Origin: Candidatus Binataceae bacterium
GTDB taxonomy: Bacteria > Desulfobacterota > Binatia > Binatales > Binataceae
Assembly: GCA_035626155.1 (NCBI GenBank)
Contig: DASPOF010000027.1
Coordinates: forward strand, 10,685-74,684
Direction: 5' to 3'
DNA length: 64,000 nucleotides
Shown here: positions 1 to 64,000 of the stretch, piece after piece
Position numbering within the stretch: the stretch's first letter is position 1
How the letters are laid out: every line of letters begins with the position of its first letter
Position numbers and translations under genes: made by a program
The notes under the pieces: generated by a model
What the model was told of the DNA's origin: nothing
The model's database searches: none
What the model saw: only the letters and a program-made list of their open reading frames with translations

Positions 1-72
1 GCTGAATATGCTCCCGCACGGCTGCGCGGCGCGGTTCGATCTCTCGTTGACTGCCGGTTTGCGCCCGAGCGG

Positions 73-1272
73 CTAATCGCGCGCAGCCGCCAGCGCCTCG
101 CGAATCATCGCGATTGCGAACTCGACCTCGTCGCGCGCGATCACCAGCGGCGGCGCCAGCCGCACCACCGCTCCGGCGTTGAGCGTCCAGTTGATTACGA
201 CCCCGCGCGCAAGCGCCTGTTTAACGAAGCGGTGCGCGAAATCCTCATCGCGAAACTCGATCCCGATGAGCAGGCCCAGCCCGCGCACCTCGGCGATTTC
301 CGGTGCGGGCAGTTCAGCCAGGCGCGCGCGAAGCTCGCCTCCCAAAGCGGCCGCGCGCTCGTGGAGCCGCTCCCCGGCGATCACCTCGAGCGCGGCAAGC
401 CCGGCCGCGCAAGCAAGCGGATTGCCGCCGAAGGTCGTGATGTGGCCCAGCGGCGGATCGCTCGCGAGCACCGCGAGCACCTCGTCGCGCGCAGCGAAAG
501 CGCCCAGCGGCAGGCCGCCGCCGAGCGCCTTGGCCATCACGACCACGTCGGGCACGATCCCGAAGTGTTCCAGCGCAAACATCCGTCCGGTCCGTCCGAG
601 CCCCGTCAGCACCTCATCGAAGACGAGCAGCGCCCCGGCGCGATCGCATCGCTCGCGCATCGCGCGCATGTACGTGGCGGTGGGAATTTTCACTCCGCCT
701 TCCGCCTGCACGGGCTCGATGACGGCCGCGGCGATCGATGAGTCGATCGCGTCGAGCGCGGCGGAGTCGCCGTAGGGGAGATGGCGCACGGGTCCCGGCA
801 GCGGCTCGAACGGCGCGCGAAACGCCGGGTTTCCGGCCAGCGCGAGCGCGCCCATCGTGTCGCCATGATAGGCGCCGTCGAAAGCGACGAAGCCTGCGCG
901 CCGCGTGTACTTGCGCGCCGCCTTGAGCGCGCCCTCGATCGCCTCGGCCCCGCTGTTCGTGAAATAGACGCGCGAGAGCGGCGCGGGAAGAAGCTCGGCC
1001 AGCCGGCGCGCGAGCCGCACCTGCGCCTCGATCACATACTCGCCGTAGACCATCACGTGCAGATGGCGCCGCGCCTGGCGCTCGATCGCGGCGATGACCG
1101 CCCGATGGCCGTGGCCCAGGGCCGATACGCCGATCCCGGCGATGAGATCGAGATAGCGCCGGCCATCGGCCGCGTAGAGCCACGAGCCGTCCCCGCGAAC
1201 GATTTCCAGCCCGATCGGGGCATCCGAGGTCTGCGCGAGGTGACGGCGGAAAAGCTCGCCCAGATCGCTCAT
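73..1272 (-). CDS. Class-III PLP-dependent aminotransferase (acetylornithine/omega-transaminase family)
   Basis: Full-length class-III aminotransferase fold (GxS...DEV..G.GRTG, K in MAKALGGG). ATG at 1272 is preceded by GGTGGAG. The start overlaps the stop of the upstream luxC-like gene by 4 nt (ATGA). Confidence 0.85.
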   Translation of the reverse strand: MSDLGELFRRHLAQTSDAPIGLEIVRGDGSWLYAADGRRYLDLIAGIGVSALGHGHRAVIAAIERQARRHLHVMVYGEYVIEAQVRLARRLAELLPAPLSRVYFTNSGAEAIEGALKAARKYTRRAGFVAFDGAYHGDTMGALALAGNPAFRAPFEPLPGPVRHLPYGDSAALDAIDSSIAAAVIEPVQAEGGVKIPTATYMRAMRERCDRAGALLVFDEVLTGLGRTGRMFALEHFGIVPDVVVMAKALGGGLPLGAFAARDEVLAVLASDPPLGHITTFGGNPLACAAGLAALEVIAGERLHERAAALGGELRARLAELPAPEIAEVRGLGLLIGIEFRDEDFAHRFVKQALARGVVINWTLNAGAVVRLAPPLVIARDEVEFAIAMIREALAAARD

Positions 1273-2471
1273 CGATGCTCCACCATCAGATCGAGGAAGG
1301 CGCCGCCGCCGTGGCGCCACTCAAGCGGCGGCGATTGCATCTGGCCGGGCGCACAAATCCACGATGCGCCGCATTCGGCGACAATCCGTTGCGCGGCGCA
1401 GGCTTGCGCGCCGCTGGCCGCAATCGCGAAGGCCTCCAACTGCCCCCGCACCGGCTCAAGCCTCGACGCAAGCTCATCGAGACTGGCGATTGAACTTAAG
1501 TACACGGTGCGAAATCCCCCCGATGCGCAAAGGCCCGCGCGCGAATCCAAGATTACCGTCCAGGAAAGATGCGCGCCTTCCCACAGCTCGACCGGATCGC
1601 CCGCGATCCCGCGCCATCGCGCCGCCTCGCGCGCAGCGCGAATCGCGGCCCCGTCGCCGGGCGCAAGCCGTACCGGCGGCGGCATCACGACGGCCGACTG
1701 CCCGAGCGCATCCGCAAGCCGAGCGGCGAAGCCGCGCGCGTCGCCGCCGAGGACGAACACGTGATGCGGCGAGAGGCATCCGAGCTGCTCGAACAGGGCG
1801 ATATCGCGAGCGAGCGCCTGCACCACCTGGTCGATCTCGGCGGCTCCCAGAGCGCTCGGCACGACCAGCGCACCGCTCAGCTTCGAGCCGAAGCCGATCA
1901 ATCGGCCGCCCGCGCCGAGACGCGCGATCGTCGCGTCATCGCCATAGGCCACGATCAGGTCGCATCCGCGACGGAGCACCGCGGCGAGTTCGCCATCGGC
2001 GCGGCTCCAGTTGAATACCGCAATGTGCTCGCCCATGTCCGGCGCGATTTCCGACAGCGCGCCCGTGAACGCGGAAAAGAAGTGAGGCTCGGCGCTCGCG
2101 GTCTTGATGACCACTCCGGCGCCGGTCATAAGCGCCGCGACGATCTCGTGCAGGCCCGCGCCCGCGACATTGCCCGCCATGACGAAGCCGATCGTCTCGC
2201 GGCGCGCCGCCACGCGGCGGGCGAACGCATCGAGCGCGCCGGCGCTGAACGGGGCGAGCAGCGCATCGAGCGACTGCTCGAGCAAAGCGCGCGAAAACCC
2301 CGAGTCGGCTGCGATTCGCGCGATGGTTTCGCATCTGGCCACATAGTCGCGGCCACGCCAGAGTTCGCAGGCGCGTGCGAGCGCGGATGCGGCGCGCGAG
2401 CGAGCCAGCGGACGGGCGGTGGCGCGCCGAAGCGCCGCGATGCGGTCGCGAAGCTCGATCGCAGTCGTCAT
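1269..2471 (-). CDS. luxC: LuxC-type acyl-CoA/acyl-protein reductase (ALDH superfamily)
   Basis: About 400 aa with an ALDH-like catalytic Cys context (FEQLGCLSP). Immediately downstream of a LuxE homolog, which is the classic luxCE pairing. ATG at 2471 (MTTAIELRD); the longer ORF to 2537 would overlap luxE. Confidence 0.65.
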   Translation of the reverse strand: MTTAIELRDRIAALRRATARPLARSRAASALARACELWRGRDYVARCETIARIAADSGFSRALLEQSLDALLAPFSAGALDAFARRVAARRETIGFVMAGNVAGAGLHEIVAALMTGAGVVIKTASAEPHFFSAFTGALSEIAPDMGEHIAVFNWSRADGELAAVLRRGCDLIVAYGDDATIARLGAGGRLIGFGSKLSGALVVPSALGAAEIDQVVQALARDIALFEQLGCLSPHHVFVLGGDARGFAARLADALGQSAVVMPPPVRLAPGDGAAIRAAREAARWRGIAGDPVELWEGAHLSWTVILDSRAGLCASGGFRTVYLSSIASLDELASRLEPVRGQLEAFAIAASGAQACAAQRIVAECGASWICAPGQMQSPPLEWRHGGGAFLDLMVEHR

Positions 2472-2475
2472 CGAT

Positions 2476-3612
2476 TCAGCCGGCATCCTCGACTCGGGCC
2501 TGTGCCCGGAACTGATCGATCCCAAGTGCGCATCCACGAGCCTGCGCCAAGCCTGCGCGGCCCATCAGCCGTATTCGATCGCCCTCGACAACGCCCAGGT
2601 CCTCGCTCAGCACTGCCGACACCGAGTTCACGTTCGCGAGATCGAAGAAGGCGAGCATCCCGGTCGCGCCCTCGGGCACGCCCTTGAGCGTGGCCGGATC
2701 GACCGCCCGCACGCGAAGCCACGGCGGCGCGATCTTGACGCGCGCGCCCGGCTTCGCGCCGCCGTCCGAGTTGAATCCGGTCGCGTCGTACATCTGCGAG
2801 CACAGCTCCGTCATCCCGTATTCATTAATGACGAAGTCCGCGGCGATCCCCAGCCGCGCCTCTGCAAGCTCGGCGACCGAGGCCGCATCGAGCGGCTCGG
2901 CCTGTCCCTTCGCACCGCCCGTGTCCATCAATCGCGAACCGGGCGCCAGTCGGATCGTCACGCGCTGCTCCGCTATCGTCGCGGCCAGCAGCGCGAAGGC
3001 TGCGGTCGTACCGAGGATGCACACCGGTGCGCGGTCGATCTGAGCGCGCGCGAGGAACTCGATCGCGCGGCTGCAATCGATACCGCGGCGGTCCGCAACG
3101 CATATCGATGGCGTCGTGCCGAACTCATCGATACACCAGCCGAGCATCGCCGCGAGGGACGACTCCGGCATCGCGGCGCCCGTCGGATGAAGGGCGAGCA
3201 CGCGCAGCTTGAGCCCATCGGGAAAGAGCATGCGCCTGAGATGAGCGAGTGCGGATCCACGGTAGATTTCCGGATCGGCGACCACGTGACGCCCGCGCCG
3301 CTCGGCTCCGACCGTGGTGCCGCTGGTGAGAAAGATGCGCGCGTGGGGATTTCCGGCGCCGTCCGCCGGCGCAAGCATCGCGTACTTGAATGCGACCGTG
3401 CTGACCAGCGGTACATCGTCCACCGAGCCGACGGCGGCCGGGTTGATCCCAAGCGCCCGGCAGTGCTCACGGTAAGCGGCAACGGTTTCGAACTGATAGC
3501 GGAAGACCTCCAGCGCCAGCGATTCGAAGCCCGCGCGGTCGGGCCTGTGGATAAACGATAAGACTCTCGATTGAATCGTCATGGCAGAATCGGAGGTAGC
3601 GGGCTTAGGCAC
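2476..3612 (-). CDS. luxE: LuxE-type acyl-protein synthetase (fatty acid AMP-activating)
   Basis: TSGTT motif and a C-terminal RGCALG acyl-Cys region are collinear with Vibrio LuxE, and the N-terminal length matches. The start is GTG at 3612, or alternatively ATG at 3582. Confidence 0.7.
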   Translation of the reverse strand: MPKPATSDSAMTIQSRVLSFIHRPDRAGFESLALEVFRYQFETVAAYREHCRALGINPAAVGSVDDVPLVSTVAFKYAMLAPADGAGNPHARIFLTSGTTVGAERRGRHVVADPEIYRGSALAHLRRMLFPDGLKLRVLALHPTGAAMPESSLAAMLGWCIDEFGTTPSICVADRRGIDCSRAIEFLARAQIDRAPVCILGTTAAFALLAATIAEQRVTIRLAPGSRLMDTGGAKGQAEPLDAASVAELAEARLGIAADFVINEYGMTELCSQMYDATGFNSDGGAKPGARVKIAPPWLRVRAVDPATLKGVPEGATGMLAFFDLANVNSVSAVLSEDLGVVEGDRIRLMGRAGLAQARGCALGIDQFRAQARVEDAG

Positions 3613-3743
3613 GATAGTCTCACTGCCGGGCAGGCAGCTTCAATCGGGCCTTTGGCAGGCGTAAGCTTAGATTTGATTTTTGCAGCGCTGGCATATTTCT
3701 GCTAAAGAAGAAGACCTTAGGCAAGTCGGAGGGGCTTCGCCAG

Positions 3744-4160
3744 ATGAAAAAGTTTATTGGGGGCGTGGTGCTGGGGTTCATCGCCAGTTGGGCCATTGCG
3801 TTTGCCGCACCGTCGGCAAGCCACGATGGGCTCTTCTGGAACGGGCTCAACGCCTCGGCCAAAGATGGCTACGTGAACGGATATTCGGACGCGATGAAGG
3901 TGAGCGTCGGCAAGCTCGACAGCATGACGATCGCGGCCGATATGTTTCACTGGAAGGGCGCGCGCAAGATCATCCATCAGCTCACGCGGGATCTATCGAT
4001 GGCGAACTTGACGCCCGGTGAAGTGGTGAAACGGCTCGACGGCCTATACTCGAATCAAAAGTACAGCGAACTCGATCTTGGCCAGGCCCTTCAATATCTG
4101 ACGCTGCGTGTGGGCGAGACGGCCGTGCCGCAGGTCGCAGCGCCGCCAGCCGCGAAGTAG
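3744..4160 (+). CDS. Small secreted hypothetical protein (signal peptide)
   Basis: Strong RBS GGAGGGG before the ATG and an N-terminal signal peptide (VVLGFIASWAIAFAAPSAS). Followed by an intrinsic terminator. Confidence 0.5.
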   Translation: MKKFIGGVVLGFIASWAIAFAAPSASHDGLFWNGLNASAKDGYVNGYSDAMKVSVGKLDSMTIAADMFHWKGARKIIHQLTRDLSMANLTPGEVVKRLDGLYSNQKYSELDLGQALQYLTLRVGETAVPQVAAPPAAK

Positions 4161-4182
4161 GCTCCATCGACGAAAGCAAAAA

Positions 4183-4211
4183 GGCGGTCCGGAATCGGGC
4201 CGCCTTTTTTT
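4183..4211 (+). terminator. Rho-independent terminator
   Basis: GC stem ggcggtccg-gaat-cgggccgcc followed by TTTTTTT. Confidence 0.55.
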
Positions 4212-4296
4212 ATCCACCGAACCGATCCCGATTGTTGCGTTTCCTGGCTTGAAACCTGCGCGGGGCGGCTTTAGGTTAGGTCGCGGGGATCGATTC

Positions 4297-5205
4297 GTGA
4301 ACGCTCCCGTATTTTTCCTGGAGAAGGCTCTGCGCGCGACGGTCGGGGTCCACTCGCATGTGCCGGAGACGCACGTCTCCAACGCGATTGGGCTCGGCAC
4401 CGATCGCCGCGGCACGGGGACCATCGTCAGTCCCGACGGGCTCATCCTCACGGTCCATTACCTTCTGCTCGGCGCCACCAACGTGATCGTGACGCTGCCA
4501 GGCGGCGATCAGCTCGACGCGAAAATCGTCGGCAAGGACTACAGCACGGGACTCGGCCTGCTCAAGATCGAGGGGAACAACTATCCGCATCTGAAGGTGG
4601 TCTCATCGGCAAGCTGCGCGCTCGGCCAGGAGACGTTCACGGTGGCGAGCCTCGGCGGCGACAAGCGATGCGCGGATACGGGATTGATCACCTACCTCGG
4701 TCCCTTCGACGCGTTCTTCGAGTTCGTGCTCGACCGCTGCGTATGCACCACCGCATCCTCGCTGAGCGTCGGGCTGAGCGGCGGCCCGGTGCTCAACCAG
4801 AACGCCCAGGTGATCGCGGTCTCGTATCTGAATTTTGCGGACATGGCCCGCGCGATTCTGGGCGTACCGGGCGAATACTTCCTGCAAGCGCGCGATGAAA
4901 TCATCCGGCACGGCCGGCGCGTATCGGCGGCCGCGCGCGCATGGCTGGGAGTGCTCTCCTACACGCTGCGCGAACACGTGGTGATCGCGGGCTTGATGCC
5001 CGGCGGACCGGGCGAGAAAGCGGGGCTCAAGCAGGGCGACCTGGTGCTCGCGGTGGACGGCAATGACATCAACGAGCGGCGGCTGATGTACGATGCGCTG
5101 CGCGATCGGCGGCCGGGCGAGAATATCGTGCTCAAGGTGCTGCGCAACAACAAGGTTTATCAGATCGAGATCCCGGCGATTCGCGCCGAGGATTACTTCG
5201 CCTGA
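4297..5205 (+). CDS. Trypsin-like serine protease with C-terminal PDZ (HtrA/DegP S1C family)
   Basis: His in TVHYLL and Ser in GLSGGPV, with a PDZ-like C-terminus (GLMPGGPGEKAGLKQGDLVLAVDG). GTG at 4297 has a GGGGA RBS; the longer ORF from 4108 has no signal and an Arg-rich junk N-terminus. Confidence 0.7.
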   Translation: MNAPVFFLEKALRATVGVHSHVPETHVSNAIGLGTDRRGTGTIVSPDGLILTVHYLLLGATNVIVTLPGGDQLDAKIVGKDYSTGLGLLKIEGNNYPHLKVVSSASCALGQETFTVASLGGDKRCADTGLITYLGPFDAFFEFVLDRCVCTTASSLSVGLSGGPVLNQNAQVIAVSYLNFADMARAILGVPGEYFLQARDEIIRHGRRVSAAARAWLGVLSYTLREHVVIAGLMPGGPGEKAGLKQGDLVLAVDGNDINERRLMYDALRDRRPGENIVLKVLRNNKVYQIEIPAIRAEDYFA

Positions 5206-5259
5206 ACAACCAGTCAGCGCTTCCCGCGCTTGGACCGTCGCTCTGAACTGACCAGCCTG

Positions 5260-8007
5260 CTACACGTCCTTGAACTCGCGCTTGGCTTTGCGCGACTCGA
5301 TCGCAGCCTGAGCCGCGGCCAGCCGCGCGACCGGAATCCGGTACGGCGAGCACGAGACATAATCGAGGCCGAGCCGATGGCAGGTCTTTACGCTCTGGGG
5401 ATCGCCGCCGTGCTCTCCGCAGATTCCGATCTTGAGCTTGCGGTTCGACTTGCGGCCGCGCTCTATTGCGATCCTCATCAGGTCGGCCACGCCAGAGGCG
5501 TCGAGTTCCTGGAACGGGTCCTTCTTGTAGATCTCGCGGCGGAGGTAGTCGCCGAGGAACTTGGCCGAGTCATCGCGCGAAAGCCCGTAGGTCATCTGCG
5601 TCAGGTCGTTGGTGCCGAAGGAAAAGAACTCGGCGGCCGCGCCGATCTCGTTGGCCAGGATGCACGCGCGCGGCACCTCGATCATAGTCCCGATCGTGAA
5701 CGGGACTTTCATTTTGCGCTCGGCGAAAACTTCGCTCGCGACTTGCCGGATGTCGGCGGCGAGGACCTCGAATTCTTTTCGGTCTCCGATCAGCGGCAGC
5801 ATGATCTCGGGCATCGCCTTGACCTTGCGGGCGCGAAGCTCGCACGCGGCCTCGAGGATCGCGCGCGCCTGCGCCTTGTAAATCTCGGGATAGCTGATCC
5901 CCAGGCGCGAGCCGCGATGGCCGAGCATCGGATTGAACTCGAACAGACTGTCGCGCACCTGTTTGAGATGCTCGGGTGAGACGCCGATCTTGGGCGCGAG
6001 ATCGTTAATCTCGTCGTCCTCCTTGGGCAGGAACTCGTGGAGCGGCGGGTCGAGCAGGCGGATCGTGACCGGCAGCCCCGCCATGTTCTCCAGTATCCCG
6101 ACGAAATCCTCGCGCTGCATCGGAAGGATCTTGGCGAGCGCGCGGGCGCGCTGTTTGGCGTTCTCCGCCATGATCATCTCGCGCACCGCGTCGATCCGCT
6201 CGGCCTGGAAGAACATGTGCTCGGTGCGGCACAACCCGATTCCCTCCGCGCCGAACTCGCGCGCGACGTGCGCGTCGTTGGGCGTGTCGGCGTTGGCGCG
6301 CACGCCGAGCCGGCGCTCGCGGTCGGCCCACGACAGGAACTTCCTGAAGTACGCGGGCATCGCCGGCTGCACGGTCGGCACGCGCCCCAGGATGACTTCG
6401 CCCGAGGAACCATCGAGCGTGATGTACTCGCCGCGGCGCACGACTGCGCCGTTGGCCGAGAGCGAGCCGGCGGCGTAATCGATTTCGAGCGCGGAACATC
6501 CGGCGACGCAGCACTTGCCCATCCCGCGCGCGACCACCGCCGCGTGGCTCGTCATCCCGCCGCGCGCGGTCAGAATCCCCTCGGCGACCTGCATCCCGTG
6601 TATGTCCTCGGGCGAGGTCTCGATTCGCACCAGGATCACCGGGCGGCCCGCCCCGCTGACTGCGACCGCCTCTTCCGCCGAGAATGCGACCTCGCCGAAC
6701 ACTGCGCCGGGTGATGCCGGCAGTCCGCGCGCGAGCACCTCCTTCTTGCTGGCCGGGTCGAGGCGCGGATGGAGGAACTGTTCGAGCTGCTCGGGCTCGA
6801 CGCGGGTGAGGGCGGTGGGGCGATCGATCAGGCGCTCATCGGCCATATCGACCGCGATGCGGACCGCGGCCTCGGCAGTGCGCTTGCCGGTGCGGGTCTG
6901 GAGCATGTACAGGCGGCGGCGCTCGATCGTGAACTCCATGTCCTGGCAATCGCGGAAGTGGTGTTCCAGGCGCGAGGAGATCGAAAGCAGTTCCTTATAG
7001 ACCTCGGGGAAACTCTCCTCGAGCGTGGGATACTTGTCGCGGCGCTCTTCCTCGGAAATCGAGCTGCGAGCGGCCCACTTGCGGCCGGCGGCGAGGCTTA
7101 TCTGGCGCGGCGTGCGGATTCCCGCGACCACGTCCTCACCCTGCGCGTTGGGAAGGAACTCGCCATAGATTCCCTTTTCGCCGGTGGCGGGGTCGCGAGT
7201 GAACGAGACGCCGGTTGCGCAATCCGCGCCGAGGTTGCCGAAGACCATCGATTGAACCGTGACCGCGGTGCCCCAGTCATCGGGGATCTTGTTGATCCGG
7301 CGATAGGTAATCGCGCGATCGTTGTCCCACGAGCCGAACACTGCGCCGATAGCCCCCCAGAGCTGCTCGCGCGGCTCCTGCGGGAGATCGCGCCCGGTGC
7401 GCCGGCGGATCAGGTCGCGAAACTCGCCGACCAGCTCCCGCAGATCGTCGGCATTAAGCTCGGTATCCTGGGTGACGCCGCGCGCGGCCTTCTTCTTGTC
7501 GATCAGCTCCTCGAACGGGTCGGGATCGTTCTTGTTCTCCGGCTTGAGCTTGAGAACGACATCGCCGTACATCTGGCAGAAGCGCCGGTAGGAGTCCCAC
7601 GCGAAACGCGGATTGCGGCTGACCTCCTCGAGTCCCTTGACCGACTCGTCGGTGAGACCGAGATTCAGCACCGTGTCCATCATCCCGGGCATCGAGACGC
7701 GCGCGCCCGAGCGCACCGATACCAGCAGCGGATTCGACGGGTCGCCGAACTTGCGCCCGAGCGCCTTCTCGACCCGCGCGAGGCTCTTCTCTACGCCGGC
7801 TTCGAGTCCTTTCGGATACTTGTGATCGTGCTGATAAAAGTAGGTGCAGACCCGGGTCGAGATCGTGAAGCCGGGAGGGACCGGCAGCTTGAGCGATGCC
7901 ATCTCGGCCAGGTTTGCGCCCTTTCCGCCGAGTAGATCGCGCATCGCGGAGCGGCCCTCGGCCACGCCCGCGCCAAAGAAATAGATTTCAGGATGAACTC
8001 GCGTCAT
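5260..8007 (-). CDS. ppdK: Pyruvate, phosphate dikinase
   Basis: Collinear with PPDK throughout (LLGGKGANLAEM, GMMDTVLNLGL, catalytic TSHAAVVARGMG, C-terminal PEP-utilising domain). ATG at 8007 with a GGGAGACGGGG RBS. Confidence 0.95.
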   Translation of the reverse strand: MTRVHPEIYFFGAGVAEGRSAMRDLLGGKGANLAEMASLKLPVPPGFTISTRVCTYFYQHDHKYPKGLEAGVEKSLARVEKALGRKFGDPSNPLLVSVRSGARVSMPGMMDTVLNLGLTDESVKGLEEVSRNPRFAWDSYRRFCQMYGDVVLKLKPENKNDPDPFEELIDKKKAARGVTQDTELNADDLRELVGEFRDLIRRRTGRDLPQEPREQLWGAIGAVFGSWDNDRAITYRRINKIPDDWGTAVTVQSMVFGNLGADCATGVSFTRDPATGEKGIYGEFLPNAQGEDVVAGIRTPRQISLAAGRKWAARSSISEEERRDKYPTLEESFPEVYKELLSISSRLEHHFRDCQDMEFTIERRRLYMLQTRTGKRTAEAAVRIAVDMADERLIDRPTALTRVEPEQLEQFLHPRLDPASKKEVLARGLPASPGAVFGEVAFSAEEAVAVSGAGRPVILVRIETSPEDIHGMQVAEGILTARGGMTSHAAVVARGMGKCCVAGCSALEIDYAAGSLSANGAVVRRGEYITLDGSSGEVILGRVPTVQPAMPAYFRKFLSWADRERRLGVRANADTPNDAHVAREFGAEGIGLCRTEHMFFQAERIDAVREMIMAENAKQRARALAKILPMQREDFVGILENMAGLPVTIRLLDPPLHEFLPKEDDEINDLAPKIGVSPEHLKQVRDSLFEFNPMLGHRGSRLGISYPEIYKAQARAILEAACELRARKVKAMPEIMLPLIGDRKEFEVLAADIRQVASEVFAERKMKVPFTIGTMIEVPRACILANEIGAAAEFFSFGTNDLTQMTYGLSRDDSAKFLGDYLRREIYKKDPFQELDASGVADLMRIAIERGRKSNRKLKIGICGEHGGDPQSVKTCHRLGLDYVSCSPYRIPVARLAAAQAAIESRKAKREFKDV

Positions 8008-8101
8008 TTGGAACCCCGTCTCCCACACCCGCATCGCGCGGGATGAAATTTTCGTCCTCGATCGCGCGCGAGCCGCCCGGCCCGCGCGCCGGCGCGTCAG
8101 G

Positions 8102-9400
8102 CTAGGTATGCCAGCCGATGCGCTCAGTCAACTCCCCGACCAGCCGCGAGATCGCAACGCGTATCTGCTGCGTTGAGTCCCGGTCTCGCAGCGTGACTGT
8201 ATCGTCTTCCATGGTCTGATGATCAATCGTGATGCCGAACGGCGTGCCGACCTCATCCTGGCGGCGATAGCGCCGGCCTATCGAACCCGCCTGGTCGTAG
8301 GCAACCGTGAAGTGGCGAAGCAGCATCTCGCGCACGGCCTGCGCCTTTTCCGGCTGCCCGGCTTTGCGCAGCAGCGGGTAGACCGCGACCTTGATCGGCG
8401 CAAGGCGCGGGTCGAGCCGCAGAACGATTCGTTCCTCGTTCTCGACGATGTCTTCGTCGTACGCATCGAGCATGAACGCGAGCATCGATCGGTCGACGCC
8501 GAGCGCCGGCTCGATCACCCAGGGGCGGAAACGCGCCTTGGTCTCCTCGTCGAAATACGTCAGGTCCTTGCCGCTGTACTTCGCGTGCTGGTCGAGATCG
8601 AAGCTGCCGCGCTTGGCAATTCCCTCCAGCTCGCCCCATCCGAACGGATACAGGTACTCAAGATCGGTGGTGCCGCTGGAGTAGTGCGAGAGTTCCTCGG
8701 CCGCGTGCTCGCGGCGGCGCAGATGCTGCGGCTTGATTCCGTACTTGACGTGCCAGTTGAAGCGGAAGTCCACCCAGTAGCGATACCACTTCTCCTCCTC
8801 GGCGCGATCGGGCCGGATGAAATACTCCATCTCCATCTGCTCGAACTCGCGCGTGCGGAAGATAAAGTTCTCGGTGGTAATCTCGTTGCGGAATGACTTC
8901 CCGATCTGCGCGACGCCGAAGGGAAGCTTCACGCGCTGCGTGTCCATCACGTTCTGGAAGTTGGCGAAGATGCCCTGGGCGGTCTCGGGGCGAAGGTACA
9001 CGACGCTCGCGGTGTCCTCGATCGGCCCGAGATGAGTTTTGAACATCAGGTTGAACTTGCGCGCCTCGGTCAGCTCGCCGCCGCACTCGGGGCATCGATC
9101 GCCCTGGATCTTGTCGGCGCGAAAGCGCTGCTTGCAGCTCTTGCAGTCCACCAGCGGGTCGGTGAAAGCCTCGAGATGGCCCGAGGCCTCCCAGGTGCGG
9201 TTGTGCTGGAAGATCGCTGAGTCCAGGCCGATCACGTCGGTGCGCCACTGCACCATCTCGCGCCACCACGCCTCTTTGACGTTGCGCTTGAGTTCGATGC
9301 CGAGCGGTCCATAGTCGAAGGTGGAACCGAGTCCGCCGTAAATATCGCTGGTGGGGAAAACGATTCCGCGCCGCTTGCAGAGATTGACCAGCTTTTCCAT
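8102..9400 (-). CDS. glyQS: Glycine--tRNA ligase, single-chain class II (alpha2 type)
   Basis: Class-II motifs and anticodon-binding domain (FRNEITTENFIFRTREFEQMEMEYF; C-terminal GSIGRRYRRQDEVGTPF). ATG at 9400. Confidence 0.9.
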   Translation of the reverse strand: MEKLVNLCKRRGIVFPTSDIYGGLGSTFDYGPLGIELKRNVKEAWWREMVQWRTDVIGLDSAIFQHNRTWEASGHLEAFTDPLVDCKSCKQRFRADKIQGDRCPECGGELTEARKFNLMFKTHLGPIEDTASVVYLRPETAQGIFANFQNVMDTQRVKLPFGVAQIGKSFRNEITTENFIFRTREFEQMEMEYFIRPDRAEEEKWYRYWVDFRFNWHVKYGIKPQHLRRREHAAEELSHYSSGTTDLEYLYPFGWGELEGIAKRGSFDLDQHAKYSGKDLTYFDEETKARFRPWVIEPALGVDRSMLAFMLDAYDEDIVENEERIVLRLDPRLAPIKVAVYPLLRKAGQPEKAQAVREMLLRHFTVAYDQAGSIGRRYRRQDEVGTPFGITIDHQTMEDDTVTLRDRDSTQQIRVAISRLVGELTERIGWHT

Positions 9401-9481
9401 TGTGACCGCGCCCTTTCGCGCGGCCGTCGCTTCTGAGTCAGCCAACAAACTCTCCTCGCTCATCGAAGATACAGTTGCGAA

Positions 9482-10027
9482 TCAGCCCGTGCTGCCGAGC
9501 CTGATTATCTCGGCCGAAACCTGCCCGCCGGATGCGACTTCGAGGATCGCAACCGTGCCCGGCACTCCGGACAGATTGTGCGGCAGCGTGGCGCTGCCGG
9601 GATTCACGACCAAAGTCGGCCCGATGCGCGCGATGCCCTCGACGTGGCTGTGCCCCTGCACGATCACGTCCACCGGTCCGCCGAAGTGCGACCGCATCGC
9701 ATCCTCGAATGCCGCGTGCGAAGTCTCCTCCGGCATCGGAATCGCGTGGATAAGCCCGATGCGCACGCCCTCGACTTCGACCAGGTGCGCCTCTCGCACG
9801 CGGGAGTCGGGCTCAAGCTGGAAGCGGTGGCCGTCCAGGCCCTCATCGCCGTTGCCGAGCGCCGCGATTACCGGCGCGATTTTCGCGAGTTCATCGAGCA
9901 CGCGATTCACGTACACGTCGCCCGCGTGCATCACCAGGTCGATGCCGCGGAAGGCGTCAAAGACCTCGGCGGGCAGATGTTCGCAGGCCTCGGGGATGTG
10001 AGTATCAGAGATGAGCCCGATACGCAT
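9482..10027 (-). CDS. Metallophosphoesterase, YfcE/MJ0936 family
   Basis: Motifs MRIGLISDTH, GDV, GNGD and GHSH. ATG at 10027. Confidence 0.8.
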   Translation of the reverse strand: MRIGLISDTHIPEACEHLPAEVFDAFRGIDLVMHAGDVYVNRVLDELAKIAPVIAALGNGDEGLDGHRFQLEPDSRVREAHLVEVEGVRIGLIHAIPMPEETSHAAFEDAMRSHFGGPVDVIVQGHSHVEGIARIGPTLVVNPGSATLPHNLSGVPGTVAILEVASGGQVSAEIIRLGSTG

Positions 10028-10155
10028 GGTGGATTGCTCTGCGTCAGGGCCATCGGCCCGCCGCAATCGGTAAAAGCTACCATGCGCCCCTGCGTGCGGC
10101 AATTTTAAGCTTTTGGCGGCGGGGAGCGGGTTTCGTTTGGCGTCGGTTGGATGGG

Positions 10156-10207
10156 CGGTATTCTGAGCCCTCTCCCCATGGCCGGGAGAGGGTTTGGGAG
10201 AGGGACC
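10156..10207. repeat. GGGAGAGGG inverted-repeat element, copy A (cggtattctgagccctctcccc...gggagagggtttgggagagggacc)
   Basis: About 52 bp with internal CCCTCTCCC/GGGAGAGGG hairpin. Near-identical to the copy at 49128-49179 and reverse-complementary to the copy at 10581-10635. Confidence 0.8.
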
Positions 10208-10548
10208 TACAGCTGCCGGAGAATCTCCTCGAGCACCCCCTCGATGTTGGTCAGCACCTCGCTATCCCAAAATCTCAGCACCCGGTAGCCACTCGCAGCC
10301 AGCACCGCTGAACGCCTCTGGTCAGCTCCTTGCTGAGCCGGTTCCGCGTGTTGCCCTCCGTCCAGTTCCACAATCAACTGGCGCTCGACGCAGCAGAAAT
10401 CGGCCACGTAAGGCCCGATCGGGTATTGGCGGCGAAATTTGACTCCCAGCCGGCCGGCGCGAAGCTGCATCCATAGCCTGAGCTCCGTCTCCGTTTGCTC
10501 GCGCCGCAGGTGCCGAGCCAGATCTCGCATCAATGGCGGCTTCGACAT
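10207..10548 (-). CDS. DUF559 (Vsr-like endonuclease domain) protein
   Basis: 113 aa from the ATG at 10548 (MSKPPLMRDLARHLRREQTETELRLW...RQYPIGPYVADFCCVERQLIVELDGGQH...GYRVLRFWDSEV), which is the characteristic DUF559 pattern. Flanked by inverted copies of the repeat element. Confidence 0.65.
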   Translation of the reverse strand: MSKPPLMRDLARHLRREQTETELRLWMQLRAGRLGVKFRRQYPIGPYVADFCCVERQLIVELDGGQHAEPAQQGADQRRSAVLAASGYRVLRFWDSEVLTNIEGVLEEILRQL

Positions 10549-10580
10549 GAATGCCCGGCTGTGCAGCGTATTACCTACAA

Positions 10581-10635
10581 GGTCCCTCACCCAAACCCTC
10601 TCCCATTGATCACAGGGAGAGGGCTCAGATTGTTC
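10581..10635. repeat. GGGAGAGGG inverted-repeat element, copy B (opposite orientation to copy A)
   Basis: Its reverse complement (gaacaatctgagccctctccc...gggagagggtttgggtgagggacc) matches copy A apart from the spacer. Confidence 0.8.
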
Positions 10636-10733
10636 TCGAGCGGCGCACCCGATTTCGCATCGAGTTGGTGAGCCTCCATAGGCAGGCCACTCAAAACCGC
10701 CCACTACGCTTTTGGCGGCGGGGAGTGCGCAAC

Positions 10734-11381
10734 CTACTGGGAGCCGGCGGACGGGCGCGATTCCTTCGCTGCGCCATCGCTCGCAACCTGGCGTATTTCC
10801 GCGGTGAGCTCGGAGGCGAACTCGGCCATCACCTGGTTGAACGACATGCTGATCGCCTCGGCGGCCTGCTCGGGCGTGTCGCCGCCGGCGGGCGACTCCT
10901 TGCTAATCACCTTGCACCACAGCGCGCGCGAGAACGGATCGCGCGGGAAGATGCAGAACCGGATCGCGACCACGCCCGTGTGCTGAGCGCCGTCGTCGAC
11001 CTCCTGGAACGCCTTGATGCGCGTATCGAGGAGCAGCGGATGGGCGGCCGCCGTCTCCGGACCGACGGGCGACGGGCTATAGATGATTTCGTGGAGCCGC
11101 TCGGAGACGAGATCGGTCGGCGGCTCGACCCATCGATGGAATTTGTAGGTGTCGAGCCGGTAGGGCGAAGTCTGGTAGGCGATCCCCGTGTCCTGGAAGG
11201 GCTCGGAGCCTGTCACGTTGCGAAGCTCGATCCTGGCGGTGGGCGGAATCTCTGCAACCGCGGTCGTGGGGGCGAGCTGGTATCGATGCGTCGCCGGAAC
11301 GCTTCGCGCGAGCAGGCTGCATCCCGCGAAGCTCGCCGCCAGCGTCAGCGCAATCGGGGTGGCCGCGCGCTCGCGCATCAT
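10734..11381 (-). CDS. ABC-transport auxiliary lipoprotein (DUF330/PqiC-like) of the Mla/MCE operon
   Basis: Lipoprotein signal with lipobox (LTLAASFAGC). Start ATGATG(A) overlaps the stop of the upstream MCE gene. Confidence 0.6.
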   Translation of the reverse strand: MMRERAATPIALTLAASFAGCSLLARSVPATHRYQLAPTTAVAEIPPTARIELRNVTGSEPFQDTGIAYQTSPYRLDTYKFHRWVEPPTDLVSERLHEIIYSPSPVGPETAAAHPLLLDTRIKAFQEVDDGAQHTGVVAIRFCIFPRDPFSRALWCKVISKESPAGGDTPEQAAEAISMSFNQVMAEFASELTAEIRQVASDGAAKESRPSAGSQ

Positions 11382-12316
11382 TGATTCACCTCTCGGGTCG
11401 ATACCTTGCTTCCCCAAATCACCACGGAGGGGTCGGCCTGGATCGTCTGGAGGGTCTCATCGAGATGGCGTGAGGCGTGGCCGATTTCGAGCAGGGTGCG
11501 ATCGATGTCCTGGTAGTTGCGGCTCATGAGCCCGTTGGTGGTTTCGAGCAAGGTCTGCGCAGAATCCATCGCGCTGCCCGCGCGCACCAGCACGGTGTTC
11601 AGGTTGTTCATCGTCTCACCGGAACGCTTCGAGAACACCTCGGTGGCGACCGCCGCATGATCGGCGGCGCGGTTGAGCCGCCCGGCCGCCTCGCTCAGGT
11701 TTGCCAGCGTCGTGTTGATCGATTCGAGCCGGTGGGCCTCGGCGAGGTCGGCGGTGATCGTGCGAAGATTCCTGGTCGTCGCGTCGAGGTTCTGGATCAC
11801 GTCACTGAGCGCGGCGCGGTTCTGCTTGTTGAGCGTATCCTCGTTGAGCCCGGAGACAAGCTGGTAGGTCTGGTTGCTCACTTCCAAAGCCTGGCGGCGG
11901 AAATCCTCGAAGGACGACTCAACCGCGGTAATCGCCTGCTCTTCTCCGAGTTCGCCCGACTGGCGCGAACCGCCGGTCAGCTCGATGAACTGGATTCCGG
12001 TAACGAGATTCCCCTCCAGGCGCGCCACCGTATCCCTGTACACCGGCGTCCCTGGCTTGACCTCCAGGTTCACCTCGACGCGCGGAGGGCTGTCACGGGT
12101 GAGATTGACGGCGATGACCTTGCCGACCTCCACCCCGTTCAGTTCGACCGACGCGCCCGGCAGCAGCCCGCTTACCGAGCGGGTGAAGACGATGCGGTAG
12201 CGGTCCACGGGACGCAGGAATCGCGAGCCTGCAAGCCAAAGAATCCCGATCAGGAGGACCACCGCGGTCCCCGTGACGAAGGCCCCGACCACGACTGTTC
12301 GTTCACGCCTCGCCAT
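11378..12316 (-). CDS. mlaD: MCE-domain protein (MlaD/PqiB-like)
   Basis: N-terminal TM followed by an Mce domain (VELNGVEVGKVIAVNL) and a long helical C-terminus. ATG at 12316. Confidence 0.8.
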   Translation of the reverse strand: MARRERTVVVGAFVTGTAVVLLIGILWLAGSRFLRPVDRYRIVFTRSVSGLLPGASVELNGVEVGKVIAVNLTRDSPPRVEVNLEVKPGTPVYRDTVARLEGNLVTGIQFIELTGGSRQSGELGEEQAITAVESSFEDFRRQALEVSNQTYQLVSGLNEDTLNKQNRAALSDVIQNLDATTRNLRTITADLAEAHRLESINTTLANLSEAAGRLNRAADHAAVATEVFSKRSGETMNNLNTVLVRAGSAMDSAQTLLETTNGLMSRNYQDIDRTLLEIGHASRHLDETLQTIQADPSVVIWGSKVSTREVNQ

Positions 12317-12473
12317 GTTTGATGCTCCAATCGTCAGGATTGCAGGCCGGAAGGTTCCCCTCGCCTGCGGGCCGCCGTCCGCGCCCGATTTAGCCTATCG
12401 CCCATCGTGAGCCTTTGTAAGCCGCCCGGTCCATCGCGTGTCGCCGGCAGACGAGCGGACGGTGCCCGTACCT

Positions 12474-13268
12474 TCATTCCCCCATCTGGTTGATAAGACC
12501 GACGATCGGGCGCGAATCGCCTTCGGGATCGCGCTTTGCCTCGCGAGCAAAGAACGCGTGCACCTGCGGATTGTCCATCGCTCGCAGCTTCGAAATCGTG
12601 CCCTCGGCGATTACTTTGCCCCGGTCGAGCATGAGGGCGCGATCGGCGATCGTCTCGATGCTGGCGAGCTCGTGAGTGACAACCACCATCGCGACACCGA
12701 GCCGTTGCTTGAGTCCGACGATGAGATCGTCGAGAGCGCGCGCGGTCACCGGGTCGAGCCCCGCCGACGGCTCATCGAAGAGCAGGACCTCGGGATCGAG
12801 CGCGAGCGCGCGGGCGAGCCCGGCGCGCTTTTTCATCCCGCCGCTAATCTCCGAGGGCAGCAGGGCGGCCGAGGTCTCCAGCCCCACCAGCGCAAGCTTC
12901 ATCCGCGCGATGATCGCGGCGATCTCGGGGGCAACATGGCGATGCTCGACCAGCGGGAACGCGATGTTCTCTTCGAGCGTGAGCGAGCTGAACAGCGCAC
13001 CGGACTGAAACAGCATCCCGACCCGCTTGAGCGTCTCGTCGCGTTCGTCGTTATCAAGCGCGTAGAGATCGCGCCCGAACATCAGGACGTGGCCCGCGTC
13101 GGGCGCGCGCAGGCCCACCAGCGTGCGCAACAGCGTGGTCTTGCCGCAGCCGCTCGCGCCGAGGATTACCAGGATTTCGCGCGGGCCAAGCCGCATGCTC
13201 ACGTCATCGAGGACCGTGTGATCGCCAAATCGAACGACCAGGTTTTCGGCGCGAATCAAATCCTCCAT
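12474..13268 (-). CDS. mlaF: ABC transporter ATP-binding protein, MlaF-like
   Basis: Walker A GASGCGKTT, signature LSGGMKKR, Walker B LLLFDEPSAGLD. Confidence 0.9.
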   Translation of the reverse strand: MEDLIRAENLVVRFGDHTVLDDVSMRLGPREILVILGASGCGKTTLLRTLVGLRAPDAGHVLMFGRDLYALDNDERDETLKRVGMLFQSGALFSSLTLEENIAFPLVEHRHVAPEIAAIIARMKLALVGLETSAALLPSEISGGMKKRAGLARALALDPEVLLFDEPSAGLDPVTARALDDLIVGLKQRLGVAMVVVTHELASIETIADRALMLDRGKVIAEGTISKLRAMDNPQVHAFFAREAKRDPEGDSRPIVGLINQMGE

Positions 13269-13272
13269 GGCA

Positions 13273-14457
13273 TCACCCGATCAGGTAGAAGAACAGTGTG
13301 AAGACCGCATCGGCGGCGATCGCCGCGATTATCGACGTGACCACCGCGCGGGTGGTCGCCGCGCCGACGCCCTCCGCGCCGCCCGCGACGTTCAGTCCCT
13401 CGTGGCACGAGATGAGCCCGATCAGCGATGCGAACACGACGCTCTTGATCAGCCCCGTCACGACGTCGTTGATGTAGAGCGTCTGTGCGGTCTGGCGCAG
13501 GTAGTTGTTCGAGCCAAGCCCCATTCCGGGCACGGCGATCAGATAGCCGCCAAGCATCCCGCAGACGTCGCTCATTACGGTCAGGCACGGCGCCATCACG
13601 ATCAGGGCGATCATCCGGGGCGCGACCAGGAAGCGGTTGGGCCCGAGCGCCATCGTCTTCATCGCGTCGATTTCCTCGGACACGACCATCGTGCCGAGCT
13701 CCGCGGCGATCGCGGAACCGGAGCGGCCCGCCACCAGCACCGCGGTCATCAGCGGGCCCATCTCGCGCGTCATCGTGACGCCGACCAGGTTTGCGATGTA
13801 AATCGACGCGCCGAACTGGCTCAGTTCGCGCGCACCGTTCAGCGCGAGCACCACGCCGACCAGGACCGAAATGAAGAGCACGAGCGGGATGCCGCCGATG
13901 CCGATCAGGTCCATTTGCTCGATGATCGAGCGCCACACCCAGCCCTTGCCGACGAACGGGTCCACAAAAATCGCGCTTGCGATGTCGGCGCTGCGCTGGC
14001 GCCACCCCTGCCAGTCTGCGGCGACCAGCAACGCGCGCTCGCCTACCAGCTCCAGGAGCGACTCCTCGGGCCGCCTCGCCTCTTCGTGCGAGAGCAGCGG
14101 ACGCAGCGATGCGTCCAGCGCCTGGCGGAGATTCTCGGGGAGACCCGTGATTTCGAGCTTGAGCTTGCGTTCGGAGGCATCGCCGGCCAGCCGCGCGAGC
14201 ACTGCGACGTCGGCCATCGAGAGCGTTCCGCATCCGCTCACATCGAGCCGGACGGCGCCATTGGGAGGAATTTTGAGCACGCGGTTGCGAAGCCGCGCAA
14301 AAGATTTCTCGTCAGTAGCGAGATCGTCGCGGCTCAAACGGATTGCCGCGGATCGGGTCGTGTCGGGAGGACGTTCGTTCACTTGCCGGTCTGCCGTGGC
14401 GCTCGCGCCGGACCGCCCCCTTGGCGCTCGATCGAGCGCAACGCTTGAAGCTATCAC
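13273..14457 (-). CDS. mlaE: MlaE-family ABC permease with an N-terminal STAS (MlaB-like) domain fused
   Basis: N-terminal about 110 aa STAS-like (RLSRDDLATDEKSFARLRNRVL...KLEITGLPENLRQAL), then the MlaE permease core (EIDAMKTMALGP..., multiple TM helices). Start codon uncertain; GTG at 14457. Confidence 0.75.
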   Translation of the reverse strand: MIASSVALDRAPRGRSGASATADRQVNERPPDTTRSAAIRLSRDDLATDEKSFARLRNRVLKIPPNGAVRLDVSGCGTLSMADVAVLARLAGDASERKLKLEITGLPENLRQALDASLRPLLSHEEARRPEESLLELVGERALLVAADWQGWRQRSADIASAIFVDPFVGKGWVWRSIIEQMDLIGIGGIPLVLFISVLVGVVLALNGARELSQFGASIYIANLVGVTMTREMGPLMTAVLVAGRSGSAIAAELGTMVVSEEIDAMKTMALGPNRFLVAPRMIALIVMAPCLTVMSDVCGMLGGYLIAVPGMGLGSNNYLRQTAQTLYINDVVTGLIKSVVFASLIGLISCHEGLNVAGGAEGVGAATTRAVVTSIIAAIAADAVFTLFFYLIG

Positions 14458-14658
14458 GCGCCGCGCCGGATCGGCAATTTTGCCACCCGGCGGCGAGCCG
14501 GGCTCGCGGCCCGGCCCGCATCGGATTGCGGCAGGGCGGCCGGCAATCCTGGGTGTTGAAAATTCACCATGGTCCCGTGCTAAAAGGCGAAGAAAGCGAA
14601 GTGCGGCGGACCGAACCTGATGCCGGGTCCGGCGCGCCGCATTCCGGCCGGAGGCATT

Positions 14659-14991
14659 ATGCGCGTTTGGACGACCATCCTATGCGGTATCGTGGTGGGC
14701 CTGGCGCTCGGGATCGCAGGATGCGGTCACAAGCTCGTCGCGACCGGCGCCCAGCACACCGTGAACGTCTATCCCGATGAAGACACCTACAAGAAGCTCG
14801 CGCAGATGAAGGATCAGGGAGGGGTCGCCGGGATGCTGAGCGGGCTTGGCGAAAATCTCGCGACCAGGAAGGTCGAGGACAAGACGCCGGTCAAAATCAT
14901 CTCCAGCGATGACCTCGGCTCGCAGGTCGAGGTGACCGGAGGGCCGTCGGCGGGCACCAAGGGCTTCGTCGCGAAGGAAAACGTCGATTAG
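14659..14991 (+). CDS. Small lipoprotein, hypothetical
   Basis: GGAGG RBS and a lipobox (LALGIAGC). Confidence 0.55.
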   Translation: MRVWTTILCGIVVGLALGIAGCGHKLVATGAQHTVNVYPDEDTYKKLAQMKDQGGVAGMLSGLGENLATRKVEDKTPVKIISSDDLGSQVEVTGGPSAGTKGFVAKENVD

Positions 14992-15057
14992 CGGGGAGCC
15001 TGCGCACTCGCGCGCAAGCTCCGGCGCATTTACCACCGAGCGCCGATTCCCCGCCCC

Positions 15058-16311
15058 TCACGGCGCGCCACGATAGGCGCGCGGTACCGTTCCGATTACC
15101 CCGGCCGCCTCGAGCTCGCCGATCTCGTCATCGCTCATGCTCAGCAGGCGCCGGAAGACCTCGGCGTTATGCTGGCCCAGGAGCGGCGCGGGACGATCGG
15201 CGCGCAGCGGCGATTGCGCAAGCCGCGCGACGGCGCCCGGGTAGAGATGCGTTCCCACCACCGCGCGTTCGATCGGAACGAAGTAGTCGCGGCCATGCAG
15301 TTGCGAATCCGCGAGTATCGCGGACGCCGAATTGACGTGGGCCGCGTACACTCCCGCCGCACTCAGTCTTGCTACCGCGTCATCGAGCGCGAGCGCGCCC
15401 AGCGCGCGCGCAAGTTCCGCGTCGAGCGCATCCTCGTTGGCCTTGCGCGACACGGCATCGGCGAAGCGCCCGTCGGTGGCGAGACGGTCCGGCCCTAGCG
15501 CGGCGGCGAGCGCGCGCCACTGCTCCTCGGTCTCGGCGGCAAGCGCGATCCAGTTCTGATCCTCGCCGGCGCACCGGTAGATTCCGTGCGGCGCGAACTC
15601 GGGATGGCGATTTCCGCGCGGCTGCGGGACCGCACCGGTCAGCTCGTACTCGATGATCTTCTCGCCGACCAGCGGGATGGCGGCTTCGACCTGCGCAAGC
15701 TCGATCCATTGCCCGCGCCCGGTGCGCTCGCGCTCGTGAAGCGCCGCGAGCACCGCGAGCATCCCGTTGAGTCCGCCGATCGGATCGCCAAGCGCATTGG
15801 AGAGCATGTAGCGCTGATCGGCGTCATGATAGGCGGTCAGCGCGGTCATCCCGGCCATGCCCTCGATCGTATTGCCGTATCCGCGCGCGTTGGATTCGGG
15901 ACCGTCGGACCCGAACGAGGGCATCGAGATCATCACCAGGCGCGGGTTGAGCGCGCCGAGCACGTCGCGCGTCAGCCCGAACCGCCGCATCACGCCCGGA
16001 GTGAAGTTCTCGATGAATACGTCGGAAATCGCCGCGAGCCGCTTCACCATCGCGATGCCGCGCGGATTGGTGAGATCGATCGTCACGCCGAGCTTGCCGC
16101 GGTTGGCGGTATTGAAGACCGCGGCGCGCTCGATCGGCTGCGATTGCGGCGGGCCCATCGAGAGCGACCCGCGCCACCAGTCGAAGTGATGCGTGTCCTC
16201 GACCTTCACCACCTCGGCGCCCATCTCGGCCAGCATCTCGCCGACGAGCGGTCCCGCCCATCCCATCGAGATATCCAGGACACGGATTTTGCCATCGAGC
16301 ACGGTCATCAT
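15058..16311 (-). CDS. Family III CoA-transferase (CaiB/BaiF/Frc family)
   Basis: Full-length family-III fold (VLDISMGWAGPLVGEMLAEMGAEVVKVE...). Start overlaps the upstream paralog stop (ATGA). Confidence 0.85.
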   Translation of the reverse strand: MMTVLDGKIRVLDISMGWAGPLVGEMLAEMGAEVVKVEDTHHFDWWRGSLSMGPPQSQPIERAAVFNTANRGKLGVTIDLTNPRGIAMVKRLAAISDVFIENFTPGVMRRFGLTRDVLGALNPRLVMISMPSFGSDGPESNARGYGNTIEGMAGMTALTAYHDADQRYMLSNALGDPIGGLNGMLAVLAALHERERTGRGQWIELAQVEAAIPLVGEKIIEYELTGAVPQPRGNRHPEFAPHGIYRCAGEDQNWIALAAETEEQWRALAAALGPDRLATDGRFADAVSRKANEDALDAELARALGALALDDAVARLSAAGVYAAHVNSASAILADSQLHGRDYFVPIERAVVGTHLYPGAVARLAQSPLRADRPAPLLGQHNAEVFRRLLSMSDDEIGELEAAGVIGTVPRAYRGAP

Positions 16312-17528
16312 AATGTCCCCGCGCTGCGAAGCTCCGAGAGCCGGGCGCCATCGAGACCGAGACGCGCACCGAGGACCTCGCGATTATGTTCGCCGAGCAG
16401 AGGCGCCGGCCGCGACGGCACGGGGCGATGCGACGTCAGCCGAAGCGGCGAGCCCGGAATCCGGAACCGGCCCAGCACGGGATCATCGATCGTCTCGAAG
16501 TAATTGCGCGCTTTCGTTTGCTCCCATTCGAGGACTTCGGCCACGTTCGGGACCGGGGTCATCGGGATGCCGCGCCCCTGCCCCTCGCGGTAGAGCCACT
16601 GGCGATCGTGCTCGAGGAAGAACGGCTCGATGATTTCGAGCAGCGCGTCGCTGTTGATCATCCGCAGCCGCGCCGTGTGAAAGCGCGGGTCGCGCACCAG
16701 TTCGCTCCGCCCCATCATCTCGCAGAGCGCCTCGAACTGGCGGTCGGTCACGCAATGGATGCCGGCATAGCCGTCCTGGCACTTGAGCGTGACGATCACG
16801 AACGGTCCAATCGCATAGCGCTTGCCCACGCGCCTGCGCACGATCCCGGAATACTGGAAGCTGACCGGGTCGTAGATCAGCGTCGCCGCGAGCGCCTCCA
16901 GCAGCGAGATATCGACGTGCTGGCCGCGGCCAAGCGCGAGGTCGCGCGCCATCAGCGCCTGCATCGCGCCGATCGCGCCGTAGAGTCCGCCCATGTACTG
17001 CCCGAGCGAGCCGGGCGGCGTAAGCGGCTCGCGATCGGGTTCGCCCACTGCGAAGGTCCATCCGCCACGCGCGAACAGCGTCAGGTCGTTGAGAATCCCG
17101 TCGCGGTCGGGGCCGTCCTGCCCGAAGTTGGAAATCGAGACGATCGAGAGGCGCGGGAATTTCGCGAGAAGATCGGCGGGCGCGAGGCCCCATCCGGCGA
17201 GCGTACCGGGCGCGAAGTTCTCGACCAGCAAGTCCGCCTGCGCGAGCAGCGCAAGCAGCATCTCGCGGCCCTCCGCGTGCCCAAGATTCATCGTGACGCC
17301 GAGCTTGTTCGTGTTCAGGAATGCGAACAGGCCGCCGCGTTCGGGCCGTGCATCGCCGTCGCGCGCGCCGGGTCGGAATGGTCCGATCCGCCGCCCGCCC
17401 TCGCCCCATGGCGGCTCGACCTTGATGACCTCGGCGCCGAGATCGGCGAGCAGCTTGGTCGCATAGGGACCCGCGATGTAGTGGGTCAGATCGACGACTT
17501 TCACATCCGAAAGCGCGCTGTATCGCAT
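16308..17528 (-). CDS. Family III CoA-transferase (second tandem copy)
   Basis: VVDLTHYIAGPYATKLLADLGAEVIKVEPP...; ATG at 17528. Confidence 0.85.
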   Translation of the reverse strand: MRYSALSDVKVVDLTHYIAGPYATKLLADLGAEVIKVEPPWGEGGRRIGPFRPGARDGDARPERGGLFAFLNTNKLGVTMNLGHAEGREMLLALLAQADLLVENFAPGTLAGWGLAPADLLAKFPRLSIVSISNFGQDGPDRDGILNDLTLFARGGWTFAVGEPDREPLTPPGSLGQYMGGLYGAIGAMQALMARDLALGRGQHVDISLLEALAATLIYDPVSFQYSGIVRRRVGKRYAIGPFVIVTLKCQDGYAGIHCVTDRQFEALCEMMGRSELVRDPRFHTARLRMINSDALLEIIEPFFLEHDRQWLYREGQGRGIPMTPVPNVAEVLEWEQTKARNYFETIDDPVLGRFRIPGSPLRLTSHRPVPSRPAPLLGEHNREVLGARLGLDGARLSELRSAGTL

Positions 17529-17711
17529 CACCGGGCCCCCGTGGCGATGACAGCGCAGGGGACGGCGCAATGTCAAATGAATCGCGCGGGCTGGTGCGCG
17601 CCGGTCACGCGGGGGATGGAAAAGCGGCGGATGGAAAACGCGAACCGCTGAGATGATGCTGAGGCAGCGGCGGCAGCCTGCGCAGGGCGCGCAGGCTCTC
17701 GAATCGTCCTC

Positions 17712-18110
<399 letters not shown>

Positions 18111-18309
18111 TTACTTTTTCCCCGTATCCGGCTCCGGGCGCAAGCCCCCCAAAACGACGTCCCTGCCAGCTAGCCTGCGCTCTTTCGGAGGCCGATGTGA
18201 GAGACGCAAGCGCGGTGCCACCGCAGATCAACGGCGCGCAGCGCCTACGAAACGTGCAATGAGGACGCGAAGTGCCTGTCGGGTGGGCGAACGACCAATC
18301 GCCGGGCAA

Positions 18310-18918
18310 TCAGGCGACGCTACTGCCGCTCCGCTTCGGCTTGAAAGTCGGCTCCTGGCCCGTGACGAGCCGGCGGATGTTTTGGTGATGGCGCAGGAGG
18401 ACCAGCGCGGCCATCACGATCGCCAGCAGCAGGTACGGACGGGGAAGCCCGAGCGCAGCAATCGTCGGAGGGAGCACGACCGCCGCGGCCATCGATGAGA
18501 GCGACATGATGCGGAAGACGCCGAACACGATCGCGAACGCAATTAGCGCGCACCCAAGCGCGAGCGGCGACAGCACCAGCCATATGCCGCACGCCGCCGA
18601 GATTCCCTTGCCGCCGCGAAAGCCCAGGAACACCGAGCATATCGAGCCGACGAATGCAGCCAGCGCGACCCCCGCGACAACCGGCGCATCGAAGCCGGCA
18701 ACGCGCGCGAATACCACCGGAATCGCGCCTTTGAGCATGTCGCCGACGAACGTCGCGGCCGCGGCGCCCGTGCCGCCCGCCCGCGCGACGTTGGCCATCC
18801 CGATATTGCCCGAGCCGACTTTGCGCGGGTCGAACCCGCCGATCCGGCCGGCGATCACCCCGAACGGTATCGATCCAATCAGGTAGGAGCAGGCGAGCAG
18901 TAACGCGACGTTAAGCAA
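18310..18918 (-). CDS. plsY: Glycerol-3-phosphate acyltransferase PlsY
   Basis: Polytopic protein with PlsY motifs (GSGNIGMANV, FLGFRGGKG). Confidence 0.85.
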   Translation of the reverse strand: MLNVALLLACSYLIGSIPFGVIAGRIGGFDPRKVGSGNIGMANVARAGGTGAAAATFVGDMLKGAIPVVFARVAGFDAPVVAGVALAAFVGSICSVFLGFRGGKGISAACGIWLVLSPLALGCALIAFAIVFGVFRIMSLSSMAAAVVLPPTIAALGLPRPYLLLAIVMAALVLLRHHQNIRRLVTGQEPTFKPKRSGSSVA

Positions 18919-18942
18919 GGTTCCCCCCGTATTACGGAAAGG

Positions 18943-19020
18943 TGGTCGGGGTGACTGGATTTGAACCAGCGACTCCTGCGTCCCGAACGCAGTGCTCTAG
19001 CCAGGCTGAGCTACACCCCG
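18943..19020 (-). tRNA. tRNA-Pro (anticodon CGG)
   Basis: The reverse complement folds as a cloverleaf: acceptor CGGGGTG/CACCCCG, D-arm GCTC/GAGC, anticodon stem CTGCG/CGCAG with loop TTCGGGA, T-arm with TTCAAAT, discriminator A and an encoded CCA. Confidence 0.85.
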
Positions 19021-19123
19021 ATTCGCTGTGGCGCGTATCCACGAGGACGCCGACGGAATTTATACCATCCGGCTCCATCGCGCGCGAGTGGGAGCGACCG
19101 ATGGTTCGAGTCCGACGTCATGG

Positions 19124-20134
19124 TCAGCGCTCGCCCTTCCCCATCCCCTCCCCCGTTCCGGGCGAAGGATTAGAGGCGCACATCGCATTGAGCAGGGGCA
19201 TCATCGTGGCGCGGTCGGTGAAGCGCGAGAGCGCCAAACCGCGCTGGATGGCGAACTCATCGGGGAACGGCCGCCCTTCCTCGGAAATGAAACGCGGGTC
19301 CGGCTGGTAGACCGGATCGGCCAGCGCCTCATCGAGGCTTATCAGCGTTGCGCCCTTTGCGCGAAAGTCCGCGAGAATCGAGTCCAGCGTCAGCGCATCA
19401 AAAGCGCCCACGTGAACCAGCAGAATGTGGGCGATATCGCGGCCAAACAGCTCGCGCGCCAAAGCCGCCGCTCCGATTGCGCGGCGCTCAGCAGCCGGAA
19501 CCACGTTGGCTTTGAGCCACGCGACCGATTTGTCATTGTGCTGAATCACGCATCGCGCATACGCGTCGGTCCAGACCCAGTCGTCGTAGTCGATACTAAC
19601 CTGGGCGATTCGATAGCCATTCTTCTTCAAATAGTCCCTGACCTGGTCCCGCTTCTTCTGAGTATTTCCCTCTGACAGGAATGGATATCGGAACACCCGC
19701 CGGCGCTCGATCAATGGCGAGAATGAAGCGAGTGTCGCGAGCATACGGTCAAGCTTTTCGATATCGGCGATAAATGCGCGCGCGGAGACCTTATTGAGAT
19801 CGAGGTGATGGAAAGTATGATTCCCGAGCGGATTCCCGGCCGCCAGCCAATCTTTCAGGATCGCAAGGTTCTCGGGCCGCTCGGCAAGCGTCTCGACATT
19901 GGCAAATCCGTAAGTTGCGGGTGCGCCGTTCTGTTTAAGCGCGCGAATGACGCCGCGTACGATTTCTCTCCGCTCGATGCCGGGAATGTCGTCGCCGTGC
20001 ACGGGAAGGTCATCGACCGTGACTGCAATCTTCACTCCTTTAAGCGGCAAATCGCGAGACGAGGAGGGCGGCGCCGCAAGCGCGATGCCTGCGGCCAAGA
20101 GAATCGTTACCACCGCCGAGACAACGAATCGCAC
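19124..20134 (-). CDS. Polysaccharide deacetylase (NodB-homology) family protein, secreted
   Basis: NodB-type motifs (TVDDLP, HTFHH..., LLVHV). Likely GTG start at 20134, giving a classic signal peptide (MRFVVSAVVTILLAAGIALAAP). The ORF is open to the ATG at 20266 but that adds 44 non-signal residues. Confidence 0.7.
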   Translation of the reverse strand: MRFVVSAVVTILLAAGIALAAPPSSSRDLPLKGVKIAVTVDDLPVHGDDIPGIERREIVRGVIRALKQNGAPATYGFANVETLAERPENLAILKDWLAAGNPLGNHTFHHLDLNKVSARAFIADIEKLDRMLATLASFSPLIERRRVFRYPFLSEGNTQKKRDQVRDYLKKNGYRIAQVSIDYDDWVWTDAYARCVIQHNDKSVAWLKANVVPAAERRAIGAAALARELFGRDIAHILLVHVGAFDALTLDSILADFRAKGATLISLDEALADPVYQPDPRFISEEGRPFPDEFAIQRGLALSRFTDRATMMPLLNAMCASNPSPGTGEGMGKGER

Positions 20135-20285
20135 TGATACTCTCAAATCGACCCAGACCCCGCCGCGAAACCTACCGCGGGTTAAATCGCGATGCCACCC
20201 TGGACAACCTCGATGCGACCGGGAATCGCACGCGGAAGAATCGCGTGAGTCCTTTTCTCCGGCCATTCTGCGCAGGCGCCCTTCT

Positions 20286-20603
20286 CCAATCCCTCTCCCT
20301 GAAAGGGAGAGGGTAGGTGAGGGTCCTAATATAGCGCCGCGTCGTTTGCGGCGCGGGCTAAAGATTCTGAGATATTCGATCGATCTTTCGAATCAGAATC
20401 TTATGTCGCACGCCTCGGATTTGCGCTCGCCCTTCGGATTAGTCATTCCCGCGCGTCTGAGTTGCCTGGCGCGCGAGGAATCCCGGATCTCATTCGATCT
20501 TTTCAGAATCTTATATCGCGCGATCGATGACGATCGCGCGACGCTGAGGACCCTCACCCGAACCTCTCCCATTCCGGTAGAGGAGTAGGAAAGAGGGAGA
20601 GGG
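20286..20603. repeat. Inverted pair of GGGAGAGGG elements (20286-20326 and 20548-20603) enclosing about 220 bp of palindromic non-coding sequence
   Basis: Left arm ccaatccctctccctgaaagggagagggtaggtgagggtcc; right arm ggaccctcacccgaacctctccc...gggagagggg in the opposite orientation. The interior holds a near-perfect long palindrome (agattctgagatattcgatcgatctttcgaatcagaatct). Confidence 0.7.
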
Positions 20604-20690
20604 GCAAAAGGGGCGCGCCTCAGGCGCTTGCGCGGAGGAAATCTCGGAGTTGAGATTCGACGCGACGAACGCGTAAAGTGACAAAATGTT

Positions 20691-20744
20691 GCGCGGGCGA
20701 GGACGCCCGCGCATCTCTCGGCGGGCACGGCGGCCCGCCCCACT
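20691..20744. repeat. 54-bp direct repeat, copy 1 (gcgcgggcgaggacgcccgcgcatctctcggcgggcacggcggcccgccccact)
   Basis: Repeated at 21193-21246 with one mismatch (53/54 identical). Contains internal hairpins. Confidence 0.8.
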
Positions 20745-20749
20745 AGTTC

Positions 20750-21169
20750 TTGATGATACAACCCAAAAACAAAGCAGCAGCCCTCTTTGCTTCCTTCGGT
20801 CTGGCACTTTTGTTGTCGTCGCCCGCGCTCTGTGGCGAGCCAATGTCGAGTCCAATGTACTCCAGCCCAGATATGCCAGGGAAAATCACAACTCCGTTTG
20901 ATATGCGCCCGACCGCATCATCGGGGCCCGTCGAGAATTCGGGGGAGAAGGCGGAGGCCCCGTCACCGCCTGCCGATCCGCTTTGCGAAAAGCTCAAGCG
21001 GCTGCGCGACCAAGTCCCCGGAGCGGAAGGAGGACCCGAGGGCCCACCTGCAAGCCACGCCCCCTGGGAATTAGAAATGCGGCGAAGGCGGGACCAACTG
21101 AACGCTGAGATCAAACAGGTCGAAGCTGAAATAAAATCGAAGGGGATCGAGTGCCCGCCGCCAGACTAG
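20750..21169 (+). CDS. Small secreted Cys-containing coiled-coil protein with a 'PLCEKL' motif
   Basis: Signal peptide (AAALFASFGLALLLSSPALC), an acidic/Pro-rich middle and a coiled-coil C-terminus. Shares the CEKL(xx)L motif with the 404-aa protein at 47845-49059. Weak RBS. Confidence 0.5.
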   Translation: MMIQPKNKAAALFASFGLALLLSSPALCGEPMSSPMYSSPDMPGKITTPFDMRPTASSGPVENSGEKAEAPSPPADPLCEKLKRLRDQVPGAEGGPEGPPASHAPWELEMRRRRDQLNAEIKQVEAEIKSKGIECPPPD

Positions 21170-21192
21170 CAGGCCCGGCCTAGCCGAAGGTG

Positions 21193-21246
21193 GCGCGGGC
21201 GAGGACGCCCGCGCATCTTTCGGCGGGCACGGCGGCCCGCCCCACT
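21193..21246. repeat. 54-bp direct repeat, copy 2
   Basis: gcgcgggcgaggacgcccgcgcatctttcggcgggcacggcggcccgccccact. Confidence 0.8.
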
Positions 21247-21272
21247 GTAAGCGCGGCGGGGCGTCGGCGGCA

Positions 21273-21956
21273 TCACGAGCGGGGGCGTGGGGCGGCGGCG
21301 AGAGACGCGCGCATCTGCCGGATCACCTCGGCGTAATCGCGCGCGGCGAAAATCCCCGAGCCCGAAACGAACACGTTGGCGCCGGCCGCTTTCACCTCCG
21401 CGATATTGCCCAGCTTCACGCCCCCATCGACCTCGATATCAATCGCAAGCCCGCGGCGGTCGAGTTCGCGGCGCACGATGCGCAACTTCTCCAGCGCCTC
21501 GGGAATAAAGCCCTGGCCGCCGAAGCCGGGATGCACGCTCATGATCAGGATCATGTCGAGGTGCTCGGCGAACGGGAGCACGCTATGCACGTCGGTTTCG
21601 GGATTGATCGCAATCGATGCGCGCGCGCCCATCTCGCGAATCCGTCTCGCGATCGCGGGGATATCCGGGCAGACCTCGCAATGCACCGAGACCAGGTCCG
21701 CGCCCGCCTTGATGAACGCGCCGATGTAACGCTCGGGCTCGGAAATCATCAGGTGCGCATCGAGCGGGAGCCGGGTCACTTTGCGCAGCGACTCCAGCAC
21801 CGGCACGCCGATCGACAGGTTGGGGACGAAATGGCCGTCCATCACGTCGAAGTGGATGAGGTCCGCGCCGGCCTTTTCGACCGCGCGGACTTCATCGCCG
21901 AGCCGCGCGAAGTCGGCCGACAGAATCGACGCCGCAATTTTGTCGGTACGCTCCAT
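21273..21956 (-). CDS. rpe: Ribulose-phosphate 3-epimerase
   Basis: IAASILSADFARLGDEV...HFDVMDGHFVPN...DGG, the canonical Rpe sequence. Confidence 0.9.
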   Translation of the reverse strand: MERTDKIAASILSADFARLGDEVRAVEKAGADLIHFDVMDGHFVPNLSIGVPVLESLRKVTRLPLDAHLMISEPERYIGAFIKAGADLVSVHCEVCPDIPAIARRIREMGARASIAINPETDVHSVLPFAEHLDMILIMSVHPGFGGQGFIPEALEKLRIVRRELDRRGLAIDIEVDGGVKLGNIAEVKAAGANVFVSGSGIFAARDYAEVIRQMRASLAAAPRPRS

Positions 21957-21961
21957 GGCGC

Positions 21962-22810
21962 TCAGGGTACCGTTCGCCGCGGCTGGCGGCGAGGGCGCTT
22001 TGGCTCCGCGCCCTTCTTCTCGCGCTCCTCGAGCATGCGCAACAGCTCCTGGTAATGCTTCGGCATCGTGACCGTCCCCCGCATCGCGACCGGGATCGGA
22101 TAACGGATTCCGCCCTTATGCGTCCCTTCCAACCCTTTGATCAACTCGCCCGCGAACTCCCACGGACACGCGAATACCATTTCGGTGTCCTGCGCCATGC
22201 CGAAGACGCGATCGCCATTGCACGGGATGATCACCTTGGGCGCGTTGCCGGCGATCGTCTGGATGACGATTTCCGCGCAATCCAGCCGTCCGCCGGTCGT
22301 GCTCTCGATCCTGCCGCCGCGCGTATAGAGCGCCGCGTTGACCAGGCGCATCACCTGCGCGCTGTTCGCATAGACGGCGACCACGTGCGGCTCGAATGTG
22401 GCGCGAGCGAGCGGCGCGACGCATACGTAGTCGTAAGTGCCAGGCTCAAAGCGCCACACGCCCGCCTCCAGGCGCGATGCGGCATCCTCGGTCTCGCAGT
22501 ACATCCCCGCCGATGCGAACCCGCGAAAATACTCGTCGGTCGGCTTGCGAAAGCCGAATGCGATCGCGGCGAGCGGGCAAATCACATCCTCTTTTCCAAC
22601 CGCGATCGACCATCCGTAGCGCCTCGCCACTCCGATCGACTGGCACACGATCCAATGCTCGCCCATGCTCTGGCTCGGGATGCGCACGCCCTCGGGGATC
22701 GCCTCGCCCGGCTTGAGCATCCGGATCGCGAGCGGATACGAGTCGGGCCGGATGTGGCGTGCGATCGCCTCGTCGAGCCGCATAAGTTGTTCGCCGAACT
22801 GCTGATCCAT
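21962..22810 (-). CDS. DUF169 (COG2043) family protein, tentative
   Basis: 282 aa from the ATG at 22810 with a GAGGGAAA RBS. Length and Cys pattern fit DUF169. The upstream part of the ORF (to 23149) is Arg-rich and overlaps rsmB. Confidence 0.45.
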   Translation of the reverse strand: MDQQFGEQLMRLDEAIARHIRPDSYPLAIRMLKPGEAIPEGVRIPSQSMGEHWIVCQSIGVARRYGWSIAVGKEDVICPLAAIAFGFRKPTDEYFRGFASAGMYCETEDAASRLEAGVWRFEPGTYDYVCVAPLARATFEPHVVAVYANSAQVMRLVNAALYTRGGRIESTTGGRLDCAEIVIQTIAGNAPKVIIPCNGDRVFGMAQDTEMVFACPWEFAGELIKGLEGTHKGGIRYPIPVAMRGTVTMPKHYQELLRMLEEREKKGAEPKRPRRQPRRTVP

Positions 22811-22947
22811 CGGAGTTTCCCTCGCGCAGGGATTCGGTCTCAGCGCCGCGCGTCCCATGACGCGCGGCATCGTGAGCACAGAATTATCGCATCGGATGGC
22901 CGCCGCCAAACCGCACGCGCGCGCGCGCCGCGGCCAATCGGATGCGG

Positions 22948-24342
22948 TCAGTCCGATTCTCGTACGAGGCGCGCGGAGAAGAAACCGTCCAGGGCGCCCT
23001 GGTCCGGGCGCGTGCGCATGAAGCCGTCGGCATCGATGACGCCGGCGAGTTCCGCGAAGTTGGGCGGCTGCCGGTCGATCCGAAATTGCGGATGCGCGGC
23101 GAGAAAATCGCCGATAACCATCGCGCCCTCTTCCGGCGCGAAGCTGCACACGGAGTAAACGAGCACGCCGCCCGGGCGCACGAGCGTGGCTGCATTCGCG
23201 AGCAACCGCGCCTGAAGCGCCGCCATCCGCGTGAAATCGTTAGGCCCAAGCCGCCATTTGATTTCCGGATGCTCTCTCAGCGTGCCGATTCCGGTGCAGG
23301 GCGCATCGAGCAGGACGAACTCGAAGCGGGCGGGCTTGAGCGGAGGCGCCGATGTCGCGATGTCGGCGCGGACGAAATCGATGTTTCGATGGCGCAGGCG
23401 GCGCGCGAGCGCGCGCGCGTTCTTAAGGCCGGTGAAATTGATGTCGATCGCGATCACGCGGCCGCGCTCGCCAACCAGTTCCGCAAGATGGGTCGTCTTG
23501 CCGCCGGGCGCCGCCGCGCAATCGATTACCGTCGCGCCCGGGCGCGGCGCGAGCATCCGCGCGACCATCTGCGACGCCTCGGATTGCGGATGAAACAGGC
23601 CCGCGCGATAAGACTCCGAGTCGAATCGCGGCGCACTGCTGAGAAGGATCGTTTCGGGCGCGCGGCCCTCAGAGCCGATCTCGAAGCCGTCGGCGCGGAG
23701 ACGCTCGATTAATTCGGCGCGCGAGCCGCGCCTGAGGTTCAACCGGATCGCATTGGGCGCGGCGTCGTTGTTCGCGGCCATCACGCGCTCGGCGCCATCG
23801 CGGCCGAACCATTCGACGAACCGCTCCACGAGCCATCGCGGATGCGATGCTGCGATCGCCAGCCGCTCCATCTCGTCCGCATCCGGGGCGGCAACCGGGA
23901 CCGATTCGCGCGCCGCGCGGCGCAGCACCGCGTTGATGAACCCGGCGGCATCGCGCGAGGCCGGGTTGTGCTTCGCAAGCTCAACCGATGTGTCCACGGC
24001 AGCGTGACGCGGAATCCGGTCTAGATAGCGAAGCTGAAAAAGCCCGAGCCGGAGAATCTGCAACGCGACGACCTCAATATCGGCGATCCGCCGGCGAGCA
24101 AGATGCTCGATCTCGAAGTCGAGCGGGGACCGCCACGCCAGCGTGCCGAGCACGAGCCGAGTCGCGAGCCTGCGATCCGCCGGCGCCAGCGCGGGCAGGC
24201 GCGCGCCGAGGAGCACGTCGGCAAACGCGGACCGCCGCTCCACATCGACCAGGATCCCGAGCGCGATTGCTCTGGCCGCCAGCCCGGCGCCGCGCTCGCC
24301 CCGCGCGTGCCCGCGGCCCTCGCGCGCACCCGGCCTGCGCAT
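22948..24342 (-). CDS. rsmB: 16S rRNA (cytosine967-C5)-methyltransferase RsmB/Sun
   Basis: N-terminal NusB-like domain plus a SAM methyltransferase with the catalytic pair (DAPCTGIG...; YSVCS). Conserved def-fmt-rsmB order. ATG at 24342. Confidence 0.8.
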   Translation of the reverse strand: MRRPGAREGRGHARGERGAGLAARAIALGILVDVERRSAFADVLLGARLPALAPADRRLATRLVLGTLAWRSPLDFEIEHLARRRIADIEVVALQILRLGLFQLRYLDRIPRHAAVDTSVELAKHNPASRDAAGFINAVLRRAARESVPVAAPDADEMERLAIAASHPRWLVERFVEWFGRDGAERVMAANNDAAPNAIRLNLRRGSRAELIERLRADGFEIGSEGRAPETILLSSAPRFDSESYRAGLFHPQSEASQMVARMLAPRPGATVIDCAAAPGGKTTHLAELVGERGRVIAIDINFTGLKNARALARRLRHRNIDFVRADIATSAPPLKPARFEFVLLDAPCTGIGTLREHPEIKWRLGPNDFTRMAALQARLLANAATLVRPGGVLVYSVCSFAPEEGAMVIGDFLAAHPQFRIDRQPPNFAELAGVIDADGFMRTRPDQGALDGFFSARLVRESD

Positions 24343-24350
24343 GCGCGCGC

Positions 24351-25298
24351 TCACGCGCCGAGCCGCTGGCCGGCGGCGAGCCTGCGCCCGCGCGCGAAGT
24401 CTGCGCCGCTCATCCGCTTGCGCCCGGCGGCCTGCACCTCGATGAGTTCGAGCCGTCCGCGGCCGCACTGCACGACGGGATTCGGCTTGAGCGTCACGAT
24501 CGTCCCGGGCGGCGCGGCGGCCGTCTCATCGCCGACTACCGCGGCGCGCCAGACCATCAGCGGCGTTCCATCCAAGGTCGTGCGCACGACCGGCCACGGA
24601 TCGAATGCCCGTGTCATTCGTTCGATCCGGGCGGCATCGGCGCTCCAGTCGATAATCGCGTCTTCCTTCTTTACCGGCGAAGTGTAGGTCGCGCGCGAAT
24701 CATCCTGCGGCGTCTCGACGGCTCTGCCGCTTGCGATCAGTTCGAGCGCATCGAGCAGGGCCGCGGCTCCAAGCTCGGCGAGCTTGTCCTTGAGCGTGCC
24801 CTGGGTTTCGTCCGGCGCGATCGGAATCGCGCGCTGAAGCAGTATCGCTCCCGCATCCATCCGCTCCGTCATCCGCATGATGCTGACGCCGGTCTCCGGG
24901 TCGCCCGCAAGGATCGCGCCCTCGACCGGCGCGGCTCCGCGATGGCGCGGGAGCAGCGATGCGTGGACGTTTATCGGCATGATGCGGGCAACGTCGAGGA
25001 CCGCCTTGGGCAGGAGGCGTCCGTAGGCAGCGACCACGAGCAGGTCCGGCGCGAATGATGCCAGCTCGGCCAGGAACTCGGCCGTCCGGACTTTCGCCGG
25101 CTTGAGCACGGGGAGCGAGAATCGCTCGCCGACCGCGGCAACTTCGCTTGGCTGGCGCGAGAGGCCGCGGCCGCGCGGCTCGTCGGGACGGGTTACGATC
25201 GCGACGACGCGAAACTGCGTCCCGCTCGCGGCGATAAGGCGCTCAAGGATGTGCGCCGCCATCGCCGGCGTCCCCATGAAAATGATCTTGAGGGGCAA
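24351..25298 (-). CDS. fmt: Methionyl-tRNA formyltransferase
   Basis: LKIIFMGTP...HASLLPRHRGAAP...; TTG start. Confidence 0.9.
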   Translation of the reverse strand: MPLKIIFMGTPAMAAHILERLIAASGTQFRVVAIVTRPDEPRGRGLSRQPSEVAAVGERFSLPVLKPAKVRTAEFLAELASFAPDLLVVAAYGRLLPKAVLDVARIMPINVHASLLPRHRGAAPVEGAILAGDPETGVSIMRMTERMDAGAILLQRAIPIAPDETQGTLKDKLAELGAAALLDALELIASGRAVETPQDDSRATYTSPVKKEDAIIDWSADAARIERMTRAFDPWPVVRTTLDGTPLMVWRAAVVGDETAAAPPGTIVTLKPNPVVQCGRGRLELIEVQAAGRKRMSGADFARGRRLAAGQRLGA

Positions 25299-25305
25299 CG
25301 CGATT

Positions 25306-25848
25306 TCAGATCCGAACCGCGGAGGGACGCACGCTGTCGGCCTTGCCCTCCCTGATTAATTTCCTGAGCTTGCGCTTGTACAGCTCGCGCTTGATCCGGC
25401 TGATGCGGTCGATGAAGAGCTTGCCGTCGAGATGGTCGATCTCGTGCTGGAGCGCGACCGCCAGCAGGTCCTCGCCCTCGATTTCGATCTCCTTCTCATC
25501 CGGCGTCCACGCGCGCACGAGCACTTTGGCCGCTCGCTCGACATCGGCGGTGTAATCGACTACCGAGAGGCACCCCTCTTCCCAGATGACCTTGCCCTCG
25601 GCCTCGACCACTTGGGGGTTGATGAGTTTCAAAAGATGCTTGCCCGGATTCTCGTGATCGGTGTCGAGTACAATGATCCGCTTGGAGTCGCCCACCTGCG
25701 GCGCGGCCAGACCCACCCCGGGCGCGGCATACATGGTCTGGACCATGCTCTCGATCAGCGTATTGACGCTGCCGTTGATGTTCGCAACCGGACCCGCCGG
25801 CTGCTTCAGGACTTCATCGGGAAATTTTCGGATTTTCAGTAAAGCCAT
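25306..25848 (-). CDS. def: Peptide deformylase
   Basis: Motifs GVGLAAPQVG, EGCLS, HEIDHLDG. ATG at 25848. Confidence 0.9.
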   Translation of the reverse strand: MALLKIRKFPDEVLKQPAGPVANINGSVNTLIESMVQTMYAAPGVGLAAPQVGDSKRIIVLDTDHENPGKHLLKLINPQVVEAEGKVIWEEGCLSVVDYTADVERAAKVLVRAWTPDEKEIEIEGEDLLAVALQHEIDHLDGKLFIDRISRIKRELYKRKLRKLIREGKADSVRPSAVRI

Positions 25849-26144
25849 CGAGGTGCGCGCCGATTCTGAAAATCTATCAAAGAGGCTCCAACGCCGAAAG
25901 GCGATGTTCCGCGGGCGCGGGTGATGCTCGCGCCGAACATCGCGGTGAATGGAGCAGGCCGGCGAGTTCAATCCAATTAACCGCCGGGAGCGCTGGCCGA
26001 CAGAAGGAATCCTAATAATGAAGCCTTTAGCGAATTATAAGCGCTTATGAAATGATGGACTTCAAGCCTTGGCGCCGCTAAATTGCTAAACTAATACAGG
26101 GTTGGTGGAAATTTTGCCGGCCCCCCAGGAGGCAGGTCGCAATA

Positions 26145-27755
26145 ATGGCCGGCGAGCCGAACAGCCAGGATCGGCAGGCGAGCGATGGCGCGCTTCGCGG
26201 AAATCTGGCGCGCCGGTTCATCATCGGCTCGATGGTTGCGGCGGTGCCGGGCGTGGTCGCCCTGGGCATCGTGAATTTTTACTCGATTCGTTCCTTGACG
26301 ATCGTCAATCGCCAACTCGATGAGATCACGCTCTCGCTCGATGCCACGCGCGACCTGCAAACCGCGCTTATCCGAGTCGCCAGGAGTCCGGACGAATACG
26401 TCCTGCATCATTATAAGGGAGAGGAGAAGGAGTTCGACCAGGCGCTCAAGGTGGCGCAGCGCAAGCTGGTCGCGTGCTCATCGGCCCCGTGTCACGCGGC
26501 CACAAAATCTCCGCGCGAGATGGCGAGCCTGCTCGAACCCAAGCTCGAGATTTTGCGCCGCGATGGCGGGATGGTCTTCAGGACCGCATCGAGCCAGCCG
26601 CCCGCCGGCAGCAAGGAGATCGACAAGATCGACGACCTGCTCGGCGGCATCGACACCCAGTTCGGAGAGATGTCGGACGCCTTGCTGGGCCGGGTGGAGA
26701 AACTGCGCGAGCGCGCGCAGGTCGTGGATCGCCAGGCTTTGATGCTCACCGGGTTCGCGACCGCGGCGGTGCTCGTCTTTGGAGTTGCAAGCGCGCTGGT
26801 GCTCGCCAAGCGGGTGTCGCGCCCGCTCGAGAAGTTGCTGGTTGGCACGCGGCGGGTCAGGGGCGGTGAGTGGGACTATCGCGTTCAGATCGAGGATGCC
26901 GGGGAGATTGGAGAGCTCGCAACGTCGTTCAACGTGATGCTGAATGAAATCCAGCGCCATCGCGATCAGCTAAGGGATTACGGCCGCGTCCTCGAGGAGC
27001 GCGTGCGAGAACGCACCGATGAACTCAAGCGCAGCGACAAAGCGCTGCGCGAATCGGAGAAGCTCGCATCGGTCGGGTTGCTTGCCGCCGGTGTCGCCCA
27101 CGAGCTGAACAACCCGCTGACCAGCATCCTGATGAACGCAAACCTGATCATGGAGGACGTCGGAAAGGATTCGCCGCTTCTAGGCGATCTTAGGAAAATC
27201 GACACCGACGCCACTCGATGCAAGCGCATCATCGACGACCTGCGCACCTTCTCCCGCCCGCGCGACCTCAGGCTCGCTCCGTGCCGCGTCGAGACGCTGG
27301 TCGATCAGGCACTCGAGCTGTCCGACCATGAGCTGTCCGCGCGGGGAATCAAAGTGGAGACGCAGATCGCTCCGAACCTTCCCCAGCCGCTGTGGGACGG
27401 CGAGCGGATTACGCAGGTTCTCACGAACCTTTTTGTCAATGCAGCCCAGGCGATGAAAAACGGAGGAACTCTCACGGTCAGCGCGCAGCAGAGCGGGCAG
27501 TCGATCGCTCTGCAGGTACGCGACACCGGCGAAGGCATCCCGCAGCAATACCGCTCGCGCATCCTGGAGCCGTTCTTTACCACCAAGCCCACCGGCACCG
27601 GATTGGGCTTGTCCATCAGCTACGGCATCGTCCAGGAGCACGGCGGTTCGATCGAGATGGAAAGCATCACTCGGGAGGAGGCTGACCCGACGGGCAGGAC
27701 GGGCACCACAGTGAACATCCTGATCCCGCTTTCGGCGCCACAGGAGCAGGCATGA
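26145..27755 (+). CDS. Sensor histidine kinase (two TM helices, periplasmic sensor, HAMP, HisKA, HATPase)
   Basis: H-box [10 protein letters not shown] and N/G boxes ([29 protein letters not shown]). The periplasmic domain contains CSSAPCH. Confidence 0.85.
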
Positions 27756-29137
27756 GCGCGGCACCTACGGCACGCGTGTTGGTCGTCGACGACGAACCCA
27801 ACATCGGCGATTCGATCAAAAGAGCGCTTGAGCGCGTGGGTTACGCAGTCGAAGTGGTGCTCAGCGCCGAGGCCGCGCTGGCGCGGCTCGAACACAACCA
27901 AATCGACCTGGTGCTGTGCGACCTCAAGCTGCCCGGGATGGACGGGCTCGGGCTGCTCAAAACGATCGTCGAGTCGCGTCATCCCGCGGTGGTCGTGATG
28001 ATCACCGGTTACGCCTCGATCGAATCGGCGGTGGAATCGATCAAGCTCGGCGCCGCCGATTACGTCAGCAAGCCCTTCAATCCCGAGCAGATTCGGCACG
28101 TCGTCGCCAAGGCGCTCGCGCAGAAGCAGTTGATGGACGAAAACGCCTACCTCAAGGGCGAACTCAGGCAGTTGTTCGGCGAGCGGGTGGTGGTCGGCCA
28201 GAGCGTCGCGATGCAGGCGCTGTTCTCGACCGCGCAGAATGTCGCGGTGACCGACTCGAGCGTGCTCATCATCGGGGAGAGCGGGACCGGCAAGGAGGTG
28301 CTCGCGCGCTTCATCCATGCGCAAAGTCCGCGCAAGGATCGGCCGTTCGTGACGGTAAACTGCGCCGCGATTCCGGCCAATCTGCTGGAATCGGAGCTTT
28401 TCGGCCATCGCAAGGGCGCTTTCACGGGCGCAATCTACAGCCGGCGCGGCAGCTTCGAGCTGGCCGACGGCGGCACCTTGTTCCTCGATGAGATCGGAGA
28501 GATGCCGCTTGATATGCAGGCCAAAATCCTGCGCGCGCTCGAGGAGCGCCAGATTCAGCGCGTCGGCTCCGAGGAGCCCACCAACGTCGATGTGCGGATT
28601 ATCGTCGCGACGAACAAAAACCTCGAGCAGGAGGTCAAGGCCGGCCGGTTCCGCGACGACCTTTACTGGCGGCTCAACGTCGTCCAGTTGAAGATACCGC
28701 CGCTGCGTGAACGTCCCGAGGACATAATCCCGCTCGCCCGCCATTTCCTGGCGATGTACGCGCAGGAAATGAAAAAGGCGGTGACCGATTACTCCCCCGA
28801 GGTATTGCGGATATTCAATCGGCACGACTGGCCGGGCAACGTCCGCGAGTTGCGCAACACGGTTGAGCGCGCCGTTATCTTCGCGCACCCCGGCACGCCG
28901 ATCCGCCTGGCTGATTTGCCGCCCAGCCTGCGCGATGCACCCGCGCAGCCGGGCGCCACGGCCCCTGCCCCCTCCGGCCCTCTGCCTACGCTGCGCGAGG
29001 TCGAACTCGAGCACATCCGCCATGTCGTCGATGCGTGCGGCGGTAATCGAAGCCGCGCAGCGGAGATTCTCGGGATATCGGTGGTCACGCTATGGCGAAA
29101 GCTTGGCAAAGAGGGGATGGGAAACGAGCCAGATTGA
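27752..29137 (+). CDS. Sigma-54-dependent response regulator (NtrC/AtoC family: REC, AAA+ sigma-54 activation domain, Fis-type HTH)
   Basis: REC with D in [13 protein letters not shown], Walker [15 protein letters not shown] motif and C-terminal HTH ([19 protein letters not shown]). ATGA overlap with the kinase. Confidence 0.9.
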
Positions 29138-29328
29138 GGCGTCCCGCGAGCCATTACATTTTGTAATCGCTTCCCAGCCCCCATTACATCATGAAATGGG
29201 AATGGTTAATCCCTCCCGGCCCGCCTCGCTCCCGACCCGCTTGCCTTAATCCCTCTACCGCCTCCAAGTAGGCGAATTTCTTAGCTTTTTTCACCAATCA
29301 GGAACCCGGATGGGACATCCGCCTGGTA

Positions 29329-29344
29329 TGGCATCAGGCTTGCG
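29329..29344 (+). promoter_or_regulatory. Candidate sigma-54 (-24/-12) promoter TGGCAT-N5-TTGCG
   Basis: tGGcatcaggctTGCg has exactly 10 nt between the GG and GC dinucleotides. It lies about 50 nt upstream of the cupin ATG and directly downstream of the sigma-54 activator gene. Confidence 0.55.
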
Positions 29345-29392
29345 GATGTGTCTCGTGGAGTGGGCAAAGAGAGCCCGCGAGGAGAGCTTGAG

Positions 29393-29767
29393 ATGCAAAC
29401 CGCCGCCGCAGCCAGCCATCCGCTCAATCCAGGGTTGGCGTTCCGTTCCATCCGGCACCGTGGCGCTACGGTGGCGGTGTTCTGCGGGCGTGAGGGCGTC
29501 GAGGTCGCAACGGTGGAGATCGAGCCCGGCGCCACGGTCAGGGAACCGTATCTCTGGAGCGCTCGCTCCTGGCACCTGCTTCTGGAGGGCCAGGCGAGCG
29601 TTGAGCAGGGCGCCGAGCGATGCGACCTGCTGCGAGGCGAGTCGCTCTTTCTTGATGACGCACCGTACAGTCTTAGCAACCCGGCACCACAGCGGGCGAG
29701 GTTGCTGACTGTGCTTTTCCACACGGACGAGCGATCTGAACAACCTGAAGGAGGAGACAGACGATGA
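29393..29767 (+). CDS. Cupin-domain protein
   Basis: GAGGAGAG RBS and a cupin_2-like two-motif pattern (ATVREPYLWSARSWHLLLEGQASVE...GESLFL). Confidence 0.6.
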   Translation: MQTAAAASHPLNPGLAFRSIRHRGATVAVFCGREGVEVATVEIEPGATVREPYLWSARSWHLLLEGQASVEQGAERCDLLRGESLFLDDAPYSLSNPAPQRARLLTVLFHTDERSEQPEGGDRR

Positions 29768-30012
29768 TCGCGAGACAGAAATTCGTGATGTTTGGCATTG
29801 GGATTTTCATTTGGGTGAACGTGCTCACGATCGCGTTGAGCACCTGGCGCTTCGGTTACGTCGATGTGCGCACCGTCGCCCAGATGGGATTGATCGCGCT
29901 TCCGCCGCTCATCGTCGGAGCCTTCCTGCTCGCGCGCCCGGGCGCTGGTTCTCGGTTAACCAACCCTGAGCTCCCTGGCAGGGCAACCGTGGCCGTTAGG
30001 CATGCGAGGTAA
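29764..30012 (+). CDS. Small membrane protein (2 TM), hypothetical
   Basis: ATGA-coupled to the cupin; hydrophobic helices FVMFGIGIFIWVNVLTIAL and LIALPPLIVGAFLLA. Confidence 0.4.
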   Translation: MIARQKFVMFGIGIFIWVNVLTIALSTWRFGYVDVRTVAQMGLIALPPLIVGAFLLARPGAGSRLTNPELPGRATVAVRHAR

Positions 30013-30017
30013 GACCA

Positions 30018-30224
30018 ATGAACGCTGCAGCTATAAGAGAAACCCAAGGACGCCTGTATTTCCGTGGCGATAACGCAGCCGAGGCCAAGCCGATGAACGC
30101 GGCAGCCGCACCGGAACGCGAAGGCCGCCTGTTCTTCGTCGTGATCGACAGCCTGATCGCGCTCTCGCTCGTGGCCACCGCGGTATCGATCGCCGTGCTG
30201 TGCATCGCGGCAGCCTCGCTCTGA
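30018..30224 (+). CDS. Small membrane protein with duplicated N-terminal motif (MNAAA...GRLYF / MNAAA...GRLFF)
   Basis: GAGGT RBS 7 nt before the ATG and a C-terminal TM helix (VVIDSLIALSLVATAVSIAVLCIAAASL). Confidence 0.4.
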   Translation: MNAAAIRETQGRLYFRGDNAAEAKPMNAAAAPEREGRLFFVVIDSLIALSLVATAVSIAVLCIAAASL

Positions 30225-30336
30225 GCCTCGGCCGCGCCGATACGAGGCGCGGCAGCGGCGATATGAGCCAGGGATCGGGATTTGTGACGGTTAGTTGGTA
30301 CGGGCAATGAGGAGCGCTTGAGGAGAAGGAACTCAG

Positions 30337-31629
30337 ATGGACGCCAAGGCAAGTTACGAACTTGAGACCCCCCGCACGGTCGATCAACTTTGGGGCGCGG
30401 TCGTGGTGCTGGCCGGAATTTTCGGCTTCGCCATTTATATGTATCACTTCCAGTTCAGCGAGGGGCTCGGCGTGACCGGGCTCAACAAGCCCGTGTTCTG
30501 GGGCGTGTACATCGCCAACTTCATCTTCTGGGTTGGACTGAGCGCCGGCGGGATCGCGGTCTCTGCATTGGTCCATCTGATGGACAAGAAGGAGATGAAG
30601 CCGGTTGCGATCATGGCCGAGATCATGGCGGGAGGTTTTCTGATGGTCGCCGCCATGTTCATCATCATGGACCTCGGCCGCCCGACCAACATGTACCAGT
30701 TGTTCCTGCATCCGAATTTCACTTCACCGCTGCTGTGGGACGTGACGGTGGTGAACTGCTACCTGCTGCTGTGCCTGGCGCTGCTGTATTTCAGCGCGCG
30801 CGAGCACATCGTGCGCCGCCTCGGTCATAAGGCAGCGTGGAAGCCGATCGTTTTCCTGGTGTCGCTCGGGCGCACCAGCCTCTCTCCCGCCTCGGTGGAG
30901 CGCGACCATCGATGCCTGTGGGTGCTCGCCGTGATTTCGATTCCGGCGGCCGTTGCGCTTCACTCCGTGACCGCGTGGATCCTGGGGCTGGTTAAGGGAC
31001 AGCCGGGATGGAACACGCCGATACTCGCGCCGCTGTTCATCGCATCGGCGCTGGTGTCCGGGTTCGCCGCGGTGACGCTTGCGGTAATCGTTGCGCGCCG
31101 GCTGTTCGCCTTCCAGGTATCCGAGGAAGTCATACAGACCTTCGGCCGATATCTGGTCGTCGCGATTCTCATCCTGATGTACCTGTTTTTCAGCGAATTC
31201 CTTACGGTTGGTTATTCCGGGAGCCTGAGCCATATCGAGGTGTTCGATGAGATTCTGTTCGGCAGGTTCTCCGGGATTTTCTGGTTTGACGCGATAATTG
31301 GAATTCTCATCCCGCTCCTGTTACTGACCCTTCCATGGAACAAGTCGATGTTCACGGTGGGAGTAGCTTCGGCGCTGGTGGTGATTGGGGTGTTCGCCGA
31401 ACGGACCTATCTGCTGCTCCCATCGCTGATGAGGCCCAACAGCCTCACGGGCTCGGCTTCGTCCTACACGCCGACGGTGCTCGAATGGTCGCTGATGGCC
31501 GGCGCGTATGCCTTCGGTTGCCTGCTGTTCCTGGGCGGGATGGGCCTGATATTTGGCCGTCCGCCCCGCGCTGCACGCGAAGTGACCGAGGCAATTCCTG
31601 CGACCATGGTCACGGCGCCTCAGAACTGA
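30337..31629 (+). CDS. NrfD/PsrC-family polytopic membrane quinone-interacting subunit
   Basis: GAGGAGAAGGA RBS; about 10 TM helices with the NrfD pattern (GLNKPVFWGVYIANFIFWVGLSAGG..., PLLWDV). Confidence 0.8.
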   Translation: MDAKASYELETPRTVDQLWGAVVVLAGIFGFAIYMYHFQFSEGLGVTGLNKPVFWGVYIANFIFWVGLSAGGIAVSALVHLMDKKEMKPVAIMAEIMAGGFLMVAAMFIIMDLGRPTNMYQLFLHPNFTSPLLWDVTVVNCYLLLCLALLYFSAREHIVRRLGHKAAWKPIVFLVSLGRTSLSPASVERDHRCLWVLAVISIPAAVALHSVTAWILGLVKGQPGWNTPILAPLFIASALVSGFAAVTLAVIVARRLFAFQVSEEVIQTFGRYLVVAILILMYLFFSEFLTVGYSGSLSHIEVFDEILFGRFSGIFWFDAIIGILIPLLLLTLPWNKSMFTVGVASALVVIGVFAERTYLLLPSLMRPNSLTGSASSYTPTVLEWSLMAGAYAFGCLLFLGGMGLIFGRPPRAAREVTEAIPATMVTAPQN

Positions 31630-31821
31630 CGGCGCAGAGATGAGGCGGCCTTCCCCGCCGGCCGCGATTTGAGGTATCGATAACCTCGTCAGTACGCGGG
31701 GGAAGATTCCGGCCTGCCGCTCTCCAGAGAGCAGGCAGGCCGGAAGTTCAAAGAGAGAACCGAATCCGTACCGCCCCTCGTGTTTGGAGCATCGCCCAAG
31801 GTGTAAGGAGCATCGCCCAAG

Positions 31822-33360
31822 ATGGAACCGGAATCGAGCAACGGCGAGCCTGAAGAGGCTCGAGCCTCGAAGGAGGAACCAAAGGAAGCGGAATCAATTC
31901 GTCGGCCGCCTCTGAGCCTGCTGCGCAACTGGATAAGCCTCACCGGTGTGATTATCGGCGGCTTCACGCTGGCGAACATGCTGGCGCTCCTGCTCGCAGC
32001 GACCATCCTGGGGATGCGGCCGAGTCCTTACTTCGGCATCGTCGTTTACCTCTTGTTCCCCGCGATCGCGCTGGTCGGCCTGCTGCTGATCGTCGTGGGG
32101 ATGCTGTTCCAGCGCCGCCGGCTGCGCCGGCTCGCTTCGGCCGCGGCGGAGGCCCAGCAGGCGGCGTACTTGTTTCGCCACGGCGTTATGGCTCTGGGGG
32201 CCTTCTCGCTGATCTTCGCGATGGGGACAGCGCTGGCGAGCTATCACGGCTACCAGTTCACCGATTCGGCGACGTTCTGCGGTCAGACGTGCCACACCCC
32301 GATGAGGCCGGAATTCACCGCCTACCAGGACTCCCCGCACGCGCGGGTCGCCTGCGTGGGCTGCCACGTCGGACCCGGCGCCACCTGGTTCGTGCGCTCC
32401 AAGCTCTCGGGCCTCTACCAGGTCTATGCGGTCACGTTCGACAAGTACCCAAAACCGATCACGACCCCGATCAAGGAATTGCGCCCGGTTCGGTCTGCGT
32501 GCGAGCAATGTCACTGGCCGCAAAAGTTCTACGGCGCGCAGCTCAAGGCCTTCGCCCATTACGCATACGACGAGAAGAACACGCCCACCCGGATCGAGCT
32601 GTTAATCAAGACCGGAGGAGGAAGCGCCGAGTTCGGCCGCGCCACCGGAATCCACTGGCACATGAACATCGCCAACGAAGTCTGGTACGTGGCGTCAGAC
32701 AAGCAGGCCCAGGTGATTCCCTGGGTGAAAGTAAAGACCCCTGACGGAAGGACCACGGAGTATGTCGCCAAGGGCAGTACGCTCACCCCGAAGCAGATCG
32801 AGGCGATGCCGACCGAGGTGATGGACTGCGTAACCTGCCACACCCGCCCGTCCCATAAGTTCCGTTCGCCCGATCAGGCGGTGGATGAGGCGTTCGAGGC
32901 GGGCCAGATCGATCCTTCGCTTCCTTATTTGAAGAGGGAGGCGGTAAAGGCCCTGATTACCAAGTACGGCACGGTGGAAGAGGCGACCGAAAAAATCGCA
33001 ACCGCTCTCGACAGCTTCTACCACAACCAATATCCGCAGGTTTATGCGACCAAGTTTCCGCAGATAGAGTCCGCGGTCAGCACCATACAGCAGATCTACC
33101 AGAACAATATTTTCCCTGACATGCGCGTAGATTGGACGACGCATCAGGATAACATCGGCCACATGTATTACCCCGGATGTTTCCGCTGTCACGACGGGCA
33201 GCACGCCAGCGCCGACGGCCGGGTGATACCTGATGAATGCGAATCGTGTCACACGGTCCTTGCGACTCCCACCAGCGTCGCCGAGTTCAAGCATCCGATC
33301 GACCTCAAGAAGCTCGGCAGTTTGACTTGCAGCGCCTGCCACACCGGGCGCGTGCTGTAG
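31822..33360 (+). CDS. Membrane-anchored heptahaem c-type cytochrome (ImcH/NapC-NirT-like quinol dehydrogenase candidate)
   Basis: Three N-terminal TM helices then 7 CXXCH motifs (CGQTCH, CVGCH, CEQCH, CVTCH, CFRCH, CESCH, CSACH). AAGGAG RBS. Confidence 0.8.
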   Translation: MEPESSNGEPEEARASKEEPKEAESIRRPPLSLLRNWISLTGVIIGGFTLANMLALLLAATILGMRPSPYFGIVVYLLFPAIALVGLLLIVVGMLFQRRRLRRLASAAAEAQQAAYLFRHGVMALGAFSLIFAMGTALASYHGYQFTDSATFCGQTCHTPMRPEFTAYQDSPHARVACVGCHVGPGATWFVRSKLSGLYQVYAVTFDKYPKPITTPIKELRPVRSACEQCHWPQKFYGAQLKAFAHYAYDEKNTPTRIELLIKTGGGSAEFGRATGIHWHMNIANEVWYVASDKQAQVIPWVKVKTPDGRTTEYVAKGSTLTPKQIEAMPTEVMDCVTCHTRPSHKFRSPDQAVDEAFEAGQIDPSLPYLKREAVKALITKYGTVEEATEKIATALDSFYHNQYPQVYATKFPQIESAVSTIQQIYQNNIFPDMRVDWTTHQDNIGHMYYPGCFRCHDGQHASADGRVIPDECESCHTVLATPTSVAEFKHPIDLKKLGSLTCSACHTGRVL

Positions 33361-33373
33361 AGATCCGGCAGCT

Positions 33374-34120
33374 ATGAAAAGCTCGCTACCAAAGTTCCCC
33401 GAACAAATCGGAAGGCTGGCAATCGTAGCCGTTCTGCTGTTTGCAGCACTCTCGTGGATCTGGCTGGTGCTGCCGCCCTCTTTAAAGGAAAGAAGCTTGC
33501 AGCGCGAGGCGGCGACCGAGCGGGAGCAGGCCAAGGACCTCAAGTACGCAGGGGCGACGATCTGCGGCGCCTGCCACGTGCCGGAGTACAACACCAAGAA
33601 GACCGGCTACCATCGAAGCCTGTCCTGCGAGACTTGTCACGGACCGGCCAGGGCGCATACGCACAATCCGGCCAAGGTGAAGCCGGAGATACCTCAGAGC
33701 CGGAACTTTTGCCCGCTCTGCCACGCTTACGATCCGTCTCGCCCGCTGGGCTTCCCGCAAATCAATCCGGTGGCCCACAACCCGATGAAGCCGTGCGTGA
33801 CCTGCCACAACCCGCACGATCCGAAGCCGCCGCAGACGCCTCAGAGCTGCGCGGCCTGCCATCAGAGCATCATGCGCGCCAAGGCGGTGTCTCCTCACGC
33901 GCTTCTCGAGTGCACTACCTGCCACGTGGCTCCCGAGGAGCACCGGGTCGATCCCCTGAGCACGCAGGTCAGCAAGCCGAGCAGCCGCGAATTCTGCGGC
34001 CAGTGTCATAGCAAGGACTCGAAGATTCCCGGACCGCCGAAGATCGATCTCGCGAGTCACCACGAAAAGTATCTCTGCTGGCAATGCCATTATCCGCATA
34101 TGCCGACGGTTTACCGATGA
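33374..34120 (+). CDS. Membrane-anchored octahaem c-type cytochrome
   Basis: One N-terminal TM helix and 8 CXXCH motifs in 248 aa. Confidence 0.8.
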   Translation: MKSSLPKFPEQIGRLAIVAVLLFAALSWIWLVLPPSLKERSLQREAATEREQAKDLKYAGATICGACHVPEYNTKKTGYHRSLSCETCHGPARAHTHNPAKVKPEIPQSRNFCPLCHAYDPSRPLGFPQINPVAHNPMKPCVTCHNPHDPKPPQTPQSCAACHQSIMRAKAVSPHALLECTTCHVAPEEHRVDPLSTQVSKPSSREFCGQCHSKDSKIPGPPKIDLASHHEKYLCWQCHYPHMPTVYR

Positions 34121-34129
34121 GGCTGGCTT

Positions 34130-34879
34130 ATGAATAGAAGAGCCTTCCTGAGAACGCTGGGCGCCACCATCGTGCGGGCCGGGGTATTCCTCGGACTCTC
34201 GCGCGCCGGCGCGGTAGGAGCCGCCATCGAGGGCGCGGCGCCGGAAGAGAAGCCGCGCTACGGCATGGCGATCGATATCGACCGGTGCATCGGGTGCGCC
34301 CGCTGCATGGAAGCGTGCAAGACCGAAAATAACGTCCCGCAGGAACCGTTCTACTTTCGCACCTGGGTGGAGCGCTACGTCATCAAGACCGACGAAAGCC
34401 TGACCGTCCAGAACGTCGGGATGGAGAAGTACCAGATCGCGGAACCGATCAACGAGTGGGATATCCTGCGCAGCTTCTTCGTTCCCAAGCTGTGCAACCA
34501 GTGCGACCATCCGCCCTGCACGCAGGTGTGCCCGGTAGGCGCGACGTTCTCCACCGAGGAGGGCGTGATCCTCATCGACTCGACCCGCTGTATCGGTTGC
34601 GGCTACTGCATCCAGGCCTGTCCCTACGGCGCCCGCTATCTCCGACCGGATACCAAGACCGCGGACAAATGCACCTTCTGCTACCATCGAATCACCAAAG
34701 GACTGCTGCCAGCCTGCGTGGAAGTGTGCCCGACGCAAGCGAGGGTGTTCGGCGAGCTGAACACCAGCGCGAGCCCTCTCACCCGCTTCAAGCGCATGGA
34801 GATGATCCATGTGCTTAAGCCCCATCTGAATACGGAGCCCAAAGTTTTCTACGCGAATCTGGACGGGTTAGTCAGATGA
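34130..34879 (+). CDS. Tat-exported 4x[4Fe-4S] ferredoxin-type subunit (PsrB/NrfC/HybA-like)
   Basis: Twin-arginine signal (NRRAFLRTLGA) and four Cys clusters (CIGCARCMEAC, CNQCDHPPCTQVCP, CIGCGYCIQACP, CTFC...CVEVCP). Confidence 0.85.
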   Translation: MNRRAFLRTLGATIVRAGVFLGLSRAGAVGAAIEGAAPEEKPRYGMAIDIDRCIGCARCMEACKTENNVPQEPFYFRTWVERYVIKTDESLTVQNVGMEKYQIAEPINEWDILRSFFVPKLCNQCDHPPCTQVCPVGATFSTEEGVILIDSTRCIGCGYCIQACPYGARYLRPDTKTADKCTFCYHRITKGLLPACVEVCPTQARVFGELNTSASPLTRFKRMEMIHVLKPHLNTEPKVFYANLDGLVR

Positions 34880-36072
34880 CCCACAACGAAATGTTCGAGC
34901 TGCTCAAGCAGGTCACCGGCCACATCTATCCCAACGAGATCGAGATGCGGTGGTCGATTCTGATCGTCCTGTACCCCTATCTCACGGGATTGGTGGCGGG
35001 AGCTTTCATCCTGGCCTCGCTCGTCGAGGTGTTCAACGTAAAGGAAGTGCAGCCGACTTACCGGCTGGCGCTGCTGACGGCGTTGTCTTTTCTGCTCGTC
35101 GCGCCGCTGCCCCTGCTGTGCCATCTCGGGCGGCCGGAGCGGGCCTACGAGGTGTTGCTGACGCCGAACCTGACCTCGGCGATGGCGATGTTCGGCTTCG
35201 TATATGCCTGGTACCTGATGGTGGTCCTGCTGCTGGAGATATGGTTTGGCTACCGCAAGGATCTGATCGTGTGGGCTAAGCAGGAAAAATTCCCGATGAA
35301 GTGGATTCATCGGGTGATTAGCCTGTTCTCGACGGATATCAGCGAGGAAGCGGTCCGATTCGATCACAAGGCGGTAAAGTTCATCACCGCGATCGGTATC
35401 CCGTCCGCTTTTCTGCTCCACGGCTATGTCGGATTCATCTTCGGATCGGTCAAGGCGAATCCGTGGTGGAGTAGCGTCTTGATGCCGATCGTGTTCCTGT
35501 TCTCCGCCATCGTGTCGGGAATCGCGATGGTGCTGCTGCTGTACATGGTCATTATTCCGATGCGGAAGGAACATATCGACATGAACTGCGTCGATCGGAT
35601 CGCGTCGTTTTTGTTTTACGCGGTAATCGTCGACTTCTCTCTCGAGCTGCTCGATTTCATCCACCGTCTCTATGAGAGCGAGGAATCGATCAAGATCCTG
35701 TCCGCGCTGATCATCAACAAGCTCTTCATCAGCCTGGTGGTGATCCAGGTCCTGCTCGGGATGCTGGTGCCGCTCGCGGTCCTGGTGGTGATACAGCTTT
35801 TCAGCGTCGAGGAGGAACTGAGACGGCTTCTGTACTTCGTCACGGCGATCCTGATTCAAGTGGGGATCTTCAGCGTCCGATGGAACGTCGTCATCGGGGG
35901 CCAGATGTTTTCCAAGAGCTTCCTTGGCTTGACGACCTATAAGATGGAGCTGCTCGGAGTCGAGGGTCTCGCGACAGCGCTCGGGCTGTTGATCCTGCCG
36001 TTCATCATCCTGGCGGTTCTGATGAAGATCTTTCCGCCGTGGGGCGCGCCAGGACAGGTCCAGGAAGCGTAG
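34876..36072 (+). CDS. NrfD-family membrane subunit (second copy)
   Basis: ATGA-coupled to the FeS gene; polytopic. Confidence 0.75.
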   Translation: MTHNEMFELLKQVTGHIYPNEIEMRWSILIVLYPYLTGLVAGAFILASLVEVFNVKEVQPTYRLALLTALSFLLVAPLPLLCHLGRPERAYEVLLTPNLTSAMAMFGFVYAWYLMVVLLLEIWFGYRKDLIVWAKQEKFPMKWIHRVISLFSTDISEEAVRFDHKAVKFITAIGIPSAFLLHGYVGFIFGSVKANPWWSSVLMPIVFLFSAIVSGIAMVLLLYMVIIPMRKEHIDMNCVDRIASFLFYAVIVDFSLELLDFIHRLYESEESIKILSALIINKLFISLVVIQVLLGMLVPLAVLVVIQLFSVEEELRRLLYFVTAILIQVGIFSVRWNVVIGGQMFSKSFLGLTTYKMELLGVEGLATALGLLILPFIILAVLMKIFPPWGAPGQVQEA

Positions 36073-36326
36073 CGCCCTTTCGATTGGGGCGCACATCCCC
36101 GTAGCGCATCGGCGTTCGTACTTCAGAACAGCAAGTCCGCACCACGTCGAGCTTGAATGCCGGCACCTCGGGAATCGAACGAGATGACTTAGGCCGCGAG
36201 TGCCGGTGCGATAAAGCGATGTTGCGGCGGGGCGGGAAAATCAGGCTTGCCCTGATGGAGCCAATCGACGCGGCCGGTCGCGCGCGGTGAGAACGGGACG
36301 GCGCGAGCGGGAGGCCGGAGCGAACA

Positions 36327-37568
36327 ATGGTGGATGCATCAGGGCGGGCGCTGAGCGGCCTTGCGCACATCGCGCGGGCTATTGCGGCAATCTTGCTATT
36401 CGGCGTCGCGGCTGCGCAGGCCGGTCCCGCACAGGCGCCGGTCGATTGTCTATCCTGCCATAATGCGCAGCCCCCCGCCGCGGAGGCGGCCGGCGCGGTC
36501 AGCTTTTACGTGAACAAGGAGCTGTTCCACTCCTCGGTTCATTCGGCCTTCGGTTGCACCGCTTGCCATTCCGACATTCATGGCTTTCCCCATCCCAAGC
36601 CGGTGCGGCAGGTCTCATGCTCCGGGTGCCACCCGCAACAAACTTCGGCGTTCGCCGGCAGCATTCACGCGGCCGCCGCGGCCGAAAAGAAGCGCTCCTT
36701 TCCGGCTTGCCTGGATTGTCACGGGAACCCTCATGGCGTGCGCGCGATGACCGACCCGAAGTCGCGAGTTTACCCTCTCAACCTCCCGCGCACCTGCGGC
36801 TCGTGTCACGGAAGCCCCGAGCTTGCCAGGAAATACGGCTTTCCAAACGTGTACCCGCTTTACATGGACTCGATTCACGGCTTGGCACTGACCAGCGATG
36901 GCCTGCTGGTGGCCGCCACGTGCGCGAGTTGCCACGGCGCGCACGACATCGCCGACAAGAACGATCCCAGGAGCCGGACCTTCCGCACCAATGTTCCTGC
37001 GACTTGCGGCAAGTGCCATGCAGGCATCCAGGCCGATTACCGCGCCGGTGTTCATGGAGCGAAGATGGCCGCCGGGGACGCGAATGCTCCGGTGTGCACG
37101 GATTGCCATACCGCGCATCAGATCGCGCACGTGGACATCACGAACTGGCAAGTCAAAACCGTCGCCACTTGCGGCAACTGCCACAAGGAAAAACTGCAAA
37201 GCTACCGCGATACCTTCCATGGCCAGGTGACCGAACTCGGCTTCGTCGCCACCGCGCGATGCTGGAGTTGCCATGGCCCGCACAAAATTCTTCCCGCCTC
37301 GAATCCGCAATCCACAGTCGCAGCGCCAAATCTCTCCGCCACCTGCAGCAAGTGTCACCGCGGCGTAACCGCAAGCTTTGTCACTTACGAGCCCCATCCC
37401 GATGCGCGCGATCGGCAGCGCAATCCGGGCCTGTATTATTCCGCCAACTTCATGAACCTGCTGCTGTTGGGGGTCTTCGTTTTCTTCGGGGTGCACACGC
37501 AGCTTTGGCTTACGCGGTCGTTGATCAGGGGACGAAAACAGGATCCGCGGCAACCGCCACGTTTCTGA
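36327..37568 (+). CDS. 11-haem c-type cytochrome with signal peptide and C-terminal TM anchor (CbcL/CbcA-like haem domain)
   Basis: 11 CXXCH motifs and a C-terminal hydrophobic helix (NLLLLGVFVFFGV). GGGAGG RBS. Confidence 0.8.
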   Translation: MVDASGRALSGLAHIARAIAAILLFGVAAAQAGPAQAPVDCLSCHNAQPPAAEAAGAVSFYVNKELFHSSVHSAFGCTACHSDIHGFPHPKPVRQVSCSGCHPQQTSAFAGSIHAAAAAEKKRSFPACLDCHGNPHGVRAMTDPKSRVYPLNLPRTCGSCHGSPELARKYGFPNVYPLYMDSIHGLALTSDGLLVAATCASCHGAHDIADKNDPRSRTFRTNVPATCGKCHAGIQADYRAGVHGAKMAAGDANAPVCTDCHTAHQIAHVDITNWQVKTVATCGNCHKEKLQSYRDTFHGQVTELGFVATARCWSCHGPHKILPASNPQSTVAAPNLSATCSKCHRGVTASFVTYEPHPDARDRQRNPGLYYSANFMNLLLLGVFVFFGVHTQLWLTRSLIRGRKQDPRQPPRF

Positions 37569-38417
37569 ATGACAATGGAGCAAGTGGTGGAGAATAACGA
37601 TTCAGAGCGCTACTATTTCCGATTTACACTCGGTCAGCGCTACCTGCACGGCTTGTTGATCACGACGTTCCTGGCTCTTGCATGCACCGGGATGACGCTG
37701 CGGTTCAGCGAAACGCTCTGGGCTAAGCGGTTCGCGGAAGCGGCGGGCGGATTCACTGCGATTCTCTCGATACACAAGCTCTGCGCGGTGATCATCACGG
37801 CGGGCTTCATCTATCATGTCGCTGAAATCGTCGTCAGGGTGATGATGAAGGGAGAGCGAGGACTCCTGTGGGGGCCGAACTCGATGCTTCCGCAGCCGAA
37901 GGACGCGCTGGATCTTCTTCAGCACCTGCGCTGGTTTCTCTGGATGGGTCCGCCGCCCGAATTCGATCGTTTTACCTATTGGGAGAAGTTTGACTATTGG
38001 GCGGTGTTCTGGGGAATGGCGGTTATCGGAATCACTGGATACATGATGTGGTTCGGGCCGTTCTTCGCCCGCTTCGTCCCGGGTTACGTCCTGAATATCG
38101 CGCTCCTGATCCACGGCGAGGAAGCCTTGCTCGCGGTTTGGTTCATCTTCATGGTGCATTTCTTCAATTCCCATCTGCGCCCCGGGAAATTCGCGTTCGA
38201 CTCGGTGATGTTTACCGGGCGGCTGACCGCCGAGCGCTACGAGCACGAACATCTGCTGGATTATTCGCGCTTGGGCGAGTCGGGCGCGCTCGAAAGCCTG
38301 CGCACCGACGCGCCTCCGCTTTGGCTGAAAAATTTCTCCCGCGTGATCGCAATTGTCGCGGTCAGCATCGGCTTTTCTTTGCTGGTGCTGACGCTGATCG
38401 CATTCTGGAGCCGATAG
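37569..38417 (+). CDS. Dihaem b-type cytochrome (FdnI/HyaC-like membrane subunit)
   Basis: Immediately adjacent to the 11-haem gene, 4-5 TM helices with conserved His (RYLHGLL, HKLCAVI, HGEEALL, HFFNSH). Paralog of 45858-46559. Confidence 0.75.
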   Translation: MTMEQVVENNDSERYYFRFTLGQRYLHGLLITTFLALACTGMTLRFSETLWAKRFAEAAGGFTAILSIHKLCAVIITAGFIYHVAEIVVRVMMKGERGLLWGPNSMLPQPKDALDLLQHLRWFLWMGPPPEFDRFTYWEKFDYWAVFWGMAVIGITGYMMWFGPFFARFVPGYVLNIALLIHGEEALLAVWFIFMVHFFNSHLRPGKFAFDSVMFTGRLTAERYEHEHLLDYSRLGESGALESLRTDAPPLWLKNFSRVIAIVAVSIGFSLLVLTLIAFWSR

Positions 38418-38517
38418 GCGCCCGCGCTGACAACGCCGGCTTGACTCTGACCCCGCCTCAGGCGGAGATAGCCGAAGTAAAGCTGACCCACTTTCGCCAG
38501 GCGACGGGGTGGAGTGC

Positions 38518-38537
38518 GAGGAGGGCTGCCCCTCCTC
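38518..38537. terminator. Perfect 8-bp GC hairpin (gaggagggctgcccctcctc) between convergent genes
   Basis: Sits between the cytochrome b gene (+) and the sulfatase gene (-). No strong U-tract. Confidence 0.35.
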
Positions 38538-38588
38538 GCCAGTCCGTCAGAGAGCCTCGCCGATCGATGGCTCTTCTCGAGCGCCTCA

Positions 38589-41105
38589 CTACTGAGTGGG
38601 TGTGTCGTGCGCCGCGGCGACCGCCCGCTCCACTACCTCCCGTTGATCGGCGGTCAGCTGCTGCGGCCCGAGCCTGTAGGTCACTTTATTGATCGTGCCG
38701 CCGAATTTGAACGGCAGCTTGTAGCTCTCATCGACAGGCGTACGGGTGTCCATCCCGATGTCGAGCGACTCGTCGATCGACATCAGGAACGGAATGGTGT
38801 GCTCCATTTTCTGTTGCGAGAGCGCCTTGCCGTCGACGCTGAGGACGCCCGTTCCGCCCTTGCCTATCCCCGGCCCGTCGTACTTGAAGTCGAACGAGAT
38901 CGTGTGCTTACCCCGCGAGAGCGACCTGCCGAGCCAATCGTGGGCGCCGACACCGCCCTCGAACCGGTAACGTTTCAGGTCGAGCAGGTTGTAGACGAAC
39001 ACGGGCTTGCCCTTGAGCAAGTACATGCCGTAGCCCCCGAACCGGCCGCCCATCGTCGCGATCATGCCCTCGGTGCCCTCCTTCGGGACCGTGATTTCGG
39101 CGGTGATCGTGTAATCCCGGTCGAGCAAGCTCGGCGCATTAGCGACCGGAATGCCGACGTTCTCGCCCGTATAGCTGAATTCCGTCCGCCCAGCAGTCCC
39201 GCTCGGTCGCGCCGTCAGCAAACGCGGAAGAACCGAGTTGTCCAGCGGGAAAACCTGATACTTGTTAGCCTCCGCGACGAACAGCGCCTGCAGCTCTTTT
39301 AACCTGTCGGGATACTTAGCCGCGAGGTCATCGTTCTGCGAGTAGTCTTGGGCTATGTTGTAGAGCTCCCACTTGTATTGCTCGACCGGCGGCAGCGGCT
39401 TCAATCCTACAAGCCATGGCGGTTCGGGTGGGGTCGTGCAGGCGTACCACCCATCGTGATAGATGCCGCGGTTGGCGAACATCTCGAAGTACTGTGTGTC
39501 GCGTTTCGACGGCACCTCGGCGTTCGCCTTGTCGAATGTGTACACCATGCTCACGCCCTCAACGGGCTTCTGCTTGATGCCGTCGACCATGTCCGGCGCC
39601 GGGATCCCGGCGGCTTCCAGGATCGTCGGCACAATGTCGATCACGTGATGAAACTGTTGGCGAATGCCGCCCGGGTCGTTGATGTGGCCCGGCCACGAGA
39701 TCACCATACCCTGCCTGGTGCCGCCGAAGTGCGAGGCGATCTGCTTCACCCATTTGAAGGGCGTGTCGAACGCCCACGCCCATGGGACCGCCATGTGGGC
39801 GTAGGTCTGGTCGGAACCCCAGGACTCATAGTAACGAAGGTATTCGACCTCCGGCAGCTCCAGGACGCCGTTGTAGACGGTCATCGTGTTCGGCGTGCCC
39901 ATCATCGACCCTTCCGAACTGGTCCCGTTGTCGCCTTCAATGTAGATGATGAGCGTGTTGTCGAGCTTGCCCATGTCCTCGACTGCCTGGATGACGCGTC
40001 CGATCTCGTAGTCGGTATACGCTGCGTAGGCCGCGAACACGTCGGCCTCGCGAATGGTGATCTTCTTCTTCACCGCGGAGAGCGAGTCCCAGTGCGGCAG
40101 ATCATCCGGCCACGGGGTGAGCTGAGTATTCGGCGGAATCACGCCGAGCCGCTTTTGGTTGGCGAAGATATTTTCGCGCAACTTCTCCCAACCCTGATCG
40201 AACAGGTGCATCGCAACGACCTTGTCGATCCATTCCTTGGTCGGCTGATGCGGAGAGTGCGTCGCGCCGGGTACGTAGTAGACGAAGAAAGGCTTTTCGG
40301 GCGCCGCCGCGTCGAGCGCCTTTATGTAGCGGATCGCGTCGTCAGCCATGTCGGTAATAAGGTTGTAGCCAGGCTTGCCGATCCATGGATAGACGGGTGT
40401 GTGGTCGCGGAAGAGGTAGGGCGTCCACTGGTCGGACTCGCCGCCCATGAAGCCGTAGAAGTACTGGAACCCCATCCCGCTCGGCCACTGGTCGAACGGC
40501 CCCGCCGCGCTGTACAGATAGGAAGGCGTGTTATGGTTCTTTCCGAACCACGCTGTTGCGTAGCCGTTGTCTGAGAGGATCCTGCCAATCGTCGCATTCT
40601 CGGGCCCGATGATCGAGTCGTAACCCGGGAAGCCGGTCGACAGTTCGCTAACCTGGCCGAAGCCGACCGCGTGGTGGTTTCGGCCAGTGATGATCGCCGC
40701 GCGCGTGGGCGAGCACAGCGCTGTGGAGTGGAACTGCGTATAGCGCAGGCCGGCCTTGGCCAGACGGTCCAGGGTCGGCGTAGGAATGACGCCGCCGAAA
40801 GTGCTACTCACGCCGTAGCCGGCATCGTCGGTCATGATCAGCAGCACGTTCGGCGCGCCCTTCGACGGCACCACCGTCGGTGGCCACCACGGCTTCGAGT
40901 CCTTGGCGTCCTCCTTGATTACACCGCCGAACGCCGGCGGGGGCGGCGGCAGTTGCTTCCCGTCGATGGTAGTCGTCGCTCCGGGGGAACCTGGTGTGCC
41001 GGTGATCTGCTGCGCCATCGCCGCGGCTGGAACCAACGCGAAAGCGCTGAGCGCCATCCGAAAAACAAGACGTGTTCTTGTGCGATAACTGCGATTCCGG
41101 TCCAT
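38589..41105 (-). CDS. Arylsulfatase (sulfatase family, Cys-type FGly site CSPTR), exported
   Basis: Signal peptide plus the sulfatase signature (LCSPTRAAIITGRNHH, GKNH). ATG at 41105 with a GGGGAGG RBS. About 838 aa. Confidence 0.85.
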   Translation of the reverse strand: MDRNRSYRTRTRLVFRMALSAFALVPAAAMAQQITGTPGSPGATTTIDGKQLPPPPPAFGGVIKEDAKDSKPWWPPTVVPSKGAPNVLLIMTDDAGYGVSSTFGGVIPTPTLDRLAKAGLRYTQFHSTALCSPTRAAIITGRNHHAVGFGQVSELSTGFPGYDSIIGPENATIGRILSDNGYATAWFGKNHNTPSYLYSAAGPFDQWPSGMGFQYFYGFMGGESDQWTPYLFRDHTPVYPWIGKPGYNLITDMADDAIRYIKALDAAAPEKPFFVYYVPGATHSPHQPTKEWIDKVVAMHLFDQGWEKLRENIFANQKRLGVIPPNTQLTPWPDDLPHWDSLSAVKKKITIREADVFAAYAAYTDYEIGRVIQAVEDMGKLDNTLIIYIEGDNGTSSEGSMMGTPNTMTVYNGVLELPEVEYLRYYESWGSDQTYAHMAVPWAWAFDTPFKWVKQIASHFGGTRQGMVISWPGHINDPGGIRQQFHHVIDIVPTILEAAGIPAPDMVDGIKQKPVEGVSMVYTFDKANAEVPSKRDTQYFEMFANRGIYHDGWYACTTPPEPPWLVGLKPLPPVEQYKWELYNIAQDYSQNDDLAAKYPDRLKELQALFVAEANKYQVFPLDNSVLPRLLTARPSGTAGRTEFSYTGENVGIPVANAPSLLDRDYTITAEITVPKEGTEGMIATMGGRFGGYGMYLLKGKPVFVYNLLDLKRYRFEGGVGAHDWLGRSLSRGKHTISFDFKYDGPGIGKGGTGVLSVDGKALSQQKMEHTIPFLMSIDESLDIGMDTRTPVDESYKLPFKFGGTINKVTYRLGPQQLTADQREVVERAVAAAHDTPTQ

Positions 41106-41683
41106 TATTGCCTCCCCACAGATTGCGGTCTGTTGTCGTCGCAACTCAGCCGTTAAGCGATCCACCTCGGCGCGGATCCTTGATCGTCTCCCACCGAGGG
41201 ACCACGGAGCCGACGGGCCCGAGCGACTATCTCGGGCGCCGCACGGTCAACTGTGTGCCTGGCGCCATAAATGGAACGACAAAGGATTGAAAATAATCGC
41301 ATGCTGCGTCAAGAGGACTCCGAATCGGTTGCAGCCGCTCACGATCCAGCTCGACGTAAGTCGCCCGCCTTCATCCCAGCGTCGCGACGAACACCGCCAA
41401 TCAGTTTTCAATCGGCAACCGGGATCAGTTTTGCACCGGCGGCAACAACGCAACGCTCGCCGTTTTTTTTCGGTCCGCGCCGAGTTCGTTTTCCGCCTGG
41501 GAACTCAGGCGGTTGGCGGCCCCGTCTAGGGTGAAATTCCCGCCGGCCTCGGACGTTTTTCCCGCCTGCGCTCAAAACCTTTTCCGGGCTCCCTCCGGCG
41601 CCTGCCCAATTAACTAAATCGTTCGAAGCGCCTATGTTGAGAGTCAGAACAAGACAGGAAATGAGTTCAGGAGGTGGACAGAA

Positions 41684-42013
41684 ATGATTAGCTACAAAGG
41701 CGGCAACCCGGCGAAAGACGGTTTCTATTGGAAGAAAGGCGAGTGGGAAATCGTGACGGTTGAGGGAGCTAACGGCAAGCTGCCGGGCGGCGCCGAATGC
41801 GAATATATCAAGGTGCCGGGCCTTCTGTTCGTCCCGGTCGCAATCGCGCTCAGCGTACCATTCGTAATTTTCCTGCCCTTCATCGGCTTCGCGATGCTGT
41901 TCGTGCTGGTCGGGAGGAAGGTGGGCGGACGCCTGGGGGTTGCTTGCCGCGCGTTGGCGGAGAGACTTGCGCATCGGCGGGCCGTGGCAACCGAGACTGC
42001 AGCACGCTATTGA
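41684..42013 (+). CDS. Small membrane protein, hypothetical
   Basis: Strong AGGAGGTGGA RBS; central TM helices. Confidence 0.5.
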   Translation: MISYKGGNPAKDGFYWKKGEWEIVTVEGANGKLPGGAECEYIKVPGLLFVPVAIALSVPFVIFLPFIGFAMLFVLVGRKVGGRLGVACRALAERLAHRRAVATETAARY

Positions 42014-42176
42014 GGGAGTTTGCGGAAGGCTTCGCAGCGGCCACCACTGCACACTTGGATCTGACGAAGCAATGTTGGCAATGCGAGGAGTTGATCGATA
42101 TCATGCGGCGGCGCAGCGTGCGGTTGCGCCGCCGCAGCCGCTTTTCTGATTCGGCTTCCCAGATCGGTACCAGGCT

Positions 42177-43010
42177 TCATCTCTTGAATGATGGCCCCTT
42201 GTAGCCCATAGCCGACGGATCCATACTAACCGCCCCTTGCAACCTCGGACCGATAGTCAGGCCACCGTCAACGATCATTGCCTGCCCGGTGATCCACTCT
42301 GATTCGTCGCTCGCCAGAAACACGACCATGTTGGCGATATCTTCAGGTTTGCCCACGCGCGGAATAGGTTGTGCGTGGCCGAACGCCTGGTCCAAAATTG
42401 CGGGATCTTCCAGTCCCGGGAACGCATTCCAGATTGAAGTGCTGATGACACCCGGACAGATGCAGTTTACCCGGATTCGATCCTCGCCAAGTTGCAACGC
42501 GGCGGCTCGAGTCAGACTTATCACCGCGCCTTTGGAAGCCGAGTACGCCGCTGCGTACCCCGTAGGCAGAAAGGCAGCCACCGACGACGTCGAAATGATT
42601 GAGCCTCCGCCGGTCTTTCGCATTGGCTCGACTGCGTATTTGATCCCGAGAAAGACCGAACGCAAAAGCACCGAGATAGTCCGATCCCAGTCCTCCGCGC
42701 TGACGGCTTCGATGGGACCGACCGCTCCCACCAGGCCGGCGTTGTTGACCATCACGTCAAGCCGCCCATATTCCTTGACCGCGCGCTCGACCACCGATTT
42801 GATCGCGGGCTCGCTCGAAACGTCGGTGTGCTGGAATACCGCTCGTCCGCCCGCCGCGGCAATCTCGCTGATGACCGCCTCGCCGCCCTGAGAGTTCAAA
42901 TCGGCCGCGACCACAGCGGCGCCCTCCCGCGCGAAGCACAACGCGGTTCCTCGCCCGATGCCGCTCGCCGCGCCGGTGATCACTGCCACTTTGCCATCCA
43001 GTCTGCCCAT
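42177..43010 (-). CDS. SDR-family oxidoreductase
   Basis: TGAASGIGRG Rossmann motif and YAASK catalytic motif. ATG at 43010. Confidence 0.85.
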   Translation of the reverse strand: MGRLDGKVAVITGAASGIGRGTALCFAREGAAVVAADLNSQGGEAVISEIAAAGGRAVFQHTDVSSEPAIKSVVERAVKEYGRLDVMVNNAGLVGAVGPIEAVSAEDWDRTISVLLRSVFLGIKYAVEPMRKTGGGSIISTSSVAAFLPTGYAAAYSASKGAVISLTRAAALQLGEDRIRVNCICPGVISTSIWNAFPGLEDPAILDQAFGHAQPIPRVGKPEDIANMVVFLASDESEWITGQAMIVDGGLTIGPRLQGAVSMDPSAMGYKGPSFKR

Positions 43011-43225
43011 GATTTTCTCCCGTTGTCGCCAGCTACGTGCCTGGTCCCAACTACCACAAGATCGCCCCGTCTCTGAACCGCGTCGATGGTCAAAGCTGGC
43101 AGGCTGGTGATGAATCACAGCGCATGCTTCGCGAGCCGGCCGCCGGTGTTCACGAGCCGCTGCTGCGGGCTGGTCAGCGACCAGTTGGCGATCGCCCTGG
43201 CGAGCGTCACCCGCGCGGCCGTTCC

Positions 43226-43882
43226 TCAGCTCTCAACCCGAATCACGCCCTGTTTGATGGCAAACTTAATCAGATCGGTTCGGCTGTGAAGGTCGAGCTT
43301 CTCCATCACGTGATCGCGATGTGACATCGCGGTCTTCACGCTGACACCGAGGAACTCCGCGACTTCCTTGTTGCTGTGTCCGAGCGCCACCAGCCTCAAG
43401 ACCTGCTTTTCGCGGTCGGTCAGCGTCTCGTAAGGATCGTCCTTCCCGGGTCCCGGCGCCTGTGGCGCATGTTGCATCGCTTCTCTTGCGATCTGCGGAT
43501 CGAGCACGAGGCCGCCCTTTGTGACGGAGCGAATCGCGGCGGCCAACTCTGAGCCGAGCATTCGCTTGAGCACGTACCCCGCAACTCCGGCCTTGAGAAA
43601 GCGCTGGATATACTCGCGATCTTCGTACTGGGTCAGCACCAATACCTGGGTCTTGGGCACTTCGCGCCTGAGTTCCAGCGTCGCCTCGAGCCCTCCCAGG
43701 CCGGGCATCGCGATGTCCATCAGGACCACGTCGGGCTTGAGCCGCTGGCATCGATCGACCGCCTCGCGGCCGTTGGTCGCCTCGCCGACAACCTCGATGT
43801 CATCGGCCAGGCTGAGCAACGCCTTTATTCCGTCACGCATCAGCGCGTGATCGTCGGCGACTACGACTCGAATCTTGGCCAT
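43226..43882 (-). CDS. LuxR/NarL-family response regulator
   Basis: REC domain (VVLMDIAMPGLGG) and C-terminal LuxR HTH (LTDREKQVLRLVALGHSNKEVAEFLGVSVKTAMSH). Confidence 0.9.
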   Translation of the reverse strand: MAKIRVVVADDHALMRDGIKALLSLADDIEVVGEATNGREAVDRCQRLKPDVVLMDIAMPGLGGLEATLELRREVPKTQVLVLTQYEDREYIQRFLKAGVAGYVLKRMLGSELAAAIRSVTKGGLVLDPQIAREAMQHAPQAPGPGKDDPYETLTDREKQVLRLVALGHSNKEVAEFLGVSVKTAMSHRDHVMEKLDLHSRTDLIKFAIKQGVIRVES

Positions 43883-43884
43883 GG

Positions 43885-45747
43885 TTATGCCGCAAGCGGC
43901 ACCGTCAGCAAAACTCTCGTGCCCTGGCCCGGCGCGGACTCGATAACTGCGCTGCCGCCCAGTAGTTCGAGCCTCTCCCGTATGCCGGCCAGCCCCAGCC
44001 CTCGTCCATCGACTGCGGTGGCGGAAATGGCCGCTGGATCGAAGCCCTCGCCATCATCCTCAATCTCTACTGTAACAGCGCGCGGCCCGAGTGCACACTG
44101 GATGAGGACGCTCTTCGCCTCGGCGTGCTTGACGATGTTGGTAATCACTTCCTGAACGGCTCGAAACAGGGCGGTCTCGACCTCGGCCGGGACGCGCCCG
44201 CCGACCTCATCGAATTCACAACGCACCGACACGCCGCGCCGCTTCAAGTCGCGCTCTGCGTACCATCGGATTGCAGGGAAGAGCCCGAGGTCGTCGAGCA
44301 TCGAGGGCCGCAGGTCGAAGCTCATCCGGTGAATCCCGTCGAGCGTCTTGATCGCGAGCGCCCGCACATCCTGGAGGCGATCGCTCGAGGTTCCCGGCGG
44401 CAGCGTCGCCATCGCGGTGTCCAGCCCGAGCGCGAGCGTGCCGATTAACTGGCTGGTCTCGTCGTGAAGCTCGCGCGCGATACGCCGGCGCTCGTCTTCC
44501 TGGGCGCCGATGAGCTTTTGGAGGAGCCTGGCCCTCAGTTCGTCGCGCTGCTTGAGTTCCTGGTAGAGCCGATCGATTTCGCGGGTGCGCTCCTCGACCC
44601 GCAGCTCGAGCTGGTCGCGCGCGCGCGCCACATCCTCGAGCGATTGCCGGAGCGCAACCCGCATCCGCTCGAGCGCCGCCCCGAGCCGTCCGACCTCGTC
44701 CGCGCCGAGCTCGGGAATCGGGGTCTTGAGCTCGCCGGCGGCGATCCGCCCGGCCGTCCGGGTCAGCAATGAAAGCGGCGCCGTGATACTGGCGGCGGCT
44801 CCCAAGGCAAACAACAGCGACAGCAGCGCGAGCGCGGGAGCCCCGGCAAGAATCTTCCAGCGCAAAGCAGTCGCGGTCGAAAACGCCCGCTCCTCGGGCT
44901 GGTGGATGCTCATCCCCCACGGCACCCGGCGCGACAGCGGCGCAAACGCCATCACCTCGTTGACCCGGACGTTCACCTGTCCGCGCTCGTGACATCCGTG
45001 ACAGGTGCCGGCCGTCTGCGCCTGCCGCTTGATGAGCGCCTCGAGAAAATGACGATGGTCGCTCTCGGTGTAGAGCTGGTCGGCCGCGGTGCTGGCGATC
45101 ACGATGCCGTTCTGATCCATGAGGTCAACGGCCTCGTCCGGGTCGAGCGGCACGAAATTCAGCAGCGCGCGAAACGACGCGCTTTCCGGCTCGATCTCTC
45201 CACCGACCAGGCCGGCTACGCGGCTTTGCAGGTCTTTGACTGGTATGAGGAGAAAGAGCCGATGCGCGCCGCCGGGGAGAAGCGAAAGCGCCGAGACTTC
45301 CGGCACACCCTTCTCGAGCGCTTCCCTGAAGGCGGGAAGTTCCTTCCACGCGGGATCGAAGCCGGGACCGGTTGCGGGTTCCGCCTCGATCAGACGGCCG
45401 CTCCTGCCGAGCAGGAATACCTGTGAGAGGAGCCGGGAGCGAAGGTATGCCTCTCTGAGAGTGCCCGGCGGTATCGACGGATCGCCGGCCGCGCCGACGC
45501 CCACGATGGGCGCGATCGCCTCCAGCAGCTCGAGCTGCGAATTCACCACCGAATCGGCGTGCGCGGCCATGCTGACCGCCAGATGTTGGCGCTCGGCCAG
45601 CACCTGGTTTTCGAGCGAATGCACGCTCGACCAGCTCAGCCAGCCGAGCAGCACGGTGGGGCCGAGCGTCCCCGCCATCGTGAGAAGCACGATCCGGGTG
45701 CGAAGACCGCTGCGGCGCGCGCTCTGCCTAACGGTGGCTGTTGCCAT
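43885..45747 (-). CDS. Sensor histidine kinase (HisKA_3/HATPase) with a CXXCH haem-c motif in its periplasmic domain
   Basis: TM1 at about residues 17-40 and TM2 at about 300-325. CHGCH at about residue 245 lies between them. HisKA_3 H-box (RIARELHDETSQ) and HATPase (GRGLGLAGIRER). Confidence 0.85.
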   Translation of the reverse strand: MATATVRQSARRSGLRTRIVLLTMAGTLGPTVLLGWLSWSSVHSLENQVLAERQHLAVSMAAHADSVVNSQLELLEAIAPIVGVGAAGDPSIPPGTLREAYLRSRLLSQVFLLGRSGRLIEAEPATGPGFDPAWKELPAFREALEKGVPEVSALSLLPGGAHRLFLLIPVKDLQSRVAGLVGGEIEPESASFRALLNFVPLDPDEAVDLMDQNGIVIASTAADQLYTESDHRHFLEALIKRQAQTAGTCHGCHERGQVNVRVNEVMAFAPLSRRVPWGMSIHQPEERAFSTATALRWKILAGAPALALLSLLFALGAAASITAPLSLLTRTAGRIAAGELKTPIPELGADEVGRLGAALERMRVALRQSLEDVARARDQLELRVEERTREIDRLYQELKQRDELRARLLQKLIGAQEDERRRIARELHDETSQLIGTLALGLDTAMATLPPGTSSDRLQDVRALAIKTLDGIHRMSFDLRPSMLDDLGLFPAIRWYAERDLKRRGVSVRCEFDEVGGRVPAEVETALFRAVQEVITNIVKHAEAKSVLIQCALGPRAVTVEIEDDGEGFDPAAISATAVDGRGLGLAGIRERLELLGGSAVIESAPGQGTRVLLTVPLAA

Positions 45748-45857
45748 TGTCCCGTATCACCGCCATCGGGGCAGCGCCGCCGGCGGCAGGGTGATTGTCT
45801 GACCGATCACGCGCGAGAGGCGGTGACATACTTGCGCCGGCCGCCGGCGTATCGCGC

Positions 45858-46559
45858 TTAAGCCTGGGAGTGCGCCCGTTTCTCGCGTTCGGCGCTGGCG
45901 CGCATCCGTTCGTACTCGAGCGGATGTTCCTTTTCCATGCGCTCATGGCTCACCTTTCCCGTGAAAATGCCGACATCGAAGGGAAATACATCCGGCGATA
46001 GATGAGCGTTGTAGATGTGCCACGTGATCACGATCAGAAAAGCCAACAGCCCCTCGTTGCTGTGCGCGGTGCGGGCCGCCGGGATGAACTCGCCGGGCAA
46101 AAAGCGCGTCGTCAAAACCGGAAAGAACAGCATGAGCCCGGTCACGATCATCAGCAGTGAGCCGACCACCATTCCCCAGTACTCGAACTTCTGCCGGTAG
46201 TCGTAACGGTCGAAGCGCGCCTGCTCGTCGGACACCCGCAAGTAGTAGCGCATCATCATCACCGCATCGCGAAAATCCTTGCGCGTTATGACCATCGACG
46301 GGCTCGTCCGTTTCGAAATCACGAGTACGAGCGCTGCCGCAATGTGGGCGGCGACAACCGCGGCAAACAGGATTCCCGCGCCGCGATGCACCCATCGCAC
46401 GCGATGGATCCCTCCCATCGCCGCGATCACCCACTGCGCCCATTGCGCCTCGAAAAATTTCTGCGCAAGCCCGCTCAGCCCCAGCACCACGAACAGCAGC
46501 ATCACGAACAAATGCTCGATCCGCTGCCTGACGGAAAACCGGATTACATACTCATTCAT
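45858..46559 (-). CDS. Dihaem b-type cytochrome (paralog of 37569-38417)
   Basis: ATG at 46559 (MNEYVIRFSVRQRIEHL), same His pattern as its paralog. ATGA overlap with the upstream 9-haem cytochrome. Confidence 0.75.
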   Translation of the reverse strand: MNEYVIRFSVRQRIEHLFVMLLFVVLGLSGLAQKFFEAQWAQWVIAAMGGIHRVRWVHRGAGILFAAVVAAHIAAALVLVISKRTSPSMVITRKDFRDAVMMMRYYLRVSDEQARFDRYDYRQKFEYWGMVVGSLLMIVTGLMLFFPVLTTRFLPGEFIPAARTAHSNEGLLAFLIVITWHIYNAHLSPDVFPFDVGIFTGKVSHERMEKEHPLEYERMRASAEREKRAHSQA

Positions 46560-47620
46560 CGGTTCACCACTACGCGCCATAGATGCAGGAGAATCTGAAG
46601 CACCAATCCGCCGATCACGAACGGGATGAAGATTATGTAGAAAATCTTGACCGCGTACACCAACGGCGCATGCCGCGGGCTCGCCTCGTAGTGCCCAATC
46701 CACGCGGATGGAAAGTTGGGGCCGGCCCCCGCATGGCAGCGCCGGCAGACCGTGAGCAGGTTCGCCTTGATCACCGCCGTGCTAAGCCCTTCGACCCGGC
46801 TGATGTCATGCACGCCGTGGCAGTCCGTGCAGGTTGCGGTGAACTCGCGCGGGTCGGTTTTCTCGTAGCGCTCCATCGAAACCGTCATCCCGTGGAAGTC
46901 GGTCAGGTAAGTCGTAAGCACCTGGGTCGAAATCCCGTACTTCGCCATCATCTCCTTGTTCGTATGGCATCGTGCGCACAGTTGCGGGATGCCCAAATGC
47001 CACGAGGCCGACGTCGGATTGGTATTGTCGTGCGGATGATGGCAGTCGGTGCAGACCGGGACGTCGCCGTTGTCCTCCTCGAGCAACGCCTTGCCGTGGA
47101 CGCTTTTGACGTATGCCGCGGCGATCGCGGAATGGCACTTCGCGCAGGTGCGTGAAGTCAGCGCGCGCGGCCGGGCCGGCGGCGTAATCGCGTGCGAACC
47201 GTGACAATCGACGCAGGTCGGAGCGCCCTGGTTGCCCTTGGAAATCTCGGCGTAGTGAACGCCGTCGAGCAGCCTGCTGTACTCCGGAAAATGGCACTGC
47301 TTGCACAGCTCGTAGTACGCCAGCCGCATCGCGTGCCGGTTCTGGAACAGCTTCGGCGGATGGGGGACCGTCGTGATGTCGGAATGACAGTCGGTGCAGG
47401 CAAGCTTCCCGCCATGGACCGAATGGGCGAAGCCCTGCGCGTCCACGTAAAGCGAAAGCTTCTCACCATCGCCCAGCTTGGCCGCAAAGGCCTGATTGCC
47501 GTGGCAAGCCATGCAGGTGGCATTGGAAGGAGGGTCGGATGCGGCCGCCGCGCGCTGCCCTCCTGCGAGGGCGACGATGGCGCCGGCCGCCACCATTAAC
47601 AACGCTAATCTTTGCCCCAT
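46556..47620 (-). CDS. 9-haem c-type cytochrome with signal peptide and C-terminal TM anchor
   Basis: 9 CXXCH motifs and a C-terminal TM helix (FYIIFIPFVIGGLVLQILL). Confidence 0.8.
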   Translation of the reverse strand: MGQRLALLMVAAGAIVALAGGQRAAAASDPPSNATCMACHGNQAFAAKLGDGEKLSLYVDAQGFAHSVHGGKLACTDCHSDITTVPHPPKLFQNRHAMRLAYYELCKQCHFPEYSRLLDGVHYAEISKGNQGAPTCVDCHGSHAITPPARPRALTSRTCAKCHSAIAAAYVKSVHGKALLEEDNGDVPVCTDCHHPHDNTNPTSASWHLGIPQLCARCHTNKEMMAKYGISTQVLTTYLTDFHGMTVSMERYEKTDPREFTATCTDCHGVHDISRVEGLSTAVIKANLLTVCRRCHAGAGPNFPSAWIGHYEASPRHAPLVYAVKIFYIIFIPFVIGGLVLQILLHLWRVVVNR

Positions 47621-47844
47621 TGACGCATTAGAATATCATCACGAATGGGACGAGACTAACCCCGCAAATGGCGCAAATCGCTACATTTTCCAGACTCTGA
47701 AGTTCGCAGGCCCATCTCTCTCGCGGATCGCGCCCGCCACGATTCCTTCCGCGCCGCCGCCGTTGGGCGTATGCTGCGGTCGCGGTCGCGTCGGTCTCTT
47801 GTTAGGGCCTAAGTTGTGGCTCAAGGGAGGCGAAGGAGAAACCG

Positions 47845-49059
47845 ATGACGGCAAAATCTCCTGCCTGGTGGATGGTTCCCCTCCTGGGGGCGATTTTCGT
47901 TGCCTGCCGCGCATCGCCGGCGCCCCGCGCCGAGCTTCAGCCCAGTCAGCCCTGCGAGAAGCTTACCGAGGCGCTCCGGATTCAAGAGCGTCTGGCGCAC
48001 GAGTGTAGTCGCGGGCCCGCGCGGTCCGCCGGACCAGCGGCGCCCACGCGCCCGTGCGGTCCGAAGGACTACTGCTGTTCGGTGGAATATCGGATGCGCA
48101 GCTACGAAGCGGACAAGGCGGTGGATGAGATCGAAGAGCAGATGGGGTCTCAAGGCGCGTCTTGCTATTGCTCGAGAGACCCGGCGCAATGCCACGTGCC
48201 ACAGCCGCGCGAGCTTGAACTTTGCGAAAATGTCGCGCGAACGAATCAGGCGCACGAGAATGCGGAAGCTGCCCTTGAAGAATCAGACAGCGACAACATG
48301 TATGACGTTATTCATACCCCGCCACGGAATGCAGAAGAGGCCGCTTCGCTGAAGCGCTTGAGGGAAGCGAATCAGGCGATCGAGCTAACGGAAAAGGCGG
48401 CCGACGAGGCCGAGGCGGAGGCCTCCGCGCAAGGAATCAATTGCGAGAACATCGTCGAAGGCTGGCGCGCATCGCCGACGCCCTGCGGCGAGCCGGGTCC
48501 GAATCCGCTTTGCGAGAAACTCGCAAAGGCCATGGAGGAAAGTGACGCGCAGAGGCATCAGGAACCTGTGTGCGCCGCGCCGGTTAATACGCAAGGGGCC
48601 GCAGTCATCCAATGGCTACCGTCTTGCCCCGAGTGGACCGATTGGAAGAAGCGCGGCGACGAAGCGCAGCGAGCAATCGATCAGGTCAAGGCGCAGATGA
48701 GGTCGGACGGGACCACCTGTTTTTGCGCTCAACACGGGACGTTGTGGCGCTGCCGGCCGGGCTGCTCTCGCGAAGCTGAACTTTGCAAGCAACTCGACGC
48801 GGCCAACCAAGCGTACTCGCAGGCGATGGCCGGCGCGCACGAGTTCGCGCCCTGCTATTCGCCTTGCGAGCCGATCGGGACCGGCCTTCCGGGGATGCCC
48901 AAGGCACCCGTTGGGATCGCCGACATTCCCGGCGTCGCGCCCTCGGTGATGGAAGAAAAGCGAAGCCGCATCAGGGAAGCGCGTGGTGTGCTCGATGAGG
49001 CCCGGGCCAAGGTGGATGCGGAAAAGTTCGATTGCCAGGGATTCCAGCCGGAACAGTGA
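47845..49059 (+). CDS. Secreted Cys-rich coiled-coil protein with repeated 'P(L)CEKL' modules
   Basis: GGAGGCGAAGGAG RBS, a signal peptide, about 20 Cys and three CEKL/CKQL modules. Related to 20750-21169. Confidence 0.55.
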   Translation: MTAKSPAWWMVPLLGAIFVACRASPAPRAELQPSQPCEKLTEALRIQERLAHECSRGPARSAGPAAPTRPCGPKDYCCSVEYRMRSYEADKAVDEIEEQMGSQGASCYCSRDPAQCHVPQPRELELCENVARTNQAHENAEAALEESDSDNMYDVIHTPPRNAEEAASLKRLREANQAIELTEKAADEAEAEASAQGINCENIVEGWRASPTPCGEPGPNPLCEKLAKAMEESDAQRHQEPVCAAPVNTQGAAVIQWLPSCPEWTDWKKRGDEAQRAIDQVKAQMRSDGTTCFCAQHGTLWRCRPGCSREAELCKQLDAANQAYSQAMAGAHEFAPCYSPCEPIGTGLPGMPKAPVGIADIPGVAPSVMEEKRSRIREARGVLDEARAKVDAEKFDCQGFQPEQ

Positions 49060-49127
49060 CCCGCGCGCCGCGAAGTGCGCGATCAAGAGGCAAGCCCCGC
49101 CGGTAGTGGGCGGGTTTCATTTGCCGT

Positions 49128-49179
49128 CGGTATTCTGAGCCCTCTCCCTATCGCTGGGAGAGGGTGTGGGAGAGGGACC
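49128..49179. repeat. GGGAGAGGG inverted-repeat element, copy C (solo)
   Basis: cggtattctgagccctctccctatcgctgggagagggtgtgggagagggacc; about 90% identical to copy A. Followed at 49180-49214 by a 12-bp perfect hairpin (gcttcgcggcgc...gcgccgcgaagc). Confidence 0.8.
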
Positions 49180-49261
49180 GCTTCGCGGCGCGGATGTCTG
49201 GTGCGCCGCGAAGCTGTGACCGGAGAACTGCGCGGGCAATACTCTTATCGCGCGCTCGCGC

Positions 49262-49864
49262 TTGCGCCGGCGCGCGCGATCGGAAGGGAAGATTCACATC
49301 GCGCGGGTTATTGCGGTGAAACCATCAACTGCTGACCTCATCAAGGGCATCCGACACGACCTAATCGAGGCGCGCAATTGCTTTTCGGTTTACCGTGCCT
49401 ACAAGCTCAAAGAGACGCGCGAAAAATACTCAGACGCGTTTCGGACATTCAAGCCATTCCTTTCGTGCGATCTCCGTGCCCACTTCGCCGCGATGATGGT
49501 GACGCTAGGTCGCATTTTCGACCGGGAACCAAAGTACATTGGAATCGCTGCCTTGCTAAAAGCCGCTCCGCACCTCAAGGACTTGGAACCGGAGAAGTAT
49601 AAGCTCGCGATGGATCTCTGGGCGAGCGAGAAAATAATGCTGCTGCGGCATCAAGTTGTCGCTCACCGCTCGCCTCGCACGGAGAAGATTTTCCAGCTTG
49701 TCGATACATGCCTTGCTGACTTCAGCAAGCTCATTCAGTTGCTAGAGCAGCTGGTCGAAGCGTGGTCCCGAGCAGCCAAGTGCGATATGCGTAATTTGGG
49801 GCCAAAAATGGATCGAGAGGTGGATGACCTCCTGAAAGCTTTGAACCGGGTCTCCAAGGATTAG
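49262..49864 (+). CDS. Hypothetical protein in a low-GC (about 52%) stretch
   Basis: Compositionally atypical against the roughly 66% background and codon-periodic. TTG at the annotated start; the true start is uncertain. Confidence 0.4.
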   Translation: MRRRARSEGKIHIARVIAVKPSTADLIKGIRHDLIEARNCFSVYRAYKLKETREKYSDAFRTFKPFLSCDLRAHFAAMMVTLGRIFDREPKYIGIAALLKAAPHLKDLEPEKYKLAMDLWASEKIMLLRHQVVAHRSPRTEKIFQLVDTCLADFSKLIQLLEQLVEAWSRAAKCDMRNLGPKMDREVDDLLKALNRVSKD

Positions 49865-49876
49865 CCTCGCGCGTTT

Positions 49877-49928
49877 CTTCCTCTTTCCCTTCCCCCGCAT
49901 TCGGTTGCGGGGGCAGGGAAAGAAGGAG
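49877..49928. terminator. Long imperfect hairpin between convergent genes (core cccccgc-attcggtt-gcggggg)
   Basis: cttcctctttcccttcccccgcattcggttgcgggggcagggaaagaaggag. Confidence 0.4.
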
Positions 49929-49948
49929 CGGCGCGCGCGGCGGGGCGA

Positions 49949-50317
49949 TTACTTCTGGCAGAAACTCCGGACGTAGCCGACCAGGCCCTTGATTTCGGTG
50001 TCATCCAGCCCGTCGGCGTAGCCGGCCATCTTCGGGCTAAGGTCGGCCGCCGGGCCGCCTTCCTTGATCACCTTGAACACGACATCATCGGTGACCCTCG
50101 CCATGCGCGCGCAATCGGTCAGGTCGCCGGGCTTGGTGGCGAGCGTTGAGGCGGCCGGGCCGTCGCCCCGTCCGGATGCTCCGTGGCACTTGACGCACAG
50201 GGTTCTGTAGTTGTCCTTTGCGGCGGCGAGGTCCTCGGCGCGCGCCTGGAATGCGCCGAGCGCAAATACAAACGCCACGAACGTGAGAATACTTAGTCGA
50301 ACAATCAGCGATTTCAT
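49949..50317 (-). CDS. Monohaem class-I c-type cytochrome (c553-like), exported
   Basis: Signal peptide, a single CVKCH motif, and a distal Met region. Paralog of 55802-56185. Confidence 0.8.
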   Translation of the reverse strand: MKSLIVRLSILTFVAFVFALGAFQARAEDLAAAKDNYRTLCVKCHGASGRGDGPAASTLATKPGDLTDCARMARVTDDVVFKVIKEGGPAADLSPKMAGYADGLDDTEIKGLVGYVRSFCQK

Positions 50318-50401
50318 TTCAGCGGTCCTGATTATTTCCCGGCCTTCAACCCCGCTCGATCGAGCGGCTCTTTAAGCTGATGTCCATGATGCATCGAGGG
50401 C

Positions 50402-51733
50402 TCAGCCGGGAGTTTCCTCGGGCAAATAACTCTTGATTCGATCGACGACCTCCGCAACCGCCTGCTCCCTACCCTCGCGCATCTCCCAAATCGAAATGAT
50501 CGGGAAGAGCTTCACGAAGATCGTGTAAAGCAGGATGAAACCCGCGAGGAAGGCGGCAAACAGCGACATCTCGACCCACGACGGGAAATAGAGGCCGCGC
50601 GCCCACGGCAGACGCGGGTTAATCAGCGTCGGCACCACGATCGTGAACCGTTCGAGCCACATCCCGATGCACACCGAGATGGATGCCACCACGATGCCGG
50701 GGATCGTCCGGGTCTTGCGGTTGCAAAGGATGGCGAAGGGGATCACGAAGTCGGTCGCAACCATCGTCCAGAAGAACGCGGCATAGCGGCCCGTGATCTT
50801 CTCCCAAAACACCGCCATCTCCACCGGATCGTGGCCATAGTAAGTCGTGATGTATTCCGCAAACGTGAAATACAGCCAGAGCAGGGTCATCACGAGGAGC
50901 AACTCGCCAAGATAGTCGAAGTGGATTTCCTTCAGGTAATCCTCGAGATGGTACACCTTGCGCAGCAGCGCCATCGTCAGCAGTAGCGCCGCGATACCCG
51001 AATAGATCGCGCCCGCGACGAAGTATGGCCCGAAGATGCTCGAGTGCCACATCGGCTGAATCGTCATCGCGAAGACCCACGAGACGACCGTGTGCACCGA
51101 GACTGCGATCGGGATCACCACGACCGCCAGAATGGCGATCGCGACTTGCAGGGTGCGATGCTGCCGCTCGGAGCCGGTCCATCCCAGCGCCAGCGCCGTG
51201 TAGATCGGCCGGCGCCATCCGCCCGTCCGGTCGCGCAGCAGCGCGATGTCTGGGATCATCGCGACATACAGATAGGTGGTGCTCGTGAAGAGGTAGGTCG
51301 TGATGCTGATCACGTCCCACATCAGCGGCGAGGTGAAATGGCTGTAGCGAAAGACGTAAAGCACGCGGTCGGGGCGCCCGAGGTCGAGCAGGATGTTGCC
51401 CGCGCCGAAAAACAGCACCATCACCGTGATCGTTTCGGCCAGCCGCGTGATCGGCCTGCGCCATTCCGCCTGGCACAGCCTCAGGATCGCGGAGATCAGC
51501 GTCCCGGCATGGCTGATGCCGACGAAGAATACGAAGTTGGTGATGTAGAATCCCCAGTACACCGGCCGGTTGAGGCCGGTCACCCCAAGTCCCTGTTCGA
51601 ACTGGGTGACATACGCATAGACGCCCCACAGCACCGTGCAGATCAGGAGAAACAGCACGGCGTAGTAGAGCTTGCCGGTCTTCAGGACCGGATCGAATAG
51701 CAGCGAATCCTGCTCGCGCGGTTCAGCCTGCAA
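50402..51733 (-). CDS. NrfD-family membrane subunit (ActC/QrcD/PsrC-like)
   Basis: Polytopic NrfD pattern (GLNRPVYWGFYITNFVFFVGISHAG, PLMWDV). Probable TTG start at 51733 preceded by AAGGAAGGTGAG; the annotated ORF (to 51778) would overlap the FeS gene by 55 nt. Confidence 0.8.
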   Translation of the reverse strand: MQAEPREQDSLLFDPVLKTGKLYYAVLFLLICTVLWGVYAYVTQFEQGLGVTGLNRPVYWGFYITNFVFFVGISHAGTLISAILRLCQAEWRRPITRLAETITVMVLFFGAGNILLDLGRPDRVLYVFRYSHFTSPLMWDVISITTYLFTSTTYLYVAMIPDIALLRDRTGGWRRPIYTALALGWTGSERQHRTLQVAIAILAVVVIPIAVSVHTVVSWVFAMTIQPMWHSSIFGPYFVAGAIYSGIAALLLTMALLRKVYHLEDYLKEIHFDYLGELLLVMTLLWLYFTFAEYITTYYGHDPVEMAVFWEKITGRYAAFFWTMVATDFVIPFAILCNRKTRTIPGIVVASISVCIGMWLERFTIVVPTLINPRLPWARGLYFPSWVEMSLFAAFLAGFILLYTIFVKLFPIISIWEMREGREQAVAEVVDRIKSYLPEETPG

Positions 51734-52424
51734 TCCACTCACCTTCCTTGAGATAGATGACATTGGGTTCGGTGCCAAGTTCCTCCATGACCCGGAATGC
51801 CCTGGCGCTTCTCGTGATTTTGGCGATCTCGGTGGTCTGATCCTCGAGGTCGCCGAAATACATGGCCTTTGCCGGGCAGCTCTCCACGCATGCGGGGACG
51901 TATTCGCCCTCGCTGCGGACTTGCCGTTTCTCGATCGCAGCCTGATCGCGGGCCTTTTGCAAGCGCTGGACGCAGAAGGTGCATTTCTCGATCACGCCCT
52001 TGGGCCTGATCGCGACGTCCGGGTTGCGCGGCGGCTTCAACTCGTCGGGCCACTGCGGCGGGAACCAGTTGAAATACTTGACCTGGTAAGGACACGCGCT
52101 CGCGCAGTAGCGGCATCCGATGCACCGGGGATAAATCTGCCCGACGATTCCCTGCTGCGTGCTCTTGTAGGTCGCGCCCACCGGGCAGACCCGCACGCAG
52201 GGAGGCTTGTCGCACTGCTGGCAGAGCATCGGCAGGAACCGCACCCGGGTGTTCGGATAGTCGCCCTCGACAACCGTCAGCACGTTCATCCAGGAAATCA
52301 GCCGCCCGCGATCCGCCTGGTCCTGCGTCGAGGGGGCGATGTTGTTTTCCTGCTTGCACGCGATCATGCAGGCCCGGCATCCCGTGCACTTATCGAGGTC
52401 GATTACCATGCCCCATCGCGGCAT
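51723..52424 (-). CDS. 4x[4Fe-4S] ferredoxin-type subunit (PsrB/ActB2/QrcC-like)
   Basis: Four Cys clusters (CTGCRACMIAC, CQQCDKPPCVRVCP, CIGCRYCASACP, CTFC...CVESCP); no Tat signal of its own. Confidence 0.85.
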   Translation of the reverse strand: MPRWGMVIDLDKCTGCRACMIACKQENNIAPSTQDQADRGRLISWMNVLTVVEGDYPNTRVRFLPMLCQQCDKPPCVRVCPVGATYKSTQQGIVGQIYPRCIGCRYCASACPYQVKYFNWFPPQWPDELKPPRNPDVAIRPKGVIEKCTFCVQRLQKARDQAAIEKRQVRSEGEYVPACVESCPAKAMYFGDLEDQTTEIAKITRSARAFRVMEELGTEPNVIYLKEGEWIAG

Positions 52425-52444
52425 CTGTGCTTCTCCAGTTCCCC

Positions 52445-54820
52445 CTACGCCTTGGACACCCGCACACGCGGGGCCGCGCCGTTAGCCAGCAATTCGAGCG
52501 GATTGACGCCTCTGCCCTTGGCCCATCTGCCCAAAGCCGTATGGCCCTGGCCCAAAGGCAGATTGACCACATTGGGCATCGCGCCCGCGTACAGGAGTGC
52601 GCGAGTCTTCAGTTTTGCCGCCGCGGATTGCACGATCACCCAGTCGCCATTTTCGATTCCGAGCGAAGCCGCGGTCTTCGGATTTATCTCGACGAATGAA
52701 TCCCAGGGCCACACCTGCGGACCGCCGACTATCTCCTGCAGATACGGCAGATTGGCCGATGCGCGGCCCATCAGCGCAATCGGCTGAAAAAGGCAAAGCT
52801 CGAACGGGTAGCCGGACAGATCGCCTCCGCTGAAAATTGGCGAGGACGCCTCGGTCGCGAGCAGACGCGGAAGCTCGAACTTGCCCGACGGAGCTTTCAG
52901 CCCCGCGCGATAATCGCCGTACACGTAGCGCGGATCGACCCATCCGCCATGCGCGAGCAGGCGCTTGACGAAATCATCGCGCGAGCCATATTTCCGCGCC
53001 GGCCAGTCCCAGGCCCTTATCTCGGGCCGCAGATATTCGGTCTGGAAACGTTCCGTGAAGATTTCGCCGTGCGGCGACTCGTAAAGCCCCGTCAGCAACT
53101 CGTTGAGCGCCTGCGAAGGTTCGGTCCATGGGAATGCGCCAGCGACGTCGCCATCGAAGGCGTGCGCGAGATCCAAAACCACTTGCGCGCAAGGACGTGA
53201 TTCATAGCGCGGAGCCAGAACCGGACTCCCGACCGCCACCGAGCTTACCGCAAAGCCGGGACTCGACGTGCGAATCTCCCAGCGTTCGAGCGAGCTGCAC
53301 TCGGGAAGGACGAGATCGGCGTACGCCGCAGTCTCATCGAGCTGCGATGCGAAGCTCACGACGAAGGGGACCTTCGTGATCGTCTCGCGCGGGAAATCGA
53401 GCGATGAGAAGAGCGGATTGGCTCCGAGCAGGAACAGCGCATTGATCTTGTACGGCTGCGACTCCCACACCGCGCGCGCCAGCGATTTGACGCTGTCGAG
53501 CGCCGGCTTCGCGACCGCCTCCGGCTTGACGCCCGCCGAACTCTTGACCGCCGGCCACCACGAAAGCGGAGGCACCGGGCAGGTCAGAACGCCGCCGGGC
53601 TTCTCGATGTTGCCGGCAAGCGCGTTCAATGCCTGGACTGCAACCGAATAGAATGCCGCCGTGCCGCCGGTGAACCTGCGGCCTCCCGCCACGGCCAGCG
53701 AGGGACCGGAAATCGCGAACTCGTGCGCAAGGCGCGTGATGGTCTCGACCTGCACGCCGGTGATTTCCGCGACCTTGGGCGCGTCGTACTCCTGGCTCAG
53801 CAGCGCGCGGAAACCGTTGGGCTGCCCGCTTTCGTTGCCCGGCCACGAGTCGAATCCGGCCACGTGCGCCGCCACAAAGGCGGCATCGTAGAGGTTGTAC
53901 TTGACCAGTGCGTTGGCGATCCCGAGCGCCAGGACGCCCTCCGTGCCCGGATTGACCGGCACCCACTCATCCGCCTTGGCGGCGGTCGCGGACATCCGGC
54001 TCTCGATCTGCACGAGCTTTCCGCGCCGGCCCTCCCAGCCGCCGCGAAATTCCCCGATCGCTCTCATCTGGCGCACCGGCGACATCGCCTCGAACATTGG
54101 TGCTCCGAAACTCAGGATGTATCGCGCGTTTTCGAAATCGTACGCGACTCGCCCGTTGATGCCCTGCGTGATGTCCTGCCCATCCGACGGCGCCGCATCC
54201 GCCTCGAAGATGAAGTTGGGCGAGCCGTACACGTCGAGGAATCGCGCCATCAGACGCCCGGCGAGCTCGGATGTCCCGCTGCTCAGAGCCGCGACTGTGT
54301 GCGCTGCGCCGCCGGTGCGCAGATCGGCGAGCTTCGCCTTGATCGTCGCGATCGCCTCGTCCCAGGAAATCTCCTGCCAATTGCCGGCGCCGCGCTCGCC
54401 CACGCACTTCAGCGGCGACCTTACCCGGTCCGGGCCGTACACCAACTGAAGCGCCGCCTGCCCGACCGGGCACAAAGCGCCCTGGTTGACCGGGTCCAGC
54501 GGGTTCCCCTCGACTTTGATCGCCCACTCGCCGCGCTTGAGCCCGTCCGAGCCGAGCTTGCGCACAATCGTTCCGCATCGCGCCGGGCATAGCCCGCATA
54601 GCGATACGATGCGCGATTCGGGGCCGTGCTCCGGGAAGTCCTCCTGCGGAACGACGTTGAGCGCTTGCGCTGCCGCGCCCAGACCGACCGCGGAACCGGC
54701 GCCCAGCGCGGCCGTGCCCAGCCCGACCATCTTGAGGAAGTCGCGCCGGGCGACAGCGTGCTCGTTGCCGCTCGATGCGCCCGTGGCGCCCCGTTGGTTA
54801 TTTTTACCGCCGCTTGTCAT
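52445..54820 (-). CDS. Molybdopterin-oxidoreductase (CISM/DMSO-reductase family) large subunit with Tat signal (PsrA/PhsA/TtrA/ActB1/QrcB-like)
   Basis: Tat motif ARRDFLKMVGLGTAALGAG and N-terminal FS0-type CX2CX3C (LCGLCPARCG). About 790 aa from the ATG at 54820, which overlaps the upstream pentahaem stop (ATGA). Confidence 0.8.
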   Translation of the reverse strand: MTSGGKNNQRGATGASSGNEHAVARRDFLKMVGLGTAALGAGSAVGLGAAAQALNVVPQEDFPEHGPESRIVSLCGLCPARCGTIVRKLGSDGLKRGEWAIKVEGNPLDPVNQGALCPVGQAALQLVYGPDRVRSPLKCVGERGAGNWQEISWDEAIATIKAKLADLRTGGAAHTVAALSSGTSELAGRLMARFLDVYGSPNFIFEADAAPSDGQDITQGINGRVAYDFENARYILSFGAPMFEAMSPVRQMRAIGEFRGGWEGRRGKLVQIESRMSATAAKADEWVPVNPGTEGVLALGIANALVKYNLYDAAFVAAHVAGFDSWPGNESGQPNGFRALLSQEYDAPKVAEITGVQVETITRLAHEFAISGPSLAVAGGRRFTGGTAAFYSVAVQALNALAGNIEKPGGVLTCPVPPLSWWPAVKSSAGVKPEAVAKPALDSVKSLARAVWESQPYKINALFLLGANPLFSSLDFPRETITKVPFVVSFASQLDETAAYADLVLPECSSLERWEIRTSSPGFAVSSVAVGSPVLAPRYESRPCAQVVLDLAHAFDGDVAGAFPWTEPSQALNELLTGLYESPHGEIFTERFQTEYLRPEIRAWDWPARKYGSRDDFVKRLLAHGGWVDPRYVYGDYRAGLKAPSGKFELPRLLATEASSPIFSGGDLSGYPFELCLFQPIALMGRASANLPYLQEIVGGPQVWPWDSFVEINPKTAASLGIENGDWVIVQSAAAKLKTRALLYAGAMPNVVNLPLGQGHTALGRWAKGRGVNPLELLANGAAPRVRVSKA

Positions 54821-55395
54821 TTGTGACACGAGATGCAGTCCGTCGATGCCTGGCGCTGCTGATGGCAGTTCATGCACCAGTCCATCGACTGATTTATCGC
54901 CGGACGGACCGGAGGCGAAGTCAAGCTGGTCATATCGCCGTGGCAGGTTGCGCACTCGACTTTCCCGATCACGACGTGCCGGCGATGCGAGAAGAAGACG
55001 TAGTCGGGCTGTCCATAGACCCTGTTCCACGGAATCCACCCGGCTGCCGCAAAGTCTTTGAGCTTCGCAAGCTCCGGCTTGGCAGCGAGCTTCGCCGCCG
55101 TCATCCGCTTGATGATCCTGTGGCAGCTCATGCAGGTATCCGGCTGCGGGATCCCGGCGAAGGTCTCTTTCTCCACCGTCTCATGGCAACTCGTGCAGGC
55201 GATGCCGTTCTTGCCGGAAACGTGACGGTGATGGTCGAAAGCGATCGGCTGTTCAACGGCAGGCGTATACCGCAGGCACGCCGATGCTAACAGGGCGAGC
55301 CCGCCGCCAAGCAAAGCAAGCCCGACAGCCGCCGATCGCCAGCGCACCAATCGGCCTGCAAGGCGCCCGATTGGATCTGATTTGGACATCCTCAC
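54817..55395 (-). CDS. Membrane-anchored pentahaem c-type cytochrome (ActA/NrfB/NapC-like)
   Basis: N-terminal TM helix plus 5 CXXCH motifs (CTSCH, CMSCH, CATCH, CMNCH, CISCH). Confidence 0.8.
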   Translation of the reverse strand: MRMSKSDPIGRLAGRLVRWRSAAVGLALLGGGLALLASACLRYTPAVEQPIAFDHHRHVSGKNGIACTSCHETVEKETFAGIPQPDTCMSCHRIIKRMTAAKLAAKPELAKLKDFAAAGWIPWNRVYGQPDYVFFSHRRHVVIGKVECATCHGDMTSLTSPPVRPAINQSMDWCMNCHQQRQASTDCISCHK

Positions 55396-55801
55396 GCAGC
55401 TCCTGCGCTAACGTTCCACCCGGGGCATTTGGGGGAAAACCGCGGCGGCGCTCCCTGCCGATATCGCGGCCACCGTGTCCGTCTGCATCATGACTCTTTT
55501 CGCGTCTCCTGCCCCGCCTAATGCAACTGGTGTACCCGGATAAGTGATCCTTAAAATCCCGAAATATCTGGGCCTTTCTCCCTGGCCCCGCGAACCAACT
55601 GTTGCCTTTGACTCCAGCACAGTTGGCGACGGTGGCGCGTTCGGACTCACAAGCGACAGCGTGTACGGCAGTCTAGCGGCTCACTCAAATCGGGGCTCGA
55701 CCCGCTACTTTTTCGCGGGAGCCCAAGTCCGCTAGTTCGCGTGGGAGGGCCCGCCGCCCTCGATCTCAACCCGGGTCAGTATGCCCTCCGGCTTTTGGCG
55801 A

Positions 55802-56185
55802 TCACTTCTTGCAGAAGCTCCGCAGGTAGCCGACCAAGCCCTTGATGTCGGCGTCGCTCATCCCGTCGCCGAAGGGAGGCATCGCCGCGTTCAAGTTCGC
55901 CGCCGGTCCGCCTTCCTTGATAACCTTGAAGATGGTGTCATCGGTGACCTTCGACATCTTCGCGCAATCGGTAAAGTCACCCACCTTCGCTGAGAGCTTC
56001 GAGGCGCTGGGGCCATCGCCCTTGCCGGTCTGGCCGTGGCAGTCTGCGCATGAATCCGTGTAAGTGGCCTTCGCATCGGCCGATGCGGGCGCCGCTCTGA
56101 GAACCAGCGCGAGCGTTGCCGCTGCGGGCAGTGCGACAAGCATCCAACCCATCGATCTCACTTTCGTCCCCGAATAATTCGGCAT
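55802..56185 (-). CDS. Monohaem class-I c-type cytochrome (paralog of 49949-50317)
   Basis: ATG at 56185 with a GGAGG RBS, a signal peptide and CADCH. The C-terminus (KVTDDTIFKVIKEGGPAANL...IKGLVGYLRSFCKK) is near-identical in pattern to its paralog. Confidence 0.75.
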   Translation of the reverse strand: MPNYSGTKVRSMGWMLVALPAAATLALVLRAAPASADAKATYTDSCADCHGQTGKGDGPSASKLSAKVGDFTDCAKMSKVTDDTIFKVIKEGGPAANLNAAMPPFGDGMSDADIKGLVGYLRSFCKK

Positions 56186-56520
56186 GACACCTCCGTCCTT
56201 TCTCGCCGTGTGATTTACGGACAGGGACGCCGCAGGATATTCGGTTCCTGCCGGCATCGCCCTGGCCGACTGTTTAATCGCGGTCCTATGTATCACCCCA
56301 TGTGCGGTCCGGTCCAGCGGCGGAGCCCGCACTTCAGGGCAACAAACGACGGGATTCTAGGGTTGTAAGCCCGCGCCGTCAAGGAAAGGCGGCATCGGGC
56401 GAAGCGCCTGTTTGTTGGAGAGGCTTCGACTGATGCGAGCCGCACCGTGCATCGCGCGCTCGGACATTGCCGCGCTCCCGCGTTCCCCCTACGGCTCGCC
56501 GCGGATGCGAAACGCGCGTC

Positions 56521-58194
56521 TTAAGGGAAGTAATCTTCCGGCTCGGTGCCGACGACGGGAAATTTAAGGCCTTTGATTGAAAAATCCTTATGGGCGAAAA
56601 GCCCGGCGATCCTGTCTCCGTAAATCAATTTCCAATCAGGGTCCATATTCAGCAAGATCCAGCGGTTGGATAACGTATCCACGATGGCATAGTCATGCTT
56701 ATAGGCCTTGAGCATGTGCTCGGGATCGCCCTCGCTCGATTCGAAGACGAAATAGTCATTGATCACTTGATCAGGGTAGACCGTATCGTAGCGGCCGTCG
56801 ATGAATACCTTGCTGTCAGGTGAAAGATGCCAGATGAGATACTCGCCCCAATTGTAAATTGAGAGGACATTGCCGTGCAGATGGTGCTCTTTCATGAAAT
56901 CCACGGCGCCGACCGGAGATGGCACCATGGGTTCGAGCACCGGGGAGAAGAGCGCGTTGTAGATCAGCAGGACCGCAGCGACGGCGGCGAATAGCTGGCC
57001 CAGATACTCCCGGCTGGAGTGCTCAGGCTCGCCGGTTGCCCCGGCCGCCAAGCCCTCTCGCGCCGTCGCTCGCCGCGCGGGCCGGCTTGACGCGCGAGCC
57101 GATCGTTGCTGCCAGGCCAGCCCCACGTGACGCGCCAGCGGGATGGTCGTCGCGATCACCGCAAGCGGCAGGTTCCGCATCGCGGTCAGCGCCGCAATCG
57201 AAAATACGATCGCGATCGCCACCAGCGGCAGATCCTTGCCGCGCGGCGCGAGCGCGACCGCGATAACCAACGCGAGCAGGAACCCCACCGCCTCGACGAA
57301 CAGGAGCGCGGCCGGCACGGCAATCTTCCACACTTCGGCGACGGTGCTGGTAAGCGGCTTCCAGTCGTTGATCACCTTGTGCGTCAGCGGATTAGTCAGT
57401 GCGTGCAAGACTGCGTACCAGGCTCCGATACCATAAGGATTGACCAGGGTCGCGAGCAGCGACGCGATTACTATCGCGATCAGGTAAGCGGCGCGCCGCC
57501 AGTCCCGGCTTTCGATCACCGCCTGGCTGGACCCGACTGCTGCATAGATGCCAATTGCTCCCAGCCCCGCGATATAGGCGCCGTGGAAGTTCGCCCATAG
57601 CGCCATCATCGGTATCACCAGCCACAGTGGCCCGGCGCGGCGATAGCTGTCGCGCGCCAGCAGCCACATAAGCGCGGCCATCAGGGTGAAGCTGAAAAGC
57701 TGCGGCCGCAGCATCATCTGCGACGCCATAGCCGGGGCGGTCAGCATTATAACCGCAGCCTGGATCGGCGCGATTACCTGGGTCTCTGCCAGCGCGAGAG
57801 CCAGAAACAGAACCATCATCGCGCTGAAGCAGAACTTGACCAGTTCGAGCCCGAACACGCGGCCGGCGTTGTAGGCGATCGCGAATACCACCTCGGAAAG
57901 CCACTCGTGATTGCGCCACAGATGGCCCGGCGCCGAGTAGGAATACGGATCGTATTCAATCATGTGCCCGGCCTTCAGCATCGCCTGGCCGAAGCGGATG
58001 TGGCCCCACAGATCGGAATCGGCGAACGTAAAAGCGTCGACGACGGCGATCGCGAGCAGCAGGTACATCGATGGGTAGCCGAACCACGACGCGGCACGGC
58101 TCAGCACCGATGGGGACTCAACGGCCGCAATGGGCCCCGGCGCCATCTCCCGGTGCTCTCTACGTTCCGCCTTGAGCCGCTGCGCCTTGGACAT
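56521..58194 (-). CDS. Polytopic membrane protein with C-terminal soluble domain (GT-C-like glycosyltransferase?), hypothetical
   Basis: About 10 predicted TM helices in the N-terminal 330 aa, a Pro/Arg/Ala-rich linker and a roughly 150-aa C-terminal domain. No confident family assignment. Confidence 0.45.
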   Translation of the reverse strand: MSKAQRLKAERREHREMAPGPIAAVESPSVLSRAASWFGYPSMYLLLAIAVVDAFTFADSDLWGHIRFGQAMLKAGHMIEYDPYSYSAPGHLWRNHEWLSEVVFAIAYNAGRVFGLELVKFCFSAMMVLFLALALAETQVIAPIQAAVIMLTAPAMASQMMLRPQLFSFTLMAALMWLLARDSYRRAGPLWLVIPMMALWANFHGAYIAGLGAIGIYAAVGSSQAVIESRDWRRAAYLIAIVIASLLATLVNPYGIGAWYAVLHALTNPLTHKVINDWKPLTSTVAEVWKIAVPAALLFVEAVGFLLALVIAVALAPRGKDLPLVAIAIVFSIAALTAMRNLPLAVIATTIPLARHVGLAWQQRSARASSRPARRATAREGLAAGATGEPEHSSREYLGQLFAAVAAVLLIYNALFSPVLEPMVPSPVGAVDFMKEHHLHGNVLSIYNWGEYLIWHLSPDSKVFIDGRYDTVYPDQVINDYFVFESSEGDPEHMLKAYKHDYAIVDTLSNRWILLNMDPDWKLIYGDRIAGLFAHKDFSIKGLKFPVVGTEPEDYFP

Positions 58195-58297
58195 CGCCGC
58201 CTACCGCTCTTTGCGGCAGGGCTCGCCTGGACAGGCTTCTGCCGTTATCAGAATTGCCTCGATCACAAAGCAATGCTAAGGCGGCGGCGGGTGTCGC

Positions 58298-60130
58298 TCA
58301 ATACTTCTTGGGGTTGTGGTCCACGCCGTGGCACTTGAGATAGCAGCTACCATGGCCGCCCAAGCCCGGTGCCGGGTCGAACTCGAGCCGCCCGCTGCTC
58401 GAACGCCTCACCACGGGGGCGCCCGTCTTCGACATGATCATGAAATTGATCAAGCGGGGGCTGCGCTGCGAACCGTGCGGGTCGTGACAGACCGCACACG
58501 AGGTCTGATTCTGGACGACGTGCTTTTGGTGCGGGAAATGCCCGCTGCCGAACAGAAGCGTCGAGCGATTATGGCATGTGTAGCACAGAGCGTAGCTGGA
58601 CATTGACTCCAGGTATGGGTCGTCGGTCTCGTACTCCTGCGCCAGGATCGGCGCCCATCGCGAACCGTGCGGACCCTTGGGACTCGAACCGGCCGGCGTC
58701 CACCGGTCATTGTTGTGACAGTCGATGCACGAAATGATGCTCGATGCGGTGTAGCCCGCCTCGAGGCCGGCGATCGTCGGGTCCTTGCCCTGCGTCACTA
58801 TCGGATGGAATGACTGGTTGGTGGGACGGATTTTCATCCGGATGTTGCGGGTCGTGTCCTGGCGAACTATTCCCGGGGTGGTCGGCTCGGCGATTCCGTG
58901 GCACTTGAGACAGATTTCGTATTCGTGGCTGGCCTGCTGGACGTAGGTGCCGGACATACCTACGCCGGAAACTCCGAACAGCGGCCCCGAAGTGATGAAT
59001 GTTATCTTGCTGGCGGCCCGCATCGAGCTTTCGGACTTGGAGGCGCTTCCCGCCGCGTGCGGATTGTGGCAATCCGCACACGTAACGTGACGCGCCATGC
59101 TCAGAGGGTCTTCCTTCGGTTTGTGATTCCACTGCTTGCTCAAGATCGGGTGACTGGACGGAAGCAGGAGCTGCTGCGCGATGTTCTTTTGCGCCATCGT
59201 GCCGTCGTGGCAGATGGTGCAATTCGACGGTTCATCGGTCTGCGCGAGCAGCCATTCCGGATGGGGCGCGGCGTGCGGGCGATGACAACTGAGGCAGGCG
59301 TTCTCCGCCACGGTTCCGTATCCGTCGGCGGGGAACGGATTTTTGCCGCCGGCCTTCCACCGGGCGTTGGAGGTGGCGTGGCTTGAGACCGTCCAGCCCG
59401 TCATCTTATGGCATAGCGTACATTGAGCGGAGTAGCGGTTGTCCGTCCGCAGGAAGTTCGGCCACCGGGTCTCGTGCGGGTCGTGACAGGTCGAACACTG
59501 AAGATCCGTGGCGTCTTCCAGGGGAGCCGTGCGGGGTAGCGCCGAAGGTTGGGCCAGCTCGCCTGCTTTCGCGGCCAGAGAGTTATTGTAAACGAACGAA
59601 ATCGGATGGCTCCCCGAGAGGTCCGTTCCGAGCACGGTATTGCCGGTGAGCTGCCCCAGGGTAAGTATTCCGTTCTTTGGTGGGACTCGCACCTTGCTGA
59701 GCGCGATCACCCCATCATGGCACGACAGGCACAGGCGCGACGTTCCGGTGGGCTGGCTCAGCGTCGCCTGCATCGTGCTGCTTTCATACAGCTTGTAGGT
59801 TACAGCCGGCATCTGGCGGTTCCACAGGCCGCGGGTCGGCTTCGCGTCATGCGGAGTGTGACAGTACACGCACACGCCCGACTGCACCTTCTTTTCCCGG
59901 ATTTTCCCCGGCCCCAAGGGGGTCAGATTGTGGACGGTATTCGTGATATCGCCCTGGACGCCGACACGCGTCGATACTGCGCCGGCACTCTCCGATTGTG
60001 CGCCCGCGCGCGCCGGCCAAAGCAACGCGCAGACGGCCGCGATGAGCAGGGTCCCTGTCAACAGGCGCCCTGGTGAGCCGCCCCCGTGTCTGCGAGCAGG
60101 GCTCCGTCTCCGTTGCGTAACAATCATCAT
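58298..60130 (-). CDS. Dodecahaem c-type cytochrome, exported (11 CXXCH + 1 CX3CH)
   Basis: Signal peptide; 11 CXXCH motifs plus CYLKCH near the C-terminus. 610 aa. Confidence 0.8.
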   Translation of the reverse strand: MMIVTQRRRSPARRHGGGSPGRLLTGTLLIAAVCALLWPARAGAQSESAGAVSTRVGVQGDITNTVHNLTPLGPGKIREKKVQSGVCVYCHTPHDAKPTRGLWNRQMPAVTYKLYESSTMQATLSQPTGTSRLCLSCHDGVIALSKVRVPPKNGILTLGQLTGNTVLGTDLSGSHPISFVYNNSLAAKAGELAQPSALPRTAPLEDATDLQCSTCHDPHETRWPNFLRTDNRYSAQCTLCHKMTGWTVSSHATSNARWKAGGKNPFPADGYGTVAENACLSCHRPHAAPHPEWLLAQTDEPSNCTICHDGTMAQKNIAQQLLLPSSHPILSKQWNHKPKEDPLSMARHVTCADCHNPHAAGSASKSESSMRAASKITFITSGPLFGVSGVGMSGTYVQQASHEYEICLKCHGIAEPTTPGIVRQDTTRNIRMKIRPTNQSFHPIVTQGKDPTIAGLEAGYTASSIISCIDCHNNDRWTPAGSSPKGPHGSRWAPILAQEYETDDPYLESMSSYALCYTCHNRSTLLFGSGHFPHQKHVVQNQTSCAVCHDPHGSQRSPRLINFMIMSKTGAPVVRRSSSGRLEFDPAPGLGGHGSCYLKCHGVDHNPKKY

Positions 60131-61203
60131 GAGCTTTGCTTCGGATTCGCCTGCGGCCGCTCGGAGGTGCCCAGGAATTCGAAAACCTGAATTCGCCGGT
60201 TAAACGAATCGGCCACGTAGATCCGATCCTGGCGGTCGATGAATGCTCCCTCGGGAAGCCAGAACTTCCCGGGCGCGGTTCCTCGATCTCCAAAGGAAAG
60301 GAGCAGGCCACCCTCCGCGTTGAATATCTGTACCGTGTCAAACAGCGCATCGACCACGTAAAGATGTCCGTCGCTGTCGGCTGCGACCCCTTTGGGCGAG
60401 GCGAAATCACCGGAGCCGTCGCCCTCATGACCGATCTTCCAGAGGAATTTGCCGTCGCGATCGAAGGCCTGGACACGGTAGTTGAGCGCGTCGGTCACGA
60501 GCAGCACGCCCGATCGCTCGAGGGCGAGATAGCTCGGAAAATTGAACTCTCCGTCGCCGAGTCCTCTGCTGCCCCACGCCGTAACGCGCGCACCGTCCGA
60601 GGTGAAAACGTCGATGCGCTGGCCGGCCGAATCCGCCACGTAGAGACGATCGTTGGTCTCGTCATAGGCGAGCGCGGCCGGCCGCTCGATGCCGTCTTCA
60701 GCCACCGTCCGCAGGAATTTGCCCTCGCGATCGAGGAGAAAAACTTTCTTCAGATACGAGTCCGCCACAAAGAAGGAGCCGTCCGGCCGGACGGCGACCG
60801 CCACCGGCGACACCAGGTTGGCGCCATTGACGCTAGTAATTGTCGCCGAGCGCTGATTGGCGGGATCGAAGATCCACACCGCCTGCGCTCCCGAATCGGC
60901 GACATAGAGCAGGCCATCGCGCTCGGCGATGCCGGTGGGCCGGATCAGGTGGCCGGCCTTCTTGCCTGTGACCGCGTCAACGAGCCGCCCGAAAAACGAC
61001 TTCTCGATTCCGAGGTCGCGCGGCTCAGCAATCGTGCGCACGAAACGGATCCGCGCGGCAGCCGGTGGCGGCGGCCACACCATCCGGTCGTACGCTCCCG
61101 CGCTGGCAGGCGCCGGAGCCTCACCGGCTCGATTCGATGCCTGACAACCTGCGCCGATCAGAACGAGCGCCGCCGCCAGTGCCGTTTCAACCCATCGACG
61201 CAT
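60127..61203 (-). CDS. NHL-repeat (six-bladed beta-propeller) lipoprotein
   Basis: Lipobox LIGAGC and repeated LYVADS/FFVADS/LLVTD/LYVVD blades. ATGA overlap with the dodecahaem gene. ATG at 61203. Confidence 0.75.
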   Translation of the reverse strand: MRRWVETALAAALVLIGAGCQASNRAGEAPAPASAGAYDRMVWPPPPAAARIRFVRTIAEPRDLGIEKSFFGRLVDAVTGKKAGHLIRPTGIAERDGLLYVADSGAQAVWIFDPANQRSATITSVNGANLVSPVAVAVRPDGSFFVADSYLKKVFLLDREGKFLRTVAEDGIERPAALAYDETNDRLYVADSAGQRIDVFTSDGARVTAWGSRGLGDGEFNFPSYLALERSGVLLVTDALNYRVQAFDRDGKFLWKIGHEGDGSGDFASPKGVAADSDGHLYVVDALFDTVQIFNAEGGLLLSFGDRGTAPGKFWLPEGAFIDRQDRIYVADSFNRRIQVFEFLGTSERPQANPKQSS

Positions 61204-61213
61204 CGGAACCCGC

Positions 61214-63265
61214 TCAGAACAATATCCTGACCACTCTGATTTGAACCAACAGGTCGTTGGTGGTTGTGGTGGAAAACGTGCGCCGATACCACGATAGAGA
61301 TGGTAAGAACTGCAGTTTTCCAATTGTGTATGTCATCTGGGCGCCGACCTCGACCTGCTTTGTGGTGGGAATTTGGCTATCTTCGACCTCGCTCATAATC
61401 GCGAACATCGACGCCCGTCCGCGCTCTCCAATGGGACGATCTCCGCTGAGTTGGAAGGCATAGGTTTTGGTCTGGTGCCGCGGCAGGGTGTAGTCCATGA
61501 AGGTTTCACTTGCGCTCGCAGCGAGTACGGCCTCCCAGCCCGGCCGAGCAGTGACGGCCTGCGAAAGCATGGTCGAATTAAAAGATACGCTGGTCGAATC
61601 CACCGTTTGGTACGTCGCGTCAGCCCTGGCCCCAAAAGTTTCCCATTCATGATGGACACCACCGCTAACGCTGTTGGCCGTCGAGGATTCGAGAAACTGA
61701 GAACCCGTACCGCTCAGCAGGTTCTGGCTGATCGCCTGGTATGAGTACGACAAATAGAACCATGGATAAGTGACCCCGACGGTAACCTGTCTCGTGCTCG
61801 TGGAAAATTTGGATTTGGCCGGCACCTGGTAGTTGTAGCTGACAAGCAGGGGGTCTCCCGGGTGAATGATCAGACTGGTAGGCAGCGGAACGATCTCGGT
61901 CTGATTGCCGATCTGAAGGACATCGTAATCCACGTTCAGCACCGTGGGGACTCTGCCGTGGGCGACATCCACCATCACGATACTGTTGGCAATAACAAAG
62001 GTATTATTCAGGAAAAAGCCGAGGTTGGTCCCGAATATCGGCGGCGCAGTGTGCGATTCGTCAGTCACGTGAATCACAGAAGACGATATATCATCGTCCT
62101 CGATCCCGTATACGCCATTGGTGTCCAGAAAAAACATGCCGTTCCAGGGGAGCGTGTGAGTATAGTCGCTCTCCGCGCCGACCCAGTAGTTAGTGATGGT
62201 GCCCGTCGGCACCGTTTCGCGTATGAAGCCCAGGATCAGACTCTCATTAAGGTTCCGGAACATGCTCTGCAACAACGTGAACTGCCCGTACTGATAAGTG
62301 GTAACCCCGTAGTCTGGAACATCGTTGTACTGGAACTGGTACTGATAGGTAGTTGAAAGGTTCTGGTAGTGATCGATGCGCAGCACCTCGTTGAGCGAAA
62401 GGAATTCCTGCGAACCGCTCGTCCCGGATAGCGTGTAACCATAAATGTCCGAGTTCAACGATCGATTCAGGTCCGGACCGAAATCCAGAAAGTAGCTGAG
62501 GCCGGCGACGTTGGTCTGAAATCCGGAATGAGTGGTCCCGGTCAGGTGGTCATTGTCGAACTCGTAGTGAAACATGAGATCGGCGGTCTGAAAGCCCTTG
62601 TTCGCGACGTAACTGACGACATCATGCTGCTCGTCGAGCTGGAACGTTTCACCGAGCTGCGTGGTTTTCTGGTCGAAGTTTTGCGCGACGGCCGAGAGCC
62701 TGGAAGTGAAATAAGACACTCCCAGGCCTCTCAGGAAGCTGTCTTCCAGGACCTGCGCCGTCATGCCGTAGTTCATGGTGTCGGTGGTGGTGTGGCCGCC
62801 GAACGTGGTGTTCAAGTAGGTCTGGCTTTGATTGGCAAACAGCGTACCGTTTTCGGGCCACAGTGGCAGGACCGCCGCCGAAACGTCGTAGCCCCAGAGC
62901 AGTCCATCTTCATAGAGGCCTTTGCCTTCCGAAAAATTGTCCTGCTCCTGGTACAGGTCCAGATCGACTGCCGCATCCATCGTGATGAGGCGCGGATCGA
63001 TGATATAGATGCCGTCGTTTCGGAGTTTCAGCCGCTCGTCCCAACGATAGTCCTGTGCGGTGAGCGTGGACGAGGGAGTGCTGGATTCCTGATTCTCGAA
63101 CTGAAACCCACCTTCCACCTGTCCTTGCCATTCCCCGAGCTGCACGTCACCTTCGTAATCCTGGAACGAGAAAGCGAGCGCGCCGCCCGCAGACAGCAAA
63201 ATCGCCGCAAGCATCGATGCCAGCAGGAGCAGGCCGGATAGTCGCGCGTTCGCTATTGATGGCAT
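61214..63265 (-). CDS. Large outer-membrane beta-barrel protein (porin-like, 683 aa)
   Basis: Signal peptide, alternating amphipathic Ser/Thr/Tyr-rich strands and a C-terminal ...VVRILF with terminal Phe. GC content is lower than its neighbours. ATG at 63265 (GTG at 63274). Confidence 0.6.
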   Translation of the reverse strand: MPSIANARLSGLLLLASMLAAILLSAGGALAFSFQDYEGDVQLGEWQGQVEGGFQFENQESSTPSSTLTAQDYRWDERLKLRNDGIYIIDPRLITMDAAVDLDLYQEQDNFSEGKGLYEDGLLWGYDVSAAVLPLWPENGTLFANQSQTYLNTTFGGHTTTDTMNYGMTAQVLEDSFLRGLGVSYFTSRLSAVAQNFDQKTTQLGETFQLDEQHDVVSYVANKGFQTADLMFHYEFDNDHLTGTTHSGFQTNVAGLSYFLDFGPDLNRSLNSDIYGYTLSGTSGSQEFLSLNEVLRIDHYQNLSTTYQYQFQYNDVPDYGVTTYQYGQFTLLQSMFRNLNESLILGFIRETVPTGTITNYWVGAESDYTHTLPWNGMFFLDTNGVYGIEDDDISSSVIHVTDESHTAPPIFGTNLGFFLNNTFVIANSIVMVDVAHGRVPTVLNVDYDVLQIGNQTEIVPLPTSLIIHPGDPLLVSYNYQVPAKSKFSTSTRQVTVGVTYPWFYLSYSYQAISQNLLSGTGSQFLESSTANSVSGGVHHEWETFGARADATYQTVDSTSVSFNSTMLSQAVTARPGWEAVLAASASETFMDYTLPRHQTKTYAFQLSGDRPIGERGRASMFAIMSEVEDSQIPTTKQVEVGAQMTYTIGKLQFLPSLSWYRRTFSTTTTNDLLVQIRVVRILF

Positions 63266-63585
63266 AGCGCGCACTTCTCGAAGCTCGACGCCGCGAAGGC
63301 GGTTTTCCCGTTATGGCAGGCGCCGCAGAACTTGCCGTTGCCAATCGCGTCCATGGAGATTTCGTCAGCGCCCCGCTTCATCTTGAACAGCGAGTCGTGG
63401 CACGCGTAACACTTGTAGAGCACCCGGTGCAGCGTGTGAGGGAATGCGGCGGGCGGAAATTGCTCGCCCCCAGTCGGCGTGCCCTTGCGCGGAAGTATCA
63501 AATCACCCGGGGCGGCCATCGCCGCGCCGCCGAGCGCGATCAGCAGCAGTCCCACGGCGCAAAGCGCCAGAACTCCGCGCGTCAT
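63253..63585 (-). CDS. Trihaem periplasmic c-type cytochrome (c7/c3-like)
   Basis: Signal peptide plus CYACH, CGACH and CALCH in about 85 mature residues. Confidence 0.7.
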   Translation of the reverse strand: MTRGVLALCAVGLLLIALGGAAMAAPGDLILPRKGTPTGGEQFPPAAFPHTLHRVLYKCYACHDSLFKMKRGADEISMDAIGNGKFCGACHNGKTAFAASSFEKCALCHQ

Positions 63586-64000
63586 TTCCCCCCACCCATC
63601 GACTTATGACAGCGCGCACATCCGGTCGGGATTGCGAATGCCACCTTGCCGTGACAGACCCCGCAATACTTTCCGGCGTACAGGGTCCCCATCGTGACCG
63701 GATCGGCGTCCTTCTTCATCTTGAAGATCGCCACGTGACAGTTGGCGCAGGCGAGCCACTGGGTGTGGCTCTTGTGCGAGAACACCACCTTCATCCCCGG
63801 CTGCGCCTTGGGAACCATCTCCACATCGAGATTGAGCGGCGGTTGATCCTTCGCGTCTTTGGCAATTCCCGGCTTCGGCTGAATCAAATCTTCGTTCAGG
63901 GCGCGCACCCAGTCCGGCTTTCCGCTCTTGTCGGTGGGCACTTCGGGCATCAGGTCCGCCAGCCAGTCGCGCCCGTGCCTTTGCTTCGGGAGACCTGCTT
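63582..64000 (-). CDS. Trihaem c-type cytochrome, paralog of 63253-63585; 5' end beyond window edge
   Basis: CANCH, CGVCH and CARCH. The reading frame stays open upstream of the ATG at 63950 to the end of the window with no signal peptide yet, so the gene is partial. Confidence 0.6.
   Translation of the reverse strand, partial: AGLPKQRHGRDWLADLMPEVPTDKSGKPDWVRALNEDLIQPKPGIAKDAKDQPPLNLDVEMVPKAQPGMKVVFSHKSHTQWLACANCHVAIFKMKKDADPVTMGTLYAGKYCGVCHGKVAFAIPTGCARCHKSMGGGK

Follow-up and report, generated by a model that had tools for sequence, protein, structure and literature searches.

In the Lux system of P. phosphoreum (PDB 7XC6), LuxC and LuxE are encoded by adjacent genes; LuxE carries a Lys238/Arg355 catalytic pair, an acylated Cys364 and a C-terminal TRxxKGCxLS motif, the acyl-accepting residue of LuxC is Cys296 (numbered Cys286/296), and the LuxE Lys, Arg and Cys as well as the LuxC Cys are essential (PMC9157457). 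LuxE-LuxC pairs that keep the C-terminal KGCSL also occur without a luciferase (PMC7874193, PMC4875605), on Azospirillum and Pantoea megaplasmids, in Capsulimonas and in flagellin glycosylation islands of Aeromonas and Enterobacteriaceae. Antibiotic pathways offer precedents in which a thioester is reduced and the resulting aldehyde is transaminated. The tail of tambjamine BE-18591 is made by Streptomyces albus TabQ, TabJ, TabE and TabA, in which a thioester reductase of the LuxC cluster and a class-III omega-transaminase yield dodecylamine in vitro (bioRxiv 10.1101/2025.08.11.669332). PigE (prodigiosin) and TamH (tambjamine YP1) perform the same two steps. In the routes to arginine (ArgB-ArgC-ArgD) and, via LysW, to lysine (LysZ-LysY-LysJ), an activated carboxylate is reduced to a semialdehyde, which is then transaminated.

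Here, we characterized an operon encoding a LuxE-like protein, a LuxC-like protein and a class-III aminotransferase in a 64,000-nucleotide window (the whole stretch of DNA that was analysed) from a Candidatus Binataceae MAG from peat. The contig is also on record in NCBI GCA_964454235.1 and in two JGI peat metagenomes; it is therefore not an assembly oddity. An earlier note, made from the sequence alone, had placed the three genes on one strand, and we confirmed three minus-strand open reading frames at the positions it gave, except for the LuxE start (Table 1). For that start, we favour the ATG at 3582 over the in-frame GTG upstream at 3612. A promoter-like element lies roughly 30-62 nucleotides before the ATG, and in 59 of 71 loci luxE is preceded, at a similar distance, by a similar element (GG-ATTGAA-N17/18-CAT(G/C)AT); if this candidate promoter is used, transcription would begin downstream of the GTG, which favours the ATG. 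The 4-nucleotide gap between the first two genes (2471/2476) was confirmed with the LuxC-like start at 2471, the LuxE TGA occupying 2478-2476. An alternative ATG at 2486, the start used by the public gene call, gives a LuxC-like protein of 405 aa and an 11-nucleotide overlap instead. The ATGA shared by the LuxC-like and aminotransferase genes was likewise found as described, and a GGAG precedes the aminotransferase ATG by 5 nucleotides.

Table 1. Operon features, in positions of the 64,000-nucleotide window
Feature	Coordinates	Strand	Detail
LuxE-like acyl-protein synthetase, adenylating	3582..2476	minus	368 aa from ATG
LuxC-like acyl-thioester reductase	2471..1269	minus	400 aa
Class-III PLP aminotransferase, "HGDT" subfamily	1272..73	minus	399 aa
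ATGA stop/start overlap, LuxC-like/aminotransferase	1269-1272	minus	read from sequence
Candidate sigma-70-like promoter of the operon	3614..3644	minus	ATTGAAG, 18 nt spacer, GACTAT

All three family assignments in the earlier note held, with each protein above its Pfam cut-off. The LuxE-like protein matched PF04443 over residues 19-357 (67 bits, cut-off 24.9) and the LuxE chain 7xc6_E (E = 8e-16), and it contains the adenylation motifs TSGTT (86-90) and YGMTE (255-259). By alignment, its K225, R342 and C351 correspond to LuxE Lys238, Arg355 and Cys364. These residues are invariant in all 72 LuxE-like orthologues; C351 lies in the sequence ARGCALG, and R342 precedes it by 9 residues, the same spacing as in LuxE. 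The LuxC-like protein matched PF05893 (142 bits, cut-off 21), and a profile of its orthologues matched LuxC chain 7xc6_A (E = 6e-21). The earlier note had regarded loss of the catalytic Cys as fatal to its proposal, and we found that the residue is present: C232 (FEQLGCLS) aligns with the acylation Cys of DQQACFS in P. phosphoreum LuxC 7xc6_A and is kept in all 76 orthologues. Three residues of the hydrophobic LuxC cleft, L107, W111 and M114 (PMC9157457), align with L64, L68 and L71.

We also considered whether these proteins are LuxE and LuxC proper, and rejected both assignments. The LuxE-like protein scored 71 bits against the equivalog NF052244 (cut-off 550), with no luxA, luxB or luxD in the annotated flanks, and the LuxC-like protein scored 49.5 bits against NF052251 (cut-off 750). 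With both so far under their equivalog cut-offs, substrate identity is not transferable from Lux. As the earlier note had said, no luciferase or luxD was found in the window or its contig, as far as these are annotated. Unlike the Lux enzymes, to which they are about 20-25% identical, the Binataceae pair includes a reductase of 400 rather than 488 aa, and its aldehyde is predicted to pass to an aminotransferase rather than to luciferase.

The aminotransferase matched PF00202 (Aminotran_3) with 354 bits (cut-off 30.5). It keeps the Schiff-base lysine K248 (MAKALGGG) together with D219, E191 and R371, all invariant; in class-III enzymes the Asp contacts the pyridine nitrogen and the Glu/Arg pair serves the alpha-carboxylate of the amino-acid co-substrate. 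Its substrate-contacting residues differ from those of named families. At the position where AstC Arg141 and OAT Arg180 form a salt bridge to the substrate carboxylate (PMC4244111, PMC3590144), it has D138, and Asp is conserved here in 88 of 88 sequences, in contrast to the Arg of M. tuberculosis ArgD, C. jejuni ArgD and T. thermophilus LysJ. I47, L222, L275 and L364 also differ from acetylornithine aminotransferase (AcOAT): across the family, the AcOAT Tyr becomes Ile or Met (I47, at the PatA-Phe91 position), the Gly becomes Leu, and the Gln at PLP-O3' becomes Leu or Ile. Entrance positions are PatA-like or hydrophobic (by comparison with PMC4244111). A conserved N-terminal motif unique to these proteins, RH(V/L)(C/A)QTS..PLG, falls in the region where OAT and AstC contact substrate (PMC3590144).

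The second-best solved relative is E. coli PatA/YgjG (PDB 4UOX, 281 bits). PatA shares the absence of a carboxylate-site Arg, Leu419, a TLN motif and a bulky hydrophobic residue in place of the AcOAT Gly (PMC4244111), and this pattern is that of an enzyme for carboxylate-free amines or aldehydes. PatA differs in having Lys183 where the Binataceae enzyme has Asp and Phe91 where it has Ile or Met, and in keeping the Gln of DEVQTG. The strict conservation of Asp at a site occupied by Arg or Lys in other enzymes is not explained by a plain alkyl chain; it may reflect a cationic group on the substrate or a different amino donor. In docking of AstC, the same Arg helps hold the distal carboxylate of 2-oxoglutarate (PMC3590144), which makes the amino donor of the Binataceae enzyme uncertain.

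We assessed several named aminotransferases as possible identities and rejected each of them. ArgD and LysJ fell short in score (PRK03244, 398.5 against 457; TIGR00707, 380.5 against 410; LysJ, 340 against 700) and in having D138 and I47 in place of the carboxylate Arg and Tyr. The score against GabT/PuuE was 261 bits (cut-off 724), with YHGDT in place of the PuuE FHGRT; against putrescine aminotransferase PatA/YgjG it was 325 bits (cut-off 612), with Asp for Lys183, though Leu419 is common to both; and against the DAPA synthase BioA it was 269 bits (cut-off 405). The enzyme is thus under every NCBIfam cut-off, and the possibility raised in the earlier note, a bona fide ArgD or GabT that is simply adjacent, did not hold up; translational coupling to the LuxC-like gene, seen across 65 of 72 species, also speaks against it. 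By its sequence, this aminotransferase is a distinct and previously undescribed subfamily of class-III enzymes, designated HGDT.

To determine how widely the three genes occur together, as the earlier note had suggested, we examined their co-occurrence in other genomes. Of the roughly 70 Binataceae species genomes, essentially all had the gene order LuxE-LuxC-aminotransferase. The LuxC-like and aminotransferase genes overlapped by 4 nucleotides in 65 of 72 Binataceae loci, and the aminotransferase was the most conserved of the three proteins. The triad was also present in 20 of 69 testable metagenome loci, and named relatives are Candidatus Binatia. In distant Binatia loci, the LuxC-like proteins are about 33% identical and the LuxC-linked aminotransferases 51-59% identical and marked by the same HGDT signature; in one triad (L091), identities are 33% for LuxC, 39% for LuxE and 59% for the aminotransferase. 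The LuxC-aminotransferase linkage persists in loci with entirely different flanks, and the triad is conserved across the class Binatia. In-frame LuxE-LuxC fusions, seen naturally in two loci (L055 and L077) as well as several representative proteins, fit a physical complex. In a single locus (L123), LuxE is replaced by a long-chain-acyl-CoA synthetase (NCBIfam equivalog, 680 against 625) directly upstream of the LuxC and aminotransferase genes. Additional neighbours in distant Binatia loci were a NodJ-type ABC-2 exporter, a PvdQ-like acylase, an MFS transporter, a DUF4079 membrane protein and a Zn-ADH, the last following the aminotransferase in 4 loci. Within the sampling done, the HGDT subfamily was found only beside LuxC, and its nearest relative away from LuxC, on an Aureibacter plasmid, has Asn at the Asp position and is only 42% identical. 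We found no ACP, thioesterase, PKS or NRPS in the flanks, no arg genes in the flanks seen, and no polyamine or amino-acid pathway genes nearby.

Set beside the described systems, the operon shows the reductase plus class-III aminotransferase architecture of the Tab and PigE/TamH type at the gene level, with a 4-nucleotide overlap and a Binatia-wide distribution. The likeness to Tab lies in the predicted chemistry, reductase to aldehyde and class-III transaminase to amine. Tab has an acyl carrier protein and an editing thioesterase, lacks LuxE and belongs to a secondary-metabolite cluster, whereas the Binatia operon consists of three stand-alone genes with LuxE-type activation, conserved through the class. 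The aminotransferase domain of PigE is a clear relative (NCBIfam, 310 bits, cut-off 850; PDB 4ppm, 226 bits), although the PigE/TamH reductase is of another family and fused to the aminotransferase, with carrier- or CoA-bound intermediates. ArgD and LysJ are the best overall matches of the aminotransferase, but their pathways activate by phosphorylation and reduce with a GapDH-type enzyme, and the Binataceae enzyme is without the substrate-carboxylate Arg and other AcOAT specificity residues. The non-luminous LuxE-LuxC pairs are accompanied by an SDR or 3-oxoacyl-ACP reductase, ABC transporters, ACP, glycosyltransferases or no partner; none has an HGDT aminotransferase, and none has a demonstrated product. 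The earlier note had called the logic unusual. This is so for the combination of LuxE, LuxC and aminotransferase, which is undescribed, but the chemistry itself has precedent in Tab, in PigE/TamH and in cascades of CAR and transaminase.

With moderate confidence, we propose that this one operon converts a carboxylic acid to an aldehyde and then to a primary amine; medium- or long-chain fatty acids are the likeliest substrates, which would make the product a fatty amine. The LuxE-like protein would use ATP to adenylate a free aliphatic acid and then carry the acyl group in thioester linkage to its C-terminal Cys351. From there the flexible tail would deliver the acyl group to the LuxC-like protein, whose Cys232 would accept it for NAD(P)H-dependent reduction to the aldehyde, which the translationally coupled aminotransferase would convert to a primary amine with Glu or Ala as amino-acid donor; the fatty amine would then be used, modified or exported. 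For the long-chain alkylamine proposed in the earlier note, families, catalytic residues and gene linkage all agree with a LuxCE aldehyde passed to an aminotransferase; the fatty chain and the amine product, along with flux direction, amino donor and amine fate, are inferred. One point against the proposal is that free primary fatty amines are not known to be core metabolites of bacteria.

The same logic could instead act on a polar or amino-bearing acid, for example an omega- or alpha-amino acid. Reduction would then produce an amino-aldehyde, transamination would turn this into a diamine or a precursor of polyamines, and Asp138 would bind the ammonium group of the substrate. BioA offers a parallel in that it carries YHGDT and aminates beside an amino group. 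This alternative would account for the Asp found in 88 of 88 sequences in place of the Arg or Lys of AcOAT, OAT, GABA-AT and PatA, and it suits the conserved motif where OAT and AstC touch substrate (PMC3590144). Amino-acid-derived semialdehydes or diamines are the substrates of the best solved relatives. In addition, conservation extends through the whole class and the aminotransferase has evolved very slowly, which suggests a core metabolite. We nevertheless consider a polar substrate unlikely: the cleft residues of the LuxC-like protein are still hydrophobic, a long-chain acyl-CoA synthetase stands in for LuxE in L123, the lipid-type exporter and acylase neighbours suit an amphiphile better, and the neighbourhood is without polyamine or amino-acid pathway genes.

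The remaining readings detach the aminotransferase from the LuxE-LuxC pair, in part or altogether. The aldehyde may mainly supply an alcohol, wax, ether lipid or signal, with the aminotransferase as a side branch or detoxifying sink, as could be argued from the Zn-ADH in 4 Binatia loci and from LuxE-LuxC pairs outside Binatia, most of which are without an aminotransferase (in Azospirillum and Pantoea the gene that comes next encodes an SDR or 3-oxoacyl-ACP reductase). Such a role seems improbable for an enzyme that in Binataceae is the sole partner of the pair and shares a 4-nucleotide overlap with it in 65 of 72 loci. The enzyme is also better conserved than the LuxE-like and LuxC-like proteins and belongs to a subfamily sampled only beside LuxC, the Aureibacter relative being a 42% identical protein with Asn. 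Least credible is that a housekeeping aminotransferase of the ArgD, GabT or OAT type just happens to lie beside an unrelated pair, which we regard as very improbable even though acetylornithine and acetyl-lysine aminotransferases give the best NCBIfam and PDB matches, JGI pipelines name the protein acetylornithine/succinyldiaminopimelate aminotransferase, and flanking synteny in Binataceae is generally conserved. This reading is countered by scores under all equivalog cut-offs (398.5 against 457 and 380.5 against 410) and a merely generic PGAP name, by the replacement of the carboxylate Arg and of the AcOAT Tyr, Gly and PLP-O3' Gln, by a LuxC linkage that is kept amid entirely different flanks, and by the lack of arg genes in the flanks seen.

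Taking the fatty amine reading further, we tentatively suggest, as a possibility held with less confidence than the operon-level proposal, that Binatota may possess a class-wide stand-alone pathway in which LuxE/LuxC and dedicated HGDT fatty-aldehyde aminotransferases turn fatty acids into free primary long-chain amines, feeding an amine-bearing membrane lipid or a secreted amphiphile. If the pathway is as proposed, it would be the first from fatty acids to free long-chain amines outside a secondary-metabolite cluster. Its compact, carrier-free, three-gene route from fatty acid to fatty amine would be of interest to builders of CAR plus omega-transaminase cascades, and the operon is small enough for direct synthesis. 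The HGDT enzymes would be a new aminotransferase subfamily for carboxylate-free aldehydes, and non-luminous LuxE/LuxC homologues would be aldehyde generators whose product is set by their partner, whether luciferase, SDR or aminotransferase. For the organisms themselves, it would point to an as yet undescribed amine metabolite conserved across an abundant, uncultured phylum of soil and peat.

Three genes on one strand had been proposed within 3.6 kb of the window's start, and a Pfam scan bore them out: the proteins matched PF04443, PF05893 and PF00202, all three well exceeding gathering scores. Reading the sequence confirmed their close packing, with an ATGA at 1269-1272 in which the LuxC stop overlaps the aminotransferase start, GGAG 5 nt ahead of the aminotransferase ATG, and 4 nt between the LuxE stop and the LuxC ATG at 2471. 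As the earlier note had claimed, neither luciferase nor luxD was found in those parts of the window and its contig that are annotated. Records of an identical aminotransferase exist for two JGI peat metagenomes and for an 82.7-kb contig of the NCBI MAG GCA_964454235.1. On this contig an unrelated histidine kinase lies 140 bp after the aminotransferase and a divergent small gene precedes LuxE, so the triad is the whole unit. By exact look-up, one window ORF had no public record. Named relatives are Candidatus Binataceae, phylum Binatota, and the earlier note's label of anaerobe found no support. Comparison of orthologous upstream regions yielded a conserved sigma-70-like motif, GG-ATTGAA-N17/18-CATGAT, which 59 of 71 loci carry about 60 nt ahead of luxE. 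A generic promoter and terminator scan gave no signal above shuffled background, and an Rfam scan of positions 1-6000 (E ≤ 1) found no riboswitch or RNA leader at the triad, only a sub-threshold CsrC fragment elsewhere.

Triad genes of the window and related loci gathered in genome, metagenome and plasmid scans (locus coordinates are those of each locus)
Feature	Coordinates	Strand	Description	Pfam match
LuxE-like protein	3582..2476	minus	368 aa	PF04443, 67 bits
LuxC-like protein	2471..1269	minus	400 aa; public gene call starts 2486	PF05893, 142 bits
Class-III aminotransferase	1272..73	minus	399 aa	PF00202, 354 bits
L091, probably distant Binatia	3-6966		71% GC contig; exporter ATPase and permease overlapping LuxE; acylase membrane-anchored	
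L123, distant Binatia	5980-10901		long-chain-acyl-CoA synthetase, LuxC-like, HGDT aminotransferase, DUF4079	
L174, Azospirillum lipoferum 4B plasmid	5457-11298		LuxE-like and LuxC-like; also ABC transporter	
L175, Pantoea sp. SOD02 plasmid	5571-8963		LuxE-like and LuxC-like	

Elsewhere in the window, the stretch from 9500 to 17600 holds Mla-type lipid transport genes (ABC_trans_aux, MlaD at 11378-12316 and STAS-MlaE at 13273-14457), followed by two adjacent family-III CoA-transferases (15058-17576). The stretch from 26000 to 64000 is rich in respiratory genes, including several multihaem c-type cytochromes, NrfD-type membrane subunits, 4Fe-4S proteins, a molybdopterin oxidoreductase and b-type cytochrome subunits, and it also carries a sigma-54 two-component pair and a large sulfatase.

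[quoted passage not shown] The window LuxE-like protein has K225 within TGGAKG, C351 within ARGCALG and R342 nine residues ahead of this Cys, together with the adenylation motifs TSGTT and YGMTE; these residues and motifs are invariant in 72 Binataceae orthologues. Loss of the catalytic Cys from the LuxC-like protein had been raised as a possible refutation, which failed: C232 in FEQLGCLS aligns with the DQQACFS Cys of 7xc6_A and is invariant in 76 orthologues. The residues of the hydrophobic LuxC product cleft, L107, W111 and M114, align with Leu, Leu and Leu. Both proteins are nevertheless far from true Lux proteins, falling well short of the NCBIfam equivalog cut-offs (71 vs 550 for the LuxE-like and 49.5 vs 750 for the LuxC-like protein).

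The aminotransferase best matches acetylornithine and acetyl-lysine aminotransferases and E. coli putrescine aminotransferase (1vef, 307 bits; PatA, 281; M. tuberculosis ArgD, 272). It passes none of the NCBIfam cut-offs, and its PGAP name is generic only. At the position of the substrate-carboxylate Arg it has Asp (D138, GAYHGDT), whereas Arg occupies this site in T. thermophilus LysJ, M. tuberculosis ArgD, C. jejuni ArgD and PuuE, and Lys183 in PatA. The Tyr of acetylornithine aminotransferase (AcOAT) and OAT (PatA Phe91) is replaced by Ile, the AcOAT Gly (PatA Phe327) by Leu and the Gln of DE(I/V)QTG by Leu, and Leu419 of PatA is shared. The Schiff-base Lys is retained, as are the Asp that contacts the pyridine N and the Glu/Arg pair that serves an amino-acid co-substrate. 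The enzyme is thus most probably not a bona fide ArgD or GabT, an identity that the earlier note had weighed; its specificity residues point to a substrate without a nearby carboxylate and to a PatA-like, hydrophobic entrance. In AstC docking the Arg absent here also aids 2-oxoglutarate binding (PMC3590144), so Glu and Ala are both candidate amino donors. A HemA/HemL-like, tRNA-independent 5-aminolevulinate route was rejected, since HemL is absent among the best 25 of 69 NCBIfam matches and no context supports it. A literature search on BioA Asp147 found nothing. The closest plasmid-borne relative, at 42% identity, lies on Aureibacter tunicatorum plasmid pAT2 (L176, 6974-8194), after a GNAT acetyltransferase and with LuxC absent. 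It has the QTS..PLG and VMVYGE motifs in common with the window enzyme but carries SYHGNT and DEIQTG; given its Asn, the wider clade lacks the Arg as well.

A scan of species-representative genomes found LuxC-like relatives in 125 genomes, and 80 loci were retained, nearly all from Binataceae-type MAGs. Wherever the contig permits, the order is LuxE-LuxC-aminotransferase on one strand, and in 65 of 72 loci the end of LuxC overlaps the aminotransferase start by 4 nt. Co-occurrence within Binataceae alone is weak evidence of a functional link because the flanks are also syntenic in the family. Past the triad, downstream of the window's start (L001, 11340-18376), lie a HisKA sensor kinase that has no response regulator beside it, an AIRS-family protein, two CNNM/CBS/CorC proteins, a 258-aa AIRC protein of about LarB size and an ABC1/UbiB kinase, a gene set syntenic across most Binataceae. 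The aminotransferase is the slowest-evolving member, with identities of 73% within Binataceae (LuxE 57%, LuxC 49%) and about 55% across Binatia (LuxE 39%, LuxC 33%). Two Centralia MAGs have in-frame LuxE-LuxC ORFs (L055, 6825-9173; L077, 6840-9197; 782 and 785 aa), and further fusions of 764-821 aa occur among library representatives, one of them a distant Phycisphaerae protein. MAG MFD05502.bin.1.2 has two triad loci (L013 and L083); the second, in which LuxC is split and the aminotransferase scores weakly, may be either a decaying duplicate or the product of long-read frameshift errors.

When the LuxC and aminotransferase of Binataceae served as queries, orthologues filled the results and no outgroups were returned; outgroups were instead obtained from an exhaustive representative search; there, scores dropped sharply from orthologues (>250 bits) to outgroups (<195 bits, 31-41% identity). 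No aminotransferase adjoins the outgroup LuxE-LuxC pairs or fusions of Capsulimonas, a Planctomycetes MAG, a Phycisphaerae MAG and others. Azospirillum and Pantoea megaplasmids carry LuxE-LuxC with an SDR or 3-oxoacyl-ACP reductase next in line; their LuxE-like proteins are annotated "long-chain fatty acid--CoA ligase" and have a C-terminal KGCSL. A plasmid search for the triad in a cultured carrier gave LuxE-LuxC-SDR and the unlinked 42% Aureibacter aminotransferase, and no triad. These cultured bacteria may be tractable models of the aminotransferase-free version.

The first four outgroup contexts hinted that the aminotransferase linkage is confined to Binataceae, an idea overturned by loci from distant Binatia. 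In L091, an ABC ATPase, a NodJ-family ABC-2 permease, LuxE, LuxC and the aminotransferase all overlap and are followed by a PvdQ-like Ntn acylase (identity to the window proteins: LuxC 33%, LuxE 39%, aminotransferase 59%). A metagenome scan seeded from this clade returned 80 LuxC-like loci, 69 of them testable, and an aminotransferase lies directly downstream in 20 of the 69. The 14 complete aminotransferases are 51-59% identical to that of the window and share its signature motifs, with [FY]HGDT in 14 of 14; their named relatives are Candidatus Binatia. The co-occurrence that the earlier note proposed checking holds in Binataceae and recurs in this distant clade, with the full triad in L091, so the linkage spans the class with differing flanks. 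In L123, a long-chain-acyl-CoA synthetase that passes its NCBIfam equivalog cut-off (680 vs 625) takes the place of LuxE directly upstream of LuxC; this swap, seen in one locus only, suggests that the activating enzyme varies. DUF4079, a cytochrome b561-like membrane protein of about 130 aa, recurs beside the aminotransferase in seven non-Binataceae loci (L100, L110, L123, L142, L143, L146, L151), a 410-440 aa zinc alcohol dehydrogenase in four (L096, L100, L104, L143), and an MFS transporter is a neighbour in one.

The best-supported reading is the one originally proposed, acid to aldehyde to primary amine. ATP-dependent acylation of LuxE-like Cys351 would be followed by acyl transfer to LuxC-like Cys232, reduction by NAD(P)H to the aldehyde and transamination to the amine. 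Genes, catalytic residues and linkage agree with this proposal, and the chemistry itself stays a prediction. Several features favour a substrate whose aliphatic chain is long: homology, the hydrophobic character of the cleft, an aminotransferase site free of carboxylate contacts, the swap to a long-chain synthetase, and neighbouring genes for an exporter, an acylase and membrane proteins. Its main rival retains this logic with a different substrate, one that bears a cationic group and would yield a diamine; such a substrate would explain the invariant Asp of the aminotransferase. Translational coupling and active-site residues both argue against the aminotransferase being a side branch or an adjacent housekeeping ArgD, and we disfavour these two readings. 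The catabolic direction, amine to acid, was rejected, as an adenylation of the LuxE type cannot be reversed in this way.

The logic of the amine pathway, which the earlier note considered unusual, is already established in PigE and TamH, in engineered CAR and transaminase cascades and, formally, in ArgBCD and LysZYJ. The tambjamine BE-18591 pathway of Streptomyces albus likewise joins a LuxC-cluster reductase, TabE, to an omega-transaminase, TabA, to make dodecylamine (bioRxiv 10.1101/2025.08.11.669332). We found no description of LuxC/LuxE with an aminotransferase in Binatota in the literature. What appears to be new is that a LuxE/LuxC-type reductase is paired with a dedicated subfamily of HGDT aminotransferases, in a predicted carrier-protein-free operon that stands alone and is conserved throughout an uncultured class.

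Follow-up and report, generated by a model that had tools for sequence, protein, structure and literature searches.

The window, by which we mean the whole stretch of 64,000 nucleotides analyzed here from a Candidatus Binataceae genome, contains a single gene of the DUF559 family, enclosed by two inverted copies (A and B) of a repeat of about 50 bp (Table 1). Three further copies are present in the window, two of them as an inverted pair without a gene (C and D) and one as a solo copy (E), and all five are intergenic. A sequence-only reading of this DNA had described the five copies, the inverted placement of A and B around an intact 113-aa DUF559 gene, the gene-free inverted pair and the solo copy, and all of this was confirmed. 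The copies share the layout CCCTCTCCC-loop-GGGAGAGGG-NNN-GGGWGAGGG, and its elements are enriched in the window: GGGAGAGGG was observed 11 times against 0.62 expected, a count reached in none of 100 shuffles, and GGGWGAGGG 14 times against 1.03 expected.

Table 1. Coordinates of the DUF559 gene, the repeat copies and the flanking direct repeats in the window.
Feature	Position	Strand	Description
DUF559 nuclease CDS	10207-10548	-	113 aa + TAG stop; Vsr-fold PD-(D/E)XK
Leader, copy B inner end to ATG	10549-10580	-	32 nt
Copy A	10163-10207	+	Inverted repeat downstream of the DUF559 gene; hairpin fold computed
Copy A, blocks	10163-10167; 10168-10176; 10184-10192		CTGAG; pyrimidine CCCTCTCCC; purine GGGAGAGGG
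Copy A, 3' part	10196-10204; 10205-10207		Third block GGGAGAGGG; ACC
Copy B	10581-10628	-	Inverted repeat upstream of the DUF559 gene
Copy B, blocks (as read on + strand)	10581-10592; 10596-10604; 10615-10623; 10624-10628	+	GGTCCCTCACCC; CCCTCTCCC; GGGAGAGGG; CTCAG
Copy C	20291-20327	+	Left arm of gene-free pair; hairpin z = -3.6
C-D interior	20328-20547		220 nt, non-coding, GC 53.7%, several internal palindromes
Copy D	20548-20603	-	Right arm of gene-free pair; degenerate, with 23-nt loop and purine block GGGAGAGG
Copy E	49135-49179	+	Solo; directly after a terminator-like hairpin
Direct repeat GCTTTTGGCGGCGGGGAG, left copy	10109-10126	+	18 nt; 36 nt outside copy A
Direct repeat GCTTTTGGCGGCGGGGAG, right copy	10708-10725	+	18 nt; within a terminator-like hairpin

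The gene and the repeats fit closely together: the TAG stop codon shares the last base of copy A, and 32 nt separate the ATG from the inner end of copy B. The public gene call of 127 aa, which starts inside copy B, is probably too long, and the homolog at another locus (L001) has its start at the equivalent position. The protein matched the Pfam DUF559 model (PF04480) with E = 2.5e-38 and 130.7 bits (gathering cut-off 20.6) and the structure PDB 3HRL with E = 2.5e-38, while its score of 93 bits against NCBIfam PRK09767 was under the equivalog cut-off of 218. All family-invariant residues are present, including D50, E61, D63 and H67, which are invariant among 24 aligned relatives and, from the fold, are putative catalytic residues. 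The Vsr model TIGR00632 gave only 19.5 bits against a cut-off of 97.85, and no cytosine-5 methyltransferase ORF was found beside the gene. A weaker match was obtained to the homing nuclease I-Bth0305I (PDB 3R3P, E = 7e-5). The GC content of the gene is that of its host.

Over 25 nt the inner arms of A and B show 96% complementarity, and the terminal inverted repeats reach about 45 nt. As a single strand, the A-gene-B unit is predicted to form a panhandle whose terminal stem is about 48 bp long (z = -5.95). Copy E has 92% identity to copy A across 52 nt, and the two have about 35 further bases in common in their outer flank; copy E lies 82 nt upstream of a low-GC ORF (54% GC) that matches HEPN_AbiU2. 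The gene-free copies carry the same subtype (CTGAG...ACC) as those that flank the gene. Folded alone, copy D was not better than its shuffles. The C-D pair as a whole forms one long computed hairpin (z = -8.0). In its 220-nt interior neither a credible ORF nor a DUF559 remnant was detected; TCATTCCCGCGCG, considered there as a second repeat family, showed no enrichment in the window.

The entire A-gene-B unit is in turn enclosed by the direct repeat GCTTTTGGCGGCGGGGAG, the best flanking direct repeat at the locus. Its left copy abuts the conserved promoter region of a YfcE-type phosphoesterase gene, and the promoter homology of relatives stops at this copy; the right copy lies downstream of an ABC_trans_aux lipoprotein gene, its end 8 nt from the stop codon (10734-10736). 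A scan of the window at Rfam gathering thresholds returned tRNA only, and a scan of positions 10000-10800 for consensus promoters and terminators gave no match.

By its sequence, the repeat belongs, as a local subfamily, to BoxC/PIT/TMECO, an "intrastrand triplex motif" that occurs in almost every bacterial phylum (Holder et al., 2015, PMC4666352). The motif runs from a pyrimidine block through a loop to the complementary purine block, followed after about 3 nt by a second purine block in mirror image, with a published TMECO consensus of CCCTCNCCC N3-6 GGGNGAGGG N3 GGGNGAGGG (PMC4666352). The window motif agrees with this consensus and with the E. coli copies in Table 1 of that study; copies A, B and E match all three published blocks exactly, and C and D have one deviation each. 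The two share the three-block design, a near-identical core, an intergenic and multi-copy distribution, inverted pairs and occurrence in many phyla. Two features set the window subfamily apart: its first loops, which at 7-10 nt in copies A, B and E exceed the published N3-6, and its additional conserved ends, CTGAG outside and ACC(T) inside. The exact core was recovered from at least 120 stretches in many phyla, with about every phylum sampled represented. The repeat is not confined to this genome as a small family of its own but is a ubiquitous REP-like one. In favor of the sequence-only reading, neighboring pairs beyond the window were mostly inverted, with 41 inverted and 13 tandem.

Triplex folding of the motif has been supported in vitro by CD and NMR data (PMC4666352), and the purine-motif triplex model predicts a mirror rule for the third block (G*G, A*A or T*A; PMC4666352). 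The window copies are self-mirror and are therefore uninformative on this rule. Asymmetric variants around DUF559 relatives, such as GGGGGAAGG...GGATGGGGG, obey it, which disfavors an alternative hairpin in which the third block would be a direct copy of the purine block.

The association of this motif with DUF559 is found well outside the window. A general pyrimidine-purine-purine (Y-R-R) finder placed a motif beside the gene in 76 of 80 metagenomic DUF559 relatives, and on both sides in 45 of these 80, compared with 10 of 768 distant windows (1.3%) and none of 770 shuffles. With a strict motif in the correct orientation and no more than 200 nt from the gene, 56 of the 80 relatives were still recovered. 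Whether DUF559 genes elsewhere are tied to the repeat had been named in the sequence-only reading as a test of its own proposal, and the outcome is strongly in favor of the proposal. Peptides that are translated motif (GEGxGEG, PHPxPLP and others) were found in 50 of the top 150 cluster representatives. Gene and motif are spaced closely and in a conserved way: the stop codon lies at or inside the inner end of a motif, and the start codon is 6-60 nt from such an end. The motif sequence varies among lineages and the gene is flanked by the lineage-specific variant in Neisseria gonorrhoeae, Azospirillum, Deinococcus and Picosynechococcus, while the pyrimidine, purine and mirror-purine design is kept. 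One Sphingomonas genome has three DUF559 paralogs of 43-46% mutual identity, each with its own matched motif variant. In E. coli K-12 the DUF559 gene, ycjD, adjoins TMECO #9.

Seen from the motif, DUF559 was the only gene family that recurred beside it among the 120 listed motif-selected loci, with no other recurring cargo gene. A DUF559 gene lay within 8 kb at only 5 of these 120 loci, and most copies are far from any such gene. Taken together, these sequence comparisons indicate that this DUF559 clade is normally found, in all parts of the bacterial domain, between inverted, potentially triplex-forming motifs. The literature on BoxC/PIT/TMECO does not report an associated gene or a link to mobile elements, and no paper connecting DUF559 or ycjD with inverted repeats, BoxC or triplexes turned up in our literature searches. 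The connection appears to be undescribed.

Comparison of occupied and empty sites, suggested in the sequence-only reading, was informative in a related Binatia lineage. At one orthologous site, locus L231 has a single hairpin without the gene, and L213 has the hairpin, 42 nt, the motif, DUF559 and then the hairpin again, so that its cassette is bounded by a direct duplication of about 55 bp of the host hairpin. The related cassette is thus present in L213 and absent from L231 and L239, although this difference could also have arisen by deletion between the direct repeats instead of insertion. At the window's own locus the comparison failed: no clean empty site was found among relatives of its YfcE neighbor, because synteny breaks there and relatives at 80-84% identity have a different upstream neighbor and lack the motif. 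Long flanking direct repeats were found at 27 of 73 loci; the duplications measure 18 to about 120 nt and are made of hairpins. A short, fixed-length target-site duplication was not found at A/B, at C/D or at L001, and no short duplication was consistent at the repeat ends; the only direct repeats are long ones that are displaced from the repeat ends or built from hairpins.

Signs of recent transposition were likewise not found. Identical DUF559 proteins (P0116, P0067) always occurred in one context, no near-identical copies were seen at different sites, and the paralogs within genomes are old. Only 39 of 72,556 plasmid records had a DUF559 match, mostly in chromids or mislabeled chromosomes, and 2.9 million viral contigs had 16 DUF559 loci. 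In E. coli, TMECO copies persist in lineages without ycjD, and from strain to strain most TMECO loci keep their position (PMC4666352). From the single contexts, the old paralogs, the scarcity on plasmids and phages and the host-like GC content it follows that any movement is rare, and the unit in the window genome is an old resident.

These observations would be accommodated if the gene and the repeats formed one genetic system, in which the nuclease acts at the repeats and host repair copies either the cassette or bare repeats; for this reading, the most likely of those weighed, we consider the chances evenly balanced. The repeats would be cis sites that the nuclease recognizes as folded hairpin, triplex or cruciform DNA, and nicks or breaks made there would be mended by host recombination from another copy. 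Such repair could carry the gene cassette or gene-free repeats into intergenic sites that contain hairpins, leaving behind long direct duplications of the target hairpin. The outcome would combine the logic of a homing endonuclease with a RAYT/REPIN-like split, in which a single "master" copy or a small number of them bears the gene and many copies do not, C-D and E being those without it in this window. I-Bth0305I provides a precedent for this fold in a homing nuclease, and in Caulobacter one DUF559 protein causes DNA damage in vivo (PMC12907096). What the data show is the identity of the repeat, its association and lineage-specific co-variation with the gene, and the presence/absence polymorphism with its hairpin duplication; we infer both the action on the repeats and the copying driven by it. 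More tentatively, DUF559 may be the missing cognate enzyme of the BoxC/PIT repeats in general, a Vsr-fold nuclease that reads the folded hairpin or triplex, possibly through a G:T or G:A mismatch where the common CCCTCGCCC block pairs with a purine block, and seeds repair-mediated copying of the repeats and its own gene across bacterial genomes. The pair would then work by another mechanism but stand as a second system of the REPIN/RAYT kind.

Descriptions of BoxC/PIT (potential intrastrand triplex) motifs go back to the 1990s (Hoyne and Maher, 2000; Holder et al., 2015); the motifs are present in genomes by the hundreds, and a link to genome instability has been made. We know of no function, origin or partner protein for these motifs, and of no established substrate for the DUF559 family, which comprises about 26,000 clusters at 50% identity. 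Since the gene usually lies between inverted copies, the repeat gains a testable candidate partner enzyme, and the coupling over many phyla offers a concrete testable hypothesis for both the repeat and the family. If true, REP/RAYT would no longer be the only class of repeat-associated nuclease system, and this second one might also be a case of an enzyme reading non-B DNA. For annotation, it accounts for thousands of mis-extended DUF559 gene calls with GEGxGEG or PHPxPLP tails.

Other explanations were weighed against the same evidence. The association could be passive, the motifs being structural or recombinogenic repeats of the host with no enzymatic tie to DUF559, at which small horizontally acquired cassettes land or persist. 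Consistent with this, motif loci in E. coli are rearrangement hot spots (PMC4666352), the fabI-sapF locus alternates between ycjD with a motif and an RND efflux operon, the UbiD-Rieske spacer holds different repeat families depending on the lineage, and one motif hairpin contains an IS110-family element. Passive landing is nevertheless unlikely given that DUF559 alone recurs beside the motif, that the three paralogs in one genome each have their own matched variant rather than a shared host variant, and that the spacing of motif and gene is so conserved. It seems quite unlikely that the motifs are instead expression or insulation signals (for example mRNA-end hairpins or supercoil-sensitive switches) for a potentially toxic Vsr-like mismatch-repair nuclease of the host, with the spread of the repeat unrelated. 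The panhandle predicted for the whole unit, the host-like GC content and stable position of the gene, and the SOS induction of Caulobacter VsrA, a DUF559 protein proposed for very-short-patch repair (PMC12907096), would suit such a role. However, the motif is mostly found in pairs and arrays at a distance from the gene, and the window's gene has no cytosine methyltransferase gene beside it. In addition, PIT elements acted neither as promoters nor as terminators in E. coli (earlier work, as given in PMC4666352), and purine-motif triplexes cannot form in RNA (PMC4666352), which points to a role at the DNA level.

The sequence-only reading had favored a MITE-like mobile unit with DUF559 as the candidate mobilizing nuclease. 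Taken as a classical TIR transposon, this would make DUF559 the transposase, C-D a MITE derivative and E a solo remnant. Terminal inverted repeats of about 45 nt, a gene-free palindromic pair and the presence/absence polymorphism in a relative are what such an element would leave, but the duplications are hairpins of 18 to about 120 nt rather than a short target-site duplication, no near-identical copies were found at different sites, and the C-D interior yielded no gene remnant. The protein is a 113-aa PD-(D/E)XK hydrolase in which DDE, HUH, serine and tyrosine recombinase domains were not found, and to our knowledge such a hydrolase alone cannot perform strand transfer. With a ubiquitous repeat, no short target-site duplication or transposase-type catalytic domain and no sign of recent transposition, a MITE with an autonomous transposon is the wrong class for the unit, and we regard a classical transposon as very unlikely; "repeat-associated or homing-type nuclease" fits better, and the earlier interpretation as a whole is partly supported. 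Finally, the window copies and the commonest variant fit the canonical four-tract pattern (G3-N3-G3-N3-G3-N3-G3), and the conserved feature might be taken for a regulatory G-quadruplex. The structure seen in published CD and NMR work is a triplex (PMC4666352), and this reading, which is highly improbable, was rejected because lineage variants flanking DUF559 (GGGAGAAGG...GGGATGAGG, GGGGGAAGG...GGATGGGGG) lose the G-tracts and keep the hairpin and mirror third block.

By comparison with known systems, the DUF559 gene and its motifs are best read as a system of nuclease plus repeat, with parallels in both RAYT/REPIN and homing endonucleases, and not as a classical MITE or transposon. Like a MITE, the unit is small and multi-copy, with terminal inverted repeats and a non-coding version that forms a long hairpin (C-D), but it lacks a short target-site duplication, a cognate DDE-type transposase and a burst of near-identical copies. 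The window protein belongs to the same family as E. coli YcjD, N. gonorrhoeae NGO0050 (PDB 3HRL) and Caulobacter VsrA (PMC12907096). The ycjD and Neisseria genes also adjoin triplex-type repeats; we know of no demonstrated substrate or reported repeat association for the three proteins, and for VsrA a role in T:G mismatch repair linked to a solitary methyltransferase has been proposed (PMC12907096). With free-standing and intron-borne homing endonucleases the unit shares the form of a small, selfish-looking nuclease gene between conserved genes and co-oriented with operons; the presence/absence polymorphism of a related cassette at an orthologous site may be a further likeness. Its catalytic domain is related to that of the Vsr-like I-Bth0305I (EDxHD), which is intron-borne (group I, phage) and binds DNA with a separate region, whereas the DUF559 unit has repeat flanks and no intron or intein, and its family is rare in phages.

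Another parallel in organization is with REP/REPIN-RAYT. RAYTs are HUH/Y1 transposases of the IS200/IS605 type that act with GTAG-/CGTC-tagged hairpins and covalent intermediates, whereas DUF559 is a Vsr-fold PD-(D/E)XK hydrolase and its repeat a pyrimidine/purine/mirror-purine triplex motif; the window protein is not a Y1 HUH enzyme, and the relation is one of analogy, not membership. In both, a low-copy nuclease-type gene lies between inverted short hairpin repeats (Bertels and Rainey, 2011, PMC3116915; PMC3337134), and further copies of that repeat are scattered through the genome, singly or as inverted doublets. A genome may contain more than one gene/repeat pair, each with a distinct repeat variant, and inheritance is mainly vertical, with stable positions.

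The sequence GGGAGAGGG occurs 11 times in the window against an expectation of 0.62, and these occurrences resolve into five copies (A to E) of one element, each with CTGAG on the outside, then a hairpin CCCTCTCCC-loop-GGGAGAGGG, then three bases, and last a third block, GGGWGAGGG, with WCC behind it. An inverted pair around a DUF559 nuclease gene, a second inverted pair with a long internal palindrome and no ORF, and a solo copy ahead of a low-GC gene had all been recognized in the sequence-only reading and were confirmed here. The A/B pair encloses the window's single DUF559 gene, whose TAG stop overlaps the inner end of copy A and whose ATG stands 32 nt from that of copy B; the encoded protein matches an NCBI protein from a Binataceae MAG at 100% identity, and the public 127-aa call of the gene starts at 10590, inside copy B. 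The interior of the C-D pair (220 nt) is non-coding, palindromic and lower in GC, and the whole pair folds into a long hairpin (z = -8.0). Copy E is preceded by a terminator-like hairpin.

Features of the window, with positions and strand
Feature	Position	Strand	Remarks
Copy A	10163-10207	+	encloses the gene together with B
Copy B	10581-10628	-	inverted relative to A
Copy C	20291-20327	+	arm of gene-less pair
Copy D	20548-20603	-	arm of gene-less pair; degenerate
Copy E	49135-49179	+	solo
DUF559 ORF	10207-10548	-	113 aa, intact; Pfam E = 2.5e-38
18-nt direct repeat	10109-10126 and 10708-10725		around the A-gene-B unit
Outer flank of A	10128-10162		shares further CGGGTTTCRTTTGSCGTCGGT...ATT with E
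Outer flank of B	10629-10707		shares GTAGTGGGCGG(G)TTT with E
Outer flank of E	49093-49134		
60-nt direct repeat	20685-20744 and 21187-21246		95% identical; two GC-rich hairpins; immediately beside C-D
139-aa ORF	20750-21169	+	secreted or lipoprotein-like; between the 60-nt repeats
404-aa protein	47845-49059		precedes copy E
HEPN_AbiU2 gene	49262-49864	+	after copy E; E = 2.7e-10; 54% GC (window average 63%)
23-bp polypyrimidine/polypurine hairpin	49868-49925		after the HEPN_AbiU2 gene; CTTCCTCTTTCCCTTCCCCCGCA...TGCGGGGGCAGGGAAAGAAGGAG, unlike the motif
254-nt direct repeat	49944-50197 and 55797-56050		74% identity
Cytochrome-c-like ORF	49949-50317	-	small; overlapped by first 254-nt repeat copy

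Several neighboring features were also recorded. The 139-aa ORF and the 404-aa protein have a PLCEKL-type motif in common, and the copies of the 254-nt repeat are probably paralogous genes. With copy E before it and the 23-bp hairpin after it, the HEPN_AbiU2 gene, of accessory, defence type, stands between pyrimidine/purine hairpins. The shared outer flanks of A, B and E all resemble halves of intrinsic-terminator hairpins, which suggests that the element lies within or next to terminators or includes part of a terminator.

A scan for GGGAGAGGGNNNGGGWGAGGG across one genome per species returned at least 120 stretches, and the matches listed included Pseudomonas, Enterobacteriaceae, Bradyrhizobium, cyanobacteria, Planctomycetes, Verrucomicrobia, Dehalococcoidia, Acidobacteriota, Bifidobacterium, Neisseria and others, nearly all of them with the upstream hairpin arm CCCTCNCCC. 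This design matches an element named BoxC in E. coli, then PIT (potential intrastrand triplex) and last TMECO, with the consensus CCCTCNCCC N3-6 GGGNGAGGG N3 GGGNGAGGG (Holder et al., 2015, PMC4666352). Over 260 genomes contain it, and as a single strand it folds in vitro into a stable purine-motif triplex; it is frequent as inverted pairs and marks unusually variable loci, and no association with mobile elements was found (PMC4666352). The window repeat is thus this already described element and is not private to the Binataceae genome, so that the earlier idea of a small element family does not hold for the repeat itself.

The closest Binataceae relative (69% identity) has an identical layout, including a TAG overlapping GGTCCC. 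Among 80 metagenomic loci listed, encoding relatives 47-64% identical, a strict motif pattern recovered an upstream copy at 43, a downstream inverted copy at 36 and both at 23. With a general finder (pyrimidine block, its purine complement, and then a third block under G*G and A/T*A), 76 of these loci had at least one motif and 45 had motifs on both sides, compared with 1.3% of distant 235-nt windows and none of 770 shuffled flanks, in line with the prediction that DUF559 genes elsewhere would be tied to the repeat. From the motif side, DUF559 was within 8 kb, mostly directly adjoining, in 5 of the 120 loci listed, among which no other gene family recurred next to the motif. Many public DUF559 gene calls are overlong and carry tails of translated motif (GEGxGEG, WERVRVR, PHPxPLP or PSPxPSP), as do 50 of the top 150 representatives of this family of ~26,000 clusters; such extension into the flanking motif is a systematic annotation artefact. 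Some relatives, such as P0361 (377 aa, three domains) and P0364 (262 aa, two), have tandem DUF559 domains in a single ORF, and would be either genuine fusions or tandem cassettes read through as one.

Isolate genomes carry the same arrangement in lineage-specific form. In Azospirillum, Deinococcus and Picosynechococcus the blocks around DUF559 have sequences particular to the lineage (for example CCTTCTCCC/GGGAGAAGG/GGGATGAGG, a C/G-rich type and CCCCC-N5-GGGGG-N3-GGGGG), and the N. gonorrhoeae gene, a homologue of PDB 3HRL, is flanked by a ~100-nt direct repeat with a degenerate motif inside. Sphingomonas parapaucimobilis YK209 has three paralogues (mutual identity 43-46%), each co-oriented within a housekeeping pair (sufB|sufC, yqeY|dnaG, pntAA|pntAB) and bordered left and right by a matched motif variant of its own. 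Very little space separates the cassettes from the flanking genes, except ahead of dnaG, and in two of them the next gene begins no more than 3 nt from the annotated stop. Asymmetric variants near DUF559 relatives obey the mirror rule of a triplex; the direct-copy rule of an alternative-hairpin reading is not followed. What goes along with the gene is thus a design rather than one fixed sequence.

In E. coli K-12, the DUF559 gene ycjD reads into a degenerate motif, followed by a duplicated ycjD 3'-end fragment and TMECO #9. According to a 2026 paper, some phylogroups have ycjD in place of the eefRABCD efflux operon; the repeat goes unmentioned there. Among 5,426 complete E. coli genomes, ~2,080 have an eefRABCD-type RND efflux operon in the sapF-fabI interval and the others ycjD, motif remnants and TMECO #9; when K-12 (fabI-ycjD-sapF) was compared with Nissle and O157:H7, homology broke ~40 nt from TMECO #9. 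No paper linking DUF559 or ycjD to BoxC or an intrastrand triplex was found among the open-access papers searched.

One line of evidence on movement comes from a site in Binatia relatives with UbiD on one side and a gene for a Rieske oxygenase on the other. One lineage (L213) has a DUF559 cassette there; in another (L231), whose Rieske gene has 86.8% nucleotide identity, the spacer is 57 nt with a single hairpin, CCCTCTCCC-14 nt-GGGCGAGGG. In L213 this hairpin plus ~20 nt is present twice as direct repeats. Between them lies an insert made up of 42 nt, one full motif, a further 6 nt and the DUF559 ORF, whose final 13 codons come from the second hairpin copy. We count this empty-site comparison for movement, the presence/absence being compatible with either direction. 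A third lineage has a degenerate empty convergent pair, and more distant ones have other repeat families (for example GTCATCCTGAGCG-N-AGCGAAGGATCT and TTCCTCG...CTCGGAATGACA hairpins); this intergenic site is one that collects repeats. Long direct repeats (up to 123 nt) flank DUF559 at 27 of 73 loci, sometimes include the 3' end of a DUF559 gene (as in E. coli), and often yield motif(-)-spacer-motif(+)-gene-motif(-)-spacer-motif(+), a pattern that would be expected from recombination between an element-borne and a resident repeat copy. The first proposal of a mobile unit is partly supported. Several results speak against recent or frequent movement: identical DUF559 proteins in differing contexts were absent across the samples, context always being the same, paralogues are old, the window gene has the GC content of its host, and plasmids and viral contigs carry almost no members of the family. 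No empty allele of the window locus was found among relatives, since their upstream neighbor differs exactly there. In one of two otherwise identical DUF559 loci, an IS110-family element (DEDD_Tnp_IS110) interrupts the purine block of the upstream motif (breakpoint GGGAGA|GGGTCAGGGTGAGGG; L221 ~1250-1500 vs. L222 960-1090).

In the window protein, a minimal Vsr-fold PD-(D/E)XK nuclease, every family-invariant residue is present. Its closest relative among solved structures with a known function is the catalytic domain of I-Bth0305I, a homing endonuclease. Enzymes of this fold hydrolyze DNA, and to our knowledge transposase-type strand transfer is beyond them when acting alone. In Caulobacter, a DUF559 protein gives rise to DNA damage in vivo that induces the SOS response (PMC12907096). 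For these reasons we favor, on comparative grounds and at about an even chance, a single system in which the motifs would be candidate sites of nuclease action and copying would be done by host recombination. The gene-bearing unit may then be the master copy, gene-less pairs such as C-D and singlets such as E its derivatives, and spread would be homing-like. A true TIR transposon with MITEs, as first proposed with DUF559 as mobilizer, would fit the inverted A/B and gene-less C-D pairs; it is improbable for a hydrolase that lacks strand transfer.

Passive co-location at recombination hot spots is a lesser but real possibility: the repeat marks variable loci, which would suit it, but the recurrence of DUF559 alone among the neighboring gene families speaks against it. 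We regard a role of the motifs as expression or insulation signals of a repair nuclease as rather unlikely; earlier work, as told in PMC4666352, detected no promoter or terminator activity. A G-quadruplex element, suggested by the G-rich blocks, is very improbable beside variants that break the G-tracts but keep the mirror third block. The very common "mismatch" version CCCTCGCCC forms a G:A mismatch with GGGAGAGGG and a G:T pair with GGGTGAGGG. G:T is the lesion type recognized by Vsr enzymes, and to regard this pair as a Vsr-type lesion is speculation.

Both the repeat and the DUF559 family have been described before; what appears to be new is their specific coupling in many phyla, together with its lineage-by-lineage co-variation and the comparison with an empty site. 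This coupling makes two long-standing puzzles, the repeat and the nuclease family, testable. On sequence grounds, DUF559 with its motif would be best placed among repeat-associated nucleases, in a relationship that may be likened to that of RAYT to REP/REPIN (PMC3116915).

Follow-up and report, generated by a model that had tools for sequence, protein, structure and literature searches.

A two-component, sigma-54-dependent switch, made up of a membrane-bound histidine kinase and an NtrC-type activator, probably (at a probability of about 0.75) controls the respiratory cytochrome operon that lies downstream of it in the 64-kb stretch of DNA analysed here (the window). According to the initial annotation, a sigma-54 two-component system would have a -24/-12 promoter and upstream activator sites (UAS) of its own, driving a cupin gene and possibly the cytochrome cluster, and phylogenetic footprinting over 10 independent loci backs this proposal. 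The sigma-54 architecture is of an ordinary, textbook kind and is well supported; the unusual part is the uncharacterised sensor.

The kinase-regulator pair

The sensor histidine kinase (536 aa; 26145-27755, + strand) consists of a first membrane helix (TM1, residues 25-43), a periplasmic sensor, a second membrane helix (TM2, residues 203-221) and the Pfam domains HAMP, HisKA and HATPase_c, with the H-box HELNNPL at residue 319. The response regulator (461 aa; 27752-29137, + strand) matches Response_reg, Sigma54_activat (E 4e-74), AAA_lid_14 and HTH_8 in Pfam. Its receiver contains DLKLPGMDG at residue 57, with the phospho-acceptor Asp, and its AAA+ domain contains Walker A (GESGTGK, residue 175), ESELFGH (213), GAFTGA (222) and Walker B (243). 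Judged by these motifs, it is a complete NtrC-type activator, or bacterial enhancer-binding protein, with a receiver, an AAA+ domain bearing GAFTGA and a Fis-type HTH. The kinase stop and the regulator start share 4 nt (ATGA), as they also do in orthologous loci, in keeping with the translational coupling of the pair noted in the initial annotation.

In NCBIfam, the regulator scores best against AtoC, NtrC and ZraR, and the kinase core against AtoS and ZraS, but every score is far under the equivalog cutoff (447 of 714 bits for AtoC, the closest, 422 of 559 for NtrC, 402 of 760 for ZraR and 221 of 646 for AtoS). No rpoN, ihf or cytochrome c maturation genes were seen within the window, and a search of the same 64 kb for the RpoN box found none encoded.

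The promoter and its upstream sites

The candidate sigma-54 promoter, TGGCATcaggcTTGCG (29329-29344, + strand), begins 192 nt past the regulator stop, and the predicted start is near 29355. It had been described as TGGCAT-N5-TTGCG with GG-N10-GC about 190 nt after that stop, and this is what the window contains: GG (29330-31) and GC (29342-43) are exactly 10 nt apart, the spacing of sigma-54 promoters. The likely cognate activator, bearing GAFTGA, is encoded immediately upstream. Exact matches to TGGCAY-N5-TTGC occur twice in the window, against 0.16 expected. The other match sits upstream of the gene for a P-II nitrogen regulator, a classic sigma-54 target, which suggests that the organism uses canonical sigma-54 promoters. 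A PWM scan, proposed in the initial annotation, did not help: an ad hoc matrix could not tell the site from mononucleotide-shuffled versions of the window. The single-sequence statistics are therefore weak, and the argument is carried by position and conservation.

In L081, a relative locus whose kinase sensor region is 85% identical to that of the window, both promoter hexamers are unchanged but the spacer differs at 4 of its 5 bases; the cupin gene likewise keeps its ribosome-binding site and start codon. Across the independent loci, GG(C/T)A(C/T)-N5-TTGC(C/G) is present just 5' of the cupin orthologue in 10 of 10, against a background of about 0.004 matches expected per 250-nt oriented region, and GG.A.-N5-TTGC is invariant.

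Two palindromes, TTACAtttTGTAA at 29154-29166 and CCCATT-N9-AATGGG at 29180-29200, had been reported upstream of the promoter together with a repeated arm, CCATTACAT, and all of these are present, the arm at 29151 and again at 29181. Their symmetry is better read as two 19-bp imperfect palindromes with centres exactly 30 bp apart, namely, UAS-A, CCATTACAT-T-TTGTAATCG (29151-29169, centre 29160, about -195 from the predicted start), and UAS-B, CCATTACAT-C-ATGAAATGG (29181-29199, centre 29190, about -165). They are the only two matches to the core TTWCA-N3-TGWAA in the window, where 0.04 would be expected. Both are kept in L081. In the other loci, an equivalent of UAS-A, TT(A/T/G)CA-N3-TG(A/T)AA, lies at -189 to -210, and the second site ranges from about -113 to -165; in Rokubacteria-type loci the latter has the right arm TG(A/T)AATGG and lies at -113 to -133. 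The spacing of the two sites depends on the clade, being 30 bp in the window and L081 and about 76 bp elsewhere. The tandem palindromes thus lie 100-200 nt upstream of the -24/-12 element and are conserved with the regulator gene; their positions, the uniqueness of the core in the window and its recurrence in orthologous loci bear out the enhancer-binding-protein geometry that had been proposed.

Between the UAS and the promoter lies an IHF-like element, CAAGTAGGCGAAT (29265-29277, centre about -84), which agrees with YAANNNNTTGATW at 6 of 9 positions. Scored against WATCAANNNNTTR, the match at this position is poor in the window (6/9), 7/9 in L081, 8/9 in L002, L087 and L096, and 9/9 in L088, L090 and L099. 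Across loci, the IHF-like sites are found at about -68 to -84 between UAS and promoter, and the block is conserved both in the window/L081 alignment and in a 7-locus alignment. The element overlaps a weak hairpin (29259-29274) with a stem that L081 does not preserve. For the promoter and the palindromes, the comparison of loci indicates that the features are functional and did not arise by chance. We infer that the regulator is the protein that binds the palindromes.

The downstream cluster

The first gene after the promoter, in the window as in every locus, encodes a cupin. In the window it is a small cytoplasmic protein (124 aa; 29393-29767, + strand) preceded by a GAGGAG ribosome-binding site (29379-29384). 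The Pfam matches to Cupin_2 (18 against 27 bits) and AraC_binding_2 are both under cutoff. The AlphaFold2 model (pLDDT 83) matches TM1459-type cupins in Foldseek (E 9e-8), and its predicted beta-barrel fold places the protein in the cupin superfamily. The canonical metal-binding His cluster of cupins is not conserved in it. Following the cupin in all loci are genes for membrane, periplasmic or multihaem electron-transfer proteins.

The remaining genes of the window cluster are likewise on the + strand. An 82-aa membrane protein (29764-30012) overlaps the cupin stop and is followed by a 43-aa single-TM peptide (30093-30224, from an internal ATG of ORF 30018-30224) and an NrfD/PsrC-type quinone-interacting membrane subunit (30337-31629; Pfam NrfD 2e-51). 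At the place of the 82-aa gene, L081 and the P0005 contig have genes of 87 and 86 aa, respectively, and both have 43-aa genes at the place of the peptide. In the P0005 contig, an NrfD gene likewise comes after the small genes; in L081, the NrfD position is occupied by a 353-aa gene, without a Pfam record and cut by the contig end. Then come a membrane-anchored 7-haem NapC/NirT-like cytochrome (31822-33360) and an 8-haem cytochrome (33374-34120), both assigned by Pfam and haem-motif counts, an NrfC-type 4Fe-4S protein (34130-34879) and a second NrfD (34876-36072), both assigned by Pfam; NCBIfam scores for these four are below cutoffs. The last two genes encode an 11-haem c-type cytochrome with a C-terminal TM helix (36327-37568; Pfam, haem motifs and TM segments) and a cytochrome b561-like membrane protein (37569-38417; Pfam and TM segments), which abut without a gap. 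The + strand cluster ends at 38417 with this CbcA/CbcB-like pair, and a convergent sulfatase gene is next.

The sensor domain

The initial annotation had pointed to a CX4CH in the periplasmic domain of the kinase as a possible haem-c site. The motif, CSSAPCH (C111-SSAP-C116-H117, residues 111-117, codons at 26475-26495, + strand), is present, and it must be periplasmic because it lies between TM1 and TM2. The case for it is strengthened by its invariance: in an alignment of 32 family members, with identity down to about 16-20%, no sensor column other than C111, C116 and H117 is invariant, and M126 and M176 are at least 90% conserved. C-x4-C-H is found in all 10 orthologues and is missing from distant CHASE3-type homologues. 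The family is rare and confined to uncultured lineages of Binatia, Rokubacteria, Nitrospinae, Acidobacteriota and Planctomycetota.

The AlphaFold2 model of the sensor (pLDDT 89) has helices at 2-69, 74-94, 104-129 and 136-205, and its best Foldseek matches are four-helix-bundle sensors: Adeh_2942 (4k0d), Tar, Tsr, NarQ and PcaY. The sensor is therefore predicted to be an up-down four-helix bundle between TM1 and TM2. In the model, C-x4-C-H would span the end of helix 2 and the start of the helix 2-3 loop and, by helical register, be level with M126 and M176. No Pfam sensor domain matched the kinase at E up to 0.01, and a search of the PDB found no sequence match to the sensor. CHASE3 (PF05227) was rejected as an assignment for want of a Pfam match; PF05227 is seen only in the distant homologues P0006 and P0007 (25-26% identity), which do not have C-x4-C-H. 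The sCache_haem or GSU0582 type was also rejected, since the motif is C-x4-C-H and not CXXCH, and the fold a four-helix bundle and not Cache or PAS-like.

Haem-c attachment sites are characterised by a His directly following the second Cys, and C-x4-C-H is a genuine haem-c motif in tetrahaem cytochrome c3, where the residues between the cysteines are small as well. The motif of the kinase is possibly a haem-c site. Tentatively, and at somewhat less than even odds, the kinase would belong to a class of periplasmic haem-c sensors not described before, namely, a Tar/NarX-like four-helix bundle with haem held covalently on C-x4-C-H and a conserved Met as distal ligand, in a family that couples periplasmic redox state, via a dedicated sigma-54 activator, to multihaem cytochrome operons. 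If so, the operons under such haem-c sensors would be those of quinol-oxidising or extracellular-electron-transfer-like multihaem cytochromes.

Proposed mechanism

The switch would work as follows. The membrane kinase would detect a periplasmic signal through its four-helix-bundle sensor, in which C-x4-C-H and the two conserved methionines possibly form a covalent haem-c site responsive to a haem ligand or to the redox state of the periplasm. The kinase would phosphorylate the translationally coupled NtrC-type regulator, and the phospho-regulator would oligomerise on UAS-A and UAS-B, at about -195 and -165. The IHF-like bend site (about -84) would bring the regulator into contact with sigma-54 holoenzyme, which would be waiting as a closed complex on TGGCAT-N5-TTGCG, and ATP hydrolysis by the regulator, acting through the GAFTGA loop, would open the promoter. 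Transcription would then proceed into the cupin, the two small membrane-protein genes and the NrfD gene, and probably onward through the multihaem, FeS, NrfD and cytochrome bc-like genes to 38417. We infer that haem may be attached to the sensor, that the signal may be redox potential and that the cluster is probably transcribed as a whole.

Alternative explanations

That the -24/-12 match and the palindromes arose by chance, and that the intergenic region is transcribed from an ordinary sigma-70 promoter, is very improbable. The failure of the home-made PWM to separate the promoter from shuffled sequence favours chance, but the promoter pattern recurs in all 10 loci far above background, its hexamers have stayed invariant while the spacer diverged, the palindrome core is found nowhere else in the 64 kb and no sigma-70-like site was found within 29138-29392. 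The palindromes and promoter might instead be real but bound by another activator or repressor that uses TTWCA-N3-TGWAA, the adjacent two-component system acting elsewhere. Sites and system can indeed be separated: L090 and L091 lack an adjacent two-component system yet keep the same sites, promoter and cupin operon, and L001 and L082 have the orthologous kinase-regulator pair with no cupin, sites or promoter downstream. However, in 8 of 10 loci no more than about 20 nt separate the stop codon of the orthologous regulator from the start of the sites (L101 is too short to tell), and a sigma-54 promoter needs an enhancer-binding protein, of which one is encoded immediately upstream. Tandem 19-bp palindromes also suit dimers of a Fis-type HTH, as in NtrC, which counts against a different binder. 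This alternative is thus unlikely, and the adjacent regulator is preferred as the binder.

How far the sigma-54 promoter reaches, and what the sensor motif binds, are more evenly contested. The promoter could drive a short unit only (the cupin, 82-aa protein, 43-aa peptide and first NrfD), with the multihaem cytochrome genes from 31822 onward transcribed from promoters of their own and regulated separately. The intergenic gaps of 112, 193 (31629-31822) and 255 bp (36072-36327) could be locations of internal promoters, and the genes beyond NrfD in the P0005 contig are unlike those of the window. On the other hand, the genes between 29393 and 38417 all share one strand, a scan of the cluster gave no convincing + strand terminator or sigma-70-like promoter before 37412, and in Rokubacteria-type loci the multihaem genes come directly after the cupin and NHL genes. 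A short unit is a serious possibility, although well under even odds, and transcription of the whole cluster remains the preferred reading. Similarly, C-x4-C-H and the conserved methionines may form a metal site (for example, Cu(I) or Zn bound by Cys2-His-Met) or a periplasmic dithiol/disulfide switch rather than a haem-c site, which we consider a real but doubtful option. The motif is non-canonical compared with CXXCH, Cys, His and Met are typical soft-metal ligands, none of the four-helix-bundle structures matched is listed as haem-binding, and no sequence relative of the sensor has a solved structure. Against this, besides the position of the His and the precedent of cytochrome c3, the regulated genes are cytochromes, which a haem redox sensor would fit, and the haem-containing signal transducers of Geobacter are recognised by their CX2-4CH signature (PMC8396549).

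Comparison with known systems

The switch resembles the enterobacterial sigma-54 systems NtrB/NtrC-glnAp2, AtoS/AtoC and ZraS/ZraR in the order of regulator domains (receiver, AAA+ with GAFTGA and Fis-type HTH) and in the control region, where tandem palindromes more than 100 nt upstream and a candidate bend site precede a -24/-12 promoter with GG-N10-GC. It differs from those systems in its unrelated sensor domain, in its site sequence, TTWCA-N3-TGWAA, and in its target, a cupin-led cytochrome operon.

Another parallel, drawn in the initial annotation, is to BccR and cbcBA. In Geobacter sulfurreducens, BccR (GSU0598), an activator with receiver, sigma-54 and HTH domains, is required to induce the sigma-54 promoter of cbcBA, which precedes small hypothetical genes, then the genes of a c-type cytochrome, multihaem and with a TM helix at its C-terminus, and of a b-type membrane cytochrome (10.1101/2021.04.15.440034). 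Judged by this published description, the window cluster ends in a comparable c and b pair. As an analogy, the parallel holds for the type of activator, the sigma-54 promoter and the c and b pair. It fails for regulator orientation and gene order: bccR diverges from its operon, whereas in the window the regulator and its adjacent kinase lie upstream of the cluster and read in the same direction as it. The window cargo also adds two NrfD, one NrfC-type and two further multihaem proteins, and its c-type cytochrome has 11 haems compared with 7 in cbcBA.

Among signal transducers of G. sulfurreducens with CX2-4CH haem-c motifs is the two-component protein GSU0599 (PMC8396549). Like it and the Geobacter haem-c sensors GSU0582 and GSU0935 (sCache_haem), which occur in organisms rich in multihaem cytochromes (PMC8396549; PMC12889525), the window kinase is a transmembrane signal transducer whose periplasmic sensor domain has a strictly conserved haem-c-type motif. 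However, the characterised Geobacter sensors have PAS-like or Cache folds and canonical CXXCH, whereas the window sensor is a predicted four-helix bundle with C-x4-C-H. In its predicted up-down four-helix bundle between two TM helices, followed by HAMP, it is like Tar, Tsr, NarX/NarQ, PcaY and Adeh_2942. For Adeh_2942, Tar and Tsr, no cofactor is described in the paper on Adeh_2942 (PMC3831638). The window sensor differs from all of these sensors in having no detectable sequence similarity to them and in its invariant C-x4-C-H, which is specific to its own family.

Promoter and palindromes downstream of the kinase-regulator pair

The genes between 26145 and 38417 (+) run without interruption, beginning with a histidine kinase (26145-27755, +; HAMP, HisKA and HATPase_c domains), whose stop codon overlaps the start codon of an NtrC-type regulator (27752-29137, +) as ATGA. 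The regulator has Response_reg, Sigma54_activat (E 4e-74), AAA_lid_14 and HTH_8 domains, and retains the phospho-acceptor region, Walker A (GESGTGK), ESELFGH, GAFTGA and Walker B motifs. The NCBIfam equivalog cutoffs are unmet by both proteins, the nearest named families being AtoC, NtrC and ZraR, and AtoS and ZraS. A protein annotated in a Candidatus Binataceae MAG matches the kinase at 100% identity. Upstream of the kinase, on the opposite strand, are def, fmt and a 506-aa ORF (22948-24468) that reads as rsmB-like from its translation.

A -24/-12 promoter for sigma-54, TGGCATcaggcTTGCG, is found at 29329-29344 (+), with its GG and GC spaced ten bases. It is preceded by the two palindromes of the initial annotation, which are better taken as imperfect ones of 19 bp, CCATTACAT-T-TTGTAATCG at 29151-29169 and CCATTACAT-C-ATGAAATGG at 29181-29199, centred at -195 and -165 with respect to a predicted start at ~29355, and thus exactly 30 bp apart. 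A ribosome-binding site, GAGGAG (29379-29384, +), precedes the ATG (29393) of a 124-aa ORF. The sequence features from which the initial annotation proposed a sigma-54 two-component system before the cytochrome cluster were thus all found in place. In an ad hoc sigma-54 matrix scan, the site ranks second in the window, but mononucleotide shuffles score higher. Since the matrix is not discriminating, the case was not built on single-sequence scores; exact-pattern counts and conservation were used instead. The exact pattern TGGCAY-N5-TTGC occurs twice in the 64 kb against 0.16 expected, and the core TTWCA-N3-TGWAA also twice, both times at the palindromes of 29151-29199, against 0.04 expected. 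The second promoter match, TGGCACcgcgcTTGCG at 18205-18220 (-), is ~96-156 nt upstream of a P-II (GlnB/GlnK) nitrogen-regulator gene (17712-18110, -). P-II genes are classic sigma-54 targets, so this match serves as an internal control and is probably a second real sigma-54 promoter.

Two other readings of the intergenic region were considered. An RNA element in the region or leader was rejected, as there were no Rfam matches and folding was unremarkable (z = -1.2). A Rho-independent terminator at 29259-29274 was also rejected: in L081, the locus compared most closely with the window, the loop sequence is conserved but the stem is not, and the segment is better read as an IHF-like element (~29265-29277). 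Between the palindromes and this element there is a 10-nt exact direct repeat, TTAATCCCTC, at 29206-29215 and 29246-29255 (40 bp apart), whose conservation in L081 is partial.

Conservation of the regulatory layout

Searches with the kinase sensor region and the cupin as queries yielded ten independent regions upstream of a cupin orthologue: those of the window and of loci L081, L002 (with L084-L086), L087, L088 (with L089), L092 (with L093-L095), L090 (with L091), L096 (with L097), L099 (with L100) and L101. Genome contigs searched with the regulator gave mostly paralogues (40-47% identity), only L001 and L002 being orthologous (67%), and metagenome contigs searched with the cupin alignment gave only near-identical copies of L002 (L084-L086). 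An orthologous kinase-regulator pair lies directly upstream in eight of the ten loci, L099/L100 being counted by a presumed regulator 3' end at the contig cut, and in these eight the regulator-to-cupin gap is ~220-255 bp. There is no adjacent pair at L090/L091, and L101 is too short for showing one.

In L081, whose kinase sensor region is 85% identical to that of the window, both palindromes and the block 29263-29277 are conserved. TGGCAT and CTTGCG are invariant between the two while four of the five spacer bases differ, and conservation extends to the first bases past the -12 element and to the ribosome-binding site. GG.A.-N5-TTGC is unchanged in all ten loci; for the strict promoter pattern, 1.8 Mb of unrelated loci give a background of 0.004 per 250-nt oriented region. 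Every locus of sufficient length has a palindrome TT(A/T/G)CA-N3-TG(A/T)AA at -189 to -210, a second site at -113 to -165, and an IHF-type element, YAANNNNTTGATW, at -68 to -84. The last scores 9/9 in L088, L090 and L099, against no more than 6/9 in the window. The predicted layout is the standard enhancer, bend and closed-complex architecture of sigma-54 promoters, and its recurrence across the loci supports the regulatory architecture proposed initially.

Not every orthologous regulator is followed by these sites. In L001 and L082, rejected as further site-bearing loci, there is no cupin, palindrome or -24/-12 element 3' of the regulator; in L001, a TTGAA-N9-TTCAA repeat and a multihaem gene are found there. 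In L082, L001 (7395-8454) and the contig of P0005, a protein homologue, the kinase-regulator pair adjoins a molybdopterin oxidoreductase/FeS/NrfD (Psr/Ttr-like) cluster with EB_dh and monohaem cytochrome c genes.

In working, the system would be like NtrBC/glnAp2 and the Geobacter BccR/cbcBA system (10.1101/2021.04.15.440034), as an analogue rather than a demonstrated member of either, the likeness to the latter being one of layout. The parallel with BccR drawn in the initial annotation holds for the similar working but not for the orientation of the regulator gene, since bccR is divergently transcribed and the window regulator is not.

In the Rokubacteria-type loci, a canonical TGGCAY-N5-TTGCT is present 15-25 nt 5' of the kinase start codon (L087 1811-1826, L088 1835-1850, L092 181-196), with a different palindrome (TGTGGCGCAATCGCCCCACA-like) ~80 nt 5' of it. 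These elements suggest that the kinase-regulator operon is itself sigma-54-dependent there, via another activator. Before the kinase in the window (26103-26118) and L081 (738-753) there is only a degenerate TGGTGGaaattTTGCC, from which the predicted start would fall within the ribosome-binding site.

The sensor and its C-x4-C-H motif

Regulation of this kind, from a two-component system through enhancer and IHF-like sites to a sigma-54 promoter, is textbook and, alone, amounts to a well-supported annotation. The interesting part is the sensor family, which is rare and unannotated, and its conserved association, in uncultured phyla, with multihaem operons that vary. The periplasmic sensor of the kinase (residues 44-202, between two TM helices) is predicted to be a four-helix bundle (AlphaFold2, pLDDT 89). 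It has no Pfam match and no sequence relative in the PDB. The nearest solved folds to the model are the Adeh_2942, Tar, Tsr, NarQ and PcaY sensors; for the first three, no cofactor is described (PMC3831638). An exhaustive search of 1.84 billion proteins gave 37 family representatives, the named ones all from uncultured Binatia, Rokubacteria, Nitrospinae, Acidobacteriota and Planctomycetota. A 32-sequence alignment extending down to ~16-20% identity leaves C111, C116 and H117 as the only invariant sensor columns, with M126 and M176 conserved in 90% or more. The C-x4-C-H motif is absent from distant CHASE3-type homologues. Judged from helical register rather than model coordinates, M126 (first turn of helix 3) and M176 (helix 4) would be level in the bundle with the motif, which spans the end of helix 2 and the beginning of the helix 2-3 loop.

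A histidine right after the second cysteine is the haem-c attachment signature, and C-x4-C-H with small intervening residues is known in tetrahaem cytochrome c3. In Geobacter, the two-component protein GSU0599 presumably adjoins bccR, judging from its locus number. CX2-4CH is a signature for haem-containing Geobacter signal transducers, GSU0599 among them (PMC8396549). On these grounds covalent haem with His/Met ligation is favoured as the most likely reading of the motif, at a probability of roughly one half. The same invariant cysteines and histidine, with the methionines, could alternatively form a Cys2-His-Met metal site, or the cysteines a thiol switch, in place of haem-c. Neither the fold nor the motif of the window sensor is that of the known haem-c sensors (PMC12889525). 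The invariance of C, C and H strengthens, short of proof, the initial suggestion of an atypical haem-c site. If the sensor does bind haem, covalent-haem sensors would extend from PAS/Cache to the four-helix-bundle fold, and the system would be a simple candidate for matching cytochrome inventory to redox conditions, a question shared with the Geobacter BccR system.

In the mechanism that we propose, the sensor bundle would be altered by a signal in the periplasm, for which redox state or a haem ligand is the most plausible candidate, and the change would be relayed via TM2 and HAMP to kinase activity. The phosphorylated regulator would then assemble on the two palindromes, and bending at the IHF-like site would let it meet the sigma-54 holoenzyme at 29329-29344, where ATP hydrolysis would open the promoter.

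Genes downstream of the promoter

The first gene after the promoter always encodes a small cytoplasmic cupin-fold protein. Its Pfam matches are below cutoff, but the AlphaFold2 model (pLDDT 83) leads in Foldseek to TM1459-type cupins (E 9e-8); a conserved canonical metal triad is absent. The next two genes in the window, L081 and the P0005 contig encode a membrane protein of 82-87 aa (29764-30012, +, 82 aa in the window; 87 and 86 aa in the other two) and a 43-aa single-TM peptide (30093-30224, +), neither with a family match. The window and the P0005 contig, which share gene order to this point, then have an NrfD subunit; at that position in L081 there is a gene cut by the contig end, without a Pfam record. 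The window continues with a 512-aa NapC/NirT-like membrane-anchored cytochrome (31822-33360, +), which has three hydrophobic N-terminal segments, six CXXCH and one CX3CH (CGQTCH at residue 153), and then with an 8-haem cytochrome, a Tat-type NrfC-like FeS protein and a second NrfD. After a 255-bp gap come an 11-haem c-type cytochrome (signal peptide, C-terminal TM helix) and, immediately after it, a cytochrome b561-like (Ni_hydr_CYTB) membrane protein (36327-38417, +), a pair resembling Geobacter CbcA/CbcB in layout.

In the Rokubacteria-type loci, the cupin is followed instead by an NHL beta-propeller, several multihaem cytochromes and a lactonase-like propeller. L090 and L091 (1-5000) have the palindrome, the IHF-like site (9/9), the sigma-54 promoter and a cupin-NHL-multihaem operon, just upstream of which is an MtrB/PioB porin gene flanked by multihaem cytochrome genes. 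The same regulatory layout with different downstream genes indicates that the regulatory module is conserved and the electron-transfer cargo variable. The porin module hints at regulated electron transfer, extracellular or periplasmic, outside the lineages in which it has been characterised. The common signature, GG(C/T)A(C/T)-N5-TTGC(C/G) after TTWCA-N3-TGWAA sites at cupin-led multihaem cytochrome operons of Binatia and Rokubacteria, could define a regulon in the uncultured soil and subsurface members of these groups.

In the window, the transcript would extend into the cluster and may run its whole length, although the internal gaps could make for a shorter one. No convincing + strand terminator was found within 29393-38417, and a second sigma-54 promoter at 36072-36327 was rejected when inspection showed that the GG-N10-GC spacing fails. 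A GC-rich hairpin, CGAGGAGGGCTGCCCCTCCTCG, at ~38515-38540, between the convergent cytochrome b and sulfatase (38589-41165, -) genes, probably acts as a terminator in both directions and would mark where the cluster ends.
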